Shown piece after piece: positions 1 to 64,000 of a DNA stretch of 64,000 nt. Position numbers and translations under genes: made by a program. The stretch comes from a virus. The notes under the pieces were generated by a model. It was not told the origin of the DNA and did not search any database. It saw nothing but the letters and a program-made list of their open reading frames with translations. How positions within the stretch are numbered: the stretch's first letter is position 1; each line of letters starts with the position of its first letter. The stretch covers positions 1-64,000 of the IMG/VR virus record IMGVR_UViG_3300044825_001015; one strand, written 5' to 3'.

Positions 1-140
1 GCGAAGCGACCTGTGAGGCTACGGTTCGCGTAGCGAAGGTAGGTCATGGCCTCGCCATGGGTAATCCAACGAGTGACGGGCACACGCCCATAGATCGAAG
101 CGTGATCCAAGCGGACTACGCGGTATCCATTGTAAGCCAT
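1..140 (-). CDS. Small hypothetical protein, 3'-truncated by the window edge (MAYNGYRVVRLDHASIYGRVPVTRW...)
   Basis: Manual translation: ATG at 140, open to position 1, SD AGAAAGGGG upstream on the minus strand. Confidence 0.65.
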   Translation of the reverse strand, partial: MAYNGYRVVRLDHASIYGRVPVTRWITHGEAMTYLRYANRSLTGRF

Positions 141-166
141 TTGCTTACCCCTTTCTTTCTACCCTA

Positions 167-188
167 AGACTAGCATAGGGGTCTGACA
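167..188 (-). promoter_or_regulatory. Repeated promoter-like motif TGTCAGACCCC-N-ATG-N-TAGTCT, copy 1
   Basis: 11-bp core identical to 429-439; followed by an extended -10-like TGnTAnnnT; upstream of the leftward gene at 140. Confidence 0.6.
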
Positions 189-243
189 GTCTGGCCTAGG
201 GCTCACCCGTCTAGCGGTTTATTTGCCTAGGAATATTTAGTTG

Positions 244-387
244 TTAGGCGAAAGCCTTAGCCATGTGGCAGTTAGCGCAGATGATGGTCTCATCCACGAT
301 AGCCATGGCATCGGGGTTAGCCGTTCCACAGTCTGAGCAACGTGCATTCTTGACGATGCTCCGAAGGGTAGCCTTAGTGATTCTCAT
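244..387 (-). CDS. 47-aa Zn-finger protein (MRITKATLRSIVKNARCSDCG...IICANCHMAKAFA)
   Basis: Manual translation; strong SD GGAGGTGAAAGGA; CxxC...CxxCH. Confidence 0.75.
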   Translation of the reverse strand: MRITKATLRSIVKNARCSDCGTANPDAMAIVDETIICANCHMAKAFA

Positions 388-417
388 TCCTTTCACCTCC
401 CTTGCTTTCATGTATCT

Positions 418-439
418 ATCTAATCATGGGGGTCTGACA
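418..439 (-). promoter_or_regulatory. Repeated promoter-like motif TGTCAGACCCC-N-ATG-N-TTAGAT, copy 2
   Basis: Same core and spacing as copy 1; upstream of the gene at 387. Confidence 0.55.
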
Positions 440-741
440 ATGACAATACGGTGGGGGGTATACATAGTGGGGCGTATCGGACATTATTTATAACGGTTAG
501 GTAACATCGTCTAGAAATCGTATGGTCGCACCATTTGTCCGATTTGCGTATTTCTAGAATGTGTATCATCCAAATAACACAGCCATTAACATTTTCATCA
601 AATTAAAATATAACATTTTTATAACGGCAAACGGTACAGTAGAAGTTTGGCAAATGGTCTAGTTGTCATAGATAGAAGATATCTTTCAGTTATGATAAGT
701 AAAATCGGAACGATAGTGCCTATATTGCACTACAATGCCGT

Positions 742-776
742 AAAAAGTAAAAAATACTGCACTATAATGCAGTATT
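742..776 (-). terminator. Putative intrinsic terminator of the leftward thyX/HNH operon
   Basis: Inverted repeat AATACTGCA-N6-TGCAGTATT (753-776) followed on the minus strand by TTTTTACTTTTT. Confidence 0.5.
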
Positions 777-1143
777 AGGCAAGATCATTCCTATTGATAG
801 ATATTTTATGTTCATTATAGGAAGCGCGGGTATCACGGGAATGTCTAGCATGACATAACTTACATATGACACGACATTTCTTTATCTCTTTGGCAATAGT
901 TTCCCAAGCATAGTCAGATCGGATCAGATCTGATACATTTGCTTTCTTGGTATTAGGATCTATATGATCAAAGTCTAAATCGACAGATTCAAATTTAAAA
1001 TCGGGGGGAAGGGGACAAGATCCACTCTCACAACCTCTAGAAGTCTTTACTAGTCCAGATATAGACCATTTGATCTTACGATCTCTATTTCGCTTTTCAT
1101 TTCGTGTCATTACTTTTTCCAAGTCATAGCAAGAGTAAGACAT
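775..1143 (-). CDS. HNH endonuclease-like protein
   Basis: LDFDHIDP...N...VICKLCHARH motif with an upstream Cys pair; start may be 1110. Confidence 0.75.
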   Translation of the reverse strand: MSYSCYDLEKVMTRNEKRNRDRKIKWSISGLVKTSRGCESGSCPLPPDFKFESVDLDFDHIDPNTKKANVSDLIRSDYAWETIAKEIKKCRVICKLCHARHSRDTRASYNEHKISINRNDLA

Positions 1144-1185
1144 ACAGCAGATGCTAGAAATAAAATCAAAAATTGAATATCGACA

Positions 1186-1377
1186 CTACTCATCTTCATC
1201 ATCCATAATTAAAGCGGGGGCGGGAGCAAAGACTTTTCCTTCTTTGTGTCTATTGTACATTTCAAGCATCTTTTCTTGATTAGAAGTACTTATACACAAC
1301 ATATCGTAATTGCGTGCTAATTGGATATATATTGCTGATAATAACTCTTGAACAATTTCAAACTGCTCATCAGTCAT
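1186..1377 (-). CDS. Hypothetical protein
   Basis: ORF track; likely start MTDEQ at 1377 with SD GAGGAG. Confidence 0.65.
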   Translation of the reverse strand: MTDEQFEIVQELLSAIYIQLARNYDMLCISTSNQEKMLEMYNRHKEGKVFAPAPALIMDDEDE

Positions 1378-1537
1378 TGTCTTGCTCCTCATCTATTACA
1401 TCTATTGTATCAAACTCTATATGCCAGGGTAATGGTCTACATGGAATACCATGGGCTTCTACTATCTCCCCGCCCTCATATACATCGATTTCGATGAAAC
1501 ATGTTATGTCATCATCATTTTCGATCCAGGCTCTCAT
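1370..1537 (-). CDS. 55-aa acidic hypothetical protein (MRAWIENDDDITCFIEIDVYEGG...)
   Basis: Manual translation; ATGA overlap with the thyX stop; fills the operon gap. Confidence 0.65.
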   Translation of the reverse strand: MRAWIENDDDITCFIEIDVYEGGEIVEAHGIPCRPLPWHIEFDTIDVIDEEQDND

Positions 1538-2235
1538 TCGACCAAACTCAATGAATAAGGAAATGCTTCCTGCGCGAGCGACTTCATTGCAAGAGCATAT
1601 TCTGTAATTTCTTTCTGTGCATCATGGGCTAATCTCTGCTGAAGGAAGTGCATAATTCCATGAAGTGAGGTTGTCCACCTGTATCGCACATACATGCCAT
1701 ATGCAGGAAGGAATAATCTAGCCTGTTCTGCACATACACCAAGTTCCAGGGCGTTGTTGTATTCCTGTTCAGCGGCCTCAATTAAGTTGAATAATCTCAT
1801 GGTGAGTTCTATCCCTAGACCGTAATTAATTGGATCTCCTGATCCCTGCTTAGAGTTCTCAGGGGCACTTCTCCAGTCTTCCGCCGTGGGGATATAGAAG
1901 GCGGGTTCCTCTGTGATGTATCTGCGTGACGACTCATTCCATCCGTTCTGATCATCTACGAATGTGGAAGCAACCGCATACTTCCAATGTTGTCGTGCTA
2001 CCATAAGTGGCGCATAAATCTCAAAAGAAAGTACACAATGTCTGAATGGTGAGGTATGTTCTTCTTTCCAAAGGAAGTCAATCAGTTTCTTATCTTTAGT
2101 TTTCAAAAGACCAGTCATATCTAATTCACTTCTTTTATCAAAGGAGACTCTAGCAGCATTAGCAACTTCTAAATCATCTCCCATAGTTGAAACTAAGCCT
2201 ACATAACCTAGATTCAAAACATCAATCTTCTTCAT
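1534..2235 (-). CDS. thyX: FAD-dependent thymidylate synthase
   Basis: AARVSF, HTSPFRH, VARQ and WNESSRRY ThyX motifs. Confidence 0.93.
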   Translation of the reverse strand: MKKIDVLNLGYVGLVSTMGDDLEVANAARVSFDKRSELDMTGLLKTKDKKLIDFLWKEEHTSPFRHCVLSFEIYAPLMVARQHWKYAVASTFVDDQNGWNESSRRYITEEPAFYIPTAEDWRSAPENSKQGSGDPINYGLGIELTMRLFNLIEAAEQEYNNALELGVCAEQARLFLPAYGMYVRYRWTTSLHGIMHFLQQRLAHDAQKEITEYALAMKSLAQEAFPYSLSLVE

Positions 2236-2464
2236 CGATTTCCAATTCTTCTAAAATAAACTCAATATTGTTATATAACTCTAATCCTGGATATAACTTA
2301 AAATTACAGTCAAGACAGTATAAGTATATGATATCGTTATCATCTTCATCAATCCATAGACGAGGAACCAACATCGGATGTTCTGGATCGATTCCACAGG
2401 GGATTGGTAGTACTTTATCTTTTAAAGCATATTGATAATATTTACTAAATACTCTTATGTCCAT
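2222..2464 (-). CDS. Small Zn-ribbon-like hypothetical protein
   Basis: C..H and CLDC motif; overlaps the thyX start. Confidence 0.65.
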   Translation of the reverse strand: MDIRVFSKYYQYALKDKVLPIPCGIDPEHPMLVPRLWIDEDDNDIIYLYCLDCNFKLYPGLELYNNIEFILEELEIDEED

Positions 2465-2501
2465 ATTGTTTCTTTCTTTATATATTGCAATTGTACATAT
2501 G

Positions 2502-2510
2502 ATCTTACCA
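2502..2510 (-). promoter_or_regulatory. Extended -10 promoter (TGGTAAGAT) for the leftward operon
   Basis: Same 9-mer as 26871-26879; lies in the divergent intergenic region. Confidence 0.5.
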
Positions 2511-2544
2511 TAACTCTAATATTAAAAATGTGACTTAGCGCACA

Positions 2545-2573
2545 TAGACACTTTATTACTGTAATGCTATACT
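2545..2573 (+). promoter_or_regulatory. Sigma70-type promoter TAGACA-17-(TG)TATACT; probably yields a leaderless mRNA
   Basis: Near-consensus -35/-10 with a 17-nt spacer; ATG lies 7 nt after the -10; no SD. Confidence 0.7.
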
Positions 2574-2579
2574 TTTGAC

Positions 2580-3596
2580 ATGCATATCTCTTTTTCAACT
2601 GCCGCCGAAAACATGTCTAGACTTCCAGATGATAGAAAAGACTACATGGGCTATAGCCATGCTTCATATGAGATTATCAAAACTTTAAAGCACTTTGGTA
2701 TAGAGTCTTCAATCTTAGATAGATCATGTCCAATAGGAATATCTATGGGATTCCCAACTGATTATAAGTTTTTTCCAAATCAATACCGTATTGGTTACAC
2801 CGCTTGGGAATCAACAGAGTTAAGAGATATGTGGCTAGAAAGAATGCTTGCCGTTAATGAACTATGGGCAACATCAACTTGGACAGCAGAAGTATTTAAG
2901 AACACTACTGGTAGAGAAGATATTCACGTTTTCCCGCATGGCATTAGCGAGGACTGGAAACCTGTAAAAAGAAATGTTTCAGAAACATTTAGATTCCTTC
3001 ATGTTGGAGAGCCGCAGGCTAGAAAGAATGGTCAACTAGTTGTAGATTCGTTCATAGAACTTTTTGGGAACGATAATAAATTTCAATTAGTGATGAAGTG
3101 CAGTAATATCAATACAACCAGAGTTTATCTTCCAGATGGAAGCATTGCAGGAAGTCCAGATTCAAGATACAGAAATATATTGCTAATACCTGATTCATTC
3201 TCTCATGAAAAGATGATTCAATTATTCCACAAGACACATGCTATGGTATATCCAACAATGGGCGAGGGCTTTGGATTTATCCCGCTTCAGGCTTTGGCAA
3301 CTGGTATGCCAACTGCTACTACATATGATTGGGCAGAGTATAAAGAATATATAACAGTACCAATTAAATCTAAACTATCTGAATCTGAGTATCCACAACT
3401 TCATCCAGGAAAAGTTTTTAATGTAACTAAGGAAGATGTTAAAAAGTCCATGATTGATTTAGTAAACAATTATGATAAATATCAACTTCAGGCATACAAA
3501 AACTCTTTTAAAATACACATGGATTTTGACTGGAAAAAAGTAACTCATCCAACTGCTGAAAAAATAAAAAATATTTTAAAAATTCGCGGTTTTTGA
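2580..3596 (+). CDS. Glycosyltransferase (GT-B fold, GT4/Glycos_transf_1-like)
   Basis: FLHVGEPQARKNG and YPTMGEGFGFIPLQALATGMP motifs. Confidence 0.88.
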   Translation: MHISFSTAAENMSRLPDDRKDYMGYSHASYEIIKTLKHFGIESSILDRSCPIGISMGFPTDYKFFPNQYRIGYTAWESTELRDMWLERMLAVNELWATSTWTAEVFKNTTGREDIHVFPHGISEDWKPVKRNVSETFRFLHVGEPQARKNGQLVVDSFIELFGNDNKFQLVMKCSNINTTRVYLPDGSIAGSPDSRYRNILLIPDSFSHEKMIQLFHKTHAMVYPTMGEGFGFIPLQALATGMPTATTYDWAEYKEYITVPIKSKLSESEYPQLHPGKVFNVTKEDVKKSMIDLVNNYDKYQLQAYKNSFKIHMDFDWKKVTHPTAEKIKNILKIRGF

Positions 3597-3662
3597 TTCC
3601 GCAAATGATACTATAGAGATTATCTAAATTTATTGCCCACATGTTGGGCCAGGGAGAATTGT

Positions 3663-5594
3663 ATGTCACAAGGTATTGATAACCACTATGAAAACTTTAT
3701 TGCTTTAAGCCGTTATGCTAGATGGCTTTCTGATGAAAATCGCCGCGAAACTTGGGGTGAAACTGTAGATAGATATTTCACTTTTATGCGTATGCATCTA
3801 AGAGAAGAGTGCGGTTACGAGCCTTCTGAAGATCTTATTTCAGAGTTAAGAGAGGCTGTTTTCAATAGAAATGTCATGCCTTCAATGCGAGCAATCATGA
3901 CTTCTGGCCCAGCACTAGAGAGGGACAATGTGGCAGGATATAACTGCTCATTCCTACCAGTAGATAGCCTTAGATCCTTTGACGAGGCAATGTACATTCT
4001 TATGTGCGGTACTGGTGTTGGATTCTCTGTAGAGAGTGTATATGTCGATAAACTTCCTACTATTAACGAACATTTTGAGCCTACAAATACCACTATTGTC
4101 GTAGAAGACTCTAAGGCTGGATGGGCTAAGGCATTAAGAGAACTGCTCGCATTATTGTGGCAAGGACAGGTTCCAACATGGGACGTTTCTAAGGTTAGGC
4201 CAGCAGGGGCAAGACTAAAGACTTTTGGGGGTCGTGCATCTGGTCCAGAGCCACTAGTTCAGTTGTTCGATTTTTGCGTAAACATAATTAAGGGTGCAGC
4301 AGGAAGAAAATTAAGACCTTTAGAGGCACATGATATTATGTGTAAGATTGGAGAAGTAGTTGTAGTTGGAGGCGTTCGTCGTTCTGCTATGATTTCACTT
4401 TCTGATCTTAATGATCATGATATGGCCCGTGCAAAGCACGGTGCATGGTGGGAGTATAACTCACAACGGGCACTATCAAATAACTCTGTTGCATACTCAG
4501 GTCGTCCAAGCATGTCTGATTTTATGTCAGAGTGGAAGAACCTTTACGAAAGCAAGTCTGGCGAGCGCGGAATTTATAATGTAGGTGCTGCTCAGGGTCA
4601 GGCCGCTAAGTATGGACGCAGAGATCCAGAAATAAGATACGGAACAAATCCATGCTCTGAAATCATTCTCCGACCATATCAATTCTGTAATCTATCAGAG
4701 GTAGTTGTTAGGCCAAACGATACAGAAAAGACATTAATGCGTAAGGTAGAACTTGCAACGATCCTTGGAACTTGGCAGTCAACTCTTACTAATTTCAAGT
4801 ATTTAAGAAAGATTTGGAAGGATAACACAGAAGAAGAAAGACTTCTTGGAGTTTCCATAACTGGGCAATTTGGAAATAAGTTAATGTCTGGTCAAGAAGG
4901 ATTAGTCAAACTTAGTAATGTGTTAAATAACTTGAGACTACATGCTGTAAAGGTTAATGAAGAAGAGGCCAAGGTTCTTGGAATTAATCCTTCCGCAGCC
5001 ATTACATGTGTTAAGCCTTCTGGAACAGTTTCTCAGTTAACAGGTGTTTCTTCTGGTATGCATCCATGGCATAACGATTACTACATTCGTACTGTCCGTG
5101 GAGACAAGAAAGATCCTCTGACTAACTTCCTCGTCGATGCTGGAATACCAGCAGAAGATGATGTTATGAAGCCAAATGACACTACTGTATTCTCATTCCC
5201 AATTAAGGCTCCAGATAATGCTGTATTAAGAAATGATTTATCAGCAGTAGAGCATCTAGATATTTGGCTAACTTATCAGCGTGCATGGTGCGAGCATAAG
5301 CCATCAATTACTGTTTCTGTTAAAGAAGATGAGTGGATGGACGTTGGGGCGTGGGTCTGGAAAAATTTTGATGAAGTTTCTGGTATTTCATTCTTGCCAT
5401 ACTCAGATCATACCTACAAGCAGGCACCATATCAAGATACTACTAAGGAAGAGTACGAAGAACTTCTTGCTAAGATGCCAAAAGATATTCGTTGGTCTGA
5501 CATGGTATTCTATGAAACAGAGGATGGTACTAAAGGATCTCAGGAACTTGCTTGTAGTGCAGATACTGGGTGTGAAATTGTTGACATAGGATAA
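3663..5594 (+). CDS. nrdJ: Class II (adenosylcobalamin-dependent) ribonucleotide reductase
   Basis: AGYNCSF, GGVRRSA, GTNPCSEI, TCVKPSGT, C-terminal Cys pair; no small subunit nearby; ATG 3663 after GGGAG. Confidence 0.92.
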   Translation: MSQGIDNHYENFIALSRYARWLSDENRRETWGETVDRYFTFMRMHLREECGYEPSEDLISELREAVFNRNVMPSMRAIMTSGPALERDNVAGYNCSFLPVDSLRSFDEAMYILMCGTGVGFSVESVYVDKLPTINEHFEPTNTTIVVEDSKAGWAKALRELLALLWQGQVPTWDVSKVRPAGARLKTFGGRASGPEPLVQLFDFCVNIIKGAAGRKLRPLEAHDIMCKIGEVVVVGGVRRSAMISLSDLNDHDMARAKHGAWWEYNSQRALSNNSVAYSGRPSMSDFMSEWKNLYESKSGERGIYNVGAAQGQAAKYGRRDPEIRYGTNPCSEIILRPYQFCNLSEVVVRPNDTEKTLMRKVELATILGTWQSTLTNFKYLRKIWKDNTEEERLLGVSITGQFGNKLMSGQEGLVKLSNVLNNLRLHAVKVNEEEAKVLGINPSAAITCVKPSGTVSQLTGVSSGMHPWHNDYYIRTVRGDKKDPLTNFLVDAGIPAEDDVMKPNDTTVFSFPIKAPDNAVLRNDLSAVEHLDIWLTYQRAWCEHKPSITVSVKEDEWMDVGAWVWKNFDEVSGISFLPYSDHTYKQAPYQDTTKEEYEELLAKMPKDIRWSDMVFYETEDGTKGSQELACSADTGCEIVDIG

Positions 5595-5595
5595 A

Positions 5596-6222
5596 ATGTA
5601 TAAAGATTTAAAAATCATAGAAAATTTTATTGATTTAGAAAGATGTAGATCATTATCCAATGAACTGAGAAAGCAAATTATTTATAATAGCAATACTAAT
5701 TCTAAATCTTTATTTCCTGGAAATGGATTCTATCTTATAGATAAAGATTTGAAAGAATTAATGCCATTAACTAAAGATTCTATGATTAGTGTTGGCTACC
5801 TTAAATATGGAATATCAAAAGAAATAAATGATTTTAACGAAAATATTTTTAACTGTATAAAAGATATTCAAAAAGAGGTAGAATTATTTTTTAATAAAAA
5901 TATTAGTGTGGTCCACGGTGGATATCATTTAATGTGTCCAGGATCAAATAATAATATACATAGAGATGAATATTTGCCATCTAAAGATGGTGCTATGAAT
6001 TATGTAGTTTCTCACTCAGCACTTTTATATTTAAATTCTAACGAAGAAGATTATTCTGGAGGAGAGATTGTTTTTCCAGAAAAAAGCATTAGTTTAAAAA
6101 CCAAAGCAGGAACTTTAATAATTTTTACTGCACAGGAGCCACATGGCGTTACAGAAGTTCTTACTGGTTTGAGAGATGTAATAATATTGTTTTTCCTAAC
6201 TGTAGATGATATACTTAATTAG
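5596..6222 (+). CDS. 2OG-Fe(II) oxygenase (Arg-type)
   Basis: HRD...SALLYLN...YSGGEIVF...HGVTEVLTGLR. Confidence 0.85.
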   Translation: MYKDLKIIENFIDLERCRSLSNELRKQIIYNSNTNSKSLFPGNGFYLIDKDLKELMPLTKDSMISVGYLKYGISKEINDFNENIFNCIKDIQKEVELFFNKNISVVHGGYHLMCPGSNNNIHRDEYLPSKDGAMNYVVSHSALLYLNSNEEDYSGGEIVFPEKSISLKTKAGTLIIFTAQEPHGVTEVLTGLRDVIILFFLTVDDILN

Positions 6223-6231
6223 GAGGTAATT

Positions 6232-6462
6232 ATGTGGAATTGGATTAATAATACAGACCTAGGAAGAGCGGTACGTTCCTATGTAGTTTCTTTCGTAACC
6301 GTAGTACTAGGACTATTTATCGCAGACGGAGCAGACGTTTTTGCCGTTTCAACAACAGATTTGAAGGCTTGGTTGGCAGCAGGATTAGCCGCTGTCCTTC
6401 CAGTAGTAGTTACAGCATTGAATAAAAGTGATCCTCGTTATGGACTGAAGTCTCATGAGTGA
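6232..6462 (+). CDS. Holin-like membrane protein
   Basis: Two hydrophobic helices, basic C-terminus, next to the endolysin; SD AGGAGG. Confidence 0.75.
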   Translation: MWNWINNTDLGRAVRSYVVSFVTVVLGLFIADGADVFAVSTTDLKAWLAAGLAAVLPVVVTALNKSDPRYGLKSHE

Positions 6463-6583
6463 TCAAATAGGAGCATTTGACCTGGCAGATTTTGATATAG
6501 ACCAGGCACCAAAAGATTTTGTACCAGAAATTGTAGAGCCAGATGGAAATTGTATAGATAGAGGTGAGGACGACAATGGCTAA
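6455..6583 (+). CDS. 42-aa acidic peptide between holin and endolysin (MSDQIGAFDLADFDIDQAP...)
   Basis: Manual translation; overlaps both neighbouring genes. Confidence 0.55.
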   Translation: MSDQIGAFDLADFDIDQAPKDFVPEIVEPDGNCIDRGEDDNG

Positions 6584-7514
6584 TCTCAATCCATCCTCAT
6601 GGGAACTCAGACAGGCTCTACTTGATTATGGAGTAGATGTTAACTTTTATAAAGGCTGGGATACAATAGGAAGGCCATGGAAGGGTCCAGATAATTCCCC
6701 AGGTCTTATGGGTGGAGTAATTCATCACACCGCCAACCCAAATGCTCGCCCAGGAAACATTAATAATATTCTAGGTTGGGCAGTAACAGCATACGATAAG
6801 CCAGTATGCAATATGCTTATTGGCAAAGCCCCAGGAGAATCTTTCTTGCTCGCCGCAGGATCAGTTTATCATTGCGGATTGGGAGGGCCAGTCCCAGCAC
6901 TAGGTGTTCCATCACATGGATTCTTTGGTCAAACTAGACTGTTTGGAATAGAAATCGATGATCCTGGAGTTAAGGTTGGAACAATTACAGATTATCAAAT
7001 TGAAAATACTTCAAAAACTATGGCAGCATTAGCAGATTTATCTGGATGGGATATTGACAAAGCAATAGGTACTCATAAGTGCTATACAGATGGATGCCAT
7101 GGATGGAATCCAAAGGGACCGTCCCCAAGTGTTGGAAGAAAAAACGACACTATTGATGGTCCATGGGCAAGTTATCCAGGAAATTCAAATCCAGAGCCTT
7201 ATAATGCTCCATGGTGGAGAGAAAAGATTAAGGGTGTTTCTGGTAAAAATACTTGGGATGGAACTATTCCAACACAATCAGCAGCATTAAGAGCAGCAAC
7301 AGAAGGTCTTAAGAATAAGGCTGCATGGAGAGTTGCTTCTAGACTTTATGATATTGGAGTCAGAGAAAGGGAGGCTCTTCCATTAGGTGAACAAGAGTAT
7401 CCTTTAAGAGCAATGAAGAGATATCAAGAACAAATAGGAATAAAGCCAGAACGCCGTGACGGATTGCCAAATAAAACAACATGGATTAAATTATTTGGCT
7501 CAAGCAAGCCATAA
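6576..7514 (+). CDS. Endolysin: N-acetylmuramoyl-L-alanine amidase (Amidase_2) with a C-terminal peptidoglycan-binding-like domain
   Basis: VIHHTA, GIEID, IGTHK...RKND Zn-amidase motifs; AMKRYQ...DG..NKTTW C-terminus. Confidence 0.87.
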   Translation: MANLNPSSWELRQALLDYGVDVNFYKGWDTIGRPWKGPDNSPGLMGGVIHHTANPNARPGNINNILGWAVTAYDKPVCNMLIGKAPGESFLLAAGSVYHCGLGGPVPALGVPSHGFFGQTRLFGIEIDDPGVKVGTITDYQIENTSKTMAALADLSGWDIDKAIGTHKCYTDGCHGWNPKGPSPSVGRKNDTIDGPWASYPGNSNPEPYNAPWWREKIKGVSGKNTWDGTIPTQSAALRAATEGLKNKAAWRVASRLYDIGVREREALPLGEQEYPLRAMKRYQEQIGIKPERRDGLPNKTTWIKLFGSSKP

Positions 7515-7531
7515 AATAATAAATTGCAGAC

Positions 7532-7557
7532 AGCCCACCCTAAGCGGTGGGCTTTCT
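7532..7557 (+). terminator. Intrinsic terminator after the lysis cassette
   Basis: AGCCCACC-N6-GGTGGGCT followed by TTCT. Confidence 0.75.
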
Positions 7558-7610
7558 GTATTAGTCTTGATAGATGATATAATTTTACTTGAAGGAGATT
7601 AATCAAATCT

Positions 7611-7952
7611 ATGGATGAAGTAAATTTTAATGTTGTTCAGGGCGATACTTTTACTATTAGAGTAGAGTATAGAGATGAGTCTAATCAGCCTATAGACATT
7701 ACTGGATACTCTGCAATAATGATTGTAAGAGATAAGCCTGGTGGCAAAGTAGTATGCGCTCAGGTAGATAGCACTTCAGGAATTGTTATAGATGGACCAA
7801 ATGGAGGACTAGATATTACAATTCTTCCAGAACAAACTAGAAAATTTACAGCACCAAGAGCAAGATATCAAATTCAAATAATAAGTGATCAGGGAGTGAA
7901 GACAACTGTGCTAAGTGGGTACTTTGCAGTATCTACTACAGTTATAAGATGA
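7611..7952 (+). CDS. Virion structural protein (BppU-N-like adaptor)
   Basis: QGDTF...PIDITGYSA...YQIQI...GYF pattern typical of fibre-associated adaptors. Confidence 0.6.
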   Translation: MDEVNFNVVQGDTFTIRVEYRDESNQPIDITGYSAIMIVRDKPGGKVVCAQVDSTSGIVIDGPNGGLDITILPEQTRKFTAPRARYQIQIISDQGVKTTVLSGYFAVSTTVIR

Positions 7953-8344
7953 CAGTAGTTGAAGTTACTGAGAATAAAGTAGTAGTATCAGCCGTTGGTC
8001 TTCAAGGTCCAAGGGGAAGAGGTATTTTAAATGGTACAGGCGCTCCTCCAAATTCTTTAGGAATTGATGGAGACTTTTATATAGATACAAATCTAAATAA
8101 AATTTATGGTCCCAAAACAAATGGTGACTGGCCTGAAGCCGTTAACCTAGGAGGAACATATGTTCATGTTCAAGGAACTCCATCAGCAACCTGGACAATA
8201 AATCACAATCTTGATTTCTACCCTAGTGTTGAAATTGTTAATTCTGCTGGGGTAGCAGTAATAGGTGATTATGAGTATTTAAATACAAATACAATAGTTG
8301 CTAGATTTACAGATCCTTTCGCTGGAAAGGCATATTTATCATGA
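7949..8344 (+). CDS. Virion fibre-associated protein
   Basis: QGPRG, GTGAP...GDFYIDT, WTINHNL...GKAYLS motifs. Confidence 0.6.
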   Translation: MTVVEVTENKVVVSAVGLQGPRGRGILNGTGAPPNSLGIDGDFYIDTNLNKIYGPKTNGDWPEAVNLGGTYVHVQGTPSATWTINHNLDFYPSVEIVNSAGVAVIGDYEYLNTNTIVARFTDPFAGKAYLS

Positions 8345-8359
8345 GAGGTGGAATAGAAA

Positions 8360-9412
8360 ATGGCTAAGAGATTCTTAGTTAGTTTAGACCTCGGCACCAA
8401 TGAATTGCAGAATGCCGTAATTCAGAATTTGCCTGCGGCTTCAGAGCCATCTGGCGTAAAGGGTCGGGTCTACTTTGATTCAACTAATAATAAGTTGAAA
8501 GTTTACGATGGTACAACATGGCAACCATTGGCATTCGGTGCTAATGCAGCATCAACAGTTACATTGCAAGGAGATGTTGCTGGTACTGCAAATGTAAGTA
8601 ATGGTGTTATCACAATTGATACTACCATTCAGGCAAATTCAGTTGCATTGGGTACAGATACAACAGGAAACTACCTTATAGATCTTTCTGCTGGAACTGG
8701 TGTTACTGTAACACATACACAAGGAGAAGGCTCTACAGCAACAGTTGCAATTGGTCAAGCAGTAGCGACCACAGATTCACCAACATTTGCTGGTCTTACT
8801 TCTAGCGGTGATGTAGCAGTTAATGGTGGGGATCTTACAACAACATCTACCACCGCTTCACTATTTAATGCAAATGCAACTACATTAAATATTGGTGGAG
8901 CAGCAACAACACTATCAATAGGAGCAGCAACTGGTACAACTACGGTAAATAACAATCTTGTTGTTACTGGAAACCTTACTGTTGATGGAACTACCACAGT
9001 ATTGAATACCGCGACACTTGAGGTAGAAGACAATGTTGTTCTTCTGAACAAGGGTGTTACTGGAGTACCTTCATTAAATGCTGGTCTAGAAGTTGAAAGA
9101 GGAGACTCTGCTAACGTATCCATACTTTGGAACGAAACTCTAGATTCATGGTCATTTACTAATGATGGAACAACATACTACAACATGGTTCGCAAGTTTG
9201 CTTCTGATCTTACTGGTGACGGAGCAACAAGTGCATTTACTGTAACTCACGGACTAGGAACTAGAGATGTGCAAGTTGAAGTTTACGATGCTGCATCTCC
9301 ATACGACTGTATAGTAGTTGATGTTGAAAGAACATCTACTTCTGCAGTAACTGTGAGATTCGCAACTGCTCCAGTTATTGGAGTAAATTATAGGGTAGTA
9401 GTAGTAGGATAG
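8360..9412 (+). CDS. Fibre/virion structural protein
   Basis: Thr/Gly-rich beta repeats, GNLTVDGTTT, AGLEVERG, C-terminal THGLGT domain. Confidence 0.7.
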   Translation: MAKRFLVSLDLGTNELQNAVIQNLPAASEPSGVKGRVYFDSTNNKLKVYDGTTWQPLAFGANAASTVTLQGDVAGTANVSNGVITIDTTIQANSVALGTDTTGNYLIDLSAGTGVTVTHTQGEGSTATVAIGQAVATTDSPTFAGLTSSGDVAVNGGDLTTTSTTASLFNANATTLNIGGAATTLSIGAATGTTTVNNNLVVTGNLTVDGTTTVLNTATLEVEDNVVLLNKGVTGVPSLNAGLEVERGDSANVSILWNETLDSWSFTNDGTTYYNMVRKFASDLTGDGATSAFTVTHGLGTRDVQVEVYDAASPYDCIVVDVERTSTSAVTVRFATAPVIGVNYRVVVVG

Positions 9413-9419
9413 TTTTGGT

Positions 9420-9443
9420 GGGTGGGGGAGAAATCCCCCACCC
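9420..9443 (+). promoter_or_regulatory. GC-rich hairpin with GAAA tetraloop directly upstream of an RBS
   Basis: GGGTGGGGGA-GAAA-TCCCCCACCC; no U-tract; AAGGAG and a GTG start follow. Confidence 0.6.
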
Positions 9444-9459
9444 AAACTAAGGAGATAAA

Positions 9460-11124
9460 GTGTCTAAAAGATTTTTTACGCCGATAGACCTTACGGGTAC
9501 AATTAGTGATTCTCCTGCTTCAGAAAGATCAATGAAGTGGTCAGATGGAGAAGGTACCTTAGAATTAGGACTAAAGGGTGGAAATGTAAAATTAGAAGTA
9601 GGTCAACAAGAGGTTGCATTATGCTATAACGGTACTGGCTCTACCATACCAAAAGGTAGTGTCGTCTATATCTCTGGCGCACAAGGTCAACGACCAAGGA
9701 TATCCCTTGCCTCAGCGTCATCTGAAATATCTTCATCTAAAACTTTTGGAATTACCTCAGAGCAAATATTAAATGGCGCAGAGGGATTTGTAACTACATT
9801 TGGAATTATTAGAAATGTAAATACTTCTGGATATACGCCAGGGCAGGCACTTTGGCTATCTACTACTGCAGGAGCATATACAAATACTGCTCCTGTAGTA
9901 CCAAACCACTCAGTATTTGTAGGCTATTGTATTAAGGCTAATGCAAGTTCTGGTCAAATTTTTGTCAATATTCAAAATGGATATGAACTTCAAGAACTTC
10001 ACAATGTTTTCATAGAAAATCCATTAAATGGACAAGCACTAAGATATAATTCTACTACTGGTCTATGGGAAAACGAATCTATTGACGGAGGAGTTTTTGA
10101 GGTATTTTATCAACCCTCCGCACCATCATCACCACTACTAGGTGATATCTGGGTAGATTCTGATGAATCTATTCCTACATATAATGCTTTAACAATTAAT
10201 GATCTTCTTCCTAATCAATCTAGCAACTCTGGTAAGTTTTTAACAACAAATGGTTCCTCCCCTTCTTGGGCCACAATAGATTTATCTACATATGCAACTT
10301 TAAACTCACCATCACTTACTGGTACGCCGATTGCCCCAACTGCTTCAGCGGGGACTAATACAACTCAAATTGCAACCACCGCTTTCGTTAGAACAGAAGT
10401 TACAAATTTAGTTGCCTCCGCCCCAAGCGCCCTAGATACTCTAGATGAACTTGCCGCAGCACTAGGTGATGATGCCAATTTTGCTACAACAGTAACTAAT
10501 TCACTTGCTGGGAAAGAGCCAACTATTACTTCTGGAACAACATCTCAGTACTGGCGCGGAGACAAAACATGGCAAACACTTAATAAATCATCTGTCGGAC
10601 TTTCTAATGTAGAAAATACTGCCTTATCAACATGGGCTGGAAGTTCAAATATAACTACTCTAGGCACAATTTCTTCTGGCACATGGCAAGGGTCTTCTAT
10701 TTCATCAACGTATATTGACCCAGCAATAGCAAGATTATCAAGTCCTACGTTTACTGGAACAGCAAATGCAGAAAGACTCTCTGTTGATTCAACAGCGTAT
10801 ATTGATACTATAACAACAACCGTATCATCTACAAGCGCTACAGAGATAGACTCATTCGTTCAATCATTATTCTCTTCCTGTGAATATTTAATTCAAATTA
10901 AACAAGGCTCTAAGGTTACAATACTCAAAGCATTGATGACTTCGGTGGACCTTGATATAGTTCAGTATGGAATAGTAGAATCTGGAGGAACTATCCCTTA
11001 TACAATAACTACAGACAGTTTTATCCCAGGTGGTGGATCAGTCACTAACAAATTATTAATTACAATAACTGATGCCAATTCTACCTCTGCGACAGTTAAG
11101 GTTGTAAGAACATCCGTGGTATAA
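9460..11124 (+). CDS. Tail-fibre-like protein with a P2 gpH-type repeat block
   Basis: SPSLTGTPIAPT...IATTAFV...LDTLDELAAALGDDANFATT. Confidence 0.78.
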   Translation: MSKRFFTPIDLTGTISDSPASERSMKWSDGEGTLELGLKGGNVKLEVGQQEVALCYNGTGSTIPKGSVVYISGAQGQRPRISLASASSEISSSKTFGITSEQILNGAEGFVTTFGIIRNVNTSGYTPGQALWLSTTAGAYTNTAPVVPNHSVFVGYCIKANASSGQIFVNIQNGYELQELHNVFIENPLNGQALRYNSTTGLWENESIDGGVFEVFYQPSAPSSPLLGDIWVDSDESIPTYNALTINDLLPNQSSNSGKFLTTNGSSPSWATIDLSTYATLNSPSLTGTPIAPTASAGTNTTQIATTAFVRTEVTNLVASAPSALDTLDELAAALGDDANFATTVTNSLAGKEPTITSGTTSQYWRGDKTWQTLNKSSVGLSNVENTALSTWAGSSNITTLGTISSGTWQGSSISSTYIDPAIARLSSPTFTGTANAERLSVDSTAYIDTITTTVSSTSATEIDSFVQSLFSSCEYLIQIKQGSKVTILKALMTSVDLDIVQYGIVESGGTIPYTITTDSFIPGGGSVTNKLLITITDANSTSATVKVVRTSVV

Positions 11125-11157
11125 TAAAACTATCAAATCCTGGGGAGAGTGAACTGG

Positions 11158-11694
11158 GTGCCCGACAAGAATTTTAAAGTCAAGAATGCCCTTGAATTAG
11201 GAACCGCGTCGATTGTGACGCCTGGTGGGACTCTATCATTACCAAGTTCAACAGATACTGTTGTGGGCAGGGCGACAAGTGATATTTTAAGCAATAAGAC
11301 TTTACAAAGCGTAGAAGAAATAACTACTATATCAGCCATCGCAGCAACGGGAACTATAAACTTTGATGCAGTTACTTCATCGATGTTATATTACACATCT
11401 AATTCAACTGCTAACTGGACATTAAATGTTAGAGGAAATTCTGGCACTACACTTAATTCTATCCTTCCAGTAGGAAGTTCATTAACAATAGTTTTTATGG
11501 CTACTAATGGTACTACCGCATACTATCAAACTGGGTTTCAAATAGATGGAGCATCTCAAACTTTGAGATGGCAAGGAGGATCTGCTCCAACTGAAGGAAC
11601 TGCTTCTGCTATAGATGTATATTCATTCTCTATAACAAAAACTGCAGCAACTCCAACATATGTAGTATTGGCAAGTGTGGCAGGTTTTGCGTAA
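11158..11694 (+). CDS. Fibre adaptor protein, cassette A (paralog of 19932-20564)
   Basis: DKNFKVKN N-terminus; C-terminal YYTSNSTANWTLN...IDVYSFSITKT...FA domain shared with 19932; GTG start 11158 (or 11149). Confidence 0.65.
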   Translation: MPDKNFKVKNALELGTASIVTPGGTLSLPSSTDTVVGRATSDILSNKTLQSVEEITTISAIAATGTINFDAVTSSMLYYTSNSTANWTLNVRGNSGTTLNSILPVGSSLTIVFMATNGTTAYYQTGFQIDGASQTLRWQGGSAPTEGTASAIDVYSFSITKTAATPTYVVLASVAGFA

Positions 11695-12809
11695 TGCCAT
11701 TAATGTCATCCCGTGCGGGAGGCTCTGCAAGAGCATTTGGATTGACAATCCTATCAGCGCTTACCCTTGTCCTTGAAACATTTAATAGGTCTGACCAGTC
11801 TGGTCTTGGTTCGGTTCGCGGTCAAAGATGGAGAGTCTTACGAGGAGTATGGTCAATTGTTGGGAATAAAGCCCTATCTTCAACTGCTGCTGGAGACAAT
11901 GCTTTAGCAACATTAAGATTTACTAAAACAGACGTTACAATTAGTGTATCTGGTGCAGATCCAGGAGTAGGAGCAGCATTCTGGGTTACAGATGCAAATA
12001 ATTGGTATGCTTCTGTTTATACTCAAACAGAAACATGTCAAACATGTTCAAATTGTAATTCTTTTAGTGGTGGTAATTGTGCTGCTGCCACCCCAGGAAA
12101 TTGTAATGCATTTACTCCAGGAACTTGTAATCAAAATGCTACAGGAAATTGTGCGAATGGAACATTCTGCTGTGCAGCGCCGACGCCAGGAACGTGTATT
12201 TCTTTTACATGCCTAGGTGGATTTACCCCAGGAAACTGTAAAGTATTTAATAGTGCTAATACAGGAAATAGAAATCCACCCTTCGGATTTTGCCACGCAC
12301 CATTAGGATTCAACCCTCCAACATGTAATACTTCTATAGTTTGTGCAAATAGCAACCCTCCAACATGTAATGCTGGTCAATGTTGTAACGGAAATTTCCC
12401 TACATGGTCGCCATATTGTGCTGGATTTTTTAATTCTCCTACTTGCCCACCAATAAACTTTAACGCACCAGTTTGTAATTCATTTAATCCAGTAGTTTGT
12501 AATGCATTTTTTACATTTTCCTGCAACTGTACTACTGAACATAGAATTTCAATACTCAGGTCTTTAGCGGGTACAGTTTCTAATATAAGCAATAATTTAT
12601 TTAGTGCAGCAATACAATCATTTAGAGTAATACTTTCTGGAAACCAGGCTACAATACAATCATTTTCAACTGCTTCTTATACATCTCAAATAGGAAATTC
12701 AGTTGTGCAATCTATAACTAGTCCACAAAAAACAACTCAGCATGGTATAATTAAGTCTACTTCAAGTTTTCAGCAAGGAACATCAATAAACGAATTCGGA
12801 GTAAATTGA
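11694..12809 (+). CDS. Putative virion appendage protein: beta-rich domain with a 165-aa, 24-Cys insert
   Basis: Coupled (TAATG) to the adaptor; Cys115-Cys279 with ~8-residue periodic CxxxTPGN/NPPTC units. Confidence 0.65.
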   Translation: MPLMSSRAGGSARAFGLTILSALTLVLETFNRSDQSGLGSVRGQRWRVLRGVWSIVGNKALSSTAAGDNALATLRFTKTDVTISVSGADPGVGAAFWVTDANNWYASVYTQTETCQTCSNCNSFSGGNCAAATPGNCNAFTPGTCNQNATGNCANGTFCCAAPTPGTCISFTCLGGFTPGNCKVFNSANTGNRNPPFGFCHAPLGFNPPTCNTSIVCANSNPPTCNAGQCCNGNFPTWSPYCAGFFNSPTCPPINFNAPVCNSFNPVVCNAFFTFSCNCTTEHRISILRSLAGTVSNISNNLFSAAIQSFRVILSGNQATIQSFSTASYTSQIGNSVVQSITSPQKTTQHGIIKSTSSFQQGTSINEFGVN

Positions 12810-13102
12810 TGAAAAAAAGAGATACTTATAAATCATATTTAATTAAAAAAATATTAGGCGTAGACACTACATACTACAAGCCTAACCCAAAATTTACTAG
12901 ATCAGATCAAGTTCCTATGCATCTTGCACTAGTAATTGATGGGGTAGTTGAAGATATAATTCATTGTGACGAAAGACTTGGCTATATATTATTAAGCAAT
13001 CCAGATATTATTGATATAAAAGATAAATTTAGAAAAGTTAATATATCTGATATATATGATGAAGAATCGAACACTTTTTCTAAGGAAGTAAAAAATGTCT
13101 GA
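12809..13102 (+). CDS. Hypothetical protein (paralog of 13327-13530)
   Basis: LALVIDGVVE...ILLSNPDIIDI. Confidence 0.65.
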   Translation: MKKRDTYKSYLIKKILGVDTTYYKPNPKFTRSDQVPMHLALVIDGVVEDIIHCDERLGYILLSNPDIIDIKDKFRKVNISDIYDEESNTFSKEVKNV

Positions 13103-13334
13103 AAGGCAAGTAAGACCATGGGATCTTTTTAATAAAAAAATGGGTAGAGTAGACAATGAAACCTATAAAAAAAGATTAGAAATTTGTCAAACATGCCCTG
13201 AATTAATAAAAACTACATTTCAATGTAAAAAGTGTGGATGCTTTATGAAACAAAAAAATAAATTAGCAGATGCAAGTTGCCCGCTAAAAAAGTGGGGAGT
13301 TCATAAGATAGAGGAGGTGTCAACAAATGAATGA
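13095..13334 (+). CDS. Small Cys-rich protein (DUF6171-like)
   Basis: RLEICQTC...QCKKCGCFMKQK...SCPLKKW; family name recalled, not searched. Confidence 0.65.
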   Translation: MSERQVRPWDLFNKKMGRVDNETYKKRLEICQTCPELIKTTFQCKKCGCFMKQKNKLADASCPLKKWGVHKIEEVSTNE

Positions 13335-13530
13335 AAGAGTTTTAGCATTTGTCATTGATGGTAAGGTAGAAAGAGTCATGAGATTTGATGAAGCCAATGC
13401 TGCTATTTTCTTATCAAATCCTAATGTCATTGATATAACAGATGTTCAAGTGACTGAATCATGGAATTACGATCCATCAAAGGGATTTTATGCAGATATA
13501 GACGGAACAGAACTGGTTATTCCTAAATGA
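13327..13530 (+). CDS. Hypothetical protein (paralog of 12809-13102)
   Basis: LAFVIDGKVE...IFLSNPNVIDI; SD GAGGAGGTG. Confidence 0.65.
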   Translation: MNERVLAFVIDGKVERVMRFDEANAAIFLSNPNVIDITDVQVTESWNYDPSKGFYADIDGTELVIPK

Positions 13531-14279
13531 TAAAAAGAATTAGATTTGTTCCAAATGATCTATATGCATATGAAAATATAGATCCACCCGTACCATCTAA
13601 AGCACTTGTACCAGATTGGTATAGGTCTGGAGAAATTGCTGTACATGCAGATACGGGTAAAATAGCAAAGACAAGCGATAATCATATAATTGGTGGCATG
13701 AAATCATGCATCCCATTTTTAGACGCAATTATTTCAGGGTACTCAATATGTCTATGGGAAGATTTATATGTAGCAACTACTGATAAGGTAGAAAAATTTT
13801 ATTCAGTTGAAAAAAACCCATATACCGATAATTATGAAGAAAAGCAACAACCATATCTTCCAATGGTAGAAGAAAGAACTGGAGATAGTGGCTATACGAT
13901 TCCTAGACCAAATGGATATTGCCATAACCATATGATTTTTAAGGGTCAATGGGGAGTAAGACTTCCAAAAGGCTGGAGCCTTGAAGTTACACATCCATTA
14001 AATAGGTTTGATCTTCCATTTATTACTACATCTGGTATCATTGATTCAGATGAATGGTGGACTGGAGGAAACATTCCATTTTTCTTCCAGAAGGATTTTG
14101 AAGGAGTTATTCCTAAAGGAACGCCAATAGCACAGTTAATTCCAATAAAAAGAAGTTCATGGATTTCTTATGTTAGTGAATTAAGTGCTTCAAGAAGTAG
14201 ATATATTTCTAATAAAGTTAGATCTGTACCTATGGGATGGTATAAAAATAATATTTGGGTTAAGAAAGAGTACAACTAG
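13527..14279 (+). CDS. dUTPase-fold/DUF6065-related protein
   Basis: KSCIPFLDAIISGY; THPLNRFDLPF..SGIIDSD; IPKGTPIAQLIP. Confidence 0.6.
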   Translation: MIKRIRFVPNDLYAYENIDPPVPSKALVPDWYRSGEIAVHADTGKIAKTSDNHIIGGMKSCIPFLDAIISGYSICLWEDLYVATTDKVEKFYSVEKNPYTDNYEEKQQPYLPMVEERTGDSGYTIPRPNGYCHNHMIFKGQWGVRLPKGWSLEVTHPLNRFDLPFITTSGIIDSDEWWTGGNIPFFFQKDFEGVIPKGTPIAQLIPIKRSSWISYVSELSASRSRYISNKVRSVPMGWYKNNIWVKKEYN

Positions 14280-14280
14280 A

Positions 14281-15036
14281 ATGTCTAAAGAATCATTAAA
14301 TATAGAGTTTCTTCCAGTTGAGAATTTTGGTGTCGGATGTATTGAACCTGTCCCAGCATCTAGAGAAATACCTAAATGGTATAAAAAAATGCCTTCACTA
14401 AGGAAATTTTGGAATCAGGAGGACCCAGATGAAAAAGCAGACTATACAGCAAAAAAATGTATACCAATATTAGATGCATTTACAACTGGATATTATTTAG
14501 TGACTAAATATGATTCATATTGGAGTGTAGATGAAGATGGCACACATGAATGTAAATGCGATGCTAAATTAGTAGAAGGCGGGTCCAAGCCTATCACTAT
14601 GCATCCATATGAGCAGATTAGGGGAATAGAACTCGGAGGCATCTATAACGAATATGCCTATAAGTTTACAAACCCTTTTGTCATTAAAACACCTCCTGGA
14701 TATAGTTGTATGTTTACACATCCATTTAATCAAGTATCTCCATTTCTAACCCTTACTGGAGTGGTAGATACAGATATGCATCCATTGGCAGTACAATTTC
14801 CATTTCTTATGTTAAAGAATTATGAAGGAGTAATCAAATCAGGAACTCCTATTGTTCAAATAATTCCATTTAAGAGAGATGATTGGACGTACTCAGTAAG
14901 AAAGCCAAATAACTTAGATGTTCAGGAAAGTTCTTTAAGGCACAGCCAGTTTGGTTCTACTAGATATGATAAGGACGGAAACCCAACTGGTGGAGAATAC
15001 AAAAAGAAATATCGCGTTAAAAAGAAATATTTGTAG
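14281..15036 (+). CDS. dUTPase-fold/DUF6065-related protein
   Basis: KKCIPILDAFTTGY; TGVVDTD; IKSGTPIVQIIPFKR; start 14281 by alignment with paralogs. Confidence 0.6.
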   Translation: MSKESLNIEFLPVENFGVGCIEPVPASREIPKWYKKMPSLRKFWNQEDPDEKADYTAKKCIPILDAFTTGYYLVTKYDSYWSVDEDGTHECKCDAKLVEGGSKPITMHPYEQIRGIELGGIYNEYAYKFTNPFVIKTPPGYSCMFTHPFNQVSPFLTLTGVVDTDMHPLAVQFPFLMLKNYEGVIKSGTPIVQIIPFKRDDWTYSVRKPNNLDVQESSLRHSQFGSTRYDKDGNPTGGEYKKKYRVKKKYL

Positions 15037-15044
15037 GAGATATT

Positions 15045-15641
15045 GTGGCTATTGAAATATTCCCAGGAGCAGTACAATTCGATTTTTCTAAATCTTTAGC
15101 AAAAGAAATAATTAAGCAAGCAGAAAAATCTAAGTATCCATGGATGGACTCAGCAGTAGGAACGGGGTCTGGTTCTATTGCTAAACATGTTCGATCCAGC
15201 CTATCCCTTGGACTAGATGCCCTAGAAATATCACAAAAAGAAGTAAGACCATACATTTATGAATGTGTAAAACAATATACATCATATTATGATGTAGAGG
15301 TTACAAAAGATGACGGACTTACTCTGCTAAAGTATGAATCTTATGATAAATATCAATTTCATATTGATTATGGTCCAGGTAATTATAGAGAAGTATCATG
15401 TTTAATTTATCTTAATCCAGGTGAATATGAAGGTGGAGGAACAACATTTAAGCATTTTAATTACACTATACAGCCAGAAGAACCTACACTAGTTCTTTTC
15501 CCTTCAAACTACCCATATTTGCACGCAGCAGAACCAGTATCTAAAGGGAGAAAGTATATAATAGTAACATGGATGACAAATCAAATAGATAATATGATGA
15601 CGCATGGATCTGCATGTTCATGTGGGCTTAATCATTTATAA
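15045..15641 (+). CDS. Prolyl-4-hydroxylase-type 2OG-Fe(II) oxygenase
   Basis: FHID...SCLIYLN...YEGGGTTF...HAAEPVSKGRKY (His...Lys+10). Confidence 0.87.
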   Translation: MAIEIFPGAVQFDFSKSLAKEIIKQAEKSKYPWMDSAVGTGSGSIAKHVRSSLSLGLDALEISQKEVRPYIYECVKQYTSYYDVEVTKDDGLTLLKYESYDKYQFHIDYGPGNYREVSCLIYLNPGEYEGGGTTFKHFNYTIQPEEPTLVLFPSNYPYLHAAEPVSKGRKYIIVTWMTNQIDNMMTHGSACSCGLNHL

Positions 15642-15670
15642 AAAAGTAATTTTTGAGTTATAATAATAAT

Positions 15671-16852
15671 ATGGCAAAAGTAGCAAGAGTATGGGATGGT
15701 TCTGAATGGGTTGTACTCTCTCCTGCGACTATAAATCCATACCCATCCCAAACAGGAAATTCTGGTAAATTTTTAAGCACAGATGGGTCTGCAGTATCAT
15801 GGCAAACAGTAGATTTATCTAGTAAGGCTAATATAAATTCTCCAGAATTTACTGGAATTCCAACTGCTCCAACTGCTGCACCAGGAACAAATAGCACCCA
15901 GATTGCTACTACAGGATTTGTTTATAATGAAATATCGCTATTGATAGATGCCGCCCCAGCAGCATTAAATACTTTAAATGAATTAGCAGCAGCACTAGGT
16001 GACGATGCAAATTTTGCCACCACAATAACAAATGCCGTATCAGGCAAAGAGCCTAGTATTCCAACAGGAACTACCCAACAATATTGGAGGGGAGATAAAA
16101 GTTGGCAAACATTAGATAAAAATGCGGTAGGATTAAGCAACGTAGAAAATACTGCTTTAAGTACATGGGCAGGATCAACAAATATAACTACTGTAGGAAC
16201 ATTAACAAATCTAACCGTAACAAATACTATTACAGGAAGTATTACTGGTAATGCTGGAACAGTAACAAATGGGGTATACACTACAGGATCATACTCTAAT
16301 CCATCCTGGATCACATCTCTTTCTGAAACAAAAGTTCTTCCAAGTCAGACAGGAAATTCTGGAAAGTATTTAACTACCAACGGAACGTCCACTTCTTGGA
16401 CAGAACTTAATGTATCTTTTAACTCACCATCTTTTACTGGGACACCTACTGCACCAACTCCTCCAACTGGAAATAATTCCACAAGAATAGCAACCACAGA
16501 ATTTGTTCAAAAGACTCTAGAAATAACACAACTAGATACATTTACGTTCGACGGGAAGACTTTAAGATTTCTTCCAACCTATCTGGGTCAGGTAGTGGAA
16601 ATAGACCACCCACTTAGGCTTTTACTAAACATTAATGGTATAATTCAGATAGTAGCCGAAAAACCAAGCACAGTCTGGCTATCTGGAATGGCAAGTTATG
16701 GTTATTACATAGATGATGAAGGATATGTAGTACTTCCAGAGCCACCAGAACCAGGATCGTACTTTGAGGCTAGGCTATTTCCAGGAGTGGATTTGCAAAA
16801 AAGACCAGAAACTTATCCATTCAGGGCAATTGATATATACTTAGGAGATTAA
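15671..16852 (+). CDS. Tail-fibre-like protein with P2 gpH-type repeat blocks
   Basis: ~150-aa block paralogous to the 9460 protein plus a partial internal copy; start MAKVARVWDG. Confidence 0.78.
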   Translation: MAKVARVWDGSEWVVLSPATINPYPSQTGNSGKFLSTDGSAVSWQTVDLSSKANINSPEFTGIPTAPTAAPGTNSTQIATTGFVYNEISLLIDAAPAALNTLNELAAALGDDANFATTITNAVSGKEPSIPTGTTQQYWRGDKSWQTLDKNAVGLSNVENTALSTWAGSTNITTVGTLTNLTVTNTITGSITGNAGTVTNGVYTTGSYSNPSWITSLSETKVLPSQTGNSGKYLTTNGTSTSWTELNVSFNSPSFTGTPTAPTPPTGNNSTRIATTEFVQKTLEITQLDTFTFDGKTLRFLPTYLGQVVEIDHPLRLLLNINGIIQIVAEKPSTVWLSGMASYGYYIDDEGYVVLPEPPEPGSYFEARLFPGVDLQKRPETYPFRAIDIYLGD

Positions 16853-16856
16853 TTTA

Positions 16857-19800
16857 ATGGCTAGAAGAGTAATTGCAGAGGGTTATAGTTTTGATCCTGC
16901 TGAATCAACAATTGTTATAAATAGATTTATTAGACAAGAGCATTTGACTCTTATTACAAATGTGACCAGAAATACAGTTATCTTCAACTTTTCTGATCCA
17001 GCACTTAATGCTGTCACATATAATGCTCAGACATTAAATACCCGTCAGGGAGCGGTTCTTGATAGAGATACACTAACTTACTCACCGTCTTCAGGAACTA
17101 CAACAATAGAACTTAACTACAATACCTCTGGAATGTCTTCTACAGATAAATTACAGATTCTTGTAGACGAGCCATCAGAAACATTTAGACCAGATGAGGT
17201 TTATAGAGATCCTGTTGACAAACTAAGAGTCTCAACTCCACAGTCATTAATTGATACAGACTTTGAATACTCTCCACAGCCATCAAAATGGGAATCCCTA
17301 AGTTTAAGCCTAAATTATCCTTCATTTTATTCTAGAACGTCTGGAGCCTCAACGTTCGATCTTAATGCTATCTCTGGAGGAGGACAATCTCCAAGATCAA
17401 CAATTACAGTAACAACGAATGTTGCACATGGACTTAATGTTGGTGATGTAGTAGTTGTTCAAGATTCACTTAATCAACTAGCAGAGGGAACATTCTTAGT
17501 AGATACAGTTCCATCATCTACACAACTTACCTATACCGCTGCTGGAGTTGTAAATGGGTCTATTATAGATGGCTCCTACACAACAGTATATGGCGGAGGC
17601 ATCTTTGACGGTGCTAGAATTCCTATTGCTAATTCTGCTTCAGCAATTACATATTCTGGAACAAGAATTACAGTAGCAACAGCCGCACCACACGGACTTT
17701 TGCCTGGAACACCAATTCTTCTTAGAAATATTAGTGCAACCACAAATGCGCCAAATGGAAACTGGGTTGTAGATACAGTAGCAACACCAACAACATTTTC
17801 ATTTACTGCTGCAGCAACACCAACTGGAACACTATCATCTGGAACAAATTTCCAAAGCGCACTTCTTTATGTAAGACCAGAAGGATATCAGCAGCATAGA
17901 GCATTAGATGGTGGTGTTCTAATCACTACTGGAGGTCCATCTAATGGATCTCAAATTATTCGTCAAACAAGACGCTATTTCAGATATCAGTCTGGAAAAG
18001 GAATTCAGTACTCTACTGGCGTTAAATTTACTCCAACATTCGATATTGAATCAATATCAGCAACAGGAAATATTGTAACTATTACTACTATTCAAGATCA
18101 TAATTTGCAAGTTGGAACATCAATAAAAGTAGAGGGAATTATTTCAGCCGCTGGAAATGCAGATAGTGATATTTATAATATTACTGCTGTAGTAGCATCT
18201 ATTACTGGATCTAAGTCATTTACATATAATACAACTTCTGTTCCAACAGATACTGCTCCAGGTGGAACTAATATCTATGTTACAGCAGTAAACTGGAAGG
18301 GATCTGCAGTAAGGGCTGGACTGTTTGATGATCAGAACGGATTCTTCTTTGAGTATGATGGTCAAACATTATATGCATGTAGAAGAGACTCAGTAAAGGA
18401 ATTATTTGGTAGAGTAAGTGTTACCAATGGATCAAGTTCAGTTACTGGAACAGGAACAAGATTTACAGAGCAAGTGGTTGCTGGAGAATATGTTGTAATC
18501 AAGGGTCAAAGTTATATGGTTACATCAATTATTTCTAACACATCCATGACAATTGCACCAGCATACCGTGGAGCAACAAGATCAAATTGTAGATATCTTA
18601 AGACTCAAACTTATAAGATTCCTCAATCTGCATGGAATATGGACCCTGTGGATGGAACTGGCCCATCTGGATACAATATAGATGTTTCAAAGATGCAGAT
18701 GGTTTACATCGATTACACTTGGTATGGTGCAGGACACATTAGATTTGGATTCCGTGGACCTAATGGAGATATTTATTATGCCCATAAGATGCCAAATAAC
18801 AATGTAAATACCGCAGCATATATGCGCTCTGGAAACTTGCCAGGTAGATTTGAGGCTATTAACTATGGCCCAACTACAAGATTAGTTGCTGGTGCAACAG
18901 TCGCAAGAGGTTCTGCATTGTTACCAGCGCATGGAACATTGTATGTAGAGGATGCTGCAAATTGGCCTTCAGAGGGATATATTCTAGTTAAAGACAATGT
19001 AAATTGTGAAATGATAAGGTACCAGAGCCTTGGAGAATATAATGTTTTAGCAAGAGGGTACCCACTATCTAATTTAACTAGAAGAGTTACATATTCATAT
19101 GCTGGAATTAATCCATCAGGATCATTCTCTTCAACAGCATATACTTTATCTGGAACTACTTCAAACGTTACATTCACTCCAGATTCTGGAATGGGTGGAG
19201 TAGGAACTGATGGGCAAGTTTCTGTACAGTATATTTATAGTGATTGTGCCCCAGTTGTTAGCCATTGGGGTGTGTCTGTAATCATGGACGGTAGATATGA
19301 TGATGATAAGTCTATTATTTTCACCGCTGGTATGAATAGATATATGTCAATTGCTGCTGGTGCCCAAAGACCGCTCCTAGCAATTAGAATTGCACCTTCA
19401 GTTGATGCCGGAATTGGAAAGAACTTTGGAATTAGAGAAATTGTAAATAGAATGCAGTTAACTCTTAACTCCATGGAAGTTTTCTCACAGGGACAGTTTT
19501 TGATTGAAGGAATTCTTAATCCACAGACAATCGGCGGCGGCAGTTTAACACTTCCTGCAAACTGGGAAACTATATCAGTAGGATCAGGATCATTGGCCCA
19601 GGTTGTATACTTCGATGGAACTGCCCCATATAGTGCAACTGCAGCAACAGCAAGTGGTACATTTACTGGAGGAGACAGGGTGTTTGCTTTCTATGCAGAA
19701 AACTCTGGTGGAACAAACCCATCTGCTACCTCGTTTGATCTATCAAAGGCTAGAGATCTAGGAACATCTATTCTAAGTGGTGACGGACAGGCTGGAAATA

Positions 19801-19916
19801 TCAATCCTGGATTCCCAGCAGGCCCAGATATTCTACTTATCACAGCAAGAAACCTTGCGGCTACTGGAAATGCTAATATTGCTGCAAGAATTTCATGGAC
19901 AGAAGCACAGGCATAA
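16857..19916 (+). CDS. Large virion structural protein
   Basis: VDKLRVSTPQSLIDTDFEY; three T..AHGL/HNL beta repeats; RQTRRYFRYQSGKG. Confidence 0.7.
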   Translation: MARRVIAEGYSFDPAESTIVINRFIRQEHLTLITNVTRNTVIFNFSDPALNAVTYNAQTLNTRQGAVLDRDTLTYSPSSGTTTIELNYNTSGMSSTDKLQILVDEPSETFRPDEVYRDPVDKLRVSTPQSLIDTDFEYSPQPSKWESLSLSLNYPSFYSRTSGASTFDLNAISGGGQSPRSTITVTTNVAHGLNVGDVVVVQDSLNQLAEGTFLVDTVPSSTQLTYTAAGVVNGSIIDGSYTTVYGGGIFDGARIPIANSASAITYSGTRITVATAAPHGLLPGTPILLRNISATTNAPNGNWVVDTVATPTTFSFTAAATPTGTLSSGTNFQSALLYVRPEGYQQHRALDGGVLITTGGPSNGSQIIRQTRRYFRYQSGKGIQYSTGVKFTPTFDIESISATGNIVTITTIQDHNLQVGTSIKVEGIISAAGNADSDIYNITAVVASITGSKSFTYNTTSVPTDTAPGGTNIYVTAVNWKGSAVRAGLFDDQNGFFFEYDGQTLYACRRDSVKELFGRVSVTNGSSSVTGTGTRFTEQVVAGEYVVIKGQSYMVTSIISNTSMTIAPAYRGATRSNCRYLKTQTYKIPQSAWNMDPVDGTGPSGYNIDVSKMQMVYIDYTWYGAGHIRFGFRGPNGDIYYAHKMPNNNVNTAAYMRSGNLPGRFEAINYGPTTRLVAGATVARGSALLPAHGTLYVEDAANWPSEGYILVKDNVNCEMIRYQSLGEYNVLARGYPLSNLTRRVTYSYAGINPSGSFSSTAYTLSGTTSNVTFTPDSGMGGVGTDGQVSVQYIYSDCAPVVSHWGVSVIMDGRYDDDKSIIFTAGMNRYMSIAAGAQRPLLAIRIAPSVDAGIGKNFGIREIVNRMQLTLNSMEVFSQGQFLIEGILNPQTIGGGSLTLPANWETISVGSGSLAQVVYFDGTAPYSATAATASGTFTGGDRVFAFYAENSGGTNPSATSFDLSKARDLGTSILSGDGQAGNINPGFPAGPDILLITARNLAATGNANIAARISWTEAQA

Positions 19917-19931
19917 GAAAGGAATATTTAA

Positions 19932-20564
19932 ATGCCAATTAATAGAATTAGATTAGATGATGTTGATATTAGAAACATTACGTCTACTACATCATTGCTA
20001 AATACTACATTAGGTCAGGTTCAAGAAGATGTGGCAAATAATCTAATATCTACTAATAACTCTATTGCACAACTACAATCAGATTTAAGAAATCTTGATG
20101 GGGAAGTAGATACAAAGGCAAATATAAATAGTCCTACATTTACTGGTACCGTAACTGCTGGAAGCACATTAATTACAAATGAAGTAGTTGAAAATTACTT
20201 ACTTCGTGGTGAAGGTGCTACTGGAACTTTAAATATAAATATTTCAGATTCATCAATACACTACTATGTAAATAATTCTAGTGCTAACTGGACATTTAAT
20301 TTTAGAGCAAGTGATTCTGTTTCTTTAAACACATTCCTTTCTGGTGGTCAGGCGGTAACTGCAACAATATTAATTACTAATGGTGCTACCCCATTTAGAC
20401 CAACAGCATTTCAAGTAGATGGAGTTTCAACTACCGTAAGATGGGCAGACGCTCTTGTACCAGCATCTGGAAATGCAAATAGTATTGATATTTATTCATT
20501 TAGTATACTTAAGACAGGAAACAACACATTTGTTGTGCTAGGTAGTTTTGCAAGGTTTGCGTAA
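19932..20564 (+). CDS. Fibre adaptor protein, cassette B (coiled coil plus shared C-terminal domain)
   Basis: YYVNNSSANWTFNFR...IDIYSFSILKT...FA, paralogous to 11158. Confidence 0.65.
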   Translation: MPINRIRLDDVDIRNITSTTSLLNTTLGQVQEDVANNLISTNNSIAQLQSDLRNLDGEVDTKANINSPTFTGTVTAGSTLITNEVVENYLLRGEGATGTLNINISDSSIHYYVNNSSANWTFNFRASDSVSLNTFLSGGQAVTATILITNGATPFRPTAFQVDGVSTTVRWADALVPASGNANSIDIYSFSILKTGNNTFVVLGSFARFA

Positions 20565-21481
20565 TGCCTTTTATATCTAAGTTTAGTGGACATGGGAGGG
20601 TTCCTGGAATTCATAAGCCAGAGGCACCACCAACTCCTACACTATCCGCAACTGCTTCAACAATAAACAGCCTAACATTTACGATAAATAACTATGTTGC
20701 AAATTGGACATATGTAATAAGCATATCTCCTAGTGCTGGAACAATATCTCGTACTGATGGAACAGTAAGTGTTACTGGGTTAAATTCAAGTACAACATAT
20801 ACTCTTACTGTAACAGCAAGAAATTCTGGAGGCGAGGCCACAAATACTGTAAATGGAACTACTGGAACTCCACCACCATTCTTCCCTTCATTTGCTCCAT
20901 TCTTTCCCTTCTTCCCAAGTTTTCCCTTCTTCCCATTTTTCCCAAGTTTTCCGTTCTTCCCATTTTTCCCAAGTTTTCCGTCGTTTCCATTCTTCCCCAA
21001 CTTTGTTAGGCCAGGGCCAGCACCAGTAAAAACTGCACCATCTGCAGCGTTATCAGATATACAAAGCATACAAATATTAACATCAGAATATGGATATTTG
21101 GATGCAAAGTATTTAACTGAAGAGGACAAATTAAAGTCATATGCATTAGAAGGAATCGGTACCAATAAAGTAAACATTATTGAAGACATAGATACTGAAA
21201 TAATAAAAATAGATTCTCATAGTGATGTTAGTAATATTTATTTTATTAATAACGAGGGCTATTCTTCAAACTGCTACCTACTCTGTAGAAGGAACGATAT
21301 AATAGATTTTATTAATGTTAAAGAGATAAGCGAATCTGACAAAATTTTTAATTACGAAAATAAAGATTTTGTTGATATAAAATCTTATAGATCAGAAAGC
21401 GTTTCTGGTATTATTTATAATATAGAATGTCTACCAATTAACTACTATGTGATACACAGTAGTTTAGGTTACTTTAAATAA
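20564..21481 (+). CDS. Putative appendage protein: FN3-like domain, (Pro-x-Phe)14 repeat and degenerate Hint-like domain
   Basis: VTGLNSSTTYTLTVTARN (FN3); PFFPSF repeats; C-terminal 140 aa follow the Hint block pattern. Confidence 0.7.
   Translation: MPFISKFSGHGRVPGIHKPEAPPTPTLSATASTINSLTFTINNYVANWTYVISISPSAGTISRTDGTVSVTGLNSSTTYTLTVTARNSGGEATNTVNGTTGTPPPFFPSFAPFFPFFPSFPFFPFFPSFPFFPFFPSFPSFPFFPNFVRPGPAPVKTAPSAALSDIQSIQILTSEYGYLDAKYLTEEDKLKSYALEGIGTNKVNIIEDIDTEIIKIDSHSDVSNIYFINNEGYSSNCYLLCRRNDIIDFINVKEISESDKIFNYENKDFVDIKSYRSESVSGIIYNIECLPINYYVIHSSLGYFK
20876..21004 (+). repeat. Coding tandem repeat: 14 Pro-x-Phe triplets, including ~2.5 copies of a 27-bp unit (20912-20980)
   Basis: TTCCCAAGTTTTCC(C/G)TTCTTCCCATTT repeated. 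Confidence 0.92.
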
Positions 21482-21496
21482 AGAAAGAAAATAAAT

Positions 21497-22225
21497 ATGA
21501 ATGAGTGGCTTGATAAGTCTCGTGAAGAGACTGATACTAGGCGTATGCCAGATAAATATTTAGACGAAATTATTGTATCCAACCCAGCATTAGGAATTAA
21601 TGTATATAGAAATGCTATACCTAAAGATTCATGTAAAAAAACTATATCAACTTTAGAAAAGGTTCTTAACTCTACTGGTCCTTATAGTTGGCAGCCAGCA
21701 AATGTTACTGAATCTGATGACCCGTTATTAGAGGCAAGATACTGTGTTGATTTTAAAATTGGTCAAAAAAATCTAGGTGAAGTAAATCAATATAATAAAA
21801 AATTGTATGAATTACATGAAGACATATTCCAGTATGTCTATAAGTGTTCTGTAGATTATGGAAGATACTGGGGTGTCGGACTGAACTACTTTGAGGTATT
21901 TAATTTTGTTAGATATGAAAGTCCTGGTCAACACTTTAATATTCATGCAGATCATGGACCAGCATATGTAACAACAATATCTGCAGTAGCATACTTAAAT
22001 GATGACTATGAAGGTGGAGAGTTATATTTCCCTAGATTTAATTTAACAATAAAGCCAGAGGCTGGAGATATAGTATTTTTCCCATCTACATTTATTTATG
22101 AGCATTCATCTGAGCCAATGATATCTGGAACTAAATATTCAGTAGTTATAATGACTGATTATAATTCTAGAGGTGGTCTTAGGTATTACCCATACAGACA
22201 AAATGAAGAAACTTTAATTTATTAG
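21497..22225 (+). CDS. Prolyl-4-hydroxylase-type 2OG-Fe(II) oxygenase
   Basis: IHADHG...AYLNDDYEGGELYF...HSSEPMISGTKY. Confidence 0.88.
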   Translation: MNEWLDKSREETDTRRMPDKYLDEIIVSNPALGINVYRNAIPKDSCKKTISTLEKVLNSTGPYSWQPANVTESDDPLLEARYCVDFKIGQKNLGEVNQYNKKLYELHEDIFQYVYKCSVDYGRYWGVGLNYFEVFNFVRYESPGQHFNIHADHGPAYVTTISAVAYLNDDYEGGELYFPRFNLTIKPEAGDIVFFPSTFIYEHSSEPMISGTKYSVVIMTDYNSRGGLRYYPYRQNEETLIY

Positions 22226-22232
22226 GATTTAT

Positions 22233-22931
22233 ATGGAAGATATAAAAGATATAGAAAATAATATTAAAAATTTTTATTCTTATTCTGGACAAACATGGTC
22301 TTCATATGAAGAGGTTGCAAATGGTATATATGTTTTCCATGACTTAATCCCTAGTGTATCGGTAAAAATGCTAGAAGATGTTATGTCTGATACCTATAAT
22401 CCATATTCTTATTCCAAGGCTATGGTGGGGTATCAAATGCATATACCAGAGTACAGAGATTGCTTGGACTTTAAATATAAAAAAACAGATATTGAAAATG
22501 ACAATAGTATATCTGGAATGATGCTTAAGAAACTATGGGATATGATTTATAACAAATCATTGCCTGCCGTTAAAAAATATTGTGAAGATTTTAATATAGG
22601 AGAACTTAGGTACTGGGAGTCTATGAATTTTGTTAAGTATGGCCCTGGTCAACATTTTCAGGAGCATCATGACCATGGTTTTTCTTATAATTGTGTAGTT
22701 TCTTTAGTAGGATATCCAAATGATGATTATGAGGGTGGAGAGATATATTTTAGAAGGCAGGGTTTAGAAATAAAGCCAAAAGCAGGGGACCTGTTTGTGT
22801 TTCCATCAAATTTCATGTATCCACATAGAGCAATGCCAGTAAAAAGCGGTAATAAGTACTCTATAGTCACGATGCTTGATTACTCAGATAAGTTTCACAA
22901 GCCAGAATTTTATCAGGAAACCAATTCATGA
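22233..22931 (+). CDS. Prolyl-4-hydroxylase-type 2OG-Fe(II) oxygenase
   Basis: EHHDHG...YPNDDYEGGEIYF...HRAMPVKSGNKY. Confidence 0.88.
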   Translation: MEDIKDIENNIKNFYSYSGQTWSSYEEVANGIYVFHDLIPSVSVKMLEDVMSDTYNPYSYSKAMVGYQMHIPEYRDCLDFKYKKTDIENDNSISGMMLKKLWDMIYNKSLPAVKKYCEDFNIGELRYWESMNFVKYGPGQHFQEHHDHGFSYNCVVSLVGYPNDDYEGGEIYFRRQGLEIKPKAGDLFVFPSNFMYPHRAMPVKSGNKYSIVTMLDYSDKFHKPEFYQETNS

Positions 22932-23641
22932 ATTTAATAGATGCATATCAATCAGAAGAATCAGTTGTAAATATTGATCAACTTCCTATGTCAAGAGACT
23001 GGATGGATAGGACATTTAGTAAGCATTCCTATCATTGCTTTCCGATGACTTTATCTAATAGATTAGGATGGGGAATATCCTTAAAACATGACTTCTGCTT
23101 TATATGGGATGGTGAAGAGTCTTCTAGTTCTCATCATATTAATATAATTAAAGGTCAAGATTATGTAAGTAATCTTAGAGGAAACAAAACAATAAGCATA
23201 GATACTGGACTATATATTTCTCCACAAAAAAATATTTCAATATTAACTATGCCTCCTCCCAATATTTTTATTGAAGGTCTGCAATGCATAAGTACTATTA
23301 TTAGCACATCTGCAATGGTCGGGCCTCTTCCAATAGCATTGATGGCTAATATTCCAAACAAAAAAATCTATATTAAGGCAGGAACAATATTGGCTAGCAT
23401 CCTTCCTGTTAAACTTTCTGAAATGAATGAGACAGAACTTCACATTAAAAAAGGAATACCTCCCTTTATGATGACTAAAGAATGGACAGACAACTTTGAA
23501 GAAAGAAGTAAAGTTTCAATGGAGGTAAATTCCAAGGGAGGGTGGAATGATTTTTATAGAGATGCTATAGACCATAGAGGTGTAAGGCATGGAGAGCATG
23601 AGGCTAAAAAAATAATTATGAAGGTAGTCCATGAAGATTAA
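22928..23641 (+). CDS. DUF6065-like protein
   Basis: RDWMD...HSYHCFPMTLSNRLGW; PPPNIF; IKAGTILASILP; FYRDA. Confidence 0.65.
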   Translation: MNLIDAYQSEESVVNIDQLPMSRDWMDRTFSKHSYHCFPMTLSNRLGWGISLKHDFCFIWDGEESSSSHHINIIKGQDYVSNLRGNKTISIDTGLYISPQKNISILTMPPPNIFIEGLQCISTIISTSAMVGPLPIALMANIPNKKIYIKAGTILASILPVKLSEMNETELHIKKGIPPFMMTKEWTDNFEERSKVSMEVNSKGGWNDFYRDAIDHRGVRHGEHEAKKIIMKVVHED

Positions 23642-24353
23642 TTTCATATCTAATAGGCCATGGTTAAATAAAAAAAGTAAAACTAATCCAGAACCCTCAG
23701 TAAAAAATATACCTGACTGGTATATAAAAGAGAGTAGATATGTTAAAGATGATTTAGGAAACTATACCCTAGATCAATACGGACATAAAGTTCCTTCCTG
23801 GAAAGGCTGTCCAGCAATATATGACATTATTGGTACTGGGTATGTATTGAAAACACCATGTGACATTGAATTTTACCAAGATGGCGATGATTTTAAAGTA
23901 AAACTTAACAAAAGATATTCAGATTTCATACAGTATAGGCCAGACTGGTCATTGCATGGATTTCCTAAGCCAGAGGGATATAGAAAGGACCACTTTGCTT
24001 GGTGGCCTGATTGGGCAATAGAAGTTCCAGATGGATATAGCGTTTTATACTCTCAGCCATTCAATAGATTTGACCTACCATTTTTAAATACTACTGGAAT
24101 TGTAGACAACGATAAGGTAAACCTTCCAGGAACTATGCCATTTTTTGTAAGAGAGGGATGGGAGGGAGTAATAAAGCAAGGTACCCCATATCTACAAATT
24201 TTACCATTTAAAAGAGAAGATTGGGATTCTGACTATATTTTCCCAGATGAATACGAAATGTATGAAAAAAATATGAAGAATATTGAAAAGTATAGAGTAC
24301 CTGGAGGGGGAGTCTATCTTAATCAAGTATGGTCTAAGAGAAGGTACTCATAG
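23631..24353 (+). CDS. dUTPase-fold/DUF6065-related protein
   Basis: WKGCPAIYDIIGTGY; QPFNRFDLPF..TGIVDND; IKQGTPYLQILPFKR. Confidence 0.6.
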   Translation: MKINFISNRPWLNKKSKTNPEPSVKNIPDWYIKESRYVKDDLGNYTLDQYGHKVPSWKGCPAIYDIIGTGYVLKTPCDIEFYQDGDDFKVKLNKRYSDFIQYRPDWSLHGFPKPEGYRKDHFAWWPDWAIEVPDGYSVLYSQPFNRFDLPFLNTTGIVDNDKVNLPGTMPFFVREGWEGVIKQGTPYLQILPFKREDWDSDYIFPDEYEMYEKNMKNIEKYRVPGGGVYLNQVWSKRRYS

Positions 24354-24392
24354 TTCATACTAATTTTGCCATAAATAGGATATAATTATAAT

Positions 24393-26828
24393 ATGTCATA
24401 TTCCCAGTTAGTTTTATCAGAAAAGCCCTATGGATATTGGGACTGCTCTAGCATAGTCTCTGGAGCGCTTGATGATCTAACTACATTTAGCAATAATGCT
24501 ACTTTAACTAATGCATATCCTAATAAAAAGCCGATAATTTATGGCCCAGAATCTTCAGTAATGCTTTTAGAAAATTCTTTAATTTCTATAGATAATATCT
24601 ATAAGGTCTTTTTTAAAGGATCAGAGGATAAACCATTTAGCATAGAATTATTCTTTTCTATTATAAATTCATCAACTACTCCACATCAAATTCTAAAAAT
24701 AGGAAGTTTTATTGAATGCTATGTCATTTCAGATCGAATTTATATTAAAAGCAATAATCAGGTGTCTAGCATTAAAGTAAAAAACTGGGAAACATCCAAC
24801 TACCTTTGTTTAAGATATGGTTCTGGGTCTGTTAGTATAACTTTAAATAATTTAAACACAGCGGCAATAAATCTAGGTACAGAATTTTCTTTCGTAGATG
24901 AAACACCACCAGATTTCATTTTTGGTCCATCTGCTGGATATGACAGTCCTCTATATATTAATTCAATAGCATTCTATAGTTTTTCTCTAATAGATTCTGA
25001 AATGCTGATTAGACAGTCATGGGCAATGTATGATTCAAAGTCTGAGAGAATAGCGATAGCAAATAATGCAGATATAATTAATCCTTCAGTAGACGAACTG
25101 ATTCCAAACTTTTCCTATTCTATAGATACAAAAGATAGATTTTTGCAGGGTTACTCTCAAAATATAATTTTTAAAGATAACTATATAACCCTACCATCAG
25201 AGCCTCCAGTACAAATTGTATCCTTAGATAATAATCCTCAGTTCAACATTGATTTAAATGGAATATCTCTGAGTGGAGATTCATATGTTGATCTTTCTAA
25301 TGCATATAAGTATTTTTCAGGCGACTATAATGTTATAAGACAACAGGTTACGTTTGATGGCCTATCTACCAAACAGTCTATCTTGCACATTGGCCCAATG
25401 CTAGATAGATCATCTATGCATTTATATAAGTCTACATCTAATACAATAGTTTTAGAATCCATAAGTAGTTCTGGGACTGCAACAACTATTTCTGAAAGTG
25501 GTTCATTGGGATCAGACTTCACCCAGCCGTTTGACATATCACTAGCCTTCCTTGATGGATTTGTAACCCTATCAGTAAATGATATTTCAGAAGATCCAGA
25601 ATCATCTGCCTACCCAGCACCAGGATTTGACTTCTATCTAGGAAATTCATTTTCTTTAAATACTCCTCTTACTAGTAAAATAAAGAATTTCTCCATAGAT
25701 TCCTATGAAGATGGGGATGAAATTATATTTACCAATACTGGAGACTATACACTAAAGTTTAATAATTCTCTTTCTGTTTCTCAAAGAGGTCTATGGAACT
25801 ATCAAATTGAAATACCAGAGAATTCTATAACAAGTTTAATAAATTATAACTATGCAAGTAAAAACTGCTACTTGTATGTGAATGATTCATTTATTGAAAA
25901 AACAACCCTGATTCCAAATATATCCTATGACTCTAAAAATATTTTAAACATTGAAGTAGAATTAAGAACAGATGATTCATTTAACTACCCATCAGTATTT
26001 TCTGGAGTTTCAATACTTACATATGACTCTGTAAACATTCCATCATCTAACGGAATATATAGAATAGAGCCAATAGAAAAAAGTCAATCAGAAAACTATG
26101 TATCTACAGATCCATTTTTAATTAGATATACTAGAGCAACCCCATTAGATAGACCACTAAGCCTAGGAATAACATTCAATTCAATTGTCCCAACGGCGGG
26201 GGACTACCTAGACGATCTTGAGGCAGAATCATGGACACCAACACAATCACAAGTAACATCTGGAGCGAACCTAGTTATAAATAACACATCAAGCAACCAA
26301 GATATAGCCATGCTTGAATTTTTAATAAAATTAAACAGAACTCCTTCTACTGGCGAGCAGTTTGTGATATTTGATGTTGACGGTTCTACCATAGATCTTA
26401 AGTACTCTGATACTGGAATTGTCTTGTCATCTGGATATACGCTATATATTGATGGTCAGGAAGCCTCCGCTGGACAAGATTTAGAGGAGTTTGAGTTTTA
26501 CCACTTCCTAGTTAGATTTACAACACCAGTATCATCAGTAATTAAACTTGGAGTAAATAGTGAAAGAACGGTTGGACTAGATGGATCTATGGGATTCTTT
26601 GCGGCACACAGTTCCGTTCCATCAAATTTTGAATCATACTTATCACTAAGATATAACTCAATTATAGGAAGGCCATCTATATCTAAAACAGATCCAGATT
26701 CAATACAAATTACTGATTTTTCAGGATCTCCTCAAGAATATGAATATAGTCAAGATGGCAAGTACTTTGCCATGAAACAACTTCCTAAGGTTAAAATAGT
26801 ACAAAACAAGTGGCAAACCATTAAATAA
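24393..26828 (+). CDS. Minor virion protein with LamG/concanavalin-like domains
   Basis: MSYSQLVLSEKPYGYW N-terminus; FSIELFF; INSIAFY. Confidence 0.65.
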   Translation: MSYSQLVLSEKPYGYWDCSSIVSGALDDLTTFSNNATLTNAYPNKKPIIYGPESSVMLLENSLISIDNIYKVFFKGSEDKPFSIELFFSIINSSTTPHQILKIGSFIECYVISDRIYIKSNNQVSSIKVKNWETSNYLCLRYGSGSVSITLNNLNTAAINLGTEFSFVDETPPDFIFGPSAGYDSPLYINSIAFYSFSLIDSEMLIRQSWAMYDSKSERIAIANNADIINPSVDELIPNFSYSIDTKDRFLQGYSQNIIFKDNYITLPSEPPVQIVSLDNNPQFNIDLNGISLSGDSYVDLSNAYKYFSGDYNVIRQQVTFDGLSTKQSILHIGPMLDRSSMHLYKSTSNTIVLESISSSGTATTISESGSLGSDFTQPFDISLAFLDGFVTLSVNDISEDPESSAYPAPGFDFYLGNSFSLNTPLTSKIKNFSIDSYEDGDEIIFTNTGDYTLKFNNSLSVSQRGLWNYQIEIPENSITSLINYNYASKNCYLYVNDSFIEKTTLIPNISYDSKNILNIEVELRTDDSFNYPSVFSGVSILTYDSVNIPSSNGIYRIEPIEKSQSENYVSTDPFLIRYTRATPLDRPLSLGITFNSIVPTAGDYLDDLEAESWTPTQSQVTSGANLVINNTSSNQDIAMLEFLIKLNRTPSTGEQFVIFDVDGSTIDLKYSDTGIVLSSGYTLYIDGQEASAGQDLEEFEFYHFLVRFTTPVSSVIKLGVNSERTVGLDGSMGFFAAHSSVPSNFESYLSLRYNSIIGRPSISKTDPDSIQITDFSGSPQEYEYSQDGKYFAMKQLPKVKIVQNKWQTIK

Positions 26829-26885
26829 TGGTGCATATATGTATCACTTTTTCCTATTAACAGAAAGAAATGGTAAGATATTCAT

Positions 26886-27233
26886 ATGAAAAAGAAAAAT
26901 AATCATAGAGTAACTATGGTCGATGAAAGCGACTATGGGTTATATTTATGGCAGACTATAGATGGTAAATTAGTCTGTGATGAAGATGCAAACTATCTAA
27001 ACATACCATCAAAAAAGGGCGACAAGGAAAAAATAAAACTTCTAGAATTAGCCGCAAAAGATTGCGGGATAATTGGAGGTCAGCCAGTATTTTTCTCTGG
27101 GAATAGAAGAGTTACTGATGAAGAATATGAATATCAAAAGCAGAGAATGGAATGGGGTCTGGTCCCAGACGAACTTGACTACGGAGCAGCACGCGAAGAA
27201 TTAATGAATTATAAAAAGGCTAAGGGTCTATAA
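26886..27233 (+). CDS. Hypothetical protein upstream of the portal
   Basis: ORF track; TAATG coupling to the portal. Confidence 0.7.
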   Translation: MKKKNNHRVTMVDESDYGLYLWQTIDGKLVCDEDANYLNIPSKKGDKEKIKLLELAAKDCGIIGGQPVFFSGNRRVTDEEYEYQKQRMEWGLVPDELDYGAAREELMNYKKAKGL

Positions 27234-28810
27234 TGTCATCTGAATATGTAGAAGATACTGTATCTGAAGAAATTTCTATAGTTTCATCTAACGACTTTTT
27301 CAAAAATTCATCATCAGACTACAGGGATGTTTTCTTAGAGCAGGGTGACATATTAAATAAATACAATGGGCTATCTTCAAATTTTAAAAGAAGAAATACT
27401 AGGCAACTACAAAAATATCATCAGGGCGTAGACGGAGTAAAGTCTAAGAAGATTGAAGATCCAGATGTAACTGGATACGTCATGTTTGAGGTAGTTGAAC
27501 CTCCATATAATATGGATTATCTTTCTAAGGTGTATGAAGTTTCTTCACCCCACCATGCCGCAGTAGACGCAAAAGTGTCTAATACAGTAGGACTAGGATA
27601 CGATTTTGTAGAAAGTTCTGCAACAAAAGAAAAAATAGAAGAAGTTGATGACTCAGACGTAGAAAGATTAAGTTTTCTACGCAGAAAGATAGCAAGATCT
27701 AAGGCAGCACTATTAGAAAAGATAGATTCTTTAAATGAAGATGAATCATTTACAGAAACTATGAAAAAGATTGATACCGACTATGAGGCTACTGGAAATG
27801 CTTATATGGAAATAGGCAGAAAAGTAGATGGAACAATAGGCTACCTAGGACACATACCTTCTGCAAATATGAGAGTAAGAAGAAATCGTGACGGTTTCGT
27901 TCAAATAGTTAACAATAAAATTGTTTACTTCAGAAACTTTGGGGATACTAATACAAAGAATCCAATTGGAGATGATCCAAGACCTAATGAAGTAATACAT
28001 TTTAAAAAGTATACTCCAACCAATAATTACTATGGAGTTCCAGACATTATTCCAGCCCTCCCAGCATTAGCAGGAGATGAGTTCGCATCTAAGTTCAATC
28101 TTGATTACTTTGAGAACAAGGCTGTTCCAAGATATATTATCGTGGTAAAAGGCGCTAAACTGTCTGATGATTCACAAAGAAAACTTTTAGAGTTTTTCCA
28201 AACTGGGCTTAAAGGAAAGAATCATAGGTCTTTATACATACCTATGCCAGCCGATGACGGACAAACAAAAGTGTCATTTGAGATGAATCCAGTAGAGGCT
28301 GGAATACAAGATTCTTCATTTAGAAATTATAGAGTGGAAAACCGTGATGAGATACTAATGGCTCATAGAGTTCCTGTAACTAAGGTAAGCATGGCTAACG
28401 GTGTATCTTTGGCGGCTGCTAGAGATGCTGATAAAAACTTTAGAGAACAGGTTACTAAGCCAACCCAAGACTACTTCCAAAAGAAGATAAATAAGATAAT
28501 TCGTGAATTTACAGATATGTTTTATCTAAAGTTCAATGAATTAACTCTTACAGATGAAGATACCCAGTCAAAGATCGATGAAAGATATCTTAGAATGCAA
28601 GTTCTGGTACCAAATGAAGTTAGGGCTAGAAATGGACTGCCAGCACTTGACGGAGGAGACTCCCCCATTGTTCTTAATGCACAGGCAAGAGCAGAGCAAA
28701 ATGCTCAGGCAACTAGAAATAGGCAAAGAGATCAAGAAAGACAAAACAACCAGCCTGATGTTAGTGGAGAAGCAAGAAATCCACAGGGCGAGGGAAGAAC
28801 TGTGCAATAA
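27233..28810 (+). CDS. Portal protein (PBSX-like)
   Basis: TGNAYMEI, NEVIHFK.Y.P...YYGVP, YFENKAVP, ILMAHRVP, PNEVR...GLP. Confidence 0.93.
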   Translation: MSSEYVEDTVSEEISIVSSNDFFKNSSSDYRDVFLEQGDILNKYNGLSSNFKRRNTRQLQKYHQGVDGVKSKKIEDPDVTGYVMFEVVEPPYNMDYLSKVYEVSSPHHAAVDAKVSNTVGLGYDFVESSATKEKIEEVDDSDVERLSFLRRKIARSKAALLEKIDSLNEDESFTETMKKIDTDYEATGNAYMEIGRKVDGTIGYLGHIPSANMRVRRNRDGFVQIVNNKIVYFRNFGDTNTKNPIGDDPRPNEVIHFKKYTPTNNYYGVPDIIPALPALAGDEFASKFNLDYFENKAVPRYIIVVKGAKLSDDSQRKLLEFFQTGLKGKNHRSLYIPMPADDGQTKVSFEMNPVEAGIQDSSFRNYRVENRDEILMAHRVPVTKVSMANGVSLAAARDADKNFREQVTKPTQDYFQKKINKIIREFTDMFYLKFNELTLTDEDTQSKIDERYLRMQVLVPNEVRARNGLPALDGGDSPIVLNAQARAEQNAQATRNRQRDQERQNNQPDVSGEARNPQGEGRTVQ

Positions 28811-28861
28811 CTGTGGAAAGAATTTTGTATTAACTTACTAACTTGATAGAATTTATTTGAC

Positions 28862-30406
28862 ATGGAAATAATTAAGTCTTATTGGCATAGTGATGGCGAC
28901 AGAATTAACTTGTCGGTTCCATTCTTTAAGGTGGATGAAGAGAGAAGAATTGTCTCTGGATTCGCCACTTTAGACAATGTAGATAGACATAGAGATATTG
29001 TAGATACTGACGCATCAATAAAAGCATTTGAGTCCTTTAGAGGCAATTTAAGGGAAATGCATCAGCCAATAGCAGTAGGAAAAGTTACGAATTTCCGCGA
29101 GGAACAGTTCTTTGACAAAGAAACTGGACAAACATATCGTGGAGTATTTGTAGATACTTATGTTTCTAAGGGTGCCCAAGATACCTGGGAAAAGGTTCTT
29201 GATGGTACCCTTTCTGGATTCTCCATAGGTGGAAATATTACTAAGGTAGATCAGGTTCAAAAGGGTGACGACATAGTTCGCGTCATTAAAGAATATGAAT
29301 TAGTAGAACTTTCACTAGTAGATAGTCCAGCAAACCAACTTGCTAATATCTTTGCCATACAGAAGTCAGATGGAGTTAATAGTATTACTGGAATTGCTGT
29401 AGATGTAACAATGGAGAATGTTTTCTGGTGCGAAACAGATCAAATTGCTATTTCTAAAGATAGTGACTCCTCACAATGTTTAGTATGTGAAAAAGAAATG
29501 CAAAACATTGGATGGGTAGAGTCTAATGACGTTTCAAAGAACGAAGAAATAGGCAAGGCAGTTGATCGTCATATTCTTAAGGCTGCGGCAGGCACGCTAA
29601 GAGTAGGAGACTTTGTTTCCTGGAATTCTAGTGGAGGCACAGCAAGAGGCAAAATAGAGCGAATCGTATCATCTGGATCTATAGACGTTCCTGGTTCTGA
29701 TTTCACTATTAATGCAGAAGAGGATAACCCAGCAGTTCTTATCAGAGTATACAGAGAAAGTGAGTCTGGGTGGGAGCCAACAGATACAAGAGTTGGTCAC
29801 AAGATGAGTACTCTGAGAAAGATAGATTCATTGCCTGAAGCCAACAAAGTAGCAAAACAGGCAGACAATGAAACCATTAATGAAGGAGGTGCAGTAGAAA
29901 TGGAAATTGAAAAGAGTGAAGAAATCGAAGTTACTGAAGAACTATCAGAAGAGGTAGAAAAGGCAGCAGTTGTTGCTGAAGAGGCCACAGAAGAAGTTGA
30001 GGCTGTAACAGAAGAGGTTTCTGAAGAAGAGGTAGAAGAAGTTGAAAAGGCTGCTGCCATCTCTGAGGTTGAGGTTGAAGAGCCAGATTTTGTTAAAATG
30101 TTGGACGACCTCAAGACATTCTTTGGCGATAATCTAACAAAGAGCGCTGAAGAGACAAAGACCACAGTAGATGAACTAAGCAAGAGCCTAGATGCTCGCA
30201 TTACAGAATTGGCTGAGAGACATGATGAACTCAGCAAGGCAGTTAAAGATATAAAAAGCGCCATTGACACAATCGAAAAAAGAGTCGATATGGTCGAAGG
30301 TGAAACTGCTGTTAAGAAGTCCGGCGATCTTGATGGGTCAAAGGAAGAAACAACAATAAGAAAAGGTATCTGGAGCGGATCATTCCTCGGTATCCGTGAT
30401 CTATGA
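28862..30406 (+). CDS. Prohead protease (HK97 family) fused to a Tudor-like insert and scaffold
   Basis: LREMHQPIAVGK, GFSIGG, LVELSLVDSPAN; acidic coiled-coil C-terminus. Confidence 0.9.
   Translation: MEIIKSYWHSDGDRINLSVPFFKVDEERRIVSGFATLDNVDRHRDIVDTDASIKAFESFRGNLREMHQPIAVGKVTNFREEQFFDKETGQTYRGVFVDTYVSKGAQDTWEKVLDGTLSGFSIGGNITKVDQVQKGDDIVRVIKEYELVELSLVDSPANQLANIFAIQKSDGVNSITGIAVDVTMENVFWCETDQIAISKDSDSSQCLVCEKEMQNIGWVESNDVSKNEEIGKAVDRHILKAAAGTLRVGDFVSWNSSGGTARGKIERIVSSGSIDVPGSDFTINAEEDNPAVLIRVYRESESGWEPTDTRVGHKMSTLRKIDSLPEANKVAKQADNETINEGGAVEMEIEKSEEIEVTEELSEEVEKAAVVAEEATEEVEAVTEEVSEEEVEEVEKAAAISEVEVEEPDFVKMLDDLKTFFGDNLTKSAEETKTTVDELSKSLDARITELAERHDELSKAVKDIKSAIDTIEKRVDMVEGETAVKKSGDLDGSKEETTIRKGIWSGSFLGIRDL
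29900..30406 (+). CDS. Probable nested in-frame scaffolding protein (168 aa)
   Basis: Internal SD AAGGAGGTG (29883-29891) before an in-frame ATG at the start of the acidic helical region. Confidence 0.6.
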   Translation: MEIEKSEEIEVTEELSEEVEKAAVVAEEATEEVEAVTEEVSEEEVEEVEKAAAISEVEVEEPDFVKMLDDLKTFFGDNLTKSAEETKTTVDELSKSLDARITELAERHDELSKAVKDIKSAIDTIEKRVDMVEGETAVKKSGDLDGSKEETTIRKGIWSGSFLGIRDL

Positions 30407-30414
30407 TATTTATA

Positions 30415-30430
30415 ATCCGAAAGGTAGGTG
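30415..30430 (+). promoter_or_regulatory. 16-bp leader motif ATCCGAAAGGTAGGTG (extended SD) before the capsid gene
   Basis: Exact copy at 34597-34612. Confidence 0.7.
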
Positions 30431-30439
30431 AAAAGCAAG

Positions 30440-31432
30440 ATGAGTAACGAACTTTTACAAAAAGTTATCGACACAACAACAGTCGGTGCAGACAATGGTG
30501 GTCTTTTGAAGCCAGAGCAATCTAACCGCTTCATTGACTACATGTTTGATGCAACTATTTTGACACGCGCTGCTCGCACAATTCGTATGCGTGCAGACAC
30601 AACTGAGATCGATAAGGTTGGTGTTGGCGAGCGTCTGATGGTCTTGGCTACAGAAGGTAGCGCAGCAGGACAAACAGACCGTGGAGCAACATTCACCAAG
30701 GTTTCACTCACAACAAAGAAGTTGCGTCTTGACTGGGAACTTTCAAGCGAGTCTCTTGAAGATAATATCGAAGGAGCCGACCTTGAAGACCATATTGCAC
30801 GCCTTATGGCAACACAGGCAGGCAATGACGTTGAAGATTTAGCAATCAATGGTGACACAGCACTTTCATCCAACAATCTCCTCAAGGCATTTAATGGATT
30901 CCGCAAGTTAGCCCTTAATGGAGGAAATGTAGTTGATGCTGGTGGTGCAACAATCACCAAGGCAGTCTTCAACAACGCACTAAAGAATATGCCAAGAAAA
31001 TACAAGCAACGTCGTAACCAGTTGCGCTTCTTCACCGGAAGCAACTTGGTTCAAGACTACTTGTACAACCTCACAACAGTTGGATCTACTCCAGAGGATA
31101 TCGCTTCAAGCATCCTCCGTGGTAACCCAGCCGCACCAGATGGTGCCCCAGGTGGCGTAATCCCATTTGCGTTTGGAATTCCAGTTGTCGAAGTTCCACT
31201 AATTGACGAGACTCGCGCAGGCGATTACTCAGGCGCTACAGGCCAACACGGTGAAGTTCATTTGACATTCCCAAATAACTTCATCATCGGCATCAAGCGT
31301 GACGTAACCGTTTACCGTGAGTTCAAGCCAAAGAAGGATACAATCGAATACACACTCTTCATTCGTGTTGGTGTTGCAGTCGAGAACCTTGATTCTTTCG
31401 TAGTCGTTAAGAATGTTAAGGTAGCATCCTGA
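30440..31432 (+). CDS. Major capsid protein (HK97 fold)
   Basis: GGLLKPEQSNRFID, LEDNIEG, DLAINGD; follows protease/scaffold; distinct high-expression-like codon usage. Confidence 0.92.
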   Translation: MSNELLQKVIDTTTVGADNGGLLKPEQSNRFIDYMFDATILTRAARTIRMRADTTEIDKVGVGERLMVLATEGSAAGQTDRGATFTKVSLTTKKLRLDWELSSESLEDNIEGADLEDHIARLMATQAGNDVEDLAINGDTALSSNNLLKAFNGFRKLALNGGNVVDAGGATITKAVFNNALKNMPRKYKQRRNQLRFFTGSNLVQDYLYNLTTVGSTPEDIASSILRGNPAAPDGAPGGVIPFAFGIPVVEVPLIDETRAGDYSGATGQHGEVHLTFPNNFIIGIKRDVTVYREFKPKKDTIEYTLFIRVGVAVENLDSFVVVKNVKVAS

Positions 31433-31454
31433 AGTTAAAACTTCATAGCGCGTC

Positions 31455-31480
31455 AGGGGAGGATAAAATCCTCCCCTTTC
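31455..31480 (+). terminator. Intrinsic terminator after the capsid gene
   Basis: AGGGGAGGAT-AAA-ATCCTCCCCT-TTC. Confidence 0.8.
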
Positions 31481-31519
31481 GCCATTTCTGATATAATTAT
31501 TGTGAGGATAGGAGATTTT

Positions 31520-31915
31520 ATGTCTTTTAGCAATATGAAAGTTTCAGAATTAAGAGATATTGCAGAGTATTTTGCAGTAGATCTAGATGGCAATACAAAG
31601 GCTTCAAAGCCAGTAATTTTGGCTGCCTTAGAAGAAGATGGAGTATCATACGAAATGTATGAAAAGTTCCTCAATTCAGAAAAGGCTGAAGCAGAAGTAG
31701 AACTTCCAAAGCCTAAGAAGAAGCCATCTGCAGATGCAACACTAGTTCTTGTAAGAATGGATAGAGAGAATCCAAGGTACGAAGTAAATGGATATGTATT
31801 TACAAAAGATCACCCGTTTGTCGCAATGACAGAAGATGATGCTGAATTTATATTTACTACGCAACAGGGATTCAGAATGGCTACTCCAAGGGAAATACAA
31901 GAATATTATAATTAA
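31520..31915 (+). CDS. Head-associated hypothetical protein (N-terminal Rho-N/HeH-like)
   Basis: MKVSELRDIAEYFAVD; position after the capsid gene. Confidence 0.6.
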   Translation: MSFSNMKVSELRDIAEYFAVDLDGNTKASKPVILAALEEDGVSYEMYEKFLNSEKAEAEVELPKPKKKPSADATLVLVRMDRENPRYEVNGYVFTKDHPFVAMTEDDAEFIFTTQQGFRMATPREIQEYYN

Positions 31916-31928
31916 TGGAGTGATTTAA

Positions 31929-32876
31929 TTGATAGAAGTTTATACTGGTGCTGTTGGAAAAATATATTTAACTACATATTCTTCAGATGGATTCCCATCT
32001 GCACCAAGTTCAACTCCAACAGTAGTAATTACAGATGCACAAACTGGAGCATCTGTAGTAACTGGTACTGCAACTTTAATAGACTCTGACTATGAGGGGG
32101 ACTATGAGTATGAACTTCCATCAACAGCAACTAACTTTGATAGAGTCCTAAAGGCAGTATGGTCTTATTCAAAAAATGGCAAGAACATAACCGAAACAGA
32201 GTATATTTATGTTGTTACTCCTTATGCAACAATAGACGAAATAGTTGCTGAATTAGGATACTCTTCAAGGCCAGAGGATAGTAATTACTTCCCATTTGAG
32301 AAAGTAACATCTGCCGAAAGAGCAGCGAGAATGATCATAAATAATGAACTAGGCTTTGAAATGACTAGATCATTAAAGACCGTTTCTGCATACGGCTCTG
32401 GCGCAGATACACTAGTACTTCCAGAAAGAATAATTTCTATTAATACATTAACTCAAAATGATGAGTTGATGATAGACATACCAAATAATTACAATAACTT
32501 TGGTTACGAGGTAGAAATTACAGAGACTAGTTATGGAATTAGAATTATTCCAACAACTATCGGTGACGATGTTTCAGAGAGCGAGCAACTTGAAGCCTTA
32601 GGAATTGATACTGGAAGATTTAAAAATGGATATAGATACGACGTTACTGGTATATTTGGATGGAGTTACATTCCAGCAGAAATAAAACAATGTGTGTTCC
32701 TTTTAGTTAATGATTTGCTGTGTAATGAATCAATGTGGCGATCAAAATATATCAATAAGATAAATAGTGGCTCAATGTCAGTAGAGTTTTCTAATTTATC
32801 ATTTACTGGTACTGGAAACGCTTTAGTTGATGCTATTCTACAAAAATTTAAAATGATACAGGCCGTGATTATTTAA
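31929..32876 (+). CDS. Head-to-tail adaptor
   Basis: TPYATIDEI...ARMIIN...GWSYIPAEIKQ; synteny. Confidence 0.7.
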   Translation: MIEVYTGAVGKIYLTTYSSDGFPSAPSSTPTVVITDAQTGASVVTGTATLIDSDYEGDYEYELPSTATNFDRVLKAVWSYSKNGKNITETEYIYVVTPYATIDEIVAELGYSSRPEDSNYFPFEKVTSAERAARMIINNELGFEMTRSLKTVSAYGSGADTLVLPERIISINTLTQNDELMIDIPNNYNNFGYEVEITETSYGIRIIPTTIGDDVSESEQLEALGIDTGRFKNGYRYDVTGIFGWSYIPAEIKQCVFLLVNDLLCNESMWRSKYINKINSGSMSVEFSNLSFTGTGNALVDAILQKFKMIQAVII

Positions 32877-33301
32877 TGTATGGATGCCTTCAGAGTTCTT
32901 TATTTTCTATGACGGCAGAAATTCTACAACAAACTAGCCATCAGAATGAAAAAACAAATTCGGTAACTAGAAAATGGCAATTGTTAAAAAACATTAATTG
33001 CTTAGTTGTTCCTATTAGAGAGAGTGGTGGATCTGCCACTTCAGACAACAAAACATTTTCTAAAGAATATATGGAGGATTTGGAAATAAAACTTCATACT
33101 TCTGAAAGATTAAGTAAAAGATGGCGAGTAACAAAGATTTTAAACAGAAAAAATGAAGAACTTTATGTTGAGATAGATAGAATATCCAACCCAAGCACGA
33201 TATTTGAAGTGTATGCATCCCACCCGATATTTGATGTATTTGGAAACATACAGTACTTTGAAAATCATTTAAAGAGGGTAACTGTACAAAATAATGATTA
33301 A
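32876..33301 (+). CDS. Head-to-tail stopper
   Basis: Size, beta-rich sequence, synteny. Confidence 0.6.
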   Translation: MYGCLQSSLFSMTAEILQQTSHQNEKTNSVTRKWQLLKNINCLVVPIRESGGSATSDNKTFSKEYMEDLEIKLHTSERLSKRWRVTKILNRKNEELYVEIDRISNPSTIFEVYASHPIFDVFGNIQYFENHLKRVTVQNND

Positions 33302-34019
33302 GATGAGAGTAGATCAAATATCTGCAAATAAAATGTATCTAGAAATACAGAATAAAATAGATGGCATTAAAGAACTTGATTCTTCTTTAACAAAAAGACA
33401 ACTAATGGATGTTGCATTTTCTGCAGCAGCAATAAAATTTGTTAAAAGAACAAATATGACTGCTAGGTCTAATAAAGCAGCATTTCACCACGTTTATGAA
33501 TGGGGTGGAGTAGGTGCTGAAACATCTAGATTGTTTAGAATTCTAAAAAGAAATGCATCTCCTGGATCTGCAGAAGTTTACTACAAATTTCTTAACTCAA
33601 GAAAAAATGCTCCAATTGCTCCAGCGCTAAAAAGCCCAGGTAGAACTGGCAGAGTAGTAAGTAAAAGTGGTGTTTTTAAAAGAAAAGCAGAAGTCATGGA
33701 AAGTGGCTCAGGAGTTTCATTTGTCACTTCAAGAACCATTGCTATGGCACCAGGAGGCTCAATTGTATTCGTACCCCCAGGTAAGACTATAAATATTAAA
33801 AATCCTGGAGGCCCAGCAACAGCAGGATCATTTGGCAGACACTTTAGACAATGGTGGGAAGTAAACTTTCCTCATATACTTGATGAAAAAGGAATAACGA
33901 CAAAATTAGAGAAGAGTGTTGCTGCTGCACTTCAAAGAAAAGGCGCGGGTAAAGATGCTGCTAGGAGAGCAATATCCAGTACTCTAAATAGATACAAAGT
34001 TATAGGAAGTGTATTATAA
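33294..34019 (+). CDS. Neck/tail completion protein (basic)
   Basis: HHVYEW motif; synteny. Confidence 0.55.
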   Translation: MIKMRVDQISANKMYLEIQNKIDGIKELDSSLTKRQLMDVAFSAAAIKFVKRTNMTARSNKAAFHHVYEWGGVGAETSRLFRILKRNASPGSAEVYYKFLNSRKNAPIAPALKSPGRTGRVVSKSGVFKRKAEVMESGSGVSFVTSRTIAMAPGGSIVFVPPGKTINIKNPGGPATAGSFGRHFRQWWEVNFPHILDEKGITTKLEKSVAAALQRKGAGKDAARRAISSTLNRYKVIGSVL

Positions 34020-34528
34020 TGGCAGACTACAATGAAAATGCAAGATATGTAATTAATGCTTTCTTATGGGATGAACTAAAGTCATCTGGAATTTTAAATG
34101 AAAGTGATTACAGACCAGACGGGTTTTTACAAACAATTATTCCAATAGTGCCATCACAAGAAATACCAGAGTTTAATAACTTACTACCTAATGCTACATA
34201 TATTATTTATGACTATGAAGTAGAGGGATATTCAGATGACTGGTTTATATGTGAAGAAATAATGTCTTATACGATAGTATCCTCAGAATATGAGAAAATA
34301 TCACAAATATCAGAATTTATGATTGATTTATTTAGAAGAGTAGATGCATCTGGTAAAGATGTTCAAAGATTTAATCCAGAAAGTTCTATCCTTAAGTTTT
34401 ATACAGTTTCATTGAATAGCGTATCTTCTCCGACTCCATACGAGTCTGAAAATGGAAGAATGGCAGGGGCAGTAGAAATAGCATATAAATACTCCAGAAT
34501 ACTAAATTCTTCTGGTAGGTTCGCTTAA
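34019..34528 (+). CDS. Tail terminator protein
   Basis: Acidic, ~170 aa, immediately before the tail tube gene. Confidence 0.6.
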   Translation: MADYNENARYVINAFLWDELKSSGILNESDYRPDGFLQTIIPIVPSQEIPEFNNLLPNATYIIYDYEVEGYSDDWFICEEIMSYTIVSSEYEKISQISEFMIDLFRRVDASGKDVQRFNPESSILKFYTVSLNSVSSPTPYESENGRMAGAVEIAYKYSRILNSSGRFA

Positions 34529-34596
34529 TCTTTGTCCCATCTATGTATCATGTTATTATATAGATGAGGAATGATCCAACTGGATATTAAATTAAT

Positions 34597-34612
34597 ATCC
34601 GAAAGGTAGGTG
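34597..34612 (+). promoter_or_regulatory. 16-bp leader motif ATCCGAAAGGTAGGTG before the major tail gene
   Basis: Exact copy of 30415-30430; overlaps the inverted repeat GGATATTAA-A-TTAATATCC. Confidence 0.7.
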
Positions 34613-34619
34613 TAAATTA

Positions 34620-35330
34620 ATGGCCGATAAGGGTGAAGTTAGGAATATTATCGTTGGAGCCGCACAGGTCTTCATCTCAAAGGGAGACTCAACAGCCCCA
34701 ACAAATTACAAGAAGTCAATGCCAGTCTTTGGAACAGCAAAAAGCGCTGCTTCATACCTGGAGAGTGACGATGTAGCAAATTGGAGAAACGTAGGCTTTA
34801 CATCAGAAGGTTTTGAGATTTCTTACGAACCACAATATGGTGAAGTTGAAGTTGACCAGTTGCTTGACTCTGCTCGTATCTTCAAGACCCAGTTGAGAGT
34901 TATGCTTCGTACCTCTATGTCTGAGGGTACTCTTCAAAATGTTCGTACTGCTTTTGGTCAGGCTAATGACACTCAGGTAAATACTGTTTACTCTGACGGT
35001 GGCGCAGCCTCAACAGCAGCATCAGCATACGGAGGTACCCTTGATGCTGGTGGAACAAGCAACGTATTGAGACTTTCTGCAGGATCTCTAGGTGAGGCTC
35101 CTGTTGAAAGATCATTGATTGCTGTCGGTCCTGGACCAACAACAGCAACCAATACAACAAAGACAGAAAGAGTTTATCTCGCTCGTCGTGTTCTTTCCAT
35201 GGAGACTGTATCCCACGCTCTCCGTAGAAACGAGGCTACCGTATACCCAGTTACATTCCGTTGTCTCCCAGATGACGATTATGTAAATGCAGAATATGGT
35301 GAAATTTTAGACCGTGTATACACAGCCTAA
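34620..35330 (+). CDS. Major tail (tube) protein
   Basis: NIIVGAA, VGFTSEG.EISYEP...VDQLLD, PVTFRCLP; upstream of the chaperones and TMP. Confidence 0.87.
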   Translation: MADKGEVRNIIVGAAQVFISKGDSTAPTNYKKSMPVFGTAKSAASYLESDDVANWRNVGFTSEGFEISYEPQYGEVEVDQLLDSARIFKTQLRVMLRTSMSEGTLQNVRTAFGQANDTQVNTVYSDGGAASTAASAYGGTLDAGGTSNVLRLSAGSLGEAPVERSLIAVGPGPTTATNTTKTERVYLARRVLSMETVSHALRRNEATVYPVTFRCLPDDDYVNAEYGEILDRVYTA

Positions 35331-35361
35331 ATCCTAATAACTAAATAGTTTTAAGGTAGAC

Positions 35362-35390
35362 ACCCCGCTCAAAAGGCGGGGTTCTATCTT
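35362..35390 (+). terminator. Intrinsic terminator after the major tail gene
   Basis: ACCCCGC-N7-GCGGGGT followed by TCTATCTT. Confidence 0.75.
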
Positions 35391-35443
35391 TATGTCTTTG
35401 CCCCCTATTTTGGTATAATTTAATTAAGTTATTAGGAGGAAAA

Positions 35444-35779
35444 TTGGCTACTGTTATTTATGATACAGCAGAGTTAGAATTAGAAAATGGCGAGGTTATT
35501 GTAGTTAAGCCTCTGCCAATCAAGACCCTAAAGAAGTTTATGTCTGTCATTCAAGAGATGGATTCAGAGAATATTAAGACTGAAGAAGATGCAATGAATG
35601 TTTTCATCAAAGCAGCCATGGTTTGCTTAGAAAAGACAGCACCAGAATTGTCAAAGGACAGAGAGGCTTTTGAGGAAGCAGTCAATGTACCAACAATGAT
35701 GAAAATTCTGGAGGTTTGTGGAGGTCTGAAACTTAACGACCCAAACCTTCTAGGGGCGGCTCTAGTTGGGACGAACTAG
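35444..35779 (+). CDS. Tail assembly chaperone (G-like)
   Basis: Between tail tube and TMP; TTG start after AGGAGG. Confidence 0.85.
   Translation: MATVIYDTAELELENGEVIVVKPLPIKTLKKFMSVIQEMDSENIKTEEDAMNVFIKAAMVCLEKTAPELSKDREAFEEAVNVPTMMKILEVCGGLKLNDPNLLGAALVGTN
35740..35746 (+). other. -1 programmed frameshift slippery heptamer C CCA AAC
   Basis: X XXY YYZ in the correct phase; the -1 frame is open from 35737 to 36060 with a TAA just upstream. Confidence 0.8.
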
Positions 35780-36060
35780 ATCTAGCAGCCCTAGAGTCTG
35801 AGGTGTTCTTAATTGGTAACTGGAAAAGTTACGATGAACTTGAAGAACAATTGTCCATCGATGAATTGCTTGCCACACTCAATTCAATCAGAAAGCAAAA
35901 AAGAGAGGAGCAAAAGTTTCTTGCAGCGTTACAAGGGGTTGACCTCTCCGATACTGAGCCAGCAGACATTACAGAACTTTCTGGCTACCATGCTGCAGAG
36001 GCAGGCTTTGGTATAGGAATGGGTATTGGACATGCTAAGGTGGAGGTAGTTGATGTATGA
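35740..36060 (+). CDS. Tail assembly chaperone, frameshifted (GT-like) C-terminal part
   Basis: -1 frame reads ...PSRGGSSWDELDLAALESEVFLIGNWKSY...; no convincing SD before 35803. Confidence 0.78.
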   Translation, partial: PKPSRGGSSWDELDLAALESEVFLIGNWKSYDELEEQLSIDELLATLNSIRKQKREEQKFLAALQGVDLSDTEPADITELSGYHAAEAGFGIGMGIGHAKVEVVDV

Positions 36061-39000
36061 GCCGTATAGATCTTAATATTGTTGCGACTGGGCAGTTTGG
36101 ACAAGTAGAAACTGCTCTATCTAGATTAAGGGCACAAGTTGCTGCTCTTAATACACAGATGGCTGGGATAGGTGGAGTTGACCCAGCAACAATAAGATCT
36201 GTTCAATCATACGTTAATAGTTTTAATGAAGTAATAGATAGAAGCGGAATGTTTGATCGTCATATGGTAAATATGACGACAGAAACAGAAAGATTTGGAC
36301 GCAGCCTACAGCAAAATAGACTTAGATTAAGCGAATACTCTAGAGCAATTAGAGAATTCCGCAGAGGCGAGATGGGCCAAATCAAGCAACTTGCTAGAGA
36401 GCAAGTTAGAATGATGAACGCTACATCAATGATGATGCCTGATGGTAGAGCGCAAGTTATAGTTCCCAGAGGCATTGATGAGGCAATAGATAAGCAAAAA
36501 ATTCTTAATCAAGAATACAGAATTTTTAGACAAACTGTTCAAGGTGCCTCTACTCAATTAATTAACTGGGGTAAGAATACACAATGGGCTGGTCGTCAAT
36601 TAACTGTAGGTCTTACCGTTCCACTCACCATCTTTGGAGCAGCCGCTGGCAAGATGTTCATGGATGTTGATAAGGAACTGACAAGACTAGGCAAGGTTTA
36701 TGGAGGAACTGCTGGTAAAATTGCTAGCCCAACTCAGGTCGCTGCAATTAGAGAACAAACACAGGCACTCGCTAAAGAACTTGCAGCATCTATGGGAATT
36801 GCCGCACAGGAAACAGCAGGACTCGCTGCTGATATCGCTGCTACTGGCGCAGAGGGCGCGGACCTAATTGCAGCAACTAGAGAGTCTGTTAGATTATCAG
36901 TACTTGGTGAAGTCGATAGGCAAGAGGCCATGAGAGCAACCCTTGCTATTCAAAGCGTATTTAAGAAAAGTAATGAAGAGTTAGCAGACTCTATTAACTT
37001 CCTTAACTCAGTAGAAAACCAAACATCAACAACTCTGAATGATTTAGTAACTGGAATTGTTAAGGCTGGTCCAGTAGTTGAAGGTCTTGGCGGAAGTATT
37101 CAAGATCTTGCTATGATGATGGTTGCTATGCGTGAAGGTGGAGTTCCTGCTGCCGAAGCCGCCAACGCTATTAAATCTTCAATGGGTTCTTTAATTAATC
37201 CAACAAAAGTAACCTCAGAGCAGTTTAAAGAAATGGGAATTAACCTAAGAGGTTTAGTAGATAAGAATGCTGGAGATTTAATTGGAACACTTAAAGCATT
37301 ACAAGATGAATTAAGCACACTTGATGAACTAAGTCGTCAGCGTGCTATTGAGCAACTGTTTGGAAAGTATCAGTTCGCTAGAATAAATGCATTGCTTGAT
37401 AATCTTGGAAGAGCAGGAAGCCAGACAGAAGAAGTAACTAAACTAGCGGCACTTAGCGCAGAACAGTTAGCAAAAACTGCAGAAAACGAGTTAAAGGTTC
37501 TTACAGAATCAGCAAGCATGAGATTCCAAAGAGCATTAGAAACAATTAAGGCAAATCTTATTCCTATCGGAGAGACATTTGTCAATATTGGAACCGTTCT
37601 TTTAGAAATAGGAAATAGAGTATTCGAAATATTTAATAGTCTTCCACAGCCAGTACAAAACTTTATCAAGGGTCTTGGCTTGTTTGTTGGACTTGCTGGA
37701 CCAATTATTATGATTACTGGCGTTATGGGCAACTTCCTTGGATACATAGTCAAGGGTGCGGGGGCCATGCTTGCCCTAAAGAGAGCGGGAAGAGGAGCAT
37801 TTGAATACTTTACTCCAGAATCAGTTGCTGCTAGAACAGCAAGCGAACTTTTGACAGGCGCAGTTTATAACCAAACAGAAGCATTTGGAGTTATGAATGC
37901 AGCCCTAGAAACGCTTAACCAAAATCTTAAAGAAATGTCTATGAACTTAAGAAATGCACAAAATGCATCTACTGGAATGGCTGGAGCAGCCATGGCTGCC
38001 GCAGAAGGATCAGCAGTAGTTAGTGGTGGTCGTATAGATCCAGAAAGCATTACTGGAACAATGTATTATGATGAGCATTCAAAGTACAGAGGCTTTGAAA
38101 GAAGTCATAATATTCCAGTACTGACTGGCATGGAGCGCGACTATCAAACATCTGCAATTATTTTGCCAGACTACATGACTGCTGAAAGATCATTCCAAAG
38201 TGCCTCAAAGACTTGGACCCCACAATTCTATGATCCAAGTTCTGGTATGACTAGAAGAGAGTTCCTTGCTCAAAATGCTGATACCGCAGCAGCAAGAAAT
38301 CTTATTTCTAACCCTAAGTCTGCTTTTACAGATGAGGGACTAGCGAGACTTGCTCCAACCAGAGAGGAATATAAGCAAAGTGCTACCGCCTATCTTGCTG
38401 GTCTTAAAACTCTAGTAAATAATACTAACAAAGAGACTATGGATGCCCTAAAGAGTGCTAAGGCCAGGGGTGACTTTGCTGGAATGCGAGCAATAATTGA
38501 AAGAGCGATTTCTGAAAATAAAATAGCCTATCAAGGCTATGTAAACGAAATTTCAACTTCCTTAGACGCATCTGGTCAAACAATGGAGCAGATGACTAAG
38601 GCCGCTATGGGGCTAGAGAGCCAGATCAGTCCAAAGTCTGGAATGTTCGCTACAATCAAAGAAGGTCGCGGATTTAATGCCTACTTATACTCACTTATGG
38701 GAGGAGGCATAGCAGATGTTAATAATCAAATGATGGCTGCTGCCCAGGCTCTTATTAATCCTGTAGGATCACAAGCATCTCAATTTATATCTCAAGCAAG
38801 AGCAGCGGGCATGAAGTTGGCTGGATACACTAGCGCTAAGGGTAAAAAATATATAGTAGACTTCACAAATGGTATAGAGCAGGCAACAGTATATGCAGTT
38901 AATAGTTCTACTGGTCAAATTGAAAAAGTTATAAAGGGTGCAGTAGCAAAGAAGATGGCCTCCTCTCCACAGGCTCAGGCTGCAATTGCTAGACATGACT

Positions 39001-42000
39001 CCGCAGTAGCGAGACTTGATGCTATGACAAAGGCTGATATAGATTCTGCAACTGCCGCACTTAATGCAGCATCTGGACAGAACACTCCAGGAGTGCCAGC
39101 CCCAGGACGACAGCCAGGAAGATTTAGTAGGTTTATGGGTGGCGCTGGAGGAATGGGTCTTATGGGTGGAATGTCTGCCCTCTCCATGCTAGGTGGTGCC
39201 ACTCAGGGTAATGCTGCCATGAGCATTCTAGGAACAACTGGAATGGGTGCCTCATTAGGAATGATGGCTGGACCTAAAGGTGCCGCTGCTGGAGCCGCCA
39301 TAGGCGCACTCGCAGGAACATTTATGTCAGCAAAATCTAATATGGATGAAGTTAGGGCCAATGCAAAGAAGTTAGCAGATAGCATGTCACTTAGCGCTAG
39401 CGCTCTAGATCAAACCGCAGAGTTCTTTGGCAATACAACTATGGTTAGTAGAGCATCTGCAGAAAGTGTTCTTGAAGGTACTGGGATTAGACAAAAGCAA
39501 CTGACTCAGGGACAAGAGTACCTTGCTAGCGAGGCAGGGCAAAAGTTTGTAGAAGGATTCTCACAAGGAATTAATTCTTATGGATTCAATACTGCATTAG
39601 ATGGAATGGCTAGAAACCTAGCAACAATGGTTATGCAAGGCGCACTCTCCTTTGAGGATGCTGAAGGAATTTCTGCTGCTATGGCAGAACAATTGAATAT
39701 GCCTACACTAACTGCAAAAGTTCAAGGTGAATTGACCAGCATACTTGGTCCAGATGGAAGAGATGTGTTGAAGAGGCCAATTACTGTAGCCTTAGAAATA
39801 CAAGAAGAGAATATGAGGCAAGCCGCCCAAATGCAGGCAGCCGTATTAAGCCAAGAAATTGGTGATATCCAGCCAACCATTACACAGTCCATACTTACAG
39901 GGATACTTGGGCCTACTGGAATTGCGCTTCAAGAAATAGGAAATATGGACATACCAGGACTTTCTGGATGGGTTAGAGATTTAAGAGGTTTTGTAAATCA
40001 AGATTATTCTACTGCGGTAGCAGGAGTTACTGCATTAGGAAAGACCATAGGGAACCAATTAAGAACTGCATATGACAACATCAATGTTGCAAAGCAAAGA
40101 TACAATGATCTAGAAAAAGAAGCCCTTGCTATGGAAAAGGGTCCAGAAAGAAAGCGGGCCTTAGCAGAACTAGATAGAGAAAAGAGAAAAATTGGTGAAC
40201 TAGAGCAATCATATGAAGAGATGAGAAAGCAATCAAGCGAGTACTTTGGAGATATACTTGCTCAAGATGCTGGACTTGCGGCTGAATACTTAGGTTCTAT
40301 GTCAGAATCAGTTAAAGAGATGTTTGCTGGAACTGCAGAAGATCCTGCAGCACAGGCTTTAATTGGACTATTGTCTGGAATGGATCAGCAACTTCAAGCA
40401 GATGTTATGCTCAATATATCTTCTGGACAAATGTCTCCTACTGCTGCTATGTCATTTATAAACATGCTCGGAGGCGGAGAGGATGCTGTTAAGGCATTTA
40501 ATATTGTTGTAGAGTCACAAGGAATAACTGGCGCAAATGAGATGCTACTAAAATTAATGCAAATTGAAGATGAAGAGTTAAGAAAGACATTAATTCTACA
40601 ATTAGTAGCAGAATCTGGCGGAGAAGACTATGCTATGGGAATGACTGATGAAGAGAAGGCAACCCTAGAATCAGATTTAGAAGATCTTAAGCAAAAAAGA
40701 GATGACTTGCTTAATAGGAAAGAAAAAGGAACACTATTCTCTGCAGTTAAGCCAGATTTTTACGATGACGACATTGCAGATGTTGAGGCAGATATTGCTA
40801 GCATAGAGCAAAGATTGGCAGATGCGGAAGCACGGGCTAATCAAGTAGCATCAGAAACTGATGGTGGATACACTATGCCAGTAGATTCCGCACGGTACGC
40901 AGCACAGATTCCAGGTGCTGATGTTAAAGATATAATCGCTCCAAGTTTAAAGACAGTAACAGACTATAATCTAGCATTACAGGAACTTGATAAATTAAAT
41001 GTAGCGCCAGATGTAGATCTAAGCCAAGTAGATGGTATGACCCAGGAAACATTGTCTAATGTAACCAGCATCCTTCAAGAAATTTTAGCGCTACCAGATG
41101 ACATTGTAAAAAGTATAGATGTTAACGCCGTATCAGCAATGGGAGATCTTTCCAGATTTGAAGTTAATTGGAAGAAAGTAGATTCATTCCAAGATATAGA
41201 AAAGCAACTAGGAATGGCAGACAACTTCTCTGACACATTTAATAAATTTGGAATAAATTACTCAGAGTTTGCAGCACTTCCAAATATTGTTAAGTACATG
41301 ATTATGTACTATGTTGAACTTTTAATGAAAATTAATGCTCAAATTACAGCATTAGCAGGAACTGCAGCAACTGAGGGTCCAGAGGCTGGAAATAGAGCAA
41401 TTGAAGGATTAAGAACCCAAGCCGCAACTATTATGGATACTGTAAAGGGAATTATTTCTTCTGCTCAAGGATCTGGATATACTCCAAGCACTACTACTAG
41501 TCCTCCAAGCACTACTTCTGGTGGAGATGGCGGGTCTGGAGGAGGAGGAAAAGATAAGAATCCATATGAAGATCTTATCAAGCAACAAAATAAACTTATA
41601 GATGGAATAAGAAGAGAAAGAGAAGAGAGGCAAAGAGTTTTAAGACTTCAAGAAGAATCTCTTAATTTTATGCTGAAGCAGCAAGGTCTGCAAAATCAAA
41701 TTGCCCGTGCTAGGGCGGAGGGCAACCTTGCAGAAGCAGCATTATTACAGGCACAAAAAGATATAGATGCACAGCAGAGAGAGCGCGAACTTGAAGAAGA
41801 GAGAAGGCAGCAAGCAGAAGATCGTGAAATCCGCAAGAGAGAGCAAATTATTGAAATTCTTGAAAAGGGAGGAAAGTTTGCTGAAAAACTTGCTGCTGCA
41901 ATAAAGAGACTTGATGGTGCTATCCCATATAGCCTTTTAGATGGTCGCGGAGGTAAGGGTAAAGGCAAGGGTAAGGGTAAAGCATTTGGAGGAATGATTT

Positions 42001-42365
42001 CTGGTCCAGGAGGCCCAAGAGATGACCTTATACCTGTAATGCTTTCAAACGGAGAATTTGTTGTTCAGGCTTCTGCCGTAGATAAGTATGGCGTTGGATT
42101 TATGCAAATGATTAATAATAAGCAACTTGATGGATTTGCTGGCGGAGGCTACTCATCAAGATACCCAGGAATGGTTGCTAAGATGGCTATTGGTGGTCAA
42201 GTAATGAGAGCGTCTGGAAGTGCATTGTTAGCAAACAATAATACAGAGTATAATATAGAAGTAAATGTTGCTGGAACAAATGCTTCCCCAGATGATATTG
42301 CAACAGAAGTTATTAGAGCCATTGAAAGAAGACAAAGAATGAAGGGGACGATGATCAGAATATGA
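36057..42365 (+). CDS. Tape measure protein (TP901-like core)
   Basis: 2102 aa, Ala-rich helical, WGKNTQWAGRQLTVG, C-terminal GPGG...LSNGEFVV. Confidence 0.95.
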   Translation: MSRIDLNIVATGQFGQVETALSRLRAQVAALNTQMAGIGGVDPATIRSVQSYVNSFNEVIDRSGMFDRHMVNMTTETERFGRSLQQNRLRLSEYSRAIREFRRGEMGQIKQLAREQVRMMNATSMMMPDGRAQVIVPRGIDEAIDKQKILNQEYRIFRQTVQGASTQLINWGKNTQWAGRQLTVGLTVPLTIFGAAAGKMFMDVDKELTRLGKVYGGTAGKIASPTQVAAIREQTQALAKELAASMGIAAQETAGLAADIAATGAEGADLIAATRESVRLSVLGEVDRQEAMRATLAIQSVFKKSNEELADSINFLNSVENQTSTTLNDLVTGIVKAGPVVEGLGGSIQDLAMMMVAMREGGVPAAEAANAIKSSMGSLINPTKVTSEQFKEMGINLRGLVDKNAGDLIGTLKALQDELSTLDELSRQRAIEQLFGKYQFARINALLDNLGRAGSQTEEVTKLAALSAEQLAKTAENELKVLTESASMRFQRALETIKANLIPIGETFVNIGTVLLEIGNRVFEIFNSLPQPVQNFIKGLGLFVGLAGPIIMITGVMGNFLGYIVKGAGAMLALKRAGRGAFEYFTPESVAARTASELLTGAVYNQTEAFGVMNAALETLNQNLKEMSMNLRNAQNASTGMAGAAMAAAEGSAVVSGGRIDPESITGTMYYDEHSKYRGFERSHNIPVLTGMERDYQTSAIILPDYMTAERSFQSASKTWTPQFYDPSSGMTRREFLAQNADTAAARNLISNPKSAFTDEGLARLAPTREEYKQSATAYLAGLKTLVNNTNKETMDALKSAKARGDFAGMRAIIERAISENKIAYQGYVNEISTSLDASGQTMEQMTKAAMGLESQISPKSGMFATIKEGRGFNAYLYSLMGGGIADVNNQMMAAAQALINPVGSQASQFISQARAAGMKLAGYTSAKGKKYIVDFTNGIEQATVYAVNSSTGQIEKVIKGAVAKKMASSPQAQAAIARHDSAVARLDAMTKADIDSATAALNAASGQNTPGVPAPGRQPGRFSRFMGGAGGMGLMGGMSALSMLGGATQGNAAMSILGTTGMGASLGMMAGPKGAAAGAAIGALAGTFMSAKSNMDEVRANAKKLADSMSLSASALDQTAEFFGNTTMVSRASAESVLEGTGIRQKQLTQGQEYLASEAGQKFVEGFSQGINSYGFNTALDGMARNLATMVMQGALSFEDAEGISAAMAEQLNMPTLTAKVQGELTSILGPDGRDVLKRPITVALEIQEENMRQAAQMQAAVLSQEIGDIQPTITQSILTGILGPTGIALQEIGNMDIPGLSGWVRDLRGFVNQDYSTAVAGVTALGKTIGNQLRTAYDNINVAKQRYNDLEKEALAMEKGPERKRALAELDREKRKIGELEQSYEEMRKQSSEYFGDILAQDAGLAAEYLGSMSESVKEMFAGTAEDPAAQALIGLLSGMDQQLQADVMLNISSGQMSPTAAMSFINMLGGGEDAVKAFNIVVESQGITGANEMLLKLMQIEDEELRKTLILQLVAESGGEDYAMGMTDEEKATLESDLEDLKQKRDDLLNRKEKGTLFSAVKPDFYDDDIADVEADIASIEQRLADAEARANQVASETDGGYTMPVDSARYAAQIPGADVKDIIAPSLKTVTDYNLALQELDKLNVAPDVDLSQVDGMTQETLSNVTSILQEILALPDDIVKSIDVNAVSAMGDLSRFEVNWKKVDSFQDIEKQLGMADNFSDTFNKFGINYSEFAALPNIVKYMIMYYVELLMKINAQITALAGTAATEGPEAGNRAIEGLRTQAATIMDTVKGIISSAQGSGYTPSTTTSPPSTTSGGDGGSGGGGKDKNPYEDLIKQQNKLIDGIRREREERQRVLRLQEESLNFMLKQQGLQNQIARARAEGNLAEAALLQAQKDIDAQQRERELEEERRQQAEDREIRKREQIIEILEKGGKFAEKLAAAIKRLDGAIPYSLLDGRGGKGKGKGKGKAFGGMISGPGGPRDDLIPVMLSNGEFVVQASAVDKYGVGFMQMINNKQLDGFAGGGYSSRYPGMVAKMAIGGQVMRASGSALLANNNTEYNIEVNVAGTNASPDDIATEVIRAIERRQRMKGTMIRI

Positions 42366-42835
42366 CCTTCTCAACACCAAGCGTTATAAAACTTTCTGTA
42401 GTTGGAGGAAATGCTACAGAATTTGATAATTTAAATTCAGGCGGCGCCCTCACATTGTCTGATCATTCTAGATCCCCATTGTCCGTATCCTATGATGTTT
42501 TGAGCAAGTCTGACAGAATGGCAGATGGAACATTGAAGAGATATGTTGTCGCTAGAAAGAAAATAATTCAATGTCAATGGTCTATGCTTCCAACAATCAG
42601 AAGCCAGGTTGCAGATGGAAATGCTGATGCAAGAGACATGAAAGAGTTTTATGAGTCTAATTTATATAGGCCCATGAGTATGACTTTATACTATAATAGA
42701 AATACTGCAGAGCGATCTGGCGGGGCGTATGCAGAAACACTATCAGTCTATTGGAACAATTTCACATTTGATGTAGTAAAAAGATATAAGAACTTTGACT
42801 ACTGGAATGTAACAGCAGAATTTTTGGAGATATAA
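42362..42835 (+). CDS. Distal tail protein-like minor tail protein
   Basis: Directly after the TMP; LSDHSRSP...RMADGTLKRY. Confidence 0.7.
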   Translation: MTFSTPSVIKLSVVGGNATEFDNLNSGGALTLSDHSRSPLSVSYDVLSKSDRMADGTLKRYVVARKKIIQCQWSMLPTIRSQVADGNADARDMKEFYESNLYRPMSMTLYYNRNTAERSGGAYAETLSVYWNNFTFDVVKRYKNFDYWNVTAEFLEI

Positions 42836-45800
42836 TGCTAGGCAATACTACAGTCAGAAACTCAATTAATGGGTCTGATGTTGTTGAAGCGAAGCCAAAA
42901 ATTATTGCTGAATGGAATATGAATTCCATTGCAAGCCCATTTATTCATGGTACTGAAACTCATCCAATATCTTTTACCCCGCTAACTCTTCAAAAGGGGG
43001 CGGCAGCGCCAAACATTACAAGTATTACTGAAACTTCAAACTTTGATAGAACTTTCTATAGTCCAGTTTTTAATGATAATACATCTCAATTAATTATTGC
43101 TTCTTCAAGTTCTACTTCTGCTCTAGTGTCTGGATATGCTATGGCTAATGGAACAGCATCTTTAATTTTAAAAAACAAGATACCAATTTCTAATGGCGAT
43201 AGTATTCAAGTTTCTGGAGTAGGTCAACTTTTCGACGGCTCATATGTAGTTGCATCACAACTAGGTGGAGTCCTTTTATCTTACGTTACAAATAATTCAT
43301 CAAGTAATGTAAGCCTTACATCATCTCCAATACAAGGTAGAGTATCTGCCAATATTTCAGAATATTATGTAGACTTTACAGTATCTACGTTTGCTAGCAG
43401 AGCAGCAAAAATATTTTTTAAATTGAAGTCTGACTATCAATTTCAATCACAAAGTTCTCAATTATTTTTAGAAGAATTTAATGTGACTCTTAGGGCGGTA
43501 GGTCTGAAAGATGGAGTCCCTGTATATACACAATCAATAACAAAGAATTACACAGTCAATTCAACTTCATGGACAGATGCATATATATCATTTGCAAATC
43601 CAGATAGCCAGGTAGATGTTGTTAGAGTTTATATCTCTATGGAAGTTTCAAATGATTATCGTGCCGCGTTGATAGTGGATCAGATATTTGGAGCGAACGT
43701 ATCAGACTTTGAAGTGTATACAGAAGATAGAACCCCACTCTCAGAAGTTTTTGATGTTTATAGGCCAGGAGAAGTACTGCTAGATGCTGGGCCAAAAAAT
43801 GTAGAAATAAACTCTACATTGACATATCCACAACAATGCACACCAACTCAGATGGCGCACAAGTATGCTATTGGTGATTTATATCAAAAGGTGCAGCGCA
43901 GCATAACCCCATTCGCTGGCAATCCATATAGTTACTATGTTTCTGCAACTGGGTGGGGTAGCAAAAGAATCTGGTGCATATACGATAAAGAAATTTCTGT
44001 AAATAAATTAGTAATAAAAGTCAATGCAATTGCAGCAAAGCCAGCGGTGGACTCTTTTGTAATAAAAATATTAGTAAATAAGCAATGGGAAACTATTCAA
44101 ACAACTTCTATGGCATTTACTAATAATGGATTATTAACCCTCTATTATAACGGTACTTCATGGAGTACAACACCATGGTCACTAGTTCCAACAATATCTG
44201 AAGCGACAGGACAAATAGATAAAAGAAGAATCATACAGGGCGTAGCGTTTGAATGCATTAATCAATCATACACTATAGAAAATAGTCCACTAAACAAGCC
44301 CGACGCTTTGCAAACATTAGAGTTGATAGAAATATCACCAAGACTAGAACTTGATTTATCTAAGTTTGTTTCAGGACTTTCAGTAAATAAAGAGTTAGAT
44401 AGTTCTGATATTCCGCTACCTCTAGGATCTATTACATCAAATACTGCTACTATAGATTTTTCAAATATTCCAATAATTATCTCAAGTTCAGACATGAACA
44501 CCGCAGAAGTTAATGATGTTGTTCCTATTAGCAATTATGCATCTACATCTCCATTAAAAAATCTTTTAGTTAAGGGTGTCAAACTAAAAGGATCTTTTGA
44601 CATTAATACTGGTGTAACATCTGGAACACAGAGTATTGTAAATGTACCATCCTTTATCATGTATGTAGAAAGATGGAAAGAGACAACAGACATTGTTTCT
44701 GCTGAATGCTATGATTCTGTTAAAAGATTACAAAATATAAAATCTAGACCTTTATATCTAAAAGATAAATCCATCAATGAAATAATATATAGCATACTTG
44801 ACTCAGTAGGATTTGGAGACTACTACTTTGACGAACTAAGTAAATTAAAGATAGTAAAGTATGAAAATGATCAATCTTCAATATCTGCTTCTACAACTTT
44901 AAATCAAAATATCGAATACTTCTGGGCAGTAGATGAAGATTCTATTACAGATACCCTTAATGATTTATTAAAACCTTATCAAGTTTCCATATATACAGAT
45001 GAGTATGGAGCATTAAGGTTCTTATCTCTGTATGAAATAAATACAAAAGCAAATTCTGTTGCAGAATCAGATGTTTTATATATTCAAGATCTAAATCAAG
45101 TTCCACAGGGTGGAACTGTAAGAAGAAGCAATTTAATGTCCCTAGAGTTTGAAGAGATAGAAAGACCAGAGAAAGTAACTATTAAATATAAAAGACCTAT
45201 GCCAAGCCTTTCTGACTATAGGCAGGCTAAAGACAGGCCGTATGCATCTATGACTGAGAGTGCCACAGATATTGTTTGGGAACCAGAGCAGCAGGCACAA
45301 GTACTCTCATTCTTTGAAATAGCAAGTCCAGGAATATTAACAGAAACACAGAATAGAATACCTTTCGACATTAATAGTGTTTCTAGAATAAATCGTGCGA
45401 TAGAAAATTCTGGGTATTTATTGATTGATCAGGAAATAGTTAAGTATGATGGATTAGAGTATATATTTACATTTACTAATTCTACTGGAACATCTCAGTC
45501 AAGAACTGAAGTTATTAGAAATAGTGCAGATATAAATAGAGTTATTTCAGAAATTTATCAATTAAATGAAGTTTCAAATATAACATGGAGTCCTTCAGGA
45601 TACATGGTAAATGTAGAAAGAGGCTGCTTTGGCACAGAGCCAGCAAAGCATATTGTTTTATCTAATGGAAGTAGAAGCGGGTGGCTTGGTAGAGAATTCA
45701 ATGCAGCATATAAACAAGTATCAAGTATAGATGAGGCAGACGGAACATTTGGTGCTTCTAACGGTAATATTTCTATTAAGTGTGAAAAAGAAAGCGGAGG

Positions 45801-46665
45801 AATTTTAATATACCCATCTATTAATAATTTAGTAGGTAATAAGAGAAGATTCTTTGCAAGGTATGTATTAAATAATGTTCCTTCTGGGAAAACGGGATAT
45901 TTAGGTTCTGTTGTCGGATTAAAAATAATTTCTAACCAGATACTTGATGGACTATTTGTATGGACTGGAGTTACAAATAAAAATAAGCAAACAACAATTA
46001 CAATATCAATTGTTCAGGTTGTTAATGGAAATGTAAAAGTTATTTCAGAACCGAAAGACTTTGAGTTTACTGAAGATCTTTTCTCTGAAAATGAAGCACT
46101 TGAGATTTATATGGAATTTAATGATCCAATGAATAGGCTAAAAGTATTTATAGGATCAACATCACTATTTGAAGTAGTTAGATCAAAGGATAAAGAGAAT
46201 GATCCTGGTAAGAGAAAGGTCGCATTTAAAACTTTAACAATACCGATCTCTTCAATTAATAAGGATGGCTTCTTTGGCTTTGCTGCCTTACAAAAGGGTC
46301 GTGGAACATTAGATGCTTTAGCGTTTACGGCTAGTTCTGATCCAAGAAATCTTAATAATATATCAATAAATTCATTAGATGGTGATTACTACGCTTCATC
46401 AAGTACCACTCCAGCATACTACGCAAATGCAAATACATTATTAAATCAAATGGTTTACAACCAGTTCGTGCCTGGATTTAGCACATTCCAAGATTCGTTT
46501 GTATTTACTGGAGCGCCAGTAGCCAGAGGGATTAAGATATTCGACGTAGAATATCAGGACTATCCAGTAATAGCATCACCAGAAGTTGAATTTTTGGGCT
46601 ACTCATATAATATAGATGCTATCAGAGGATCTACTCCAATAACTGGTACGGAGGCAAATAAATAA
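42835..46665 (+). CDS. Large minor tail (hub/tip) protein, N-terminal portion
   Basis: KIIAEWNMN, ELIEISPRL, LPLGSITSNTATIDFSN, GYLLIDQEIVKY, VERGCFGT; position. Confidence 0.75.
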   Translation: MLGNTTVRNSINGSDVVEAKPKIIAEWNMNSIASPFIHGTETHPISFTPLTLQKGAAAPNITSITETSNFDRTFYSPVFNDNTSQLIIASSSSTSALVSGYAMANGTASLILKNKIPISNGDSIQVSGVGQLFDGSYVVASQLGGVLLSYVTNNSSSNVSLTSSPIQGRVSANISEYYVDFTVSTFASRAAKIFFKLKSDYQFQSQSSQLFLEEFNVTLRAVGLKDGVPVYTQSITKNYTVNSTSWTDAYISFANPDSQVDVVRVYISMEVSNDYRAALIVDQIFGANVSDFEVYTEDRTPLSEVFDVYRPGEVLLDAGPKNVEINSTLTYPQQCTPTQMAHKYAIGDLYQKVQRSITPFAGNPYSYYVSATGWGSKRIWCIYDKEISVNKLVIKVNAIAAKPAVDSFVIKILVNKQWETIQTTSMAFTNNGLLTLYYNGTSWSTTPWSLVPTISEATGQIDKRRIIQGVAFECINQSYTIENSPLNKPDALQTLELIEISPRLELDLSKFVSGLSVNKELDSSDIPLPLGSITSNTATIDFSNIPIIISSSDMNTAEVNDVVPISNYASTSPLKNLLVKGVKLKGSFDINTGVTSGTQSIVNVPSFIMYVERWKETTDIVSAECYDSVKRLQNIKSRPLYLKDKSINEIIYSILDSVGFGDYYFDELSKLKIVKYENDQSSISASTTLNQNIEYFWAVDEDSITDTLNDLLKPYQVSIYTDEYGALRFLSLYEINTKANSVAESDVLYIQDLNQVPQGGTVRRSNLMSLEFEEIERPEKVTIKYKRPMPSLSDYRQAKDRPYASMTESATDIVWEPEQQAQVLSFFEIASPGILTETQNRIPFDINSVSRINRAIENSGYLLIDQEIVKYDGLEYIFTFTNSTGTSQSRTEVIRNSADINRVISEIYQLNEVSNITWSPSGYMVNVERGCFGTEPAKHIVLSNGSRSGWLGREFNAAYKQVSSIDEADGTFGASNGNISIKCEKESGGILIYPSINNLVGNKRRFFARYVLNNVPSGKTGYLGSVVGLKIISNQILDGLFVWTGVTNKNKQTTITISIVQVVNGNVKVISEPKDFEFTEDLFSENEALEIYMEFNDPMNRLKVFIGSTSLFEVVRSKDKENDPGKRKVAFKTLTIPISSINKDGFFGFAALQKGRGTLDALAFTASSDPRNLNNISINSLDGDYYASSSTTPAYYANANTLLNQMVYNQFVPGFSTFQDSFVFTGAPVARGIKIFDVEYQDYPVIASPEVEFLGYSYNIDAIRGSTPITGTEANK

Positions 46666-47933
46666 TGGGAAATACTAATCCAAATGCACAGGAAGTAAGA
46701 GATGCACTTAGAGACTATAAAGTAGACTTTCAAACAATAGGTCCATGGGATACTGTAGGAAGTGCCTGGAATAATACAGGTGGAGGTCTATATGGATGTA
46801 TCATGCATCATACTGGGGCTGGAGTTCAGGGATATAAAGGGGCACCCTCTCTTACATGGATGAGAAATCCAGTAATTGATGGACAGCCGCTTGGAAAGCC
46901 TGCATGTAATATTTTGGTAGGGCGCGGTAAAGGAGATACATATTTAATTTCAGCGCTAGCAGTTCTTCATTCTGGCCTAGGCGGACCTTGGCCTGCTATT
47001 GGAATTAATTCTGCAGGATATGGGGCAGAGTCCAGAACCTTTGGGGTAGAAATAGAAGGTTCTACGGCATATGCAAATATTCCAGAAAGTCGTCCGTACT
47101 TTACTGAATATCAAGAAGAGAATTCTGCAAGAATAGCAGCAGCACTTTGGGATCTTTGCGGCTGGCCTGCAGATGGCTCCCGTATTGTCACACATGCTGA
47201 CTGGACAGATTCTGGTAAATATTTAGGAACAAATAATTACGGACCATATCTAGGAAGAAAGCCTGATACTAGAAGGTCTACACACTCTGGTAAATACTGG
47301 AGAAAGATGGCTGCAAAATATTTAGATCCATCTAAGGCAGGATCTGAACCATCTGGAAATACACAAAATGACGGCGGCAAAAAGGGATCAGACAATAAAA
47401 CAGATGATAATGTTGTAGATTTAGCAAGACAGGTAAAGCCAAATGCAGTTGCAAAATCTGTTGTAGCAGGCACTCCTCAAAGAGCCAGGTTTGCATTGAT
47501 GAATATGGCTAATGAATCTATATATCTATCTGAAGGAGAAACATCAGTACTTTCTGGAAGCGGCGAGGGGATACTTTGGGTTAAGGCAAGGACATTAATA
47601 GATGGAGAATCCTACGAAGTATCAAGAAAAATTTCAGACAAGTCTGCAAATGGAGATGTTACGATAGAAACTAATTGGATTCAAAATGATACATCTGCGG
47701 AAGCAGCCCTATCCCTCATAACAGACTCTTTTGATTTTAAATTTAAGTCTGTGACAGTACAGATTTTTGGCAATCCATTGATTCAATTAGGAGATTTGGT
47801 AAAACTTACATACAAGACTGGGAAGATATCATTTGATGACTCAAAATACTATATAGTAACAAAGGTATCCCAGTCTTTTGATATAGGTCTGTCAACAACC
47901 GTGTCACTCAGCCCTGTGAATAAATTCTCTTAA
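46665..47933 (+). CDS. Virion-associated amidase fused to a tail-tip C-terminal domain
   Basis: N-terminal ~220 aa align with the endolysin (IMHHT, GVEIE, IVTH, GRKPDT); C-terminus WIQ...FGNPLIQLGDLV. Confidence 0.8.
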   Translation: MGNTNPNAQEVRDALRDYKVDFQTIGPWDTVGSAWNNTGGGLYGCIMHHTGAGVQGYKGAPSLTWMRNPVIDGQPLGKPACNILVGRGKGDTYLISALAVLHSGLGGPWPAIGINSAGYGAESRTFGVEIEGSTAYANIPESRPYFTEYQEENSARIAAALWDLCGWPADGSRIVTHADWTDSGKYLGTNNYGPYLGRKPDTRRSTHSGKYWRKMAAKYLDPSKAGSEPSGNTQNDGGKKGSDNKTDDNVVDLARQVKPNAVAKSVVAGTPQRARFALMNMANESIYLSEGETSVLSGSGEGILWVKARTLIDGESYEVSRKISDKSANGDVTIETNWIQNDTSAEAALSLITDSFDFKFKSVTVQIFGNPLIQLGDLVKLTYKTGKISFDDSKYYIVTKVSQSFDIGLSTTVSLSPVNKFS

Positions 47934-47958
47934 ATGATATAATTTTAATAGGTGACCT

Positions 47959-48417
47959 ATGAATAAAAAAAAGCCAGATCCAAAGCCAGGTGTGTTTAAA
48001 AGACAAATTCTGAGATCTGCTAATGCATATACAGATGATAGAATTGATGAAGTTCTGAGGCGTATTGAGTTATCAGAAGATACTGAGCCAGGTGACGGCG
48101 ATGATGATAAAGATCCTAATAAGCCAAAACCACCAGGAGGTGGCGGAGGCGGTGGTGGACTAGGGGTAATTTTCCCACCAGAAACCCCTACCCCATGGGT
48201 AATACCAAGACCTCCAGTTAGAGAAGTTTCTGAAGTTGGTAAGGTTACTTCAATAAAATTCCAAGAAGGTGCTAGTCAGTTTACATATGACACAACTAAA
48301 ACCTATGGAACTATGTACTTATCATCGGACGGATCTCTTGCAGCAAATGTAACAATAGAAATAGATGGGGAAGGCGAGATTGAAGATTACGAGGTACAGG
48401 TGACTAAAGTTGAGTAG
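47959..48417 (+). CDS. Minor tail region protein with a Pro/Gly linker
   Basis: KPPGGGGGGGG...PPETPTP; position. Confidence 0.55.
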   Translation: MNKKKPDPKPGVFKRQILRSANAYTDDRIDEVLRRIELSEDTEPGDGDDDKDPNKPKPPGGGGGGGGLGVIFPPETPTPWVIPRPPVREVSEVGKVTSIKFQEGASQFTYDTTKTYGTMYLSSDGSLAANVTIEIDGEGEIEDYEVQVTKVE

Positions 48418-49336
48418 CGGAAGGTATATATTAAGCATTGACAATCAGATAATTTCTGAGTCATATAATGCTATTACAGATGAAGGACTTAATTTAATTA
48501 GATCATATCTAGCAAACCCTACATCTAATTGGGCAGGCGCTATCAGCGTGGGTGCTATGAATAGCACACAGTCAGCATCAACTAATACCTCCATGGACTT
48601 TGAATTAGCAAGGGTTCCAGTATTACTTAGATCTGTAGAAAATAATGAAATTGTAATAAAGGGGGTGCTAGACTCAGATTTTTCTGGAAAGATATTTGAA
48701 TTAGGCTTATACCCAGAAGTATTTAATATAGTTTCAAGCGGCTTTGATGATAAATTAATTTTAAATTTTGATGAACTATGGTTAAATACTTCAGATAATT
48801 TACAAATCAATTCTTCTAATTTTAGTTTAGATAGCAGGGCAGGAGAAAATAATCTAAAGATAGGAACCGCAGCGTTAGATATATACACTAACATAGGATT
48901 AAATATATCTGGCTACACGAACTTTGATGTAACATCTTTAATGTATAACGTTACTGCTACTGGAACAAATAGATCATTTAGAGTAACGTTTATAGACAAT
49001 CAGTTACCTACTCCTGGAACTAAATATGCAGACTTCATGCTAAACTGCGCCTCCGTTGGCTATAAAAAGATAAATAAGTTGATCGGTGATTTTGTAGAAA
49101 CTGGAAACTTTAATTCAGAAATCATAAAAATTAACATAACAGCATCTTCATATGCAAATACTGCTAGAGTTGAACTGGATGCATTTAGAATAAATGACGC
49201 AGATGAAACTAATCCAGATTTCGCGTTAGTTAGTAGATCATTAATAGGTACACAAAATGGATCTTCAGCATCAGATTATGTATACAAGCCAGGTGGTGTT
49301 GAAGTAGATATTGAATATAGGGTGCAGTTACTCTAA
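48410..49336 (+). CDS. Minor tail protein
   Basis: NAITDEG...FELARVPV...ELGLY; position. Confidence 0.65.
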   Translation: MSSGRYILSIDNQIISESYNAITDEGLNLIRSYLANPTSNWAGAISVGAMNSTQSASTNTSMDFELARVPVLLRSVENNEIVIKGVLDSDFSGKIFELGLYPEVFNIVSSGFDDKLILNFDELWLNTSDNLQINSSNFSLDSRAGENNLKIGTAALDIYTNIGLNISGYTNFDVTSLMYNVTATGTNRSFRVTFIDNQLPTPGTKYADFMLNCASVGYKKINKLIGDFVETGNFNSEIIKINITASSYANTARVELDAFRINDADETNPDFALVSRSLIGTQNGSSASDYVYKPGGVEVDIEYRVQLL

Positions 49337-52305
49337 TGAAAAAAGTAATACAAGTACAAGACTTACAGCCAGGTACAAAATATCTTATTCGTGCCCGTGC
49401 AAAAAATCAGTATGATTTTTTTTCTGAGTGGTCACAAACATACGAATTAAATGTTGTCAAAGATAACGTAAAGCCCTCCAAGCCAGCGAAACCAACTATA
49501 CAGATTGCTGGTCCTCAAAAGGTTATTGTGTCTCATGATAACACTAAGCAGGGAGGCGGCAACCTAGAATTTGATGTAACTGCATATAAAGTTTATACAA
49601 ATACTACTGCCTCAAATACTGGCGGCACTCTAATACATACAATGTCTGCAACCAGGCCAGGAAGCGGAATTAACTCTTTTGCCACAATCAATGTAAATGC
49701 TCCATTATCAGGAGGGTCTGCACAAACCCTTTACTTTTATGTCACAGCAGTAGATAGTGGGGGAAATGAGTCTGATCCATCAGATGCTACAACAGGAACC
49801 GCTATAACTTACTTTGACTCTGCTTATATTTCTGAACTTACTGCAGATAAAATTAGAACAGGAACATTGCAGGCTAATCAATCTATTAGCGTGGGCACAC
49901 TTTCACCTATCATAATTAAGTCAAATGAAACCAGTCCTCGCGGTCAAATATACATAGGAACTACAGTAAATCCAACTGGTGCAGTAGGTAGTGGATACAA
50001 AGATCCATCTACTGCATTTTATGTAGATTCTACAGGAAAGTTTTCTCTTAAAGATAAACTATATTGGGACGGAAATACTTTAACGATAGATGGATATTTC
50101 CAAATAGGTGATGAAGAAACAACTATTAGCGGTAATCAGATTCGTACTGGTAATCTAATATCAACTAACTATGTTTCTAATGTATCTGGGCAGCCACAGG
50201 CAAAGTCTACTGAATATACTACAGAGGGAACGTGGATTGATTTAGACGATGGAGAGATATACAGTAAAAACTTTTATCTAACTAGTGCTGGTGACGCAGT
50301 ATTTAGAGGAAACATTTTTGGGTCTAGAGGTATATTTAATGGAGAACTTCCTGTATCTAAAATACCAGGATTACAGAATCCAGAAGGTGCAAGAGTTCCT
50401 ACTGTTATTGTAGAATCAACAAATACCGACGATGGATATTTAGTATTCTTTAAAAATACTGGAACTGATTCTGGAGCAGAATTCTATGTTAAGCAAGGCG
50501 ACGGTACAAATTGGAGAAGAGGCTCATTAGCGCATTTAGATGATGTTGCTGGCGGCTTCCTTAGGCTTGGAGCATATCCATCATCTACTGGAATCACCCC
50601 AGGAAGAATAAGAATCTTTGCTGAAAGTGCTGGAACTAAGCAAGGAGAAATTTACCTAGATGCAAGAAGAACTTTTGCTCAGAAAATATTTCTTACTCAG
50701 CCATCTACAACAGGAGACTGGGCAACCGACCCAGTAACCAATTTTTGGAAAGATCCTGATGGAGTTTCTAATGGTCAGGATTTTTTTAAGGTAGGCTCTA
50801 CTACTGGGTCTGCTATTACTGTAAAGAAAACATCAACAGGAGCAAATAAGGTAGTCATAAAAGACTACGAAATAGAAGGCGTTTCAGAAGTTGTTGATAA
50901 TTCAAAAATTACAGTTAATACTGTAGAAATAGGTAAAGGTGTTGGAGGATCTGGAAAGCATGGCATAAAAATAGATAGTAATAATTATTGGTATGACCCT
51001 GCACCACTATCTTCGTCCGATATTGTTTTTAGAGCGGGAGGTTCTGGTAATGATTCCTTAATAGTTAGAAAAAATGGATCAGTAGAATTTGAAGGAACTA
51101 CCAATCCGACTGGCGGAGAAATTAAAGGTCTGCTAGTAATCAAAAATGTCTCTGATCAAACTACATTTTCTATAGGTAAAAATGTATTAACTGGGGGAAG
51201 GGACGGAATTCTATTAAATAGTAATAATTACTGGACTTTATCACAAACTGGACTAACTGCTAATTTTAGAGTAGGTGGGGCATCAAGATTCCTTGAATGG
51301 ACTGGATCAGCATTAAATATATCTACAGATTCTATTTTTATTAGCGGAGATCCTGCAGCAACACAAGCATTTGCTAGTAGTACTGCTACTTCTGCTGCAA
51401 ATAACGCAGTAGCAACCTTCTCGCTTGTAGATAAGTGGAACGGAAGTATTTCTGGTGTAAATATTCAAGCATCTGGAATAATTCAAAGCATATACCAGGG
51501 AGTTGCTAAAACATATGGAAGTGCAACAAATGGGTGGATATTAGACAATAGCGGCTCTCTTCCTAGATTTGATATAGGAACTTCTAATTTTTATCTTAGA
51601 TGGACTGGTCTTGGACTAAGCATAAAAGGAACTATAGATTCTGGAACATCAATCCCAGGAGGAGCATTCCAAGATGGTGGAGGGGCAGGATCTGGTCTGC
51701 AACTTGGCTCTAATAGAGTAGTTATTACAGATGGCTATGGTGGAGGAATAGTTTCATTTACTGATGGCGCAGTTCCAACACCAGGACAACTAGGTACTAT
51801 TCAAGCAGTATCACCAGACACCAATTCAAAATTCTCTGGTCTAGAAGGCGGAAGAGGAATTCTACTTGGAAATATAGCCTATCCATTTATAGAAATTGGA
51901 AAAAATCCTTCTCAAGAAAATAAAATATTACTTCTTACAGCAGCAAGCGTAGGTCTAGAAATTAGACCAACACATTTTATTTTAAGGGGAGGTTCATCTT
52001 CAAGAATTAGAGGAATACCATCCACTAGTAGCCAGCCATCAGGTAAAAAAGTTTTATATGGAGATGAAAATGAAACTTTAGAGTGGGGTCCTGCTCCAAC
52101 TGGTGGTGGAGGAACTACATATCAGGCTGGTGCAGGCATAGAAATTGATACATCAACAAATCCAGATAGTATAGTAAATACTGGATATAGGATGTTTGGA
52201 AATACCTCTGGTTCTGGAGGTAGAATATCTAATAATAATAGAATATATTTTTCGGTACAACCAACTAACGGAATGCAAGACGGCGACCTTTTGGTAGAAT
52301 TTTAA
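49336..52305 (+). CDS. Tail fibre/spike with FN3 domains
   Basis: DLQPGTKY..RARA, FYVTAVDSGGNESDPS, LTADKIRTGTL, Gly-rich beta repeats. Confidence 0.75.
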   Translation: MKKVIQVQDLQPGTKYLIRARAKNQYDFFSEWSQTYELNVVKDNVKPSKPAKPTIQIAGPQKVIVSHDNTKQGGGNLEFDVTAYKVYTNTTASNTGGTLIHTMSATRPGSGINSFATINVNAPLSGGSAQTLYFYVTAVDSGGNESDPSDATTGTAITYFDSAYISELTADKIRTGTLQANQSISVGTLSPIIIKSNETSPRGQIYIGTTVNPTGAVGSGYKDPSTAFYVDSTGKFSLKDKLYWDGNTLTIDGYFQIGDEETTISGNQIRTGNLISTNYVSNVSGQPQAKSTEYTTEGTWIDLDDGEIYSKNFYLTSAGDAVFRGNIFGSRGIFNGELPVSKIPGLQNPEGARVPTVIVESTNTDDGYLVFFKNTGTDSGAEFYVKQGDGTNWRRGSLAHLDDVAGGFLRLGAYPSSTGITPGRIRIFAESAGTKQGEIYLDARRTFAQKIFLTQPSTTGDWATDPVTNFWKDPDGVSNGQDFFKVGSTTGSAITVKKTSTGANKVVIKDYEIEGVSEVVDNSKITVNTVEIGKGVGGSGKHGIKIDSNNYWYDPAPLSSSDIVFRAGGSGNDSLIVRKNGSVEFEGTTNPTGGEIKGLLVIKNVSDQTTFSIGKNVLTGGRDGILLNSNNYWTLSQTGLTANFRVGGASRFLEWTGSALNISTDSIFISGDPAATQAFASSTATSAANNAVATFSLVDKWNGSISGVNIQASGIIQSIYQGVAKTYGSATNGWILDNSGSLPRFDIGTSNFYLRWTGLGLSIKGTIDSGTSIPGGAFQDGGGAGSGLQLGSNRVVITDGYGGGIVSFTDGAVPTPGQLGTIQAVSPDTNSKFSGLEGGRGILLGNIAYPFIEIGKNPSQENKILLLTAASVGLEIRPTHFILRGGSSSRIRGIPSTSSQPSGKKVLYGDENETLEWGPAPTGGGGTTYQAGAGIEIDTSTNPDSIVNTGYRMFGNTSGSGGRISNNNRIYFSVQPTNGMQDGDLLVEF

Positions 52306-52306
52306 T

Positions 52307-54841
52307 ATGACAGTAAAAGCATTTAGATCAGCCTGGACATTAGTTAAAAATATAAAATCATTTAGATCTGGCATTGGATGGACAGATATTAAAAACATAC
52401 GCGCATGGCGCGACCCCAATGGGGATAATATTGGATTCTGGGATCTAGTTTATCCAGATTTACCAATATCTTCTGTAACTCCATTCGTATCTGGTACTGG
52501 GGAACCAGGAACTACATTTTCTCTATCCAATAATCAGCCATGGGTTAATGATGGGTATGTTAGAGTTCAAAATACTACTTACCAATGGGCTAGGTCAACA
52601 ACATCTGGAGGCCCATATACCAATGTTTCTGGTGCTACTTCATCAACATACAATATTCAATCATCAGACTTAAATAATTATTTTATATGTAGAATTACAG
52701 GAACTAATGCAAAAGGCTCTACAACAGTTAATTCTTCACAAAGTTTACTAGTTAGTGATCCAAATTACACCTTTAACTTTTTACAGGAATTTGGAGTCAA
52801 TGCTAACGCAATGATTATATTTGACAAAACAAATAATGTCTTCCCAGACACCGATATATTAATTATATCAGGAAGAGTACTCGCTTATTTCTTTGGGGAC
52901 TACAAGCATTTTGATTTATGGTATAGATCAGATGCGACTACATTTAGACTTTATCATAGGATGTATAGAAATGATAGAACAACTAGGCCATCAACACCAG
53001 ATATAGAATATGAAATAGTATTTACTAATGGTAGTAGAGTAGTAGATATATTTGTAATTAATCCAATAGCAACACAATACATATTAGATGATGTAGCATA
53101 CCTAAAAGATTTTTTCCAGCAATTTAAAAGTTATAATATAGCGAATTACGCAGCGGGAAGAAGATTTAGGGTTACTATGGATAGCACTACTGGAATATTT
53201 CAGGATTTCGCCTCGCCGTCAACAACAAGTCCTTCATTTACTGATGGATGGATATATATTTCTTCTGGTAATGATAGTACTACTGGTACTATTACTTTTA
53301 GTTCATTACAAAATTTTCCATCCCCGTTGTCACCAGCACAGACGTTTGTTGGTCCCTACTTTTCATTTAATAAGTCAAATATGTTTTTCCCAAGATCGGT
53401 TACTATTAATAATGTATCCTATTCTAGTACGACTCAAGCAAGCGTATCTTGGTCGTATGGCACTTCAAGTCCATTAAACGGAACTTCATATACTATAGAA
53501 GTTTTGAATTCATCACAAACATCTGTTTTATCTACTCAGAATACTACTTTAACTTCAGCAACAGTATCTGGACTTACAGTTGGAACATCATATGTAATTA
53601 GAGTTACCCCTAATTCAAGATCAGATTTTTTTGGTCAATATGGATTTCCTACTGTGTCAAATTATTTACATGCTACTGTTCCTGGTGCCCCAACTGGAGT
53701 AACGGGTACTTCTGGAAATACTCAGGTAGCATTAAGTTGGACAGCGCCAACCTCTAATGGTGGATCTAACATTACTGGATATAAAATAAGATATTCTACA
53801 AATGGTGGTGTTAGTTGGCTTCCAGCAACACCAATTTCTACTGGAAGCACAACAACTTCATTTACTGTAACTGGACTAACTAATGGGACTTCATATATAT
53901 TTCAGGTACTTGCTACCAATGCAATTGGAGATGGGGCATGGTCTTCATCCAGTTCATCAGTCACTCCGCAAGCAGTTGCTAGTAGAATTGGAGTAACGGT
54001 TTCCCCTGCTAGTGTACAAACTTTAAGTCAGACTGCTACATTTACTGCACAATTACAGGATAATGCAACTCCGCCTAATAATGTTTCTATAAGTGGTAGA
54101 AGTATAACTTTTACATTAAATCCAGCCGCTGGAGGAAGTATTAATACAACATCTGGGACAACAGATGCTAATGGCAGGGCGCAAGTTACATTTACTTCTG
54201 GATCACTAGGAGGAACTGCAACTGTTACTGCCACATCTACTGGATTAACTCAAGGTTCAGCAGATTTAACAGTAACCCTTAGAGATGCATTAAATCCAAC
54301 AATAACTGGAACTAGCACTACTAAAGGGGTCTCATTTTCAAATACGAATCGTGACGCTGCATGGACATATTCTAATTGGATTGGACCTACAGTTGGAACG
54401 CTAGAATCTGGGGACTCGTATAATAATGCACAGTTCGATATATTAGTTCCAAGAGTAAAAAATCAAAATCCAAGTCTGACTGTAAATAGAACTGTCGGAA
54501 GTGGAGGAAACGCAGAAACAACAGATACTACATTTAATGCTAATAGAAGCGTATCTATACAACTAATTTCATCAAGATCTGGGTATGCTTCTGGATTTAG
54601 TAATAGCGCTACCGCTACTGCTGGAGTTAGCATAGATGCTACTAGATCATATCAATGGCAACAATTTACTAATGGAACATGGAACACAAGTTTTGGAACA
54701 GCATTTTCAGGAATGCAAACCTTCAGATTGTCGTGGAGTAATAGAACCTTTACTTCTAGACAAATTAGATGTAGGGTAACTACTACATTTAGTGATGGCA
54801 CTTCTGATATATCATTCAGCAATGAGCCAACTATTCCATAA
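52307..54841 (+). CDS. Ser/Thr-rich virion protein with Ig-like, FN3 and Big_1 domains
   Basis: VPGAPTGVT...LSWTAP..GGSNITGY...GLTNGTSYIFQV; TTDANGRAQVTFT. Confidence 0.78.
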   Translation: MTVKAFRSAWTLVKNIKSFRSGIGWTDIKNIRAWRDPNGDNIGFWDLVYPDLPISSVTPFVSGTGEPGTTFSLSNNQPWVNDGYVRVQNTTYQWARSTTSGGPYTNVSGATSSTYNIQSSDLNNYFICRITGTNAKGSTTVNSSQSLLVSDPNYTFNFLQEFGVNANAMIIFDKTNNVFPDTDILIISGRVLAYFFGDYKHFDLWYRSDATTFRLYHRMYRNDRTTRPSTPDIEYEIVFTNGSRVVDIFVINPIATQYILDDVAYLKDFFQQFKSYNIANYAAGRRFRVTMDSTTGIFQDFASPSTTSPSFTDGWIYISSGNDSTTGTITFSSLQNFPSPLSPAQTFVGPYFSFNKSNMFFPRSVTINNVSYSSTTQASVSWSYGTSSPLNGTSYTIEVLNSSQTSVLSTQNTTLTSATVSGLTVGTSYVIRVTPNSRSDFFGQYGFPTVSNYLHATVPGAPTGVTGTSGNTQVALSWTAPTSNGGSNITGYKIRYSTNGGVSWLPATPISTGSTTTSFTVTGLTNGTSYIFQVLATNAIGDGAWSSSSSSVTPQAVASRIGVTVSPASVQTLSQTATFTAQLQDNATPPNNVSISGRSITFTLNPAAGGSINTTSGTTDANGRAQVTFTSGSLGGTATVTATSTGLTQGSADLTVTLRDALNPTITGTSTTKGVSFSNTNRDAAWTYSNWIGPTVGTLESGDSYNNAQFDILVPRVKNQNPSLTVNRTVGSGGNAETTDTTFNANRSVSIQLISSRSGYASGFSNSATATAGVSIDATRSYQWQQFTNGTWNTSFGTAFSGMQTFRLSWSNRTFTSRQIRCRVTTTFSDGTSDISFSNEPTIP

Positions 54842-54866
54842 TGATATAATATAAAAGGAGGTAAAA

Positions 54867-55088
54867 ATGGAAGCATATCAAGTATTGACAAATGAAGAAA
54901 AAGCAACTTCTATTAGATCTAAGATAAAAAGTCTTCAGTACCAAAAGTACAGTTTTGAATTAGATTTAATTGCAGAAAACGCTATTAGCGAGCCAAATCA
55001 AACATCTATTTCTGAAATTCAAAAACAAATAGATAATTTAAATGATCGTCAGGCTGCTCTTCAATCTGAATTAGATAGCATATCTTAA
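54867..55088 (+). CDS. Small coiled-coil protein
   Basis: SD AAGGAGG; heptad pattern. Confidence 0.65.
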   Translation: MEAYQVLTNEEKATSIRSKIKSLQYQKYSFELDLIAENAISEPNQTSISEIQKQIDNLNDRQAALQSELDSIS

Positions 55089-55089
55089 T

Positions 55090-55545
55090 ATGGAAAGCAT
55101 AGTAGTTGATACAGATATAGAATTAGGAGAGTGGCCTCAAGAATTTTCTGGCGCTTGGATGTATATCTACTACGATTTTCCTACTACAGATACAGTAATG
55201 TGCCTGTTTTTTGATTCAGATTTTGAAGAAGGAACTGTCATAGAAGGATATAGACCAACTATACAAATTCCATCAGCATATGTATCCTGGAAAGAAGATG
55301 GGGTATGCAGAGATATATTTGTACATCCAGATTTTAGAAGGCTTGGCGTAGGGTCAAAACTCTGCGCCTATGCTCGTTCTTATTTATTAAAAGAAGATAA
55401 AGTATTCAATGCTCCAGAAACAATGTCTGCTGCTGCTGACGGAATGTATGAAAAAATTTCAGAGGTATATGGAGAGCCTTATCACACTCCAAATGTAGTT
55501 TCACATCCAATACCGTATGGCTATTGGGGAGGATATTTAGTATAA
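55090..55545 (+). CDS. GNAT-family acetyltransferase-like protein
   Basis: IFVHPDFRRLGVGSKL (motif A, RxxGxG). Confidence 0.72.
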   Translation: MESIVVDTDIELGEWPQEFSGAWMYIYYDFPTTDTVMCLFFDSDFEEGTVIEGYRPTIQIPSAYVSWKEDGVCRDIFVHPDFRRLGVGSKLCAYARSYLLKEDKVFNAPETMSAAADGMYEKISEVYGEPYHTPNVVSHPIPYGYWGGYLV

Positions 55546-55570
55546 TGTACTTACTATTGAAAGGATTTTT

Positions 55571-55744
55571 ATGTCAAACACATTAGAGTTAGTAGTGCAA
55601 GAACTTCAAAATAGAATTGGTCAGATTACATCAAACTATGAACTTCAGATGGCTATGCTAAAGGCTCAAGCCACAGATGAGATTCAAAAGCGTGACGCAC
55701 AGATTCAAGAACTTCAAGAGGGCAAGCCAAAGGAAACTAAGTGA
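55571..55744 (+). CDS. 57-aa coiled-coil protein (MSNTLELVVQELQNRIGQITSNYE...)
   Basis: Manual translation; SD GAAAGGA; GTGA overlap with the next gene. Confidence 0.7.
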   Translation: MSNTLELVVQELQNRIGQITSNYELQMAMLKAQATDEIQKRDAQIQELQEGKPKETK

Positions 55745-56136
55745 GTGCAATCAATGAAGCATATGCAAGAATAGATTTTGCATATCTTAGATCATTGGAA
55801 GAAAAAATAGCAGCGCTAGATAGTAAAGTTGCTGATCTAGATAAGCAAGTTGATAATCTAGATGGAGAAGATAATAGTTTTTCAAATAAAAGATTTGTTA
55901 CTAAAAGAATATCTTTAAATGCAAAAACTAATTCTGGTAAAGTTACTTTTAGCCCAGCGTTTGCTTCCGTTCCAGTAGTTGTATTCTCTGCCCAAGATGA
56001 TTCTGGTGTTTCTAGATCAATAACTATTACTGAAATTACTAAGGATTATGTTAAGTTTTCTGTAAAAGTTGTATCTGGAACATCTAAGACTGGTAAATAT
56101 TCAATTCATATGATGGCGTTGGGTAGAAGTAAGTAG
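55741..56136 (+). CDS. Coiled coil plus H-type-lectin-like fibre tip domain
   Basis: SGKVTFSPAFASVPVVVFS...IHMMALG. Confidence 0.55.
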   Translation: MSAINEAYARIDFAYLRSLEEKIAALDSKVADLDKQVDNLDGEDNSFSNKRFVTKRISLNAKTNSGKVTFSPAFASVPVVVFSAQDDSGVSRSITITEITKDYVKFSVKVVSGTSKTGKYSIHMMALGRSK

Positions 56137-56396
56137 TGCCATACAAGCCAATAAATAATTGGTCTGGAAGAAAAACAAAAATACAAGATGGATATGTTTT
56201 AGTCTGGATTCCAGAGCATCCAAAATGTTTTGGTGGCGGGTGGTATTATGAACATCGACTAGTCATGGAAAAAAAGTATTCTAGAATACTAAAAGATTGG
56301 GAAACAGTACATCATATAAATGGTGACAAAGAATATAACGAGGAGTATAATCTTTTCGTATGTACTCGCGCCCAACATATGAAGGCGCATAAATAG
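56136..56396 (+). CDS. HNH endonuclease (HNH_3-like)
   Basis: YEHRLVME...VHHINGDKEYN..NL. Confidence 0.8.
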   Translation: MPYKPINNWSGRKTKIQDGYVLVWIPEHPKCFGGGWYYEHRLVMEKKYSRILKDWETVHHINGDKEYNEEYNLFVCTRAQHMKAHK

Positions 56397-56407
56397 ATAG
56401 GAATTTT

Positions 56408-57163
56408 ATGAATAACGATTTAAAGTGGATGATGGTTTCAGACGTTCACTTTCCTAGGCACGACCCGCGTAAGGTAGAACTATTTCTTAAAGTAATGAAA
56501 TGGTTTAAGCCAGATGCAGTAGACTTGCTTGGAGATATTGACGATGCAGATTCCACAAGTCGTTGGGCGGCTGATAAGCCGTTAGAAATGTCAATTTCAT
56601 TAGAAGATGGAGGGGTTCGTGAAACAAGACAGTTCCTCAAGGACATTAGAAAGATCGTACCCAATGCTGATTGTCATTTTCACGATGGGAATCATGGCTG
56701 GACTCGCCACGGCGAATACCTTGCTAAAAAAGCGCCACAATTCCTTGAATTAGTAACCGCAGATACATTATATGATTATTCAAATGCTGGGTTTGAGTGG
56801 CACAATTGGAATGAACCTCCAGTAAAAAGATTTGGAGACATGTATGGTCATCATGGAGAATCTATCTCTAAGCACGCTGGAGAATCAGTTCGTAATGACG
56901 TAAACAATTGGGGCGTTTCTCTAGTGCGAGGACATTCTCACAGAATGGGTGCATACTTCCAGACATATAATCTTTCTGGTCAAGAGTTGCGTGGCTATGA
57001 AATTGGGCATCTTTGTGATGAAGATCAGATGGACTACTCTATCCAAAAGAACTGGCAGGCAGGATTTGCTGTAGCCCATGTCGTAAATGATTATCCTCAC
57101 ATGCAACTAATTCAGATTCATGATTATACCTGTGTTGTAGATGGAAAGGTATTTACAGCATGA
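56408..57163 (+). CDS. Metallophosphoesterase
   Basis: SDVHFP, LGDIDD, GNHG, HHG, GHSH. Confidence 0.85.
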   Translation: MNNDLKWMMVSDVHFPRHDPRKVELFLKVMKWFKPDAVDLLGDIDDADSTSRWAADKPLEMSISLEDGGVRETRQFLKDIRKIVPNADCHFHDGNHGWTRHGEYLAKKAPQFLELVTADTLYDYSNAGFEWHNWNEPPVKRFGDMYGHHGESISKHAGESVRNDVNNWGVSLVRGHSHRMGAYFQTYNLSGQELRGYEIGHLCDEDQMDYSIQKNWQAGFAVAHVVNDYPHMQLIQIHDYTCVVDGKVFTA

Positions 57164-57330
57164 ATCACAAAAAATGTGGCGGAAGTGTATTTATTGATAG
57201 AGTTTTTAGTCATGAATTAAGACTAGATTTATTCTGCCTCAGATGTGGTAATAGATGGTTTATTAAACGAAACAAAGGTGCTTTTGGAAGATGGTTAAGC
57301 GAAATAGAATTAAAAAAGGCTCTTCCCTAA
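57160..57330 (+). CDS. 56-aa Zn-ribbon protein (MNHKKCGGSVFIDR...FCLRCGNRW)
   Basis: Manual translation; ATGA overlap; HxxC...CxxC. Confidence 0.7.
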   Translation: MNHKKCGGSVFIDRVFSHELRLDLFCLRCGNRWFIKRNKGAFGRWLSEIELKKALP

Positions 57331-57806
57331 GATACTTTTTTTTAAATGGTCAACATCATAAATGTTTAAGAATTAGTAGATCTGAAGATATCCTAGTTGC
57401 TTGGAATTACCCAGATGGTAAAAGAGTTACATATATTTGGTCTGTTGCTAAAAAAGATATAGGTCGTGCATTTACTGTTAAAATGGTATCAAATATATTC
57501 CAAAGAGACAGATTAATAATTCACGACTATATAAAAAATGGTAAGATAAAAAGACCAGCACAGACCTATTCTCTAGATGGAGAGAAAAGGCCAGGTAAGT
57601 TTTTATTTAGTGAAGATGATTTAAGAGATTTACATTCTTATTTATTGACTGTCCATAGGGGAAGGCCCAGAAAAGATGGACAAATAACTCAGTCTAAGGT
57701 AATGTCTAGGGCAGAACTAGAAGCACTAATGAGAGAAGATACTGTTTTATATACAAAAGACTCTGCTGGAGAATTTGTTCCAGTATGGAAGCAACCAGAT
57801 TGGTGA
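57291..57806 (+). CDS. Putative helix-turn-helix DNA-binding protein
   Basis: AFTVKMVSNIFQRDRLIIHDYIKNGKI (MerR-like) and an RGRPRK AT-hook-like motif. Confidence 0.6.
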   Translation: MVKRNRIKKGSSLRYFFLNGQHHKCLRISRSEDILVAWNYPDGKRVTYIWSVAKKDIGRAFTVKMVSNIFQRDRLIIHDYIKNGKIKRPAQTYSLDGEKRPGKFLFSEDDLRDLHSYLLTVHRGRPRKDGQITQSKVMSRAELEALMREDTVLYTKDSAGEFVPVWKQPDW

Positions 57807-57808
57807 TT

Positions 57809-58042
57809 ATGGGTAAAAAGAAAAAGCAAGAAGATAAAATATTAGATCAAGATGGAATCCTTAGTGAGTGTGCAACATCGTTAGATACAGCATTTACTTA
57901 TGCTGTTGAGCATAGGGATGTTGAGGCTATGCTGGCAGTATCAGATAGATGGCTAAGACTTTATGCTATGCTATCCCAATTAGAAGAAGATCAAAAAGAA
58001 CAATTAAAGTTAGGATTTATTGATGACAACTCACAATCATGA
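57809..58042 (+). CDS. Hypothetical protein
   Basis: ORF track; start MGKKK. Confidence 0.6.
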   Translation: MGKKKKQEDKILDQDGILSECATSLDTAFTYAVEHRDVEAMLAVSDRWLRLYAMLSQLEEDQKEQLKLGFIDDNSQS

Positions 58043-58241
58043 ATCGACTAATGTCAGAGTAGAGTTACAGTTTGTAAGAAATCTTGGTAACTATGAAAGT
58101 TTAAGAGTGTCTATTGGAGTAGAAGACTATGTTCGTCAAGGAGAAACTGTTGACGCAGCAACCGATAGGGTGTATGATTTCGTAGAAGGAAAAATTGTAG
58201 AAAAGGTTTCAGATATTGAGAAGGAGTTAAAGAATGGCTAA
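58023..58241 (+). CDS. Hypothetical protein (RNLGNYESLR motif)
   Basis: ORF track; operon overlap. Confidence 0.65.
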   Translation: MTTHNHESTNVRVELQFVRNLGNYESLRVSIGVEDYVRQGETVDAATDRVYDFVEGKIVEKVSDIEKELKNG

Positions 58242-58557
58242 GGCTGATACCAAACAGCCATACGCACTTCTAAGCCTTTATGAAAAATTGTATACTGAAA
58301 AGTACAACAAAAGTGCCCGACTTAATAAGTTCAAAGAAAAGTGGGCTATGCAAGACGTTATTGAATCAGTCGGCTATGACAGGGCGAGAGAACTGCTTGA
58401 GTATTATTTTCGCGTTACTAAGCAGGGGCATCCGATTCAATGGTTCTTCTATAATTTCGACAGACTAGACGAAATGCTTCTTCAATCAGAAGAAGATGCA
58501 ATAAGGCGCAGGAAAATGCGCGAGGCTACTAAGAAGATGGTGGAGGAAAGACTATGA
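58234..58557 (+). CDS. Hypothetical protein upstream of the helicase
   Basis: ORF track; SD AAGGAG. Confidence 0.7.
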   Translation: MAKADTKQPYALLSLYEKLYTEKYNKSARLNKFKEKWAMQDVIESVGYDRARELLEYYFRVTKQGHPIQWFFYNFDRLDEMLLQSEEDAIRRRKMREATKKMVEERL

Positions 58558-59780
58558 ACACAGAAGCAGCAGTTATTACTTCAGTATGCAAGAATAAAGA
58601 TATCTCCACCATTCTTGCTGATAATGTAGATGAGATCTTCCAATCACATAGAGATGTGTGGGAAGGTCTAAAGTCGTATTACTATAAGTTCAAGTCTGTT
58701 CCAGAAGTTAATGTACTTCAAGAAAAGTTTAGGGATTTTGAGCCAGTAAACGTTACTGCTGAAACTGGATACTATGTTGATCAGTTAAAGAATGAATATC
58801 TTTCTTCTAGAATGAGAAATCTTCTCATGAAGAGTGGTGCATCTCTTAAGGATAATGCAGCATCAAGAGTTCTTTCAGATATGCAATCAGAAATTGCATC
58901 ACTATCTAGGCTTACAAATAATGTTCGTGACGTAGACCTTACGGATTATGAACTTGCAGAAAAGCATCTTATTGCTGTTAAAGAGCGCTCAGATGTTATG
59001 GGTGGAAGCCCAGGAATTAAAAGCGGATTTACCGCACTAGACTTAGCCTATCCTACAGGTATGGCACCAGGACACCTAATCGTCGCTATTGGCTGGCCTG
59101 GAAGGGGAAAGACATGGATGACCTCCTACCTTGCTTGCAAGGCTTGGGAGCAGGGCTTCAAGCCAATGATTGTATCTCTAGAGATGAGTCCTGAGAACAT
59201 GCGTGACCGTATTTACACAATGCTTGGTAGCGGTATGTTTAGGGCTTCTGATTTTTCACGCGGCAATATTAATATTGATGACTTCCATCATTGGGCTAAG
59301 AAGCGCTTTGATGATAAAAATGGATTTATTCTAGTATCAAACGAGGGAACAAATGAAGTTACTCCACAGACAGTACAAGGTAAGATCGATCAGCATCGCC
59401 CCGACCTTGTTATCCTTGATTATCACCAGTTGTTTAATGACACTAAGCGATCTAATTCTGAAGTTGAGCGGAACCGAAACATATCGCGGGAATTCAAACT
59501 ACTAGCAGTTCGTAATAACATTCCAGTAATTGATATTACTGCAGCCACAATGGATGACGTATCAGATCAAGATGCTCCACCATTACTATCACAGGTAGCA
59601 TGGTCAAAGGCTATTGAATATGATGCTGATATGGCTATGGCTGTACATCGTCATCCAGATACCAATATTATTGAGGTTGTCTCACGAAAGAATAGGCATG
59701 GTACAGATTTTGCCTTCTACCTTGATTGGGACATTGACCGAGGTATTGTTAAAGAGATTTACGATGATATACCAGTCTGA
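58554..59780 (+). CDS. dnaB: DnaB-like replicative helicase
   Basis: GWPGRGKT Walker A, SLEMS, LVILDY, IEYDAD, KNRHG. Confidence 0.93.
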   Translation: MNTEAAVITSVCKNKDISTILADNVDEIFQSHRDVWEGLKSYYYKFKSVPEVNVLQEKFRDFEPVNVTAETGYYVDQLKNEYLSSRMRNLLMKSGASLKDNAASRVLSDMQSEIASLSRLTNNVRDVDLTDYELAEKHLIAVKERSDVMGGSPGIKSGFTALDLAYPTGMAPGHLIVAIGWPGRGKTWMTSYLACKAWEQGFKPMIVSLEMSPENMRDRIYTMLGSGMFRASDFSRGNINIDDFHHWAKKRFDDKNGFILVSNEGTNEVTPQTVQGKIDQHRPDLVILDYHQLFNDTKRSNSEVERNRNISREFKLLAVRNNIPVIDITAATMDDVSDQDAPPLLSQVAWSKAIEYDADMAMAVHRHPDTNIIEVVSRKNRHGTDFAFYLDWDIDRGIVKEIYDDIPV

Positions 59781-59797
59781 TGTATAATTGACTTATA

Positions 59798-60076
59798 ATG
59801 AATAAAAAACTGAAGAGTTTCGGAATGCAGGGACAGATTAATGATGATGCTGCTATTCCAAGGTTAAGATCTCAATATGAAGCATTAATAGAATCAGACA
59901 TGAGAGAGCAAGGATACGTCCCGATACTTGACCTAGAAACTCAGTTTTCTTTATCATATGTTGAAGAAAAAGACTTGTATGAATTTGATCTAATAGTGTA
60001 TGGTATATATGTGGGAAAGAAAAAGTCTCACATGTATGAAGGTTTCTCAGGACAAACATTAGTCCCTAAAAAATAA
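59798..60076 (+). CDS. Hypothetical protein
   Basis: ORF track; lies between helicase and primase. Confidence 0.65.
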   Translation: MNKKLKSFGMQGQINDDAAIPRLRSQYEALIESDMREQGYVPILDLETQFSLSYVEEKDLYEFDLIVYGIYVGKKKSHMYEGFSGQTLVPKK

Positions 60077-60084
60077 GGAAATAA

Positions 60085-61044
60085 ATGCTATTGGAAACTT
60101 ACAGTCCCTCGCATATGCGAGCCATAGTAAGGCAACTTGGCCTACATGTTGTAAGTGAAACCTCTAATGACTTTTTATGTCTATGCCCATTTCATGGAAA
60201 TAGGCATACACCATCATTCTCAGTAAGTCATCAAAAGGGTTTATACCTCTGCTTTAATCCATCATGCGGTGCTAGTGGAACTATTGTAGAGTTGGTAAAG
60301 AATATGACTAAGAGAAATGAATATGAGGCTCTTAGATTTATTCTTTCTGCCCAAGTAGAAGCCGCAGCGCACTTTGAGGATGAGTTAGCAGAGATACTTG
60401 ATGATAAGCCTGAATACACCGACTTTGACCAGAATGTCTTAGATCGCCTATATTCTCAAATGAATGATAGGGCAAGAGAATACCTTAATGGACGAGGTAT
60501 TGATGATGAGTCCATTGATCATTTTAAACTAGGATACTCTGCTAGCCAGGACATGGTTATTGTTCCAGTACATTCACCAGATGGAATTCCTGTGGGTCTT
60601 GTAGGAAGATCAATAGAAGGCAAATCCTTTAAGAACAGTACTGGATTGCCAAGAAATAAAACTATGTTTAATATCCATCGTGCTAAGAGAATGGGTGGAT
60701 CAGTAATAATTGTGGAGTCTTCTTTCGATGCAATTAGAGTTCATCAGTCTGGGTATCCAAATGTTGTGGCTACACTAGGAGGATTCATGTCAAAAATCAA
60801 TATGCAGAATCTGAATAGGAACTTTACTAAAATAATAATTATGACTGACGCTGATCAGGCTGGAAGAGAACTTGGTAAAAATATAGCAGAGACTTTAAAG
60901 AATAAAGAAATCTTGTGGGCACACTATTCAAATGATATTCTATATCCACATGACGCAAAAGATGTAGGGGACATGACAGAAGAAGAGATTAGAATTTGCA
61001 TAGAAAATTCCCTTGCCGATTACGAATACAGAATGGTACAATAG
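60085..61044 (+). CDS. dnaG: DNA primase (CHC2 zinc finger plus TOPRIM)
   Basis: CPFH...PSF...CFNPSC; IVESSFDA; MTDADQAG; KDVGD. Confidence 0.9.
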   Translation: MLLETYSPSHMRAIVRQLGLHVVSETSNDFLCLCPFHGNRHTPSFSVSHQKGLYLCFNPSCGASGTIVELVKNMTKRNEYEALRFILSAQVEAAAHFEDELAEILDDKPEYTDFDQNVLDRLYSQMNDRAREYLNGRGIDDESIDHFKLGYSASQDMVIVPVHSPDGIPVGLVGRSIEGKSFKNSTGLPRNKTMFNIHRAKRMGGSVIIVESSFDAIRVHQSGYPNVVATLGGFMSKINMQNLNRNFTKIIIMTDADQAGRELGKNIAETLKNKEILWAHYSNDILYPHDAKDVGDMTEEEIRICIENSLADYEYRMVQ

Positions 61045-61088
61045 ATATACAGGGCATCCTATAGCCCAATACACTTAGGAGATATATT

Positions 61089-61754
61089 ATGGGATTAGTA
61101 AAAGGTCTTAAGGCCATGAACCAAACAATTGATCGCCCCGCTGCTTCTTCAGACGGCCCTCGCGGTCGCTGGCTAAAGTTGAACGATGGTCAGAGTGTTA
61201 AGATTAAATTTCTTCAGGAACTAGATCCTGATTCACCAAATTACAATGATAAGGCTGGACTAGCATTTATTGCTGTTGAGCATACCAACCCATCCGATTA
61301 CCGTCGCAAGGCTCTTTGTAGCATTGAAGATCAGGGTCGTTGCTTTGGATGCGAAATGCATCGTCGTGACCCCAAGGCTGGATGGAAGGGCCGTAGCCGA
61401 CTCTACTGCAACATTCTTGTAAATGATGGTAATGAAGATCCATACGTTGCAATTTTCTCTCAGGGTACTGGACCAAAGTCAGCAACGCCTGAGATTATTC
61501 AATATGCTGGAGAGACTGGAAGCATTACTTCCAACACCTGGCGATTGAAGCGCACAGGTGAGCGCACAGATACAAACTACAGCATTATTCCTCTACCTAC
61601 TGATTCAGATCCAGTAGATATTGATGAACTAGAACTGTTCGATCTTGAGAAGTTGGCAGTTCGTGATGTTCCTTACGATGAGCAAGAATCCTTCTACACA
61701 GGTGTTTCTGGTGGAGAAGAGAGCGGTTCATCATCATCAAATGTTGAATGGTAA
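61089..61754 (+). CDS. Single-stranded DNA-binding protein (gp32-like)
   Basis: WLKLNDGQSVKIKF, H..C..C..C Zn ligands, acidic Ser-rich tail; between primase and polymerase. Confidence 0.7.
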   Translation: MGLVKGLKAMNQTIDRPAASSDGPRGRWLKLNDGQSVKIKFLQELDPDSPNYNDKAGLAFIAVEHTNPSDYRRKALCSIEDQGRCFGCEMHRRDPKAGWKGRSRLYCNILVNDGNEDPYVAIFSQGTGPKSATPEIIQYAGETGSITSNTWRLKRTGERTDTNYSIIPLPTDSDPVDIDELELFDLEKLAVRDVPYDEQESFYTGVSGGEESGSSSSNVEW

Positions 61755-61770
61755 ATAGAAGATATGCTAC

Positions 61771-61798
61771 GCTAGGGCGGTAGAAATACCGCCCTAGC
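61771..61798 (+). promoter_or_regulatory. 12-bp hairpin with GAAA tetraloop upstream of the dnaE RBS
   Basis: GCTAGGGCGGTA-GAAA-TACCGCCCTAGC; no U-tract. Confidence 0.65.
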
Positions 61799-61815
61799 AG
61801 CATTATAGGAGACAA

Positions 61816-64000
61816 GTGACTGATTTAGTACATCTACATGTTCATAGCCATTACAGTCTAATGGATGGCCTTTCCTCACCAGCAGAATTACTCGCTGCAG
61901 CAAAGGATCTTGGACAGACGGCTCTCGCTGTGACAGATCATGGCACACTATCTTCCCACCGCGATATGCAGAAATCAGCACGCGAGGCGGGACTAAAGCC
62001 AATCCTAGGTGTAGAGGCTTATATCTCAGAGACAGACAGATTCGACAAGCGAGATATTAAGAGTCGTGACGATAATACTCAGGTATTCAATCATATTATC
62101 CTTCTGGCTAAGGACCAGGCTGGTCTTCAGAATCTTCAGAAGTTATCTGAGTTAGCGTGGAATGAAGGATTCTACCGCAAGCCGCGCATCGACTTTGAAG
62201 TCTTGAGTGATTATGGTGATGGCCTTATTGTCCTGTCGGGATGCCTTAATGGGCTTATTTCTAAGGCTATCCAGCGAGGCGATGAGGCCAAGGCCCGTGA
62301 TATGCTTAGATTCTTTAAGAATCGATTCAATGATGACTTCTACATGGAAGTTCAGCCACATAATCCTCCAGAGATTAATCATGCTCTTCTTAATCTGGCT
62401 GACGAGTTTAAGATCAAACCAGTAACTACTTCAGACTGCCATTTTGCGCGGGAAGATCAAAGAGCCGTAGAAGAAGCCCTACTTATCCTTTCTACTAAGC
62501 CTAATATGAATAAGGATGCATCTTACGCATCTGGCAAGCAGATCAAGGATGTATTCGAACGTCTTAACCACCTGTATCCAGAGCGCCCGATTTCCTTTGA
62601 GGGGTGGGACTTGTTCATCCAGAGTCGCCTAGATATCGACACATGGTATAAGAAGTCTGGGATTGATCGTACCGATATCTACGAAAGCACGCTGGAGATT
62701 GCAGATAAGATCGGGGAATACGAATATTACGAAAACCTATCCCTGCTCCCACAGCCTAAGAAAGATCCTAATGTTCAGTTAGCAGAGATGTGTGGGTATG
62801 AACTTAGAGCAAAGGGGCTGGAGGCTGAAGAATACATTAATAGACTTAATGAAGAATTAGAGGTAATTAAGGACAAGGACTTTGCCTCCTACTTCTTAGT
62901 TGTTGCAGATATGATTCAGTATGCTAAGAAGAACAATATTTTAGTGGGTCCAGGACGAGGATCAGCAGCAGGATCACTAGTATGCTACTTGCTTGGAATC
63001 ACAGAAGTAGATCCTATTGAGTATGATTTACTGTTCTTCCGATTTATTAACCCAGAACGAAACGATTTCCCAGATATTGATACAGACTTTATGGATCGCC
63101 GTCGTAACGAGGTTAAGGAATACCTACGCAAAAAATTTAAAAACGTTGCTAGTATTTCTACCTTCCAATATTTTAAGGACAAGGGTGTCGTTCGTGATGC
63201 TTCTCGCGTATTTGCAGTACCACTAGGAGATGTAAACAAGGCTCTAAAGGGTATTGAGACTTGGGAAGATTTTGAATCAAATCCAAATACTAGATGGTTC
63301 CGCGATAAGTATCCAGAAGTTACAGATTTGGCTAGCAAACTTCGTGGAAGAATTCGCGCAGTTGGAGTTCATGCTGCAGGAGTGGTTGTTGCAAAGGAGC
63401 CTATTTCTAAGTACGCTCCTATGGAAACTAGAAGTGACACTAACGACAAGGTAAGTGGTCGCGTTCCAGTAGTTGCATATGACATGGAGCAAGCAGCGGA
63501 TATTGGATTGATTAAACTAGACGCCCTTGGCCTTAAAACTCTTTCAGTAGTTAAAGACACTCTAGACATTATCAAGGATAGGACTGGTAAAGATATTGAC
63601 TTGCATTCAATATCTTTAGATGATGAATTAGTTTATCAAGACCTATCTAATGGTTTTACCAAGGGTGTGTTCCAGGCAGAGGCAACTCCGTATACTAATT
63701 TGCTAATTAAGATGGGTGTAGAAAGATTTGAGGATTTAGTAGCCTCTAATGCACTTGTTCGCCCTGGCGCTATGAATACTGTAGGCGCTGCATATATCGC
63801 TCGTAAGCAGGGTAGAGAGCAAATTAAATATGTTCATGAGATAATGCGTCCTTTCACAGAACGAACATATGGTGTTATCATATATCAGGAGCAAGTTATG
63901 CAGGCTTGTGTTTACCTAGGTGGTATGACATGGGCAGAAGCAGATAAGGTCCGAAAAATTATTGGTAAGAAAAAGGATGCAAAAGAGTTTGAACAGTTCA
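61816..64000 (+). CDS. dnaE: DNA polymerase III alpha subunit, truncated by the window end (absent from the ORF track)
   Basis: GTG start after AGGAGA; HLHVHSHYSLMDG (PHP), TDHG, GPGRGSAAGSL, FPDIDTD, HAAGVV, KLDALGLKTL, IYQEQVM all in one frame. Confidence 0.95.
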   Translation, partial: MTDLVHLHVHSHYSLMDGLSSPAELLAAAKDLGQTALAVTDHGTLSSHRDMQKSAREAGLKPILGVEAYISETDRFDKRDIKSRDDNTQVFNHIILLAKDQAGLQNLQKLSELAWNEGFYRKPRIDFEVLSDYGDGLIVLSGCLNGLISKAIQRGDEAKARDMLRFFKNRFNDDFYMEVQPHNPPEINHALLNLADEFKIKPVTTSDCHFAREDQRAVEEALLILSTKPNMNKDASYASGKQIKDVFERLNHLYPERPISFEGWDLFIQSRLDIDTWYKKSGIDRTDIYESTLEIADKIGEYEYYENLSLLPQPKKDPNVQLAEMCGYELRAKGLEAEEYINRLNEELEVIKDKDFASYFLVVADMIQYAKKNNILVGPGRGSAAGSLVCYLLGITEVDPIEYDLLFFRFINPERNDFPDIDTDFMDRRRNEVKEYLRKKFKNVASISTFQYFKDKGVVRDASRVFAVPLGDVNKALKGIETWEDFESNPNTRWFRDKYPEVTDLASKLRGRIRAVGVHAAGVVVAKEPISKYAPMETRSDTNDKVSGRVPVVAYDMEQAADIGLIKLDALGLKTLSVVKDTLDIIKDRTGKDIDLHSISLDDELVYQDLSNGFTKGVFQAEATPYTNLLIKMGVERFEDLVASNALVRPGAMNTVGAAYIARKQGREQIKYVHEIMRPFTERTYGVIIYQEQVMQACVYLGGMTWAEADKVRKIIGKKKDAKEFEQF

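Follow-up and report, generated by a model that had tools for sequence, protein, structure and literature searches.

Two candidate tail-fibre-tip modules of an uncultured lake phage, each pairing a passenger protein with putative tailoring enzymes

In T-even-like phages (T2/T6, S16 gp38), a small separate adhesin gene lies right after the fibre-tip gene (gp37-gp38), and the adhesin attaches by its N-terminal part. Among the viruses of eukaryotes, the chlorovirus PBCV-1 has a prolyl 4-hydroxylase (P4H) which, as Eriksson and colleagues are said to have found in 1999, accepts the virus's own proline-rich repeats. Mimivirus hydroxylates and then glycosylates its own collagen-like repeat fibre proteins by means of the L230 lysyl hydroxylase/glycosyltransferase (PMC5802723, PMC9546862). 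In the Skp1 pathway of Dictyostelium and Toxoplasma, a cytoplasmic P4H (PhyA/P4H1) acts first and Gnt1 (CAZy GT60) then adds GlcNAc to the new hydroxyproline; Gnt1/GT60 members transfer GlcNAc onto hydroxyproline or threonine of polypeptides (PMC6939170). In Synechococcus phage Syn9, Iyer, Abhiman, de Souza and Aravind (2010) described a tandem dioxygenase array (gp41-gp54), which includes a dUTPase-fold protein with a conserved Cys and was interpreted as secondary-metabolite biosynthesis; for bacteria, the same authors predicted a hydroxylase and a sulfotransferase acting on co-encoded collagen-like/tail-collar proteins (PMC2938197).

The window analysed here, a stretch of 64,000 nucleotides, carries two cassettes with the twin architecture that the initial annotation had described: an adaptor and a passenger, followed by P4H-type 2OG oxygenases (O) and DUF6065-like proteins (D). 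All the genes named in it are present in the window and lie on the plus strand. Its gene content for cassette A stands, but its start at 11158 does not, as the adaptor ORF begins with GTG at 11149. The source of both modules is an uncultured lake phage of 105 kb. From its sequence, the region is read as two tail-fibre-tip modules, a reading taken jointly with the docking and tailoring proposed below and with slightly more confidence than doubt. The features are the following.

11149..11694, plus strand: adaptor A, 181 aa; its C-terminal ~120 residues form the phrog_5906 domain (E 1.2e-26)
11686..11698, plus strand: junction A, TTTGCGTAATGCC, a stop/start overlap (F-A-stop / M-P), by sequence match
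11694..12809, plus strand: passenger A, a candidate receptor-binding-type protein with putative N-terminal docking peptide, ConA-like lectin beta-sandwich and Cys/Pro/Asn-rich insert
12806..13102, plus strand: small protein s1, 98 aa, paralogue of s3, recurring 3' of passenger-A homologues
13095..13334, plus strand: small Cys-rich protein s2 with CxxC motifs (DUF6171, PF19668, E 3e-7; phrog_13558, E 7.5e-17)
13327..13530, plus strand: small protein s3, 67 aa, an ORF paralogous to s1
13527..14279, plus strand: D1, DUF6065-like, dUTPase-fold (phrog_7084, E 2.7e-33; aligns with D4 in alignment A1)
14281..15036, plus strand: D2, DUF6065-like, dUTPase-fold (PF19541, 28.1 bits, cut-off 26.6; phrog_7084, E 2.5e-41)
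15045..15641, plus strand: O1, P4H-type 2OG-Fe(II) oxygenase (PF13640, E 9e-14)
15653..16852, plus strand: fibre gene between the cassettes (tail-fibre PHROGs)
16857..19916, plus strand: 1019-aa virion structural protein between the cassettes (phrog_5838, E 5.5e-254)
19932..20564, plus strand: adaptor B, 210 aa, paralogue of adaptor A (phrog_5906, E 1.5e-25)
20556..20568, plus strand: junction B, 13 bp identical to junction A, by sequence match
20564..21481, plus strand: passenger B, with putative docking peptide, FN3, (Pro-x-Phe) period-3 repeat and degenerate Hint-like C-terminal domain
21497..22225, plus strand: O2, P4H-type 2OG-Fe(II) oxygenase (PF13640, E 4.3e-13)
22233..22931, plus strand: O3, P4H-type 2OG-Fe(II) oxygenase, closest paralogue of O2 (PF13640, E 5.6e-14)
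22928..23641, plus strand: D3, bona fide DUF6065 protein (PF19541, E 3.4e-21, 76.2 bits)
23631..24353, plus strand: D4, DUF6065-like, dUTPase fold (phrog_7084, E 9.3e-38)

The region of the 1019-aa protein shows ~40% identity to cyanomyovirus structural proteins. Similarly to this locus, the Syn9 array is placed directly behind a tail-fibre block, in which gp35 resembles an adaptor and gp36 is Gly-rich, and the Syn9 gp43 belongs to the D family (hmmsearch E 1.7e-20). Unlike in Syn9, which has tryptophan halogenases, a JmjC-type enzyme and no adjoining Pro-Phe or Cys-insert passenger, two small cassettes here take the place of a single array, and a candidate protein substrate immediately precedes each. 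The view that such an arrangement was undescribed is thus only partly right, the Syn9 array and the bacterial substrate prediction being already in Iyer et al. 2010 (PMC2938197).

The adaptors are indeed paralogous, with 47% identity over their C-terminal 116 residues (E 2e-33) and the phrog_5906 domain in both. The junction TTTGCGTAATGCC is found in exactly two copies in the window, against 0.05 expected, and two matches appeared in 0 of 100 shuffles; TTYGCNTAATGCC is conserved at both cassette types among close relatives. Chance is excluded, and the junction identity is, as read from the sequences, that of conserved protein ends plus the TAATG stop/start overlap. The same adaptor-plus-passenger logic is also found in unrelated phages: the phrog_5906 domain forms the end of tail-fibre-type proteins in cyanomyoviruses, in roseophage CRP-3 and in a freshwater podovirus. 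Passengers A and B share a similar N-terminal peptide, as had been noticed, and direct comparison reveals no similarity past the first ~15 residues. Irrespective of what comes behind it, a similar starting peptide is present on proteins encoded directly after phrog_5906 domains in this genome, its relatives, podovirus MW202481, cyanomyovirus S-CAM22 and roseophage CRP-3, which supports docking and tailoring. As with gp38, the passengers behind this domain in other phages are Gly-rich, and one homologous locus carries the annotation 'tail fiber adhesin gp38'. The window passengers gave no sequence match to gp38, and they vary by a Cys-rich insert or a Pro-Phe tract, whereas gp38 varies by Gly-rich motifs.

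In passenger A, the lectin beta-sandwich is formed by residues ~20-120 and 275-371, and the Cys/Pro/Asn-rich insert (~12036-12530) interrupts a framework modelled by AF2 with pLDDT >90 (insert <50). The structural matches are CBM66 (Z 16.8), the receptor-binding domain of phage TM4 gp23 (Z 15.6) and the baseplate of phage Douge (Z 15.3); this resemblance to lectin modules and phage receptor-binding domains, at Z 15-17, also supports the proposal. Homologues keep the framework, and their inserts vary, with 4-28 Cys. The models suggest a receptor-binding protein of lectin fold, into which a hypervariable, Cys-rich segment is inserted. A DUF6171 gene lies directly 3' of passenger-A homologues in 18 of the 20 sequence clusters, and s1 showed no family match in Pfam/PHROG profile searches.

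Passenger B would combine an FN3 domain (25.4 bits, cut-off 25) with a (Pro-Phe-Phe)n tract and an inactive Hint domain. The (Pro-x-Phe) repeat extends over ~20870-21004 with a 27-bp tandem unit (tandem repeat detected at 20896-20997). The C-terminal domain (~21040-21481) is homologous to Hint-like domains of relatives (hhalign 92.9%, E 3.6e-7), and its first Cys and terminal His-Asn are absent.

The three cassette oxygenases are P4H-type, as expected, all matching PF13640 (E 4e-13 to 9e-14) with the HxD...H...K motif intact. The best solved relative of O1 is the Bacillus anthracis P4H 3itq (E 6.5e-8); O2 also matches 3itq (E 3e-7) and has LH-type domains among its sequence matches. That O1 and O2 have hydroxylases of peptidyl proline and lysine as their closest solved relatives, and keep the motif intact, supports tailoring. 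PDB 5c5t, the PBCV-1 prolyl 4-hydroxylase, is among the O1 sequence matches (E 0.017). In both viruses a P4H-type enzyme is encoded alongside the virus's own Pro-rich repeat proteins, here as putative substrates. However, PBCV-1 infects eukaryotes, its enzyme is single and lacks both a dUTPase-fold partner and a fixed gene adjacency, and the viral repeats are of Pro-Ala-Pro-Lys type, not Pro-Phe-Phe. The LH-type matches recall Mimivirus, whose hydroxylation and then glycosylation of its own repeat-bearing fibre proteins would have a counterpart here; Mimivirus is a giant virus of amoebae, with collagen Gly-X-Y substrates and lysine instead of proline chemistry.

The fold of the D proteins is that of dUTPases: the top matches of the D4 model (AF2, pLDDT 91; Foldseek, VIA) are all dUTPase or dCTP deaminase, with Z up to 9.8. 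Two of the four pass the Pfam DUF6065 cut-off and all four match phrog_7084. They are not canonical dUTPases and gave no match to the family model PF00692.

The linkage of passengers and enzymes was examined in both directions. In the forward test, ~80 IMG/VR loci were retrieved via D4 homologues, and most have a Pro-Phe repeat protein just upstream, with the order FN3-(PFF)n protein-O-O-D-D-O... or O-D-O-D. The reverse test started from Pro-Phe repeat genes picked by DNA pattern alone and looked for O/D genes within 3 kb. An O or D gene follows downstream in 59/69 genes (52/62 clusters) and precedes upstream in 2/47 (2/44 clusters). Since the linked loci are probably mostly of one broad lake-phage group, part of the linkage would be inherited synteny and not independent events, which weighs against the proposal. 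The predicted co-occurrence across phage genomes is thus seen both ways, and the adjacency is strictly directional, immediate and persistent through changes of gene order. The enzymes are also matched to the passenger, with D1/D2/O1-like genes accompanying Cys-insert proteins and O2/O3/D3/D4-like genes Pro-Phe proteins. For passenger-A homologues, D or O is downstream in 11 of 20 clusters and upstream in 0 of 21. Counting against the proposal, 10/69 Pro-Phe proteins are followed by neither O nor D within 3 kb, and 9/20 passenger-A clusters are without D and O, with no evident tie to proline content; counting for it, three loci with Gly-rich passengers have neither. Passenger and enzyme genes keep company on many related phage fragments, which makes the tip proteins a testable candidate substrate for phage oxygenases.

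In relatives, domain fusions are found: DUF6065 with a 2OG oxygenase (L064), a PF11397 glycosyltransferase of GT60 type with a D domain (P0204), and a 2OG oxygenase with Sulfotransfer_2 (L042). PF11397 is the Gnt1/GT60 family. Relatives L088-L091 also have such a gene inside cassette A, with D1 on one side and D2 on the other, and further ones adjoin Pro-Phe proteins (L205, L220, L247). The only such gene of this genome is placed in its early or nucleotide-metabolism regions, a position that counts against tailoring:

78739-79758: GT60-type gene, PF11397

The earlier guess of a later glycosylation is strengthened by these cassette genes and by the glycosyltransferase-DUF6065 fusion, which point towards it. 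Like the Skp1 pathway, the phages have P4H-type and PF11397 genes, within the relatives' cassette A and elsewhere in this genome, with a putative acceptor; the Skp1 route is, by contrast, eukaryotic, targets one defined proline of a regulatory protein and not a repeat, and has no DUF6065 partner. The oxygenase-sulfotransferase fusion resembles the bacterial operons of Iyer et al. 2010, where a co-encoded repeat/fibre-type protein is likewise the proposed substrate. Those operons use other (beta-hydroxylase-type) dioxygenase families without DUF6065, and the substrate role there is predicted only.

Gene content, folds, catalytic motifs, two-way linkage and domain fusions are computed results; from them we infer docking, virion location, substrate and each chemical step. 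The adaptor, ending in the phrog_5906 domain, would be translationally coupled through the TAATG overlap to a distal passenger, which would dock by its short conserved peptide, M-P-hydrophobic-hydrophobic-x-S/K...G. The genes behind each passenger would be a protein-tailoring set that modifies its low-complexity part during assembly: the oxygenases may hydroxylate proline and possibly other residues, the D proteins, in pairs, may work with them, and in relatives the hydroxyl groups may then be glycosylated or sulfated, here probably via the GT60-type gene at 78.7 kb. The whole scheme seems to us marginally favoured. The suggested RiPP analogy holds as logic only: both passengers are large and folded, and neither has a leader or a core peptide.

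A rather unlikely reading treats the oxygenases and the DUF6065 proteins as accessory cargo of a variable region by the fibre genes; their targets would then be not the passengers but proteins of the host, its metabolism (2OG/succinate) or a small-molecule pathway, the last having been proposed for the Syn9 array. For cyanophage 2OG oxygenases, the literature offers roles in 2OG modulation or DNA repair (PMC3037559) and in secondary metabolism (PMC2938197), the latter reading of Syn9 counting against tailoring, and the Syn9 array contains halogenases; a family search of the cassette genes detected no halogenase or NRPS-like gene in the window cassettes. Because four of the seven P4H-type genes of the genome lie outside the cassettes, in early or nucleotide-metabolism regions, the family is not specific to fibre tips, and the closest paralogue of O1 is also outside, which counts against tailoring. 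The D genes, however, are limited to the cassettes, the adjacency is directional and immediate, and the GT60-type enzymes are polypeptide glycosyltransferases, one of them fused to a D domain.

Improbable, in our view, is a nucleotide or DNA-base modification pathway (cf. base hydroxylation and glucosylation) formed by the dUTPase-fold proteins, oxygenases and glycosyltransferase, with the fibre neighbourhood incidental. The modelled fold of the D proteins would fit a nucleotide substrate equally, no canonical dUTPase was found in the genome, the GT60-type gene and the four outlying oxygenases are among nucleotide-metabolism genes (RNR, ThyX, deaminase), and the L064 fusion has a weak Tet_JBP match (E 0.0015, below cut-off). 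On the contrary, the oxygenases resemble protein hydroxylases of the P4H/LH type rather than Tet/JBP or AlkB, PF00692 is not matched, and all four D genes are in the late fibre operon directly after the passengers, a placement that recurs after Pro-Phe proteins in related loci.

Equally poor are the prospects of a non-enzymatic role, in which the D proteins, perhaps together with s1-s3, would help the fibre tips to assemble as chaperones, in the manner of tail-fibre assembly proteins, or act as their structural partners, and the oxygenases would be unrelated neighbours. In its favour, non-enzymatic dUTPase-fold proteins exist (herpesvirus ORF10 and pp71 are among the D4 structural matches), DUF6171 is tightly tied to passenger A, and a D homologue of haloarchaeal virus HF2, which has no oxygenase within 7 kb, adjoins the module of the baseplate and the ConA-like VP1. 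Against it, the aligned D subtypes keep an invariant Cys and further invariant residues, and a pure chaperone role would explain less well than an enzymatic partnership why relatives have D domains fused, in one case to an oxygenase and in another to a glycosyltransferase.

The record is a complete IMG/VR virus genome of 104,844 bp with direct terminal repeats, and the window is its first 64 kb. Fibre and virion genes fill the interval 8-27 kb as one co-oriented block, which includes a 1019-aa structural protein with ~40% identity to cyanomyovirus proteins. Two cassettes lie in this block, each composed of an adaptor (a protein ending in the phrog_5906 domain), a passenger (the repeat-bearing fibre-tip protein encoded right after it) and genes of two enzyme-like families, that is, O (P4H-type 2OG-Fe(II) oxygenases) and D (DUF6065-like, dUTPase-fold proteins). 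Every gene in the list of the initial annotation was found in the window. Adaptor A is present as described there, but its start is at 11149 and not at 11158; the most likely start of D2 is 14281.

9460-11124, fibre protein
11149-11694, adaptor A
11694-12809, passenger A (Cys-rich insert), followed by three small proteins, s1-s3 (s2 is DUF6171)
13527-15036, D1 and D2
15045-15641, O1
15653-16852, fibre protein
19932-20564, adaptor B
20564-21481, passenger B (Pro-Phe tract)
21497-22931, O2 and O3
22928-24353, D3 and D4

The two fibre genes that flank cassette A match the same tail-fibre PHROG families over a common block of ~90-150 residues, which could serve as a recombination substrate for swapping whole cassettes. 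A megablast of the region found no DNA-level likeness to phage isolates, and passengers A and B and D3 gave no tblastn match against them. NCBIfam had no match for the D proteins, s1, s2 or the passengers, and a scan for consensus promoters and terminators yielded sites no more numerous than in shuffled sequence.

The proposed paralogy of the adaptors is borne out by 47% identity across their last 116 residues and by the phrog_5906 match of both. Similarly, the 13-bp adaptor/passenger junction, a TAATG stop/start overlap, occurs exactly twice in the window against 0.05 expected. Both cassette types keep the same junction in close relatives, and its recurrence thus stems from conserved protein ends and from translational coupling. 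Fibre-type proteins with a phrog_5906 domain at their end occur in cyanomyoviruses (the 'sericin-like' proteins of S-CAM22, S-MbCM6 and P-SSM7), in roseophage CRP-3 and in the freshwater podovirus MW202481. In all those phages, and in 20 distinct further loci, the gene that follows begins with a common N-terminal peptide (M, a small residue, two hydrophobic residues, any residue, then S/K/R and glycines), while the downstream sequence varies. The window, in its twin modules, therefore has two examples of a two-gene fibre-tip unit that is widespread among phages and in which the distal protein is exchangeable. Co-folding of three copies of adaptor B (residues 85-210) with passenger B (residues 1-105) gave a complex prediction score of 0.03.

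Passengers behind phrog_5906 adaptors in other phages are glycine-rich; one of them bears the annotation 'tail fiber adhesin gp38'. Like gp38-type adhesins, the window passengers directly follow a fibre-tip gene and have a conserved N-terminal segment, through which they would be attached. However, the Gly-rich motifs that frame hypervariable segments in such adhesins are missing from them: the window passengers carry a Cys/Pro/Asn-rich insert or a Pro-Phe tract, and Gly-rich versions are found in MW202481, S-CAM22, CRP-3 and Syn9 (gp36). In two loci (L205 2140-3861 and L224 2357-3775), the passenger behind a phrog_5906 adaptor starts with M-S-P-L-F-R and has Thr-Pro or Thr-Pro-Val-Ala-Pro repeats ahead of the Pro-Phe tract. 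An oxygenase gene follows at 133 nt in L205 and at 730 nt in L224, and L205 also has a GT60-type gene (5129-6082).

The AlphaFold model of passenger A, built on 22 homologues, has pLDDT >90 at residues 20-120 and 275-371, with the Cys-rich insert between them at low confidence. The modelled framework is a ConA-like beta-sandwich, a fold common to lectins and phage receptor-binding domains. Its best structural match is a CBM66 (4b1m, Z 16.8, rmsd 2.4, 147 aligned), followed in score by the receptor-binding domain of mycobacteriophage TM4 gp23 (9n6a, Z 15.6) and a baseplate protein of phage Douge (8zdo, Z 15.3). The framework, with an invariant W-V-T-D-A-x-N run in it, is conserved among homologues in 51 IMG/VR loci, and the insert differs between them in length and composition and has from 4 to 28 cysteines. 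A host-recognition protein would be expected to show just such a constant framework with a variable insert. DUF6171, a small CxxC protein, lies downstream of these homologues in 18 out of 20 sequence clusters.

Passenger B consists of an FN3 domain, a period-3 Pro-x-Phe tract encoded on a 27-bp tandem unit, and a C-terminal domain. A 165-aa minus-strand ORF with Gly-Lys-Asn repeats (20692-21189) is not a gene, being the reverse-complement shadow of this repeat. In the relatives of passenger B the tract is a far longer (P)PFF polymer of up to ~200 residues placed after one to five FN3 domains. Many of them continue into a domain which starts with Cys, ends in T-H-N-K and scores below the cut-off of PF14890 Intein_splicing (24 vs 35.8 bits). 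The C-terminal domain of passenger B aligns to these Hint-like domains in profile comparison (hhalign 92.9%, E 3.6e-7; 99.1% via an intermediate group). A profile method was needed for this link: BLASTP, run with passenger B on a relative whose Hint domain is live, aligned the FN3 part only. Relatives with a Hint-like domain after the Pro-Phe tract and both catalytic ends intact are:

L031 4478-5809
L045 2791-4128
L050 4466-5815
L080 99-1037

The intact domain of such relatives would form a C-terminal thioester on the Pro-Phe tract. The domain of passenger B lacks the N-terminal Cys/Ser nucleophile and the C-terminal His-Asn, in contrast to the Cys start and T-H-N-K end of L031. With both catalytic ends lost, autoprocessing is not expected in this phage.

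The linkage of passengers and enzymes was followed in both directions. D4 alone served to collect 80 IMG/VR loci. In most of them a conserved block is seen in which genes in the order O-O-D-D-O... or O-D-O-D-O... come after an FN3-(PFF)n protein, and the oxygenases number up to eight or more. In the reverse direction, IMG/VR was scanned for DNA encoding P-F-F-P-P-F-F-P-P-F-F-P with the enzymes ignored and at least 3 kb of downstream DNA required. The co-occurrence anticipated in the initial annotation is evident: O or D lies within 3 kb downstream of 59 out of 69 Pro-Phe repeat genes (52/62 clusters; D in 46 genes, O in 57) and upstream, as a control, at 2 out of 47 (2/44 clusters), but many of the linked loci are probably related lake phages, so these counts overstate the independent events. 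Where neither enzyme lies downstream, the repeat is mostly an internal part of a large fibre protein. For passenger A, D or O is found downstream in 11/20 clusters and upstream in 0/21. Enzyme subtype tracks passenger type, the D genes of this genome are confined to the two cassettes, and both O and D are missing from three loci with Gly-rich passengers. That the adjacency persists in two gene orders and at 31-70% protein identity speaks for selection acting on it. Judged by comparative genomics, the best-supported reading is that the cassette enzymes tailor their passengers, and we regard it as moderately probable.

Few unexplained 'auxiliary' genes are as common in aquatic phages as those for P4H-type 2OG oxygenases. 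Proposals made since 2007-2010 assign them to DNA repair, to 2OG control or to secondary metabolism. For instance, cyanophage oxygenases have been tied to the 2OG level or to DNA repair (Sullivan et al. 2010, PMC3037559), and secondary-metabolite synthesis has been proposed for a cyanophage dioxygenase array (Iyer et al. 2010, PMC2938197). The array of Syn9 includes a D-family member (gp43, E 1.7e-20) and comes directly after a fibre block that holds an adaptor-like gp35 and the Gly-rich gp36 with an N-terminus of the same type. Given these proposals and, against them, the downstream position of O and D behind a passenger, the explanation of O and D as accessory or secondary-metabolism enzymes seems rather unlikely. 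In the same part of Syn9 (L271 7932-12328), the adaptor-like portion of gp35 is its C-terminus, and two proteins annotated 'tail fiber assembly', gp38 and gp39, are likewise Gly-rich and adhesin-like.

The oxygenases match PF13640 with 52.6 (O1), 50.5 (O2) and 53.3 bits (O3) against a cut-off of 27. A motif search located in each an HxD, a distal His and a Lys 8-10 residues further on, the putative iron triad and 2OG-carboxylate Lys. Their closest solved relatives are the P4H of Bacillus anthracis, the P4H of PBCV-1 and collagen lysyl hydroxylases (LH3). According to the family match and these relatives, O1-O3 are predicted to be of the peptidyl-proline hydroxylase type.

All four D proteins belong to DUF6065/phrog_7084, as had been claimed. 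D3 and D2 match PF19541 (76.2 and 28.1 bits, cut-off 26.6); for D1 and D4 the matches are limited to phrog_7084 (E 1e-33 to 1e-38) and the joint profile A1. The D4 model (pLDDT 91) is predicted to adopt a dUTPase-like beta-barrel. All of its top 22 VIA matches, at Z 9.8 to 5.8, fall among dUTPases, dCTP deaminases and herpesvirus dUTPase-related proteins, and strong structural matches, with a Foldseek E of 2e-4, are found only among dUTPases, dCTP deaminases and herpesvirus dUTPase-derived proteins. This fold would agree with nucleotide or DNA modification by O and D, a very unlikely explanation in our estimate. A working dUTPase was rejected because the PF00692 dUTPase model has no match across the whole genome, D proteins included (E <= 0.01), where 12 out of 14 control genomes were matched. 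It is also very unlikely that the D proteins, and perhaps s1-s3, are non-enzymatic chaperones with the oxygenases as unrelated neighbours.

The D-family profile collects 4,516 representative clusters at E <= 1e-3, and the nearest clusters in the ESM Atlas are mostly viral. A homologue search with D3 found close metagenomic relatives only. A D3-type alignment against genome contigs found only lake MAG contigs resembling phage DNA, with no bacterial context for DUF6065, and the full-text literature search found no paper that mentions it. The passenger/enzyme linkage gives DUF6065 a first functional context. Among phage isolates, tblastn with D4 matched haloarchaeal tailed viruses only. In their HF1/HF2 group (Halorubrum phage HF2, L004 6857-7741), the D-family gene adjoins a baseplate and ConA-like VP1 module, and the surrounding 7 kb contain no oxygenase. 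The D family thus spans bacterial and archaeal viruses.

Gene fusions bear on the chemistry that the tailoring reading implies. In L064, a DUF6065-oxygenase fusion is encoded at 4769-6016 (Pfam E 5.6e-30 and 4e-8). L042, L044 and L046 share a long oxygenase gene at a common position in the cluster. The C-terminal half of the L042 gene (9397-10839) is a full-length Sulfotransfer_2 match (24 bits vs a cut-off of 22), which suggests hydroxylation followed by O-sulfation. Just upstream of the O/D cluster of L064, which includes the fusion gene, lies a collagen-like protein with Gly-Pro-Gln repeats (679-1395, PF01391 E 1.7e-7). One homologous protein, P0204, joins a PF11397 glycosyltransferase to a D domain and has no relative in the viral contigs searched. 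PF11397 genes also occur between D1 and D2 of cassette A in relatives L088-L091 and beside Pro-Phe proteins in L205, L220 and L247. PF11397 is known as the Gnt1/GT60 family. Characterised members transfer GlcNAc onto hydroxyproline of Skp1 or threonine of polypeptides (PMC6939170). The only such gene of this genome (78739-79758, E 9e-27) is far from the cassettes, and its protein had no match in the PDB by sequence. It is directly followed by a NodU/CmcH-type carbamoyltransferase gene (PF16861 E 1e-51; both within 78739-81434, L270 4740-7435), and the two could form a sugar-adding and sugar-carbamoylating pair. Taken together, the fusions, the GT60-type genes and the collagen-like neighbour point to a putative hydroxylation followed by O-glycosylation or O-sulfation of a polypeptide.

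A fuller reading is tentative and, as a whole, less likely than not. On their fibre tips, lake phages would carry a (Pro-Phe-Phe)n appendage rich in hydroxyproline and modified with sugars or sulfate. It would be the phage equivalent of extensins or collagen and the product of a dedicated set of enzymes. In this set the dUTPase-fold DUF6065 family, with more than 4,500 sequence clusters, would be a new class of protein-tailoring enzyme or a uridine-nucleotide-binding subunit. Finally, relatives with a live Hint domain would release the modified tract as a thioester to be ligated to another molecule or to the virion, and the kit would be re-used on the Cys-rich insert. A defined, co-encoded candidate protein substrate makes the role of phage P4H-type oxygenases testable. 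Moreover, phage host recognition may depend on post-translational chemistry, which would matter for host-range prediction from sequence.

Hydroxylation and glycosylation of repeat proteins, virus-encoded or cytoplasmic, are already known, with the P4H of PBCV-1 as an example. Further cases are mimivirus L230 with its collagens (PMC5802723, PMC9546862) and, in the cytoplasm, the Skp1 P4H-Gnt1 pathway (PMC6939170). Bacterial hydroxylase-sulfotransferase operons were also predicted to modify co-encoded collagen-like or tail-collar proteins (Iyer et al. 2010, PMC2938197). The additions from this window are a twin arrangement whose two passengers differ chemically, an adaptor and proposed docking logic found in unrelated phages too, the recognition of passenger A as a lectin-fold protein tied to DUF6171, and the GT60 and fusion evidence. 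The suggested likeness to RiPP clusters does not extend to membership, which was rejected because the passengers are large and folded. A RiPP precursor is short, has a leader and a core peptide and is released after modification, whereas the passengers are multidomain proteins of 305-371 aa with folded FN3 or lectin parts, and no protease or leader was recognised.

Several other genes were noted. In the window, a fourth P4H-type oxygenase (5596-6222) abuts a 653-aa protein (3633-5594) which resembles a ribonucleotide reductase by eye. Near them are a minus-strand ThyX (1534-2235, PF02511 E 1e-35) and a weak, below cut-off GT4-like glycosyltransferase (2580-3596). The genome has three further oxygenases, at 83151, 88993 and 91608. 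A small Cys-cluster protein with a G-V-W-G-G motif (85850-86215 of the whole genome) looks like WhiB by eye. This hints at a host among the actinobacteria and agrees with the origin of the relatives, which come from lake MAGs and IMG/VR.

Follow-up and report, generated by a model that had tools for sequence, protein, structure and literature searches.

The gene at 11694-12809 encodes a 371-aa protein that, on balance, we read as a virion appendage of a WhiB phage, in which a lectin-type frame carries a stalk of 12 nested, Cys-paired rungs, probably disulfides, that would close after lysis. The window analyzed here, the whole stretch of DNA under study, is 64,000 nucleotides long and covers positions 1 to 64,000 of IMG/VR record IMGVR_UViG_3300044825_001015. 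All 24 Cys of the protein lie inside an insert, C115-C279 (nt 12036-12530), which is probably a roughly 12-rung, disulfide-braced stalk of adjustable length.

The insert and its frame

The gene is real, since it has 85 homologous clusters (25-100% identity) and is translationally coupled to both neighbors, through a TAATG overlap at 11692-11696 and a 4-nt overlap at 12806-12809. Its parts are as follows.

11694..12809, + strand: whole gene, 371-aa lectin-fold appendage protein with Cys-laddered hairpin insert (open reading frame list, homologues)
11757..12035, + strand: N-terminal half of the ConA-like beta-sandwich, residues 22-114 (AF2 pLDDT 90-97; VIA-align matches)
12036..12239, + strand: ascending arm, C115-C182, 12 Cys (Cys map; AF2 strand 103-124 runs from sandwich to base)
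12240..12290, + strand: tip loop K183-F199, with the insert's only K and R and the conserved PP(F/Y)GF motif (Cys map, tip conservation)
12291..12530, + strand: descending arm, C200-C279, 12 Cys (Cys map; AF2 strand 269-291 re-enters the sandwich)
12531..12806, + strand: C-terminal half of the ConA-like beta-sandwich, residues 280-371 (AF2 pLDDT 89-97; fold matches span 22-371)

Translation of 11694-12809 (+) confirmed the count given in the initial annotation, 12 Cys on each side of a 17-residue loop, and the spacings listed there are exact (3,3,8,8,8,8,6,1,8,5,9 in the first arm, 18 across the loop, and 11,6,8,5,1,11,9,10,8,8,2 in the second). Also as described there, each arm has one CC doublet (159/160 and 230/231), units of the TPG(N/T)C type occur on the left and of the N-P-x-x-C type on the right, and acidic residues (D/E) are absent from the insert, which has a single Lys (K183), Arg (R193) and His (H201). 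The insert is 165 residues long and 14.5% Cys, and it contains 28 N, 19 P, 17 T, 17 F and 16 G. The ascending arm begins with a base motif, CxxCxxC, and continues through four 8-residue units of the form x-x-x-(T/S)-(P/G)-G-(N/T)-C and the CC landmark (GTFCC) to the inner units. The central loop, K183-F199, reads KVFNSANTGNRNPPFGF. The descending arm passes from inner units (GFNPPTC type) through its CC landmark (NAGQCC-NGNFPTWSPYC) and outer F-N-P-x-x-C units to a base CxC. Each 8-residue unit holds one aromatic residue, in an insert that carries no acidic charge. At 6.5% Cys, compared to 0.98% for the + strand open reading frames of the genome, this reading frame is the top Cys outlier, so the enrichment is not due to chance. 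The Cys pattern is not an artefact of the DNA either, because the gene has no inverted repeats and only a single weak 24-nt tandem of 2.5 copies; its direct repeats are short and diverged.

The insert was proposed to interrupt a beta-rich domain. The AF2 model bears this out, merging residues 22-114 and 280-371 into a single ConA-like sandwich with pLDDT above 90, behind a conserved, unstructured N-terminal peptide (residues 1-21). The flanks form the superposable two-sheet jelly-roll beta-sandwich of the ConA-like lectin/glucanase fold. VIA-align of the model matched CBM66 4b1m (Z 16.5, rmsd 2.7, 148 aligned), 3zr5 (Z 16.1), the receptor-binding domain of TM4 gp23 (9n6a, Z 15.1) and the Douge baseplate protein (8zdo, Z 14.6); 114 chains scored Z>=8, and among those listed almost all are lectins, CBMs, GH16 or GH43. 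Foldseek against the PDB returned weak lectin-type rows only, the fold being seen with VIA-align, and the BFVD matches were minor tail proteins of Arthrobacter, Gordonia, Rhodococcus and Mycobacterium phages (E 1e-3 to 2e-5). Strands 103-124 and 269-291 of the AF2 model continue out of the sandwich and strands 168-174 and 214-220 lie in the inner stalk, with confidence below 50 at residues 130-155, 187-197 and 234-253. By sequence, the 371-aa protein had no match in Pfam (E<=0.1), PHROG or NCBIfam. The insert alone had no PDB sequence match (E<=10), no Pfam or PHROG match, no usable Atlas feature match and no structural neighbor above TM 0.34. Two other assignments were rejected: a DUF7257-type actinophage minor-tail domain, for which Pfam gave no match at E<=0.1 and the resemblance is structural only, and a signal peptide, since residues 21-30 are part of the confidently folded sandwich in the AF2 model.

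Paired evolution of the two arms

In the 371-aa protein alone the fit to a strict mirror is modest (shuffle p ~0.04), and the strength of the case thus rests on the family. The family comprises 1190 representative clusters (50% identity) at E<=1e-3, with Cys numbers from 0 to 46. Homologues were predicted to gain or lose Cys in pairs, and they clearly do: totals are even, landmark counts co-vary, losses at the base and the tip are paired, and spacings follow a mirrored order. An even Cys total was counted in 138/142 distinct blocks and again in 136/140 additional representatives, a second sample of members at most 50% identical. Paired units that simply pack together, with no covalent link, would be expected to give even parity as well. 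Of the gap lists, 101/113 and 102/127 agree more closely with a mirrored than with a same-order arrangement, and the pooled correlation of mirrored gaps is r = 0.62, compared to 0.16 in same order, with pooled p-values inflated because the sequences are related. In all two-CC members except one, the number of Cys before the first CC equals the number after the second plus one (n = 3 to 11); in the exception, P0021, the arms are unequal (8/9 around the CC landmarks) and the total is still even. Where the alignment is anchored, columns of nested partners co-occur, with phi of 1.0 for C121/C269, 0.57 for C118/C277 and 0.71 for C182/C200 (both present in 54, neither in 7, a single one in 5), and for the two CC doublets the value is 0.82. 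One subclade (P0016/20/25/32) has its arm types swapped, with cross scores of 131-149 vs same-side scores of 32-35, and P0073/76/77/78 carry the base motif reversed, as CxC...CxxC in place of CxxC...CxC. Of the mirror symmetry first suggested, the mirrored order of spacings stands and a literal mirror does not: the N-to-C order of modules is kept and arm types can be swapped, which describes a rotational two-fold. Taken as evidence from sequence comparison, these observations strongly support the reading as a paired hairpin and, indirectly, a nested cross-arm pairing of its Cys.

The tip had been described as variable, which comparison of close relatives does not support. Identity among them is 69% in the tip loop and 89-93% in the base, compared to 41-43% with 26-34% gaps in the outer stacks, so it is the stalk length that varies and the tip that is conserved. 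Cys positions in the insert are kept, with other insert residues down to 16-25% identity. The gaps of the left and right arms disagree by as many as 5 residues, odd spacings are common and a strict beta register is absent, which argues for a ladder of macrocycles and not a regular flat beta-ribbon. A regular cross-strand beta ladder does not allow such unequal and odd spacings.

The architecture that we propose is a virion appendage whose body would be a ConA-like sandwich of the actinophage receptor-binding type. Between two adjacent strands of the sandwich the chain would exit for 68 residues, make the conserved 17-residue turn and come back over 80 residues. The arms would be antiparallel and joined by 12 nested Cys pairs, predicted from the outside inward as 115-279, 118-277, 121-269, 129-261, 137-251 and 145-242, and then 153-231, 159-230, 160-225, 168-217, 173-211 and 182-200. 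They may be understood as two different, complementary unit types arranged around a two-fold pseudo-axis, with length evolving by the gain or loss of one unit in each arm. The conserved tip, with its Lys, Arg and PP(F/Y)GF, would be the most likely contact site, and the stalk a spacer or probe. Location on the virion and receptor binding are suggested by two kinds of evidence, gene context and fold.

One alternative is that three hairpins assemble into a six-stranded needle in which Cys pairs bridge chains or line the axis. The precedent is the tip of T4 gp37, where the chain runs out and back with bracing ligands on both passes and receptor contacts at the turn, and where the needle is an interwoven trimer holding seven His-coordinated Fe ions (PMC6957217). 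Trimers are common among phage fibres, and with an aromatic residue in each 8-residue unit and no charge an isolated ribbon would be rather hydrophobic. However, one-Cys-per-chain sites on a three-fold axis would not force even Cys numbers, the protein lacks both a fibre shaft and a long N-terminal trimerisation region, and its insert emerges between adjacent strands of a ConA-like sandwich. Unlike T4 gp37, it would be braced by Cys, with a single His and no HxH motifs, in a lectin-sandwich frame. A homotrimer prediction for the 325-aa relative P0015 (three copies, 44-row alignment) scored 0.01, which counts neither way on oligomerisation. We consider a trimeric needle unlikely.

A length-adjustable hairpin design is common to hundreds of uncultured phages, to which the family is confined, mostly in freshwater. 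Among phage GenBank records there was no match, either by tblastn with the protein or by megablast with the surrounding 9 kb, and a scan of 185,579 prokaryote species genomes matched a single contig, in a Bacteroidetes-labelled MAG, which is probably a mis-binned phage. The literature on cystine ladders in phages, on three DUF names and on cysteine-rich tail fibres did not yield a description of this design. At one locus (L081) the same domain forms the C-terminus of an FN3-repeat protein. At another (L038/L039) a Cys-free relative has a Tyr/Thr/Ser-rich insert at the same site, and a Cys-free hairpin is thus possible there.

This relative bears on a second alternative, that no covalent ladder joins the arms and that the Cys either remain reduced, filling the core of a paired hairpin as small residues, or pair locally in an EGF-, knottin- or granulin-like manner or as in the beta-helix of insect antifreeze proteins. 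The insert site evidently tolerates a Tyr-rich hairpin without Cys, paired units alone could account for parity, and short CxxxC or CxxxxC modules present in relatives (e.g. SYPC, GWTC-NSxxC) could close locally. We nevertheless give this alternative hardly any weight. The Cys positions persist where the remaining insert residues drop to 16-25% identity, and Cys 18 and 148 residues apart (C182/C200 and C121/C269) disappear together. Local pairing leaves the mirror order and the arm swapping unexplained. Pfam gave no EGF, granulin, knottin or antifreeze family (E up to 0.1), and the insert matched no PDB sequence (E up to 10).

Probable rung chemistry and gene neighborhood

Paired Cys could also bind Zn, Fe or Cu between the arms, forming a metal-thiolate ladder that would suit assembly in a reducing cytoplasm in a phage that encodes no oxidase. 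At the base, CxxC faces CxC and could make a four-Cys site, and the family's constant neighbor, a DUF6171 protein, is itself a six-Cys, zinc-ribbon-like protein. Tetrahedral Cys4 sites, however, need multiples of four, which occur in only 65/138 and 60/130 even counts. Because this is only about half of the even counts, sequence comparison favors disulfides over Cys4 metal sites. The insert also lacks Asp/Glu co-ligands and has one His (H201), and its 8-10-residue spacing and 17 Phe are unlike those of metallothioneins or zinc knuckles. Metallothioneins are about 30% Cys with few aromatics; neither they nor Cys4 zinc modules resemble an insert with 14.5% Cys and 17 Phe. Paired thiols on a particle in oxic water are expected to oxidise, which also counts against metal binding. 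We regard a metal-thiolate ladder as very unlikely.

For the disulfide ladder that we prefer, synthesis would take place in a reducing cytoplasm with free thiols, and the rungs would most likely become disulfides once lysis brings the virion into oxygenated water. The product would be a thin, uncharged stalk resistant to protease and shear. The genome is that of a complete 104.8-kb phage with two WhiB genes, and it encodes no thiol oxidoreductase of the Erv1/ALR, thioredoxin, glutaredoxin or DsbA types that could catalyze the oxidation. WhiB is a marker used for actinophages (PMC10914622). The host of this phage is probably among freshwater actinobacteria, and the phages bearing the family are probably actinophages. 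Isolates for 'Ca. Nanopelagicales' have become available (PMC10202952). A diversity-generating retroelement target was considered for the gene and rejected, since RVT_1 is absent from the complete 104.8-kb genome and no template-like repeat lies within the gene.

The gene sits in a tail-fibre module with the following neighbors.

9460..11124, + strand: tail-fibre-like protein heading the cassette (phrog_2631, phrog_454 and phrog_7032 tail fibre, E 1e-28 to 1e-31; Pfam Phage_cement_2)
11149..11694, + strand: 181-aa protein phrog_5906, possible adaptor, upstream and translationally coupled (PHROG match)
13095..13334, + strand: 79-aa six-Cys protein, DUF6171 (Pfam E 3e-7)
13527..14279, + strand: DUF6065-like protein with a dUTPase/dCTP-deaminase fold, a frequent neighbor (phrog_7084; DUF6065 on Atlas neighbors)
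14287..15036, + strand: second DUF6065 paralogue (Pfam PF19541, 28.1 bits, cut-off 26.6)
15045..15641, + strand: 2OG-Fe(II) oxygenase (PF13640, prolyl-hydroxylase-type superfamily; Pfam E 9e-14; NCBIfam Fe2+-dependent dioxygenase E 3e-9)

The phrog_5906 protein and the product of 19932-20564 are paralogues, 47% identical over 116 aa, and phrog_5906 adjoins the family gene in 12/65 related loci. DUF6171 is the most constant neighbor of the family, found downstream in 52/65 related loci whatever the Cys number. It was considered as a Cys-specific helper and rejected: it accompanies low-Cys or Cys-free relatives in 17/23 loci vs 14/17 for Cys-rich ones and lies beside the Cys-free L038 as well, so it is not ladder-specific. 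It had no informative PDB sequence match. A role for DUF6065 as an oxidase or cupin was rejected on the basis of its fold; the AF2 model of the protein at 13527..14279 has pLDDT 91, and its best 22 fold matches are all dUTPase or dCTP deaminase (Z 9.4-5.5).

This neighborhood raises the further alternative that the 2OG-Fe(II) oxygenase and DUF6065 proteins modify the ladder, for example by Pro or Asn hydroxylation, and that its stability or cross-links depend on this instead of, or besides, spontaneous disulfides. The PF13640 oxygenase and two DUF6065 genes lie downstream, and a second cassette (19932-24353) joins the paralogous adaptor and a Pro/Phe-repeat protein to two PF13640 and two DUF6065 genes. 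Downstream DUF6065 genes occur in 31/65 loci, including 12/17 loci with more than 20 Cys, and the 19 Pro of the insert stand in TPG and NPP contexts. Against this, the link is one of gene neighborhood only, with relatedness as a confounder, just 15/65 loci have the oxygenase, and the dUTPase fold of DUF6065 has no known protein-modifying activity. The complete 104.8-kb genome has no gene for a radical SAM enzyme, and nothing links the oxygenase or DUF6065 to Cys chemistry. We consider enzymatic tailoring quite unlikely.

Comparison with known systems and significance

The 185 flanking residues share their beta-sandwich with the C-terminal domain of TM4 gp23 (9n6a), the Douge baseplate protein (8zdo) and CBM66 (4b1m), at 8-12% identity; unlike in those proteins, the domain here stands alone behind a 21-residue N-terminal peptide and does not end a long fibre. 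We know of no Cys-rich hairpin insert in TM4 gp23, the Douge baseplate protein or CBM66. Cystine ladders occur in theta-defensins, which have three parallel disulfides, and in protegrin and tachyplesin, which have two; these are secreted, cationic peptides of 17-18 residues with rungs two apart. The hairpin proposed here would resemble the theta-defensin and protegrin ladders in its antiparallel arms and in the nested cross-arm Cys pairs of its predicted connectivity. It differs in having 12 rungs (0-23 in relatives) at spacings of 1-11, mostly 8-10 residues, in its 165-residue, uncharged stalk (three basic residues) with unequal arms inside a 371-aa phage protein, and in a stalk length that evolves through the paired gain and loss of units. 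In TmAFP and granulin, short Thr/Asn/Ser/Cys-rich repeats with one or two Cys each run in the same order, and their local disulfides are stacked regularly. Short Cys-bearing repeats are shared with these proteins, whereas the order in the insert is mirror or two-fold about the tip.

A precedent for functional disulfides in a free virion is the freshwater cyanophage Pam3, in which baseplate and fibre disulfides were found by cryo-EM and mass spectrometry and DTT releases the fibres (PMC9942802). Like the Pam3 proteins, the 371-aa protein is a phage product of a reducing cytoplasm. The proteins are unrelated, and the few bonds in Pam3 join subunits and attach fibres, in contrast to the intrachain ladder proposed here.

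A bolder reading, which we offer tentatively, is that the stalk represents a new architecture, in which two strands of different type, related by a two-fold pseudo-symmetry, are cross-linked once per 8-10-residue unit over 0 to 23 rungs and either type of arm may ascend, and that it acts as an oxidative zipper. It would be flexible and inert while reduced in the cell and would stiffen only after lysis into a rigid, uncharged probe, whose conserved tip would meet a receptor buried within the envelope of actinobacteria.

Should the nested ladder of disulfides prove genuine, the cystine ladder would grow from two or three rungs in small peptides to 12-23 in a folded protein. Such a stalk would offer a simple, evolvable means of making thin rods to a desired length, which would interest protein designers, and the arm swap and paired indels are unusually clean natural covariation data for the prediction of disulfide connectivity. 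Because the family is large and has no Pfam or PHROG entry, naming it would give an annotation to a 'hypothetical protein' that recurs in tail modules of abundant phages. The design also raises the question of how virions made in a reducing cytoplasm mature oxidatively when the phage supplies no thiol oxidase, and, if correct, it bears on how phages gain access to receptors through the cell envelope.

A cysteine-rich insert in a lectin-type domain

All 24 cysteines of the Cys protein, the translated product of the open reading frame listed here, fall within an insert of 165 residues (C115-C279, nt 12036-12530).

11694-12809, +, Cys protein ORF, 371 aa

Most of the insert consists of N, C, P, T, F, G, A, and S (17 Phe; Cys content 14.5%); it contains neither Asp nor Glu and has one each of Lys, Arg, and His, all central (K183, R193, H201). 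Gaps between successive cysteines are 3,3,8,8,8,8,6,1,8,5,9 in the left arm (C115-C182), 18 across the tip loop (K183-F199), and 11,6,8,5,1,11,9,10,8,8,2 in the right arm (C200-C279). Retranslation reproduced every figure in the initial annotation. With a Cys content of 6.5%, compared to a genome mean of 0.98%, this protein is the strongest Cys outlier in the genome. Further Cys-rich ORFs, both on the + strand, lie outside the window at G000:C1:68353-68637 (94 aa, 10 Cys) and 75780-76307 (175 aa, 10 Cys) of the complete genome. The symmetry of the insert is a property of the protein, because the gene has no inverted repeats at the DNA level and its sole DNA-level repeat is a weak 24-nt tandem of 2.5 copies.

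An AF2 model based on a 66-row alignment has pLDDT 90-97 over residues 21-120 and 271-371. A full structural scan of PDB representatives identified this frame as a ConA-like lectin/glucanase fold, with best matches to CBM66 (Z 16.5), the galactocerebrosidase lectin domain (Z 16.1), the receptor-binding domain at the C-terminus of mycobacteriophage TM4 gp23 (Z 15.1), and a Douge baseplate protein (Z 14.6). In a viral structure library, six uncharacterised uncultured-phage proteins were followed, as the first named neighbours, by minor tail proteins of Arthrobacter, Gordonia, Rhodococcus, and Mycobacterium phages. Since the two flanks build a single ConA-like domain with phage tail-protein matches, the insert interrupts a lectin-type receptor-binding domain, which agrees with the earlier description of an interrupted beta-rich domain. 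In the model, long strands (103-124 and 269-291) leave the sandwich side by side and inner-stalk strands are placed at 168-174 and 214-220; pLDDT is below 50 over residues 130-155, 187-197, and 234-253.

At L081:3352-4791, a related locus, the same lectin domain with a short 6-Cys insert lies behind FN3-like repeats in a 480-aa protein. The terminal position of the domain in this fusion suggests an orientation with the N-terminus towards the virion and with the lectin domain and stalk at the distal end. Longer forms are found at loci L071 and L074 (570-630 aa) and in the relative P0223 (1848 aa).

Paired evolution of the two arms

The Cys protein had no match among Pfam, PHROG, or NCBIfam families. 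Its relatives comprise 85 metagenomic clusters and 134 IMG/VR loci, and a library of 1.84 billion proteins contained 1190 representative clusters at E<=1e-3, 206 of them at E<=1e-30. Across the family the flanks keep their alignment while the insert changes greatly, with 0 to 46 cysteines. Even numbers occur in 138 of 142 distinct blocks and in 136 of 140 further representatives (mutually <=50% identical), as anticipated by the earlier suggestion that homologues should gain or lose Cys in pairs. Among the even counts, multiples of four occur at chance level (65/138 and 60/130).

Cysteine order is mirrored as well. The gap list matched its own reverse better than the two halves matched in the same order in 101/113 and 102/127 proteins, and the pooled gap correlation was r = 0.62 when mirrored versus 0.16 in the same order, although pooled p-values overstate independence because the sequences are related. 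Perfectly palindromic gap lists exist, for example in P0068, L056, and L028. In the clade whose arms each carry a single CC doublet, one more cysteine precedes the first CC than follows the second (n 3 to 11), and the number between the two doublets is always odd. P0021 (391 aa) is the single exception to this landmark rule: no other two-CC member has unequal arms, and here 8 Cys precede and 9 follow the CC landmarks, with 13/15 on the two sides of the tip. Its Cys total is still even, it comes from a single 1.7-kb contig, and its asymmetry is due either to an intra-arm pair that is tolerated or to an assembly error.

In the anchored parts of the alignment, the best co-occurring column for a cysteine is its nested partner, with phi values of 1.0 for C121/C269, 0.57 for C118/C277, 0.71 for C182/C200 (both present in 54 rows, neither in 7, one only in 5), and 0.82 for the CC doublets. 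The relatives P0016, P0020, P0025, and P0032 carry NxxCC-NGxFPTWSPY on the left and GxFCC...TPGxC on the right, the reverse of the Cys protein, and their arms score 131-149 in cross-side alignment versus 32-35 on the same side. Such an exchange of arm types with a collinear flanking domain, seen in P0016, P0017, P0020, P0025, P0032, and P0027, is an unusual intragenic rearrangement. The base motif CxxC...CxC is inverted to CxC...CxxC in P0073/76/77/78. In long forms (37-44 Cys), five ATYSTVPGNC units stand opposite five NATNATAYPC units; further in, both unit types are again opposed with sides exchanged. Five independent patterns (parity, order, landmarks, paired loss, and swap) thus show partnered evolution of the arms, and they recur across clades that share only 25-40% identity.

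The insert is very likely a paired hairpin. Given the paired evolution of the arms, they would run antiparallel and in contact, with each unit touching its counterpart around a two-fold pseudo-axis. The predicted pairs are 115-279, 118-277, 121-269, 129-261, 137-251, 145-242, 153-231, 159-230, 160-225, 168-217, 173-211, and 182-200; we infer that this nested scheme is the only all-paired, non-crossing one for the Cys protein. The CC module would form a symmetric triple (left first with right third, second with second, left third with right first). The register is not strict, as the corresponding gaps of the two arms are offset by 0 to 5 residues and many spacings are odd, and most stalk units contain Pro-Gly or Asn-Pro. 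Both features argue for a string of macrocycles, each of 5 to 20 residues, and not for a flat beta-ribbon. With the arms fully extended, the stalk would measure at most about 22-26 nm.

Gene neighbourhood and cysteine chemistry

The source record is a complete virus of 104,844 bp with direct terminal repeats, and the window covers its first 64 kb. WhiB is a marker for recognising actinophages in freshwater metagenomes (PMC10914622), and two WhiB-family genes outside the window, at G000:C1:85928-86101 (+) and 100758-100952 (-), both above the cut-off (41 and 60.7 bits), point to an actinobacterial host. The gene of the Cys protein belongs to a cluster of appendage genes that precedes those for the portal, protease, and major capsid protein. 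It shares one base with its upstream neighbour (TAATG) and four with its downstream neighbour.

9460-11124, tail-fibre-like protein
11149-11694, 181-aa phrog_5906 protein, upstream of the Cys protein
12806-13102, small ORF, 98 aa, flanking the DUF6171 gene
13095-13334, DUF6171 protein, 79 aa, six Cys (CxxC...CxxCxC...C)
13327-13530, small ORF, 67 aa, other flank of the DUF6171 gene
13527-14279, DUF6065 paralogue 1
14287-15036, DUF6065 paralogue 2
15045-15641, PF13640 2OG-Fe(II) oxygenase
15653-16852, second tail-fibre gene

Of 65 related loci that extend 3 kb or more past the gene on the downstream side, 52 have a DUF6171 gene there, whatever the Cys number and including Cys-free and low-Cys relatives; the constant association of the DUF6171 protein is with the lectin-domain protein and not with the cysteines. 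DUF6065 genes are downstream in 31/65 (12/17 where the Cys number exceeds 20), and the oxygenase gene is downstream in 15/65. Many related loci also have the 98-aa and 67-aa ORFs 3' of the family member. A model of the DUF6065 protein at 13527-14279 (pLDDT 91) has dUTPases or dCTP deaminases as all of its top 22 structural rows (Z 9.4-5.5), and C61 and four other columns are invariant in a 34-row alignment. A second cassette (19932-24353) copies the plan of the first, with a paralogous adaptor (47% identity to the 181-aa protein), an FN3 and Pro/Phe-repeat protein, two PF13640 2OG-Fe(II) oxygenases, and two DUF6065 genes (22928-23641 and 23631-24353), bringing the DUF6065-type proteins in the window to four. 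Judging from gene neighbourhood, tailoring of the Cys protein by these enzymes, such as Pro hydroxylation, is possible; nothing was found to link these neighbours to Cys chemistry.

Tetrahedral Cys4 metal sites are disfavoured because parity is even but not fourfold, and the composition of the insert (its Phe and Cys content) is unlike that expected of a metallothionein-like domain. Even parity would equally result if the arms packed in pairs with no covalent bond between them. The Cys-free relative at L038/L039 has a Tyr/Thr/Ser-rich insert at the same site. Cysteines are kept while other insert residues fall to 16-25% identity, and single losses are rare, both of which favour a chemical role. 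The Cys-free insert (L038:5773-6909 and L039:2429-3565) is also rich in Gly, spans about 150 residues at the same position in the sandwich, and may be an aromatic-zippered version of the stalk.

Disulfides are the probable state of the cysteines in the free virion. Adjacent thiol pairs on a particle in oxic water are expected to oxidise. Pam3, a cyanophage of fresh water, has virion disulfides of demonstrated function (PMC9942802). The phage genome yielded no gene for Erv1/ALR, thioredoxin, glutaredoxin, DsbA, or a radical SAM enzyme, making oxidation of the stalk thiols after lysis the simplest route.

Tip, stalk, and known systems

Among the 14 closest relatives, identity is 89-93% at the base, 69% in the tip region, and 41-43% in the outer stacks, which also have 26-34% gaps. 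The tip modules N-S-A-N-T-G-N-x-x-P-P-x-G-F, A-P-K-G-F, and G-L-T-F-A-Q-A-Q-A-C-G-G-C-K are common to proteins with widely differing stalks. The stalk is therefore variable and the tip conserved, the reverse of the variable tip proposed in the initial annotation. One tentative interpretation is that the tip is a contact site.

The frame itself is unremarkable, a lectin receptor-binding domain of the actinophage type. In its predicted connectivity the insert is similar to the theta-defensin/protegrin cystine ladder, but it differs in scale, spacing, and charge. Like the T4 gp37 needle (PMC6957217), it would have an out-and-back chain, regular bracing residues, and a working tip, although the chemistry differs; it is similar to antifreeze beta-helices in composition, with a different repeat order. 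The insert had no match among profiles, PDB sequences, or Atlas neighbours, and literature searches found no description of this design. We rate the Cys protein as a phage receptor-binding protein of the lectin type whose stalk module is undescribed; the tip would be the working end and the stalk a spacer of tunable length.

What the first reader, a model, noticed from the sequence alone, without database searches (positions are those of the whole stretch)
15045..22931. All three cassette oxygenases carry the peptidyl-prolyl-4-hydroxylase Lys signature
Seen: HAAEPVSKGRKY, HSSEPMISGTKY and HRAMPVKSGNKY. Established: collagen, plant and algal P4Hs bind 2OG through a Lys ten residues after the distal His (H-x3-P-V-x2-G-x-K-W), whereas most 2OG oxygenases use Arg. 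Their position next to Pro-repeat proteins supports peptidyl-Pro as the substrate (inference).
Basis: partly seen in the sequence, partly recalled or inferred. Interest (0 to 1): 0.7.

Follow-up and report, generated by a model that had tools for sequence, protein, structure and literature searches.

The report
Phage prolyl-hydroxylase-like enzymes beside proline-repeat proteins
Three enzymes in the fibre-gene region of an uncultured phage have the cofactor-binding residues of collagen-type proline hydroxylases, and in related phages this enzyme type almost always sits next to a Pro-Phe repeat protein, a testable candidate substrate for phage oxygenases of unknown role.

Summary
The three motifs lie at nt 15522-15557, 22103-22138 and 22824-22859. 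Each sits in a PF13640 domain 53-54 residues after an HxD, with Lys ten residues after the distal His.

The Lys aligns with the 2OG-binding Lys of solved P4Hs from B. anthracis and chlorovirus PBCV-1. It is kept in 69/72 and 82/86 orthologues. An AF2 model (pLDDT 93) matches only prolyl hydroxylases among the listed best Foldseek hits.

The genome has seven PF13640 genes: four Lys-type and three Arg-type. The one Arg-type paralogue tested is closest to prolyl 3-hydroxylase 1. So Lys marks a lineage here, not the whole family.

The substrate inference gains strong two-way synteny for cassette B:
- 49/52 oxygenase-anchored loci have a (P)PFF-repeat protein within five genes upstream.
- 48/54 repeat-anchored loci have an oxygenase within five genes downstream, and the first is Lys-type in 44.
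- The conserved core is two Lys-type oxygenases plus two DUF6065 proteins.

Support is weaker for cassette A, the Cys-rich insert protein. No chemistry is shown. Lys alone does not prove Pro specificity: HIF prolyl hydroxylases use Arg, and Lys/Arg switched about 19 times on my tree.

This scan found the same system on other phage genomes. I rate it a new variant of a known kind, of moderate to high interest.

The parts
15045..15641 (+). oxy1: Lys-type PF13640 2OG-Fe(II) oxygenase of cassette A (HID106, His160, Lys170; keeps Tyr at His-3 and Trp at Lys+6)
15522..15557 (+). motif HAAEPVSKGRKY (distal His to Lys+10, then Tyr)
   Evidence: aligned to B. anthracis P4H LHGGAPVTKGEKW
21497..22225 (+). 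oxyA: Lys-type PF13640 oxygenase of cassette B (HAD150, His203, Lys213)
22103..22138 (+). motif HSSEPMISGTKY
22233..22931 (+). oxyB: Lys-type PF13640 oxygenase of cassette B (HHD145, His198, Lys208); AF2 model pLDDT 93
22824..22859 (+). motif HRAMPVKSGNKY
   Evidence: profile alignment to PBCV-1 P4H HAGLPVKSGEK
20564..21481 (+). FN3 domain + Pro-Phe repeat + C-terminal domain protein; candidate substrate of oxyA/oxyB
   Evidence: (fn3)
20870..21004 (+). Pro-Phe repeat tract, 45 aa (residues 103-147), built of PFF and PSF units
11694..12809 (+). cassette A protein with a hypervariable Cys/Pro/Asn-rich insert (TPGNC / NPPTC units); weaker candidate substrate of oxy1
13095..13334 (+). DUF6171 small Cys-rich protein; in related loci it accompanies only repeat proteins that carry a Cys-rich segment
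13527..14279 (+). DUF6065/phrog_7084 paralogue (cassette A)
14284..15036 (+). DUF6065/phrog_7084 paralogue (cassette A)
22928..23641 (+). DUF6065 paralogue (cassette B); AF2 model pLDDT 89.5 with a weak dUTPase-like fold match
23631..24353 (+). DUF6065/phrog_7084 paralogue (cassette B)
5596..6222 (+). Arg-type PF13640 paralogue outside the cassettes (HGV...R); contrast case

Best explanation
The three genes encode active-looking Fe(II)/2-oxoglutarate oxygenases of the collagen-type prolyl 4-hydroxylase lineage. They have the HxD...H iron triad, and 2OG is held by Tyr at His-9, a Ser aligned with the P4H Thr, and Lys at distal His+10.

They sit in the late fibre/appendage gene block of a 105-kb siphovirus-like phage of uncultured, probably actinobacterial, hosts. 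I infer that they are dedicated tailoring enzymes for the repeat proteins encoded just upstream. In cassette B, oxyA and oxyB hydroxylate prolines of the Pro-Phe tract of the FN3 protein 20564-21481, each probably working with one DUF6065 partner. In cassette A, oxy1 with two DUF6065 proteins and the DUF6171 Cys protein acts on the Cys/Pro-rich insert of 11694-12809.

Hydroxylation would make a very hydrophobic polyproline-like tract polar. It may also create acceptor sites for the GT60-type GlcNAc-transferase that the genome encodes elsewhere and that relatives place inside these cassettes.

Shown: family, fold, conserved catalytic and cofactor residues, and conserved two-way gene linkage. 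Inferred: substrate identity, Pro as the target residue, regiochemistry, the DUF6065 role and glycosylation.
For: - PF13640 hits for all three.
- Residue-level alignment of His and Lys+10 to B. anthracis and PBCV-1 P4Hs.
- A profile of 109 Lys-type sequences finds P4Hs first in the PDB: 3itq at 8e-10 and 5c5t at 3e-6, followed by 6iuq and P4H-TM, and then LH3, PKHD-type, P3H1 and EGLN1.
- In that alignment Y136, H145, D147, S157, H198 and K208 are invariant. This matches the Tyr/Thr/Lys 2OG site described for P4Hs (PMC7948501).
- AF2 model pLDDT 93.3, pTM 0.90. All listed Foldseek PDB hits (ranks 1-50) are prolyl hydroxylases.
- Lys+10 is kept in 69/72 oxyA and 82/86 oxyB orthologues.
- Linkage from the oxygenase side: a Pro-rich protein lies within five genes upstream in 49/52 loci, directly adjacent in 35, against 74 Pro-rich genes among all 1300 genes.
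- Linkage from the repeat side: 48/54 loci fetched only by an FFPPFFPFFP-coding DNA pattern have a PF13640 gene within five genes downstream. The first is Lys-type in 44. The recurrent order is K-d-K-d or K-K-d-d, followed by Arg-type genes.
- In the window's own genome the only protein with 30% or more Pro in a 40-aa window is the one beside oxyA/oxyB.
- A PF11397 (GlcNAc-transferase) gene lies inside cassettes in 7/80 loci and at 78739-79758 of this genome. GT60 Gnt1 is the hydroxyproline GlcNAc-transferase that acts after PhyA (PMC6939170). That PF11397 is the GT60 family is from my memory.
- Cassette A is syntenic in four relatives and occurs without cassette B in L088.
Against: - No biochemical or proteomic evidence for Hyp exists.
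- The related loci share ancestry, so the synteny counts are not independent events.
- In the repeat, the second aromatic position (Phe) is as invariant as Pro, so Phe could be the target.
- oxyA/oxyB have Phe and Met where P4Hs have the activity residues Tyr (His-3) and Trp (Lys+6).
- Cassette A's insert has no conserved Pro register.
- The fourth Lys-type paralogue (88993-89595) has no Pro-rich neighbour.
- The closest cultured-phage homologues lie next to denV, not next to repeat proteins.
- The correlation between Pro count of the tract and number of oxygenases is weak in my data (Spearman 0.30, p 0.025, n 57, uncorrected for phylogeny).
Confidence: 0.55

Rival explanations
1. The oxygenases do tailor the adjacent repeat proteins but attack a residue other than proline. 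Examples are beta-hydroxylation or cross-linking of the invariant Phe (or Tyr/His) in the Pro-Phe tract, or Asn/Cys-proximal chemistry in the Cys-rich insert.
For: - The second aromatic position of each repeat unit is as conserved as Pro across repeat variants (PFFP, PHFP, PYFP, PSFP, PxFCP).
- oxyA/oxyB lack the Tyr (His-3) and Trp (Lys+6) residues labelled as P4H-activity residues.
- An Arg-type paralogue gives a faint hit to the cyclophane-peptide oxygenase YhhC (E 0.0025, far below cut-off).
- Up to eight or more different oxygenases follow one repeat gene in relatives, more than simple Pro hydroxylation seems to need.
Against: - Every close solved relative by sequence and fold is a prolyl hydroxylase.
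- The repeats are 35-50% Pro.
- The YhhC hit is not significant.
Confidence: 0.2
2. The oxygenases are not protein-tailoring enzymes for virion proteins. They would be auxiliary metabolic or secondary-metabolite genes: 2OG drawdown, DNA or RNA base repair, or small-molecule hydroxylation, as proposed for cyanophage 2OG oxygenases. Their position beside repeat proteins would then be a hitch-hiking effect of a hypervariable region.
For: - Published proposals exist for DNA repair and 2OG/NtcA modulation (PMC3037559).
- Iyer et al. proposed secondary-metabolite synthesis for the Syn9 array of ten dioxygenases plus a dUTPase-fold protein with a conserved Cys (PMC2938197).
- The nearest cultured-phage homologue is adjacent to denV.
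- PHROGs file the family under 'moron, auxiliary metabolic gene'.
Against: - The two-way, long-lived linkage to one particular kind of protein holds across loci whose other neighbours differ.
- The genes are tightly packed on the same strand inside a fibre/virion block.
- Accessory genes track substrate composition: DUF6171 appears only with Cys-rich repeat proteins, 17/35 against 0/75.
- There is no similarity to AlkB or TET-type nucleic-acid oxygenases among the top PDB hits.
Confidence: 0.12
3. The enzymes are prolyl hydroxylases, but their targets are host proteins or other virion proteins, not the neighbouring repeat proteins. Host examples are EF-Tu or ribosomal proteins, as for Pseudomonas PPHD or OGFOD1. 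A virion example is the tail-fibre PTAPT motifs of 15653-16852.
For: - The top Foldseek hit is the P. putida P4H-EF-Tu complex 4iw3.
- The fibre gene 15653-16852 directly follows oxy1 and carries PTAPT-type motifs.
- A prolyl dihydroxylase-like protein was reported in a cyanophage virion proteome and judged non-structural (PMC12801897).
Against: - The fibre neighbours vary or are absent (L088) while the repeat-oxygenase link persists.
- PPHD and OGFOD1 are Arg-type and score lower by sequence than collagen-type P4Hs.
Confidence: 0.08

Closest known systems
Chlorovirus PBCV-1 prolyl 4-hydroxylase (vCPH, PDB 5c5t) and that virus's own Pro-rich repeat proteins
   Same: - A virus-encoded, small, monomer-sized collagen-type P4H with the same distal His-to-Lys motif, HAGLPVKSGEK.
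- It matches by sequence (E 3e-6 with the profile) and by fold.
- The virus also encodes Pro-rich repeats that serve as substrates (Eriksson et al. 1999, cited in PMC9301287).
   Different: - The host here is a bacterium, not an alga.
- The repeat is aromatic (PFF/PPFF), not PAPK-like.
- The enzymes come as a conserved pair with two DUF6065 partners and are physically linked to the substrate gene.
- No activity has been shown here.
Bacillus anthracis P4H (PDB 3itq, 5hv0)
   Same: - It is the best sequence match among solved structures: E 6.5e-8, 3e-7 and 7e-4 for the three proteins, and 8e-10 for the profile.
- His and Lys+10 align, as does the YLND...GGE core.
   Different: - Identity is only about 16-20%.
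- oxyA/oxyB have Phe and Met at two substrate-contact positions.
- From my own knowledge, the physiological substrate of the Bacillus enzyme is itself uncertain.
Syn9-type cyanophage tandem dioxygenase arrays (Iyer, Abhiman, de Souza, Aravind 2010, PMC2938197) and the 2OG-Fe(II) oxygenases of T4-like cyanophages (Sullivan et al. 2010, PMC3037559)
   Same: - Multiple divergent classical 2OG oxygenases lie in tandem in a phage, together with a dUTPase-fold protein that has a conserved Cys. The DUF6065 proteins here have an invariant Cys and a weak dUTPase-like fold match.
   Different: - Those papers proposed secondary-metabolite, DNA-repair or 2OG-level roles and named no protein substrate.
- Here there are no halogenases.
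- The arrays are anchored to a Pro-Phe repeat structural protein.
Skp1 PhyA (P4H) plus Gnt1 (GT60 HyPro GlcNAc-transferase) pathway of Dictyostelium and Toxoplasma
   Same: - A cytoplasmic P4H is followed by a GlcNAc-transferase; the phage gene belongs to PF11397, which I take to be the GT60 family. This gene occurs inside the cassettes of some relatives and elsewhere in this genome.
   Different: - PhyA is Arg-type (6iuq alignment).
- GT60 also contains Thr-directed enzymes.
- The glycosyltransferase is not in the window's cassettes.
- The target here is a long repeat, not a single Pro.
Prolyl 3-hydroxylase 1 (P3H1/leprecan, PDB 8k0e)
   Same: - It is the best PDB match of the Arg-type paralogue 91608-92183 (E 7e-8), with the HGVK..G.R segment aligned. 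Arg-type genes follow the Lys-type core in most related cassettes.
   Different: - It concerns the Arg-type paralogues, none of which lies in the two cassettes of this window.

Membership tests
Pfam PF13640 (2OG-FeII_Oxy_3; P4H-type 2OG oxygenases) | Score above the curated gathering threshold (27 bits) | tested here: met
   52.6, 50.5 and 53.3 bits.
Collagen-type prolyl 4-hydroxylases (C-P4H, plant/algal P4H, vCPH, BaP4H, P4H-TM) | HxD...H iron-binding triad on a double-stranded beta-helix | tested here: met
   HID106/H160, HAD150/H203 and HHD145/H198. They are invariant in 109 sequences. The fold is confirmed by the AF2 model and Foldseek.
Collagen-type prolyl 4-hydroxylases | Lys at distal His+10 binding the 2OG C-5 carboxylate (Arg in HIF-type P4Hs) | tested here: met
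   K170, K213 and K208 align to the Lys of 3itq and 5c5t. K208 is invariant in alignment A3. The rule is stated in PMC7948501.
Collagen-type prolyl 4-hydroxylases | Tyr at proximal His-9 and Thr on the following strand, completing the 2OG site | tested here: met
   Y136 is invariant. S157 is invariant and aligns with the Thr of IST-LVMYLND in BaP4H, a conservative Thr-to-Ser change.
Collagen-type prolyl 4-hydroxylases | Substrate-contact/activity residues Tyr at His-3 and Trp at Lys+6 (Tyr325 and Trp457 in P4H-TM) | tested here: inconclusive
   oxy1 has both (Y103, W176). oxyA and oxyB have Phe and Met, which are 90% or more conserved as F142 and M214 in A3.
Collagen-type prolyl 4-hydroxylases | Closer to P4Hs than to other PF13640 subfamilies (LH, P3H, PKHD/PiuC, OGFOD1, EGLN) | tested here: met
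   Profile against the PDB gives P4Hs at 8e-10 to 6e-5, ahead of LH3 (3e-4), PKHD (7e-4), P3H1 (9e-4) and EGLN1 (2e-3). No tree with reference P4Hs could be built because no reference sequences were at hand.
Collagen-type prolyl 4-hydroxylases | Peptidyl-proline 4-hydroxylation activity | not testable with these tools
   This needs an enzyme assay or mass spectrometry.
Pfam PF19541 (DUF6065), the cassette partner proteins | Score above the gathering threshold (26.6 bits) | tested here: met
   22928-23641 scores 76.2 bits and 14284-15036 scores 28.1 bits. The other two match only phrog_7084. All four align with an invariant Cys.

The most novel reading that the evidence does not exclude
Bacteriophages of uncultured freshwater-type hosts make their own hydroxyproline-rich, possibly GlcNAc-glycosylated, virion appendage. 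A conserved machine of two Lys-type P4H-like oxygenases, each paired with a dUTPase-fold DUF6065 protein, converts a hydrophobic (PFF/PPFF)n tract into a polar polyproline-II rod. Add-on modules are matched to substrate features: P3H-like Arg-type oxygenases, a DUF6171 protein for Cys-rich tails, a GT60-type transferase, and a Hint domain for C-terminal release. This would be a phage counterpart of plant extensin or collagen maturation, and it would give a function to the abundant 'P4HA' genes of aquatic viromes.
Probability: 0.3. Interest if true: 0.8.

Novelty: new variant of a known kind. Interest (0 to 1): 0.58.

Why it matters
2OG-Fe(II) oxygenases are among the commonest unexplained genes in aquatic phages. 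Published ideas are indirect: DNA repair, 2OG/NtcA modulation and secondary metabolites (PMC3037559, PMC2938197). A 2022 virome study states that how viruses use P4H 'remains cryptic' (PMC9301287).

A conserved, two-way linkage between Lys-type P4H-like enzymes and a defined repeat protein gives a concrete enzyme-substrate pair. It can be tested with a simple co-expression and mass-spectrometry experiment.

If confirmed, it would show post-translational proline hydroxylation of bacteriophage structural proteins. That would extend the single viral precedent (chlorovirus PBCV-1) to phages. It would also assign a role to DUF6065, which recurs one-for-one with these oxygenases.

Tried and rejected
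- Megablast of the region against cultured phages found nothing. The window's own record is masked and there are no close isolates.
- tblastn of oxyB against cultured phages gave only distant cyanophage and Methylophilales-phage hits (29-39% identity). Those I inspected (S-MbCM7, S-H9-1) are Arg-type, lie next to denV, and have no Pro-rich neighbour. The cassette is therefore not present in those isolates.
- NCBIfam gave only sub-threshold hits (PRK05467 Fe2+-dependent dioxygenase; YhhC at E 0.0025) and no functional assignment.
- The DUF6065 fold search gave only weak dUTPase-like matches (TM 0.32-0.39, E about 5e-4). No function can be drawn from this.
- A PDB sequence search with the PF11397 transferase found nothing. 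A literature search for PF11397 gave one irrelevant paper. The equation PF11397 = CAZy GT60 rests on my memory.
- The correlation between Pro number in the tract and oxygenase count is weak (rho 0.30), so I do not lean on it.
- I considered that Lys might be a universal trait of phage PF13640 genes. That is rejected: 3 of 7 in this genome and about 45% in related loci are Arg-type.
- I considered that Lys is a strict functional marker. That is rejected too: about 19 Lys/Arg switches on the tree, although some may be errors of my motif parser.
- I could not build a tree with reference P4Hs because no reference sequences were available by id.
- I could not inspect model coordinates to check the geometry of Lys208.


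Full report
**What the window is.**
The window is the first 64 kb of a 104,844-bp viral genome with direct terminal repeats, judged complete.
- Its portal is 59% identical to those of about 127-130-kb Streptomyces phages.
- It has a 2102-aa tape-measure protein, a head protease and a major-head-like protein.
- Region 7.6-26.8 kb, upstream of the portal gene, is full of tail-fibre-like and 'virion structural' proteins.
- All genes of this region lie on the + strand and are tightly packed.

**Check of the observation.**
The three ORFs and the three quoted peptides are exactly as described.
- In each protein the motif begins 53-54 residues after an HxD, and Lys lies ten residues after the distal His.
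- The generalised pattern occurs three times in all six frames of the window, only in these genes.
- All three are PF13640 members above threshold. PHROGs puts them in phrog_61, '2OG-Fe(II) oxygenase'.
- So this is not chance. It is the C-terminal signature of a domain family.

**Is the Lys the P4H Lys?**
- phmmer of oxy1 against all PDB chains puts B. anthracis P4H first (E 6.5e-8). It aligns LHaaePVsKGrKY with LHGGAPVTKGEKW, and PBCV-1 P4H aligns as LHAGLPVKSGEKI.
- oxyA and oxyB also hit BaP4H first.
- I built a profile of 109 Lys-type sequences (oxyA and oxyB orthologues plus the other two Lys-type paralogues). It ranks BaP4H at 8e-10, vCPH at 3e-6, 6iuq at 5e-5 and P4H-TM at 6e-5. These come ahead of lysyl hydroxylase LH3, PKHD-type enzymes, P3H1 and EGLN1.
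- In that alignment Y136, H145, D147, S157, H198 and K208 are invariant.
- The P4H-TM structure paper states that 2OG is held by Tyr319 (His328-9), Thr375 and Lys451 (His441+10). It also states that Lys and Thr are conserved in P4Hs except HIF-P4Hs, which have Arg and Leu (PMC7948501). The phage enzymes therefore have the collagen-type version of the site, with Ser in place of Thr by alignment.
- An AF2 model of oxyB is confident (pLDDT 93.3, pTM 0.90). All Foldseek PDB matches listed (ranks 1-50) are prolyl hydroxylases: PPHD, Cr-P4H-1, PHD2, vCPH, BaP4H and human C-P4H-II, with TM about 0.5-0.64.

**Limits of the 'signature'.**
- The genome has seven PF13640 genes. Four are Lys-type: the three cassette genes plus 88993-89595. 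Three are Arg-type with an HGV...R segment.
- The Arg-type 91608-92183 is closest to prolyl 3-hydroxylase 1 (E 7e-8), with HGVK..G.R aligned. It also hits Cr-P4H, BaP4H and vCPH. So both types look like protein prolyl hydroxylases, and Lys against Arg parallels P4H against P3H rather than Pro against non-Pro.
- Among 475 PF13640 genes in 80 related loci, 249 were classed Lys+10 and 186 Arg+10.
- On a FastTree of 286 non-redundant sequences the state changes at least 19 times, against 92 for shuffled labels. It is a strong lineage trait but not fixed.
- The closest cultured-phage homologue of oxyB (cyanophage T4-GC_104) reads FPSNFMYPHEIKEVTDGTRYS. It is Arg-type and lies next to denV.
- oxyA and oxyB carry Phe and Met where P4H-TM lists the activity residues Tyr325 (His-3) and Trp457 (Lys+6). 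oxy1 keeps Tyr and Trp.

**The substrate inference, cassette B.**
A scan of IMG/VR with the Lys-type alignment returned 80 loci whose oxyB orthologues are 57-72% identical.
- Immediately upstream of the oxygenase pair there is nearly always a protein with a tract of PFF/PPFF units. Variants include PHFP, PYFP, PSFP and PxFCP, usually after an FN3 domain.
- This holds even where BLAST finds no similarity to the window's protein.
- With 3 kb or more of upstream flank, 49 of 52 loci have such a protein within five genes on the same strand, directly adjacent in 35. In total, 74 of all 1300 genes are Pro-rich by the same criterion.
- For the reverse test I fetched loci only by a DNA pattern encoding FFPPFFPFFP. 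Of 54 loci with 3 kb or more downstream, 48 have a PF13640 gene within five genes. The first is Lys-type in 44.
- The recurring order is K-d-K-d or K-K-d-d (d = DUF6065), followed by Arg-type genes.
- The conserved core is therefore exactly what the window has: repeat protein, two Lys-type oxygenases and two DUF6065 proteins. The window simply lacks the accessory Arg-type genes.
- These counts are not phylogenetically independent. However, the surrounding fibre genes differ widely among loci.

**Cassette A.**
Four relatives keep this order: Cys-rich-insert protein, small gene, DUF6171, small gene, DUF6065, (GT), DUF6065, oxy1. L088 has it without cassette B.
- The insert is hypervariable. Its Cys ladder is conserved, but the Pro positions are not (TPGNC, NPPTC, NPSTC, LGPC, LGNC).
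- So proline as the target is much less secure here.
- DUF6171 homologues lie within 2.5 kb downstream of a Pro-rich repeat protein only when that protein also has a Cys-rich segment: 17/35 against 0/75, Fisher p 1e-10, uncorrected for relatedness.
- This shows that accessory genes in these cassettes track substrate composition. That indirectly supports an enzyme-substrate reading.

**Other components.**
- The four DUF6065/phrog_7084 proteins share an invariant Cys. The model (pLDDT 89.5) gives only weak dUTPase-like fold matches.
- Iyer et al. [quoted passage not shown] They proposed secondary-metabolite synthesis (PMC2938197).
- A PF11397 GlcNAc-transferase gene sits inside cassettes in 7 of 80 loci (for example L088 6270-7262, E 2.4e-20) and at 78739-79758 of this genome.
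- GT60 Gnt1 adds GlcNAc to the hydroxyproline made by PhyA, although the GT60 family also holds Thr-directed enzymes (PMC6939170).
- In several relatives the repeat is followed by a Hint/intein-like domain that starts with Cys (sub-threshold Pfam hits). The window's copy gave no such hit.

**Literature and earlier notes.**
- Multiple 2OG oxygenases in cyanomyoviruses are well known. Proposed roles are DNA repair or 2OG modulation, and their functions 'have not been specifically investigated' (PMC3037559; PMC9602691).
- P4HA is among the most abundant viral auxiliary genes in Baltic water, and its use 'remains cryptic' (PMC9301287).
- I found no paper linking phage P4H-like enzymes to Pro-Phe repeat proteins in the searched library.
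- Within this scan, the same system was noted and followed up on several other phage genomes with the same conclusion. Those are AI notes. I re-derived the linkage independently here.

**Verdict.**
- The enzymes are collagen-type P4H-like by every test available.
- The Lys is a real, conserved lineage marker, but it is not proof of proline specificity.
- The substrate proposal is well supported by comparative genomics for cassette B, weakly for cassette A, and untested chemically.

Noticed in passing
window 13095-13334; L069, L075, L077, L080: The small DUF6171 Cys protein follows a Pro-rich repeat protein only when that protein carries a Cys-rich segment (17/35 against 0/75 loci). It looks like an accessory matched to Cys-rich substrates.
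   Followed up: partly
own genome 78739-79758 (outside the window; L091 1312-2331); L088 6270-7262; L008 234-1247; L046 8189-9193: A PF11397 GlcNAc-transferase (which I take to be the CAZy GT60 family, that of the Skp1 hydroxyproline GlcNAc-transferase) is encoded in this genome. In 7 of 80 related loci it lies inside the oxygenase cassettes.
   Followed up: partly
L030 1963-3342, L033 7801-9093, L056 4255-5523, L058 3730-4971: In relatives the Pro-Phe tract is followed by a Hint/intein-like domain beginning with Cys (sub-threshold Pfam Hint, Intein_splicing and PT-HINT hits). The window's homologue 20564-21481 gives no Hint hit.
   Followed up: partly
own genome 91608-92183 (L004 1240-1815); window 5596-6222; own genome 83151-83867: Three Arg-type PF13640 paralogues with an HGV...R segment. 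Only 91608-92183 was searched against the PDB, and it is closest to human prolyl 3-hydroxylase 1 (E 7e-8). Arg-type genes follow the Lys-type core in most related cassettes.
   Followed up: partly
L095-L171: Gene order alternates oxygenase-DUF6065-oxygenase-DUF6065 in most loci but is oxygenase-oxygenase-DUF6065-DUF6065 in the window and some relatives. The 1:1 numbers suggest enzyme-partner pairs.
   Followed up: no
window 27233-28810 and 16857-19916: Mosaic ancestry. The portal is 59% identical to Streptomyces siphovirus portals. The 1019-aa structural protein is about 40% identical to 'virion structural proteins' of T4-like cyanomyoviruses (S-PM2, Syn1, S-RIM44).
   Followed up: no
L093 217-2547 (Synechococcus phage S-MbCM7): Right after the gp12 short tail fibre gene, this cultured cyanophage has two 2OG oxygenases flanking a 303-aa hypothetical protein. 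The first is Lys-type (HRGNPPLEGTKY), and the middle protein is not Pro-rich.
   Followed up: partly
window 14185-15036: The longest ORF starts at GTG 14185 and overlaps the previous gene by 95 nt. The ATG at 14284 gives a 250-aa protein that matches the family length and is the likelier start.
   Followed up: no
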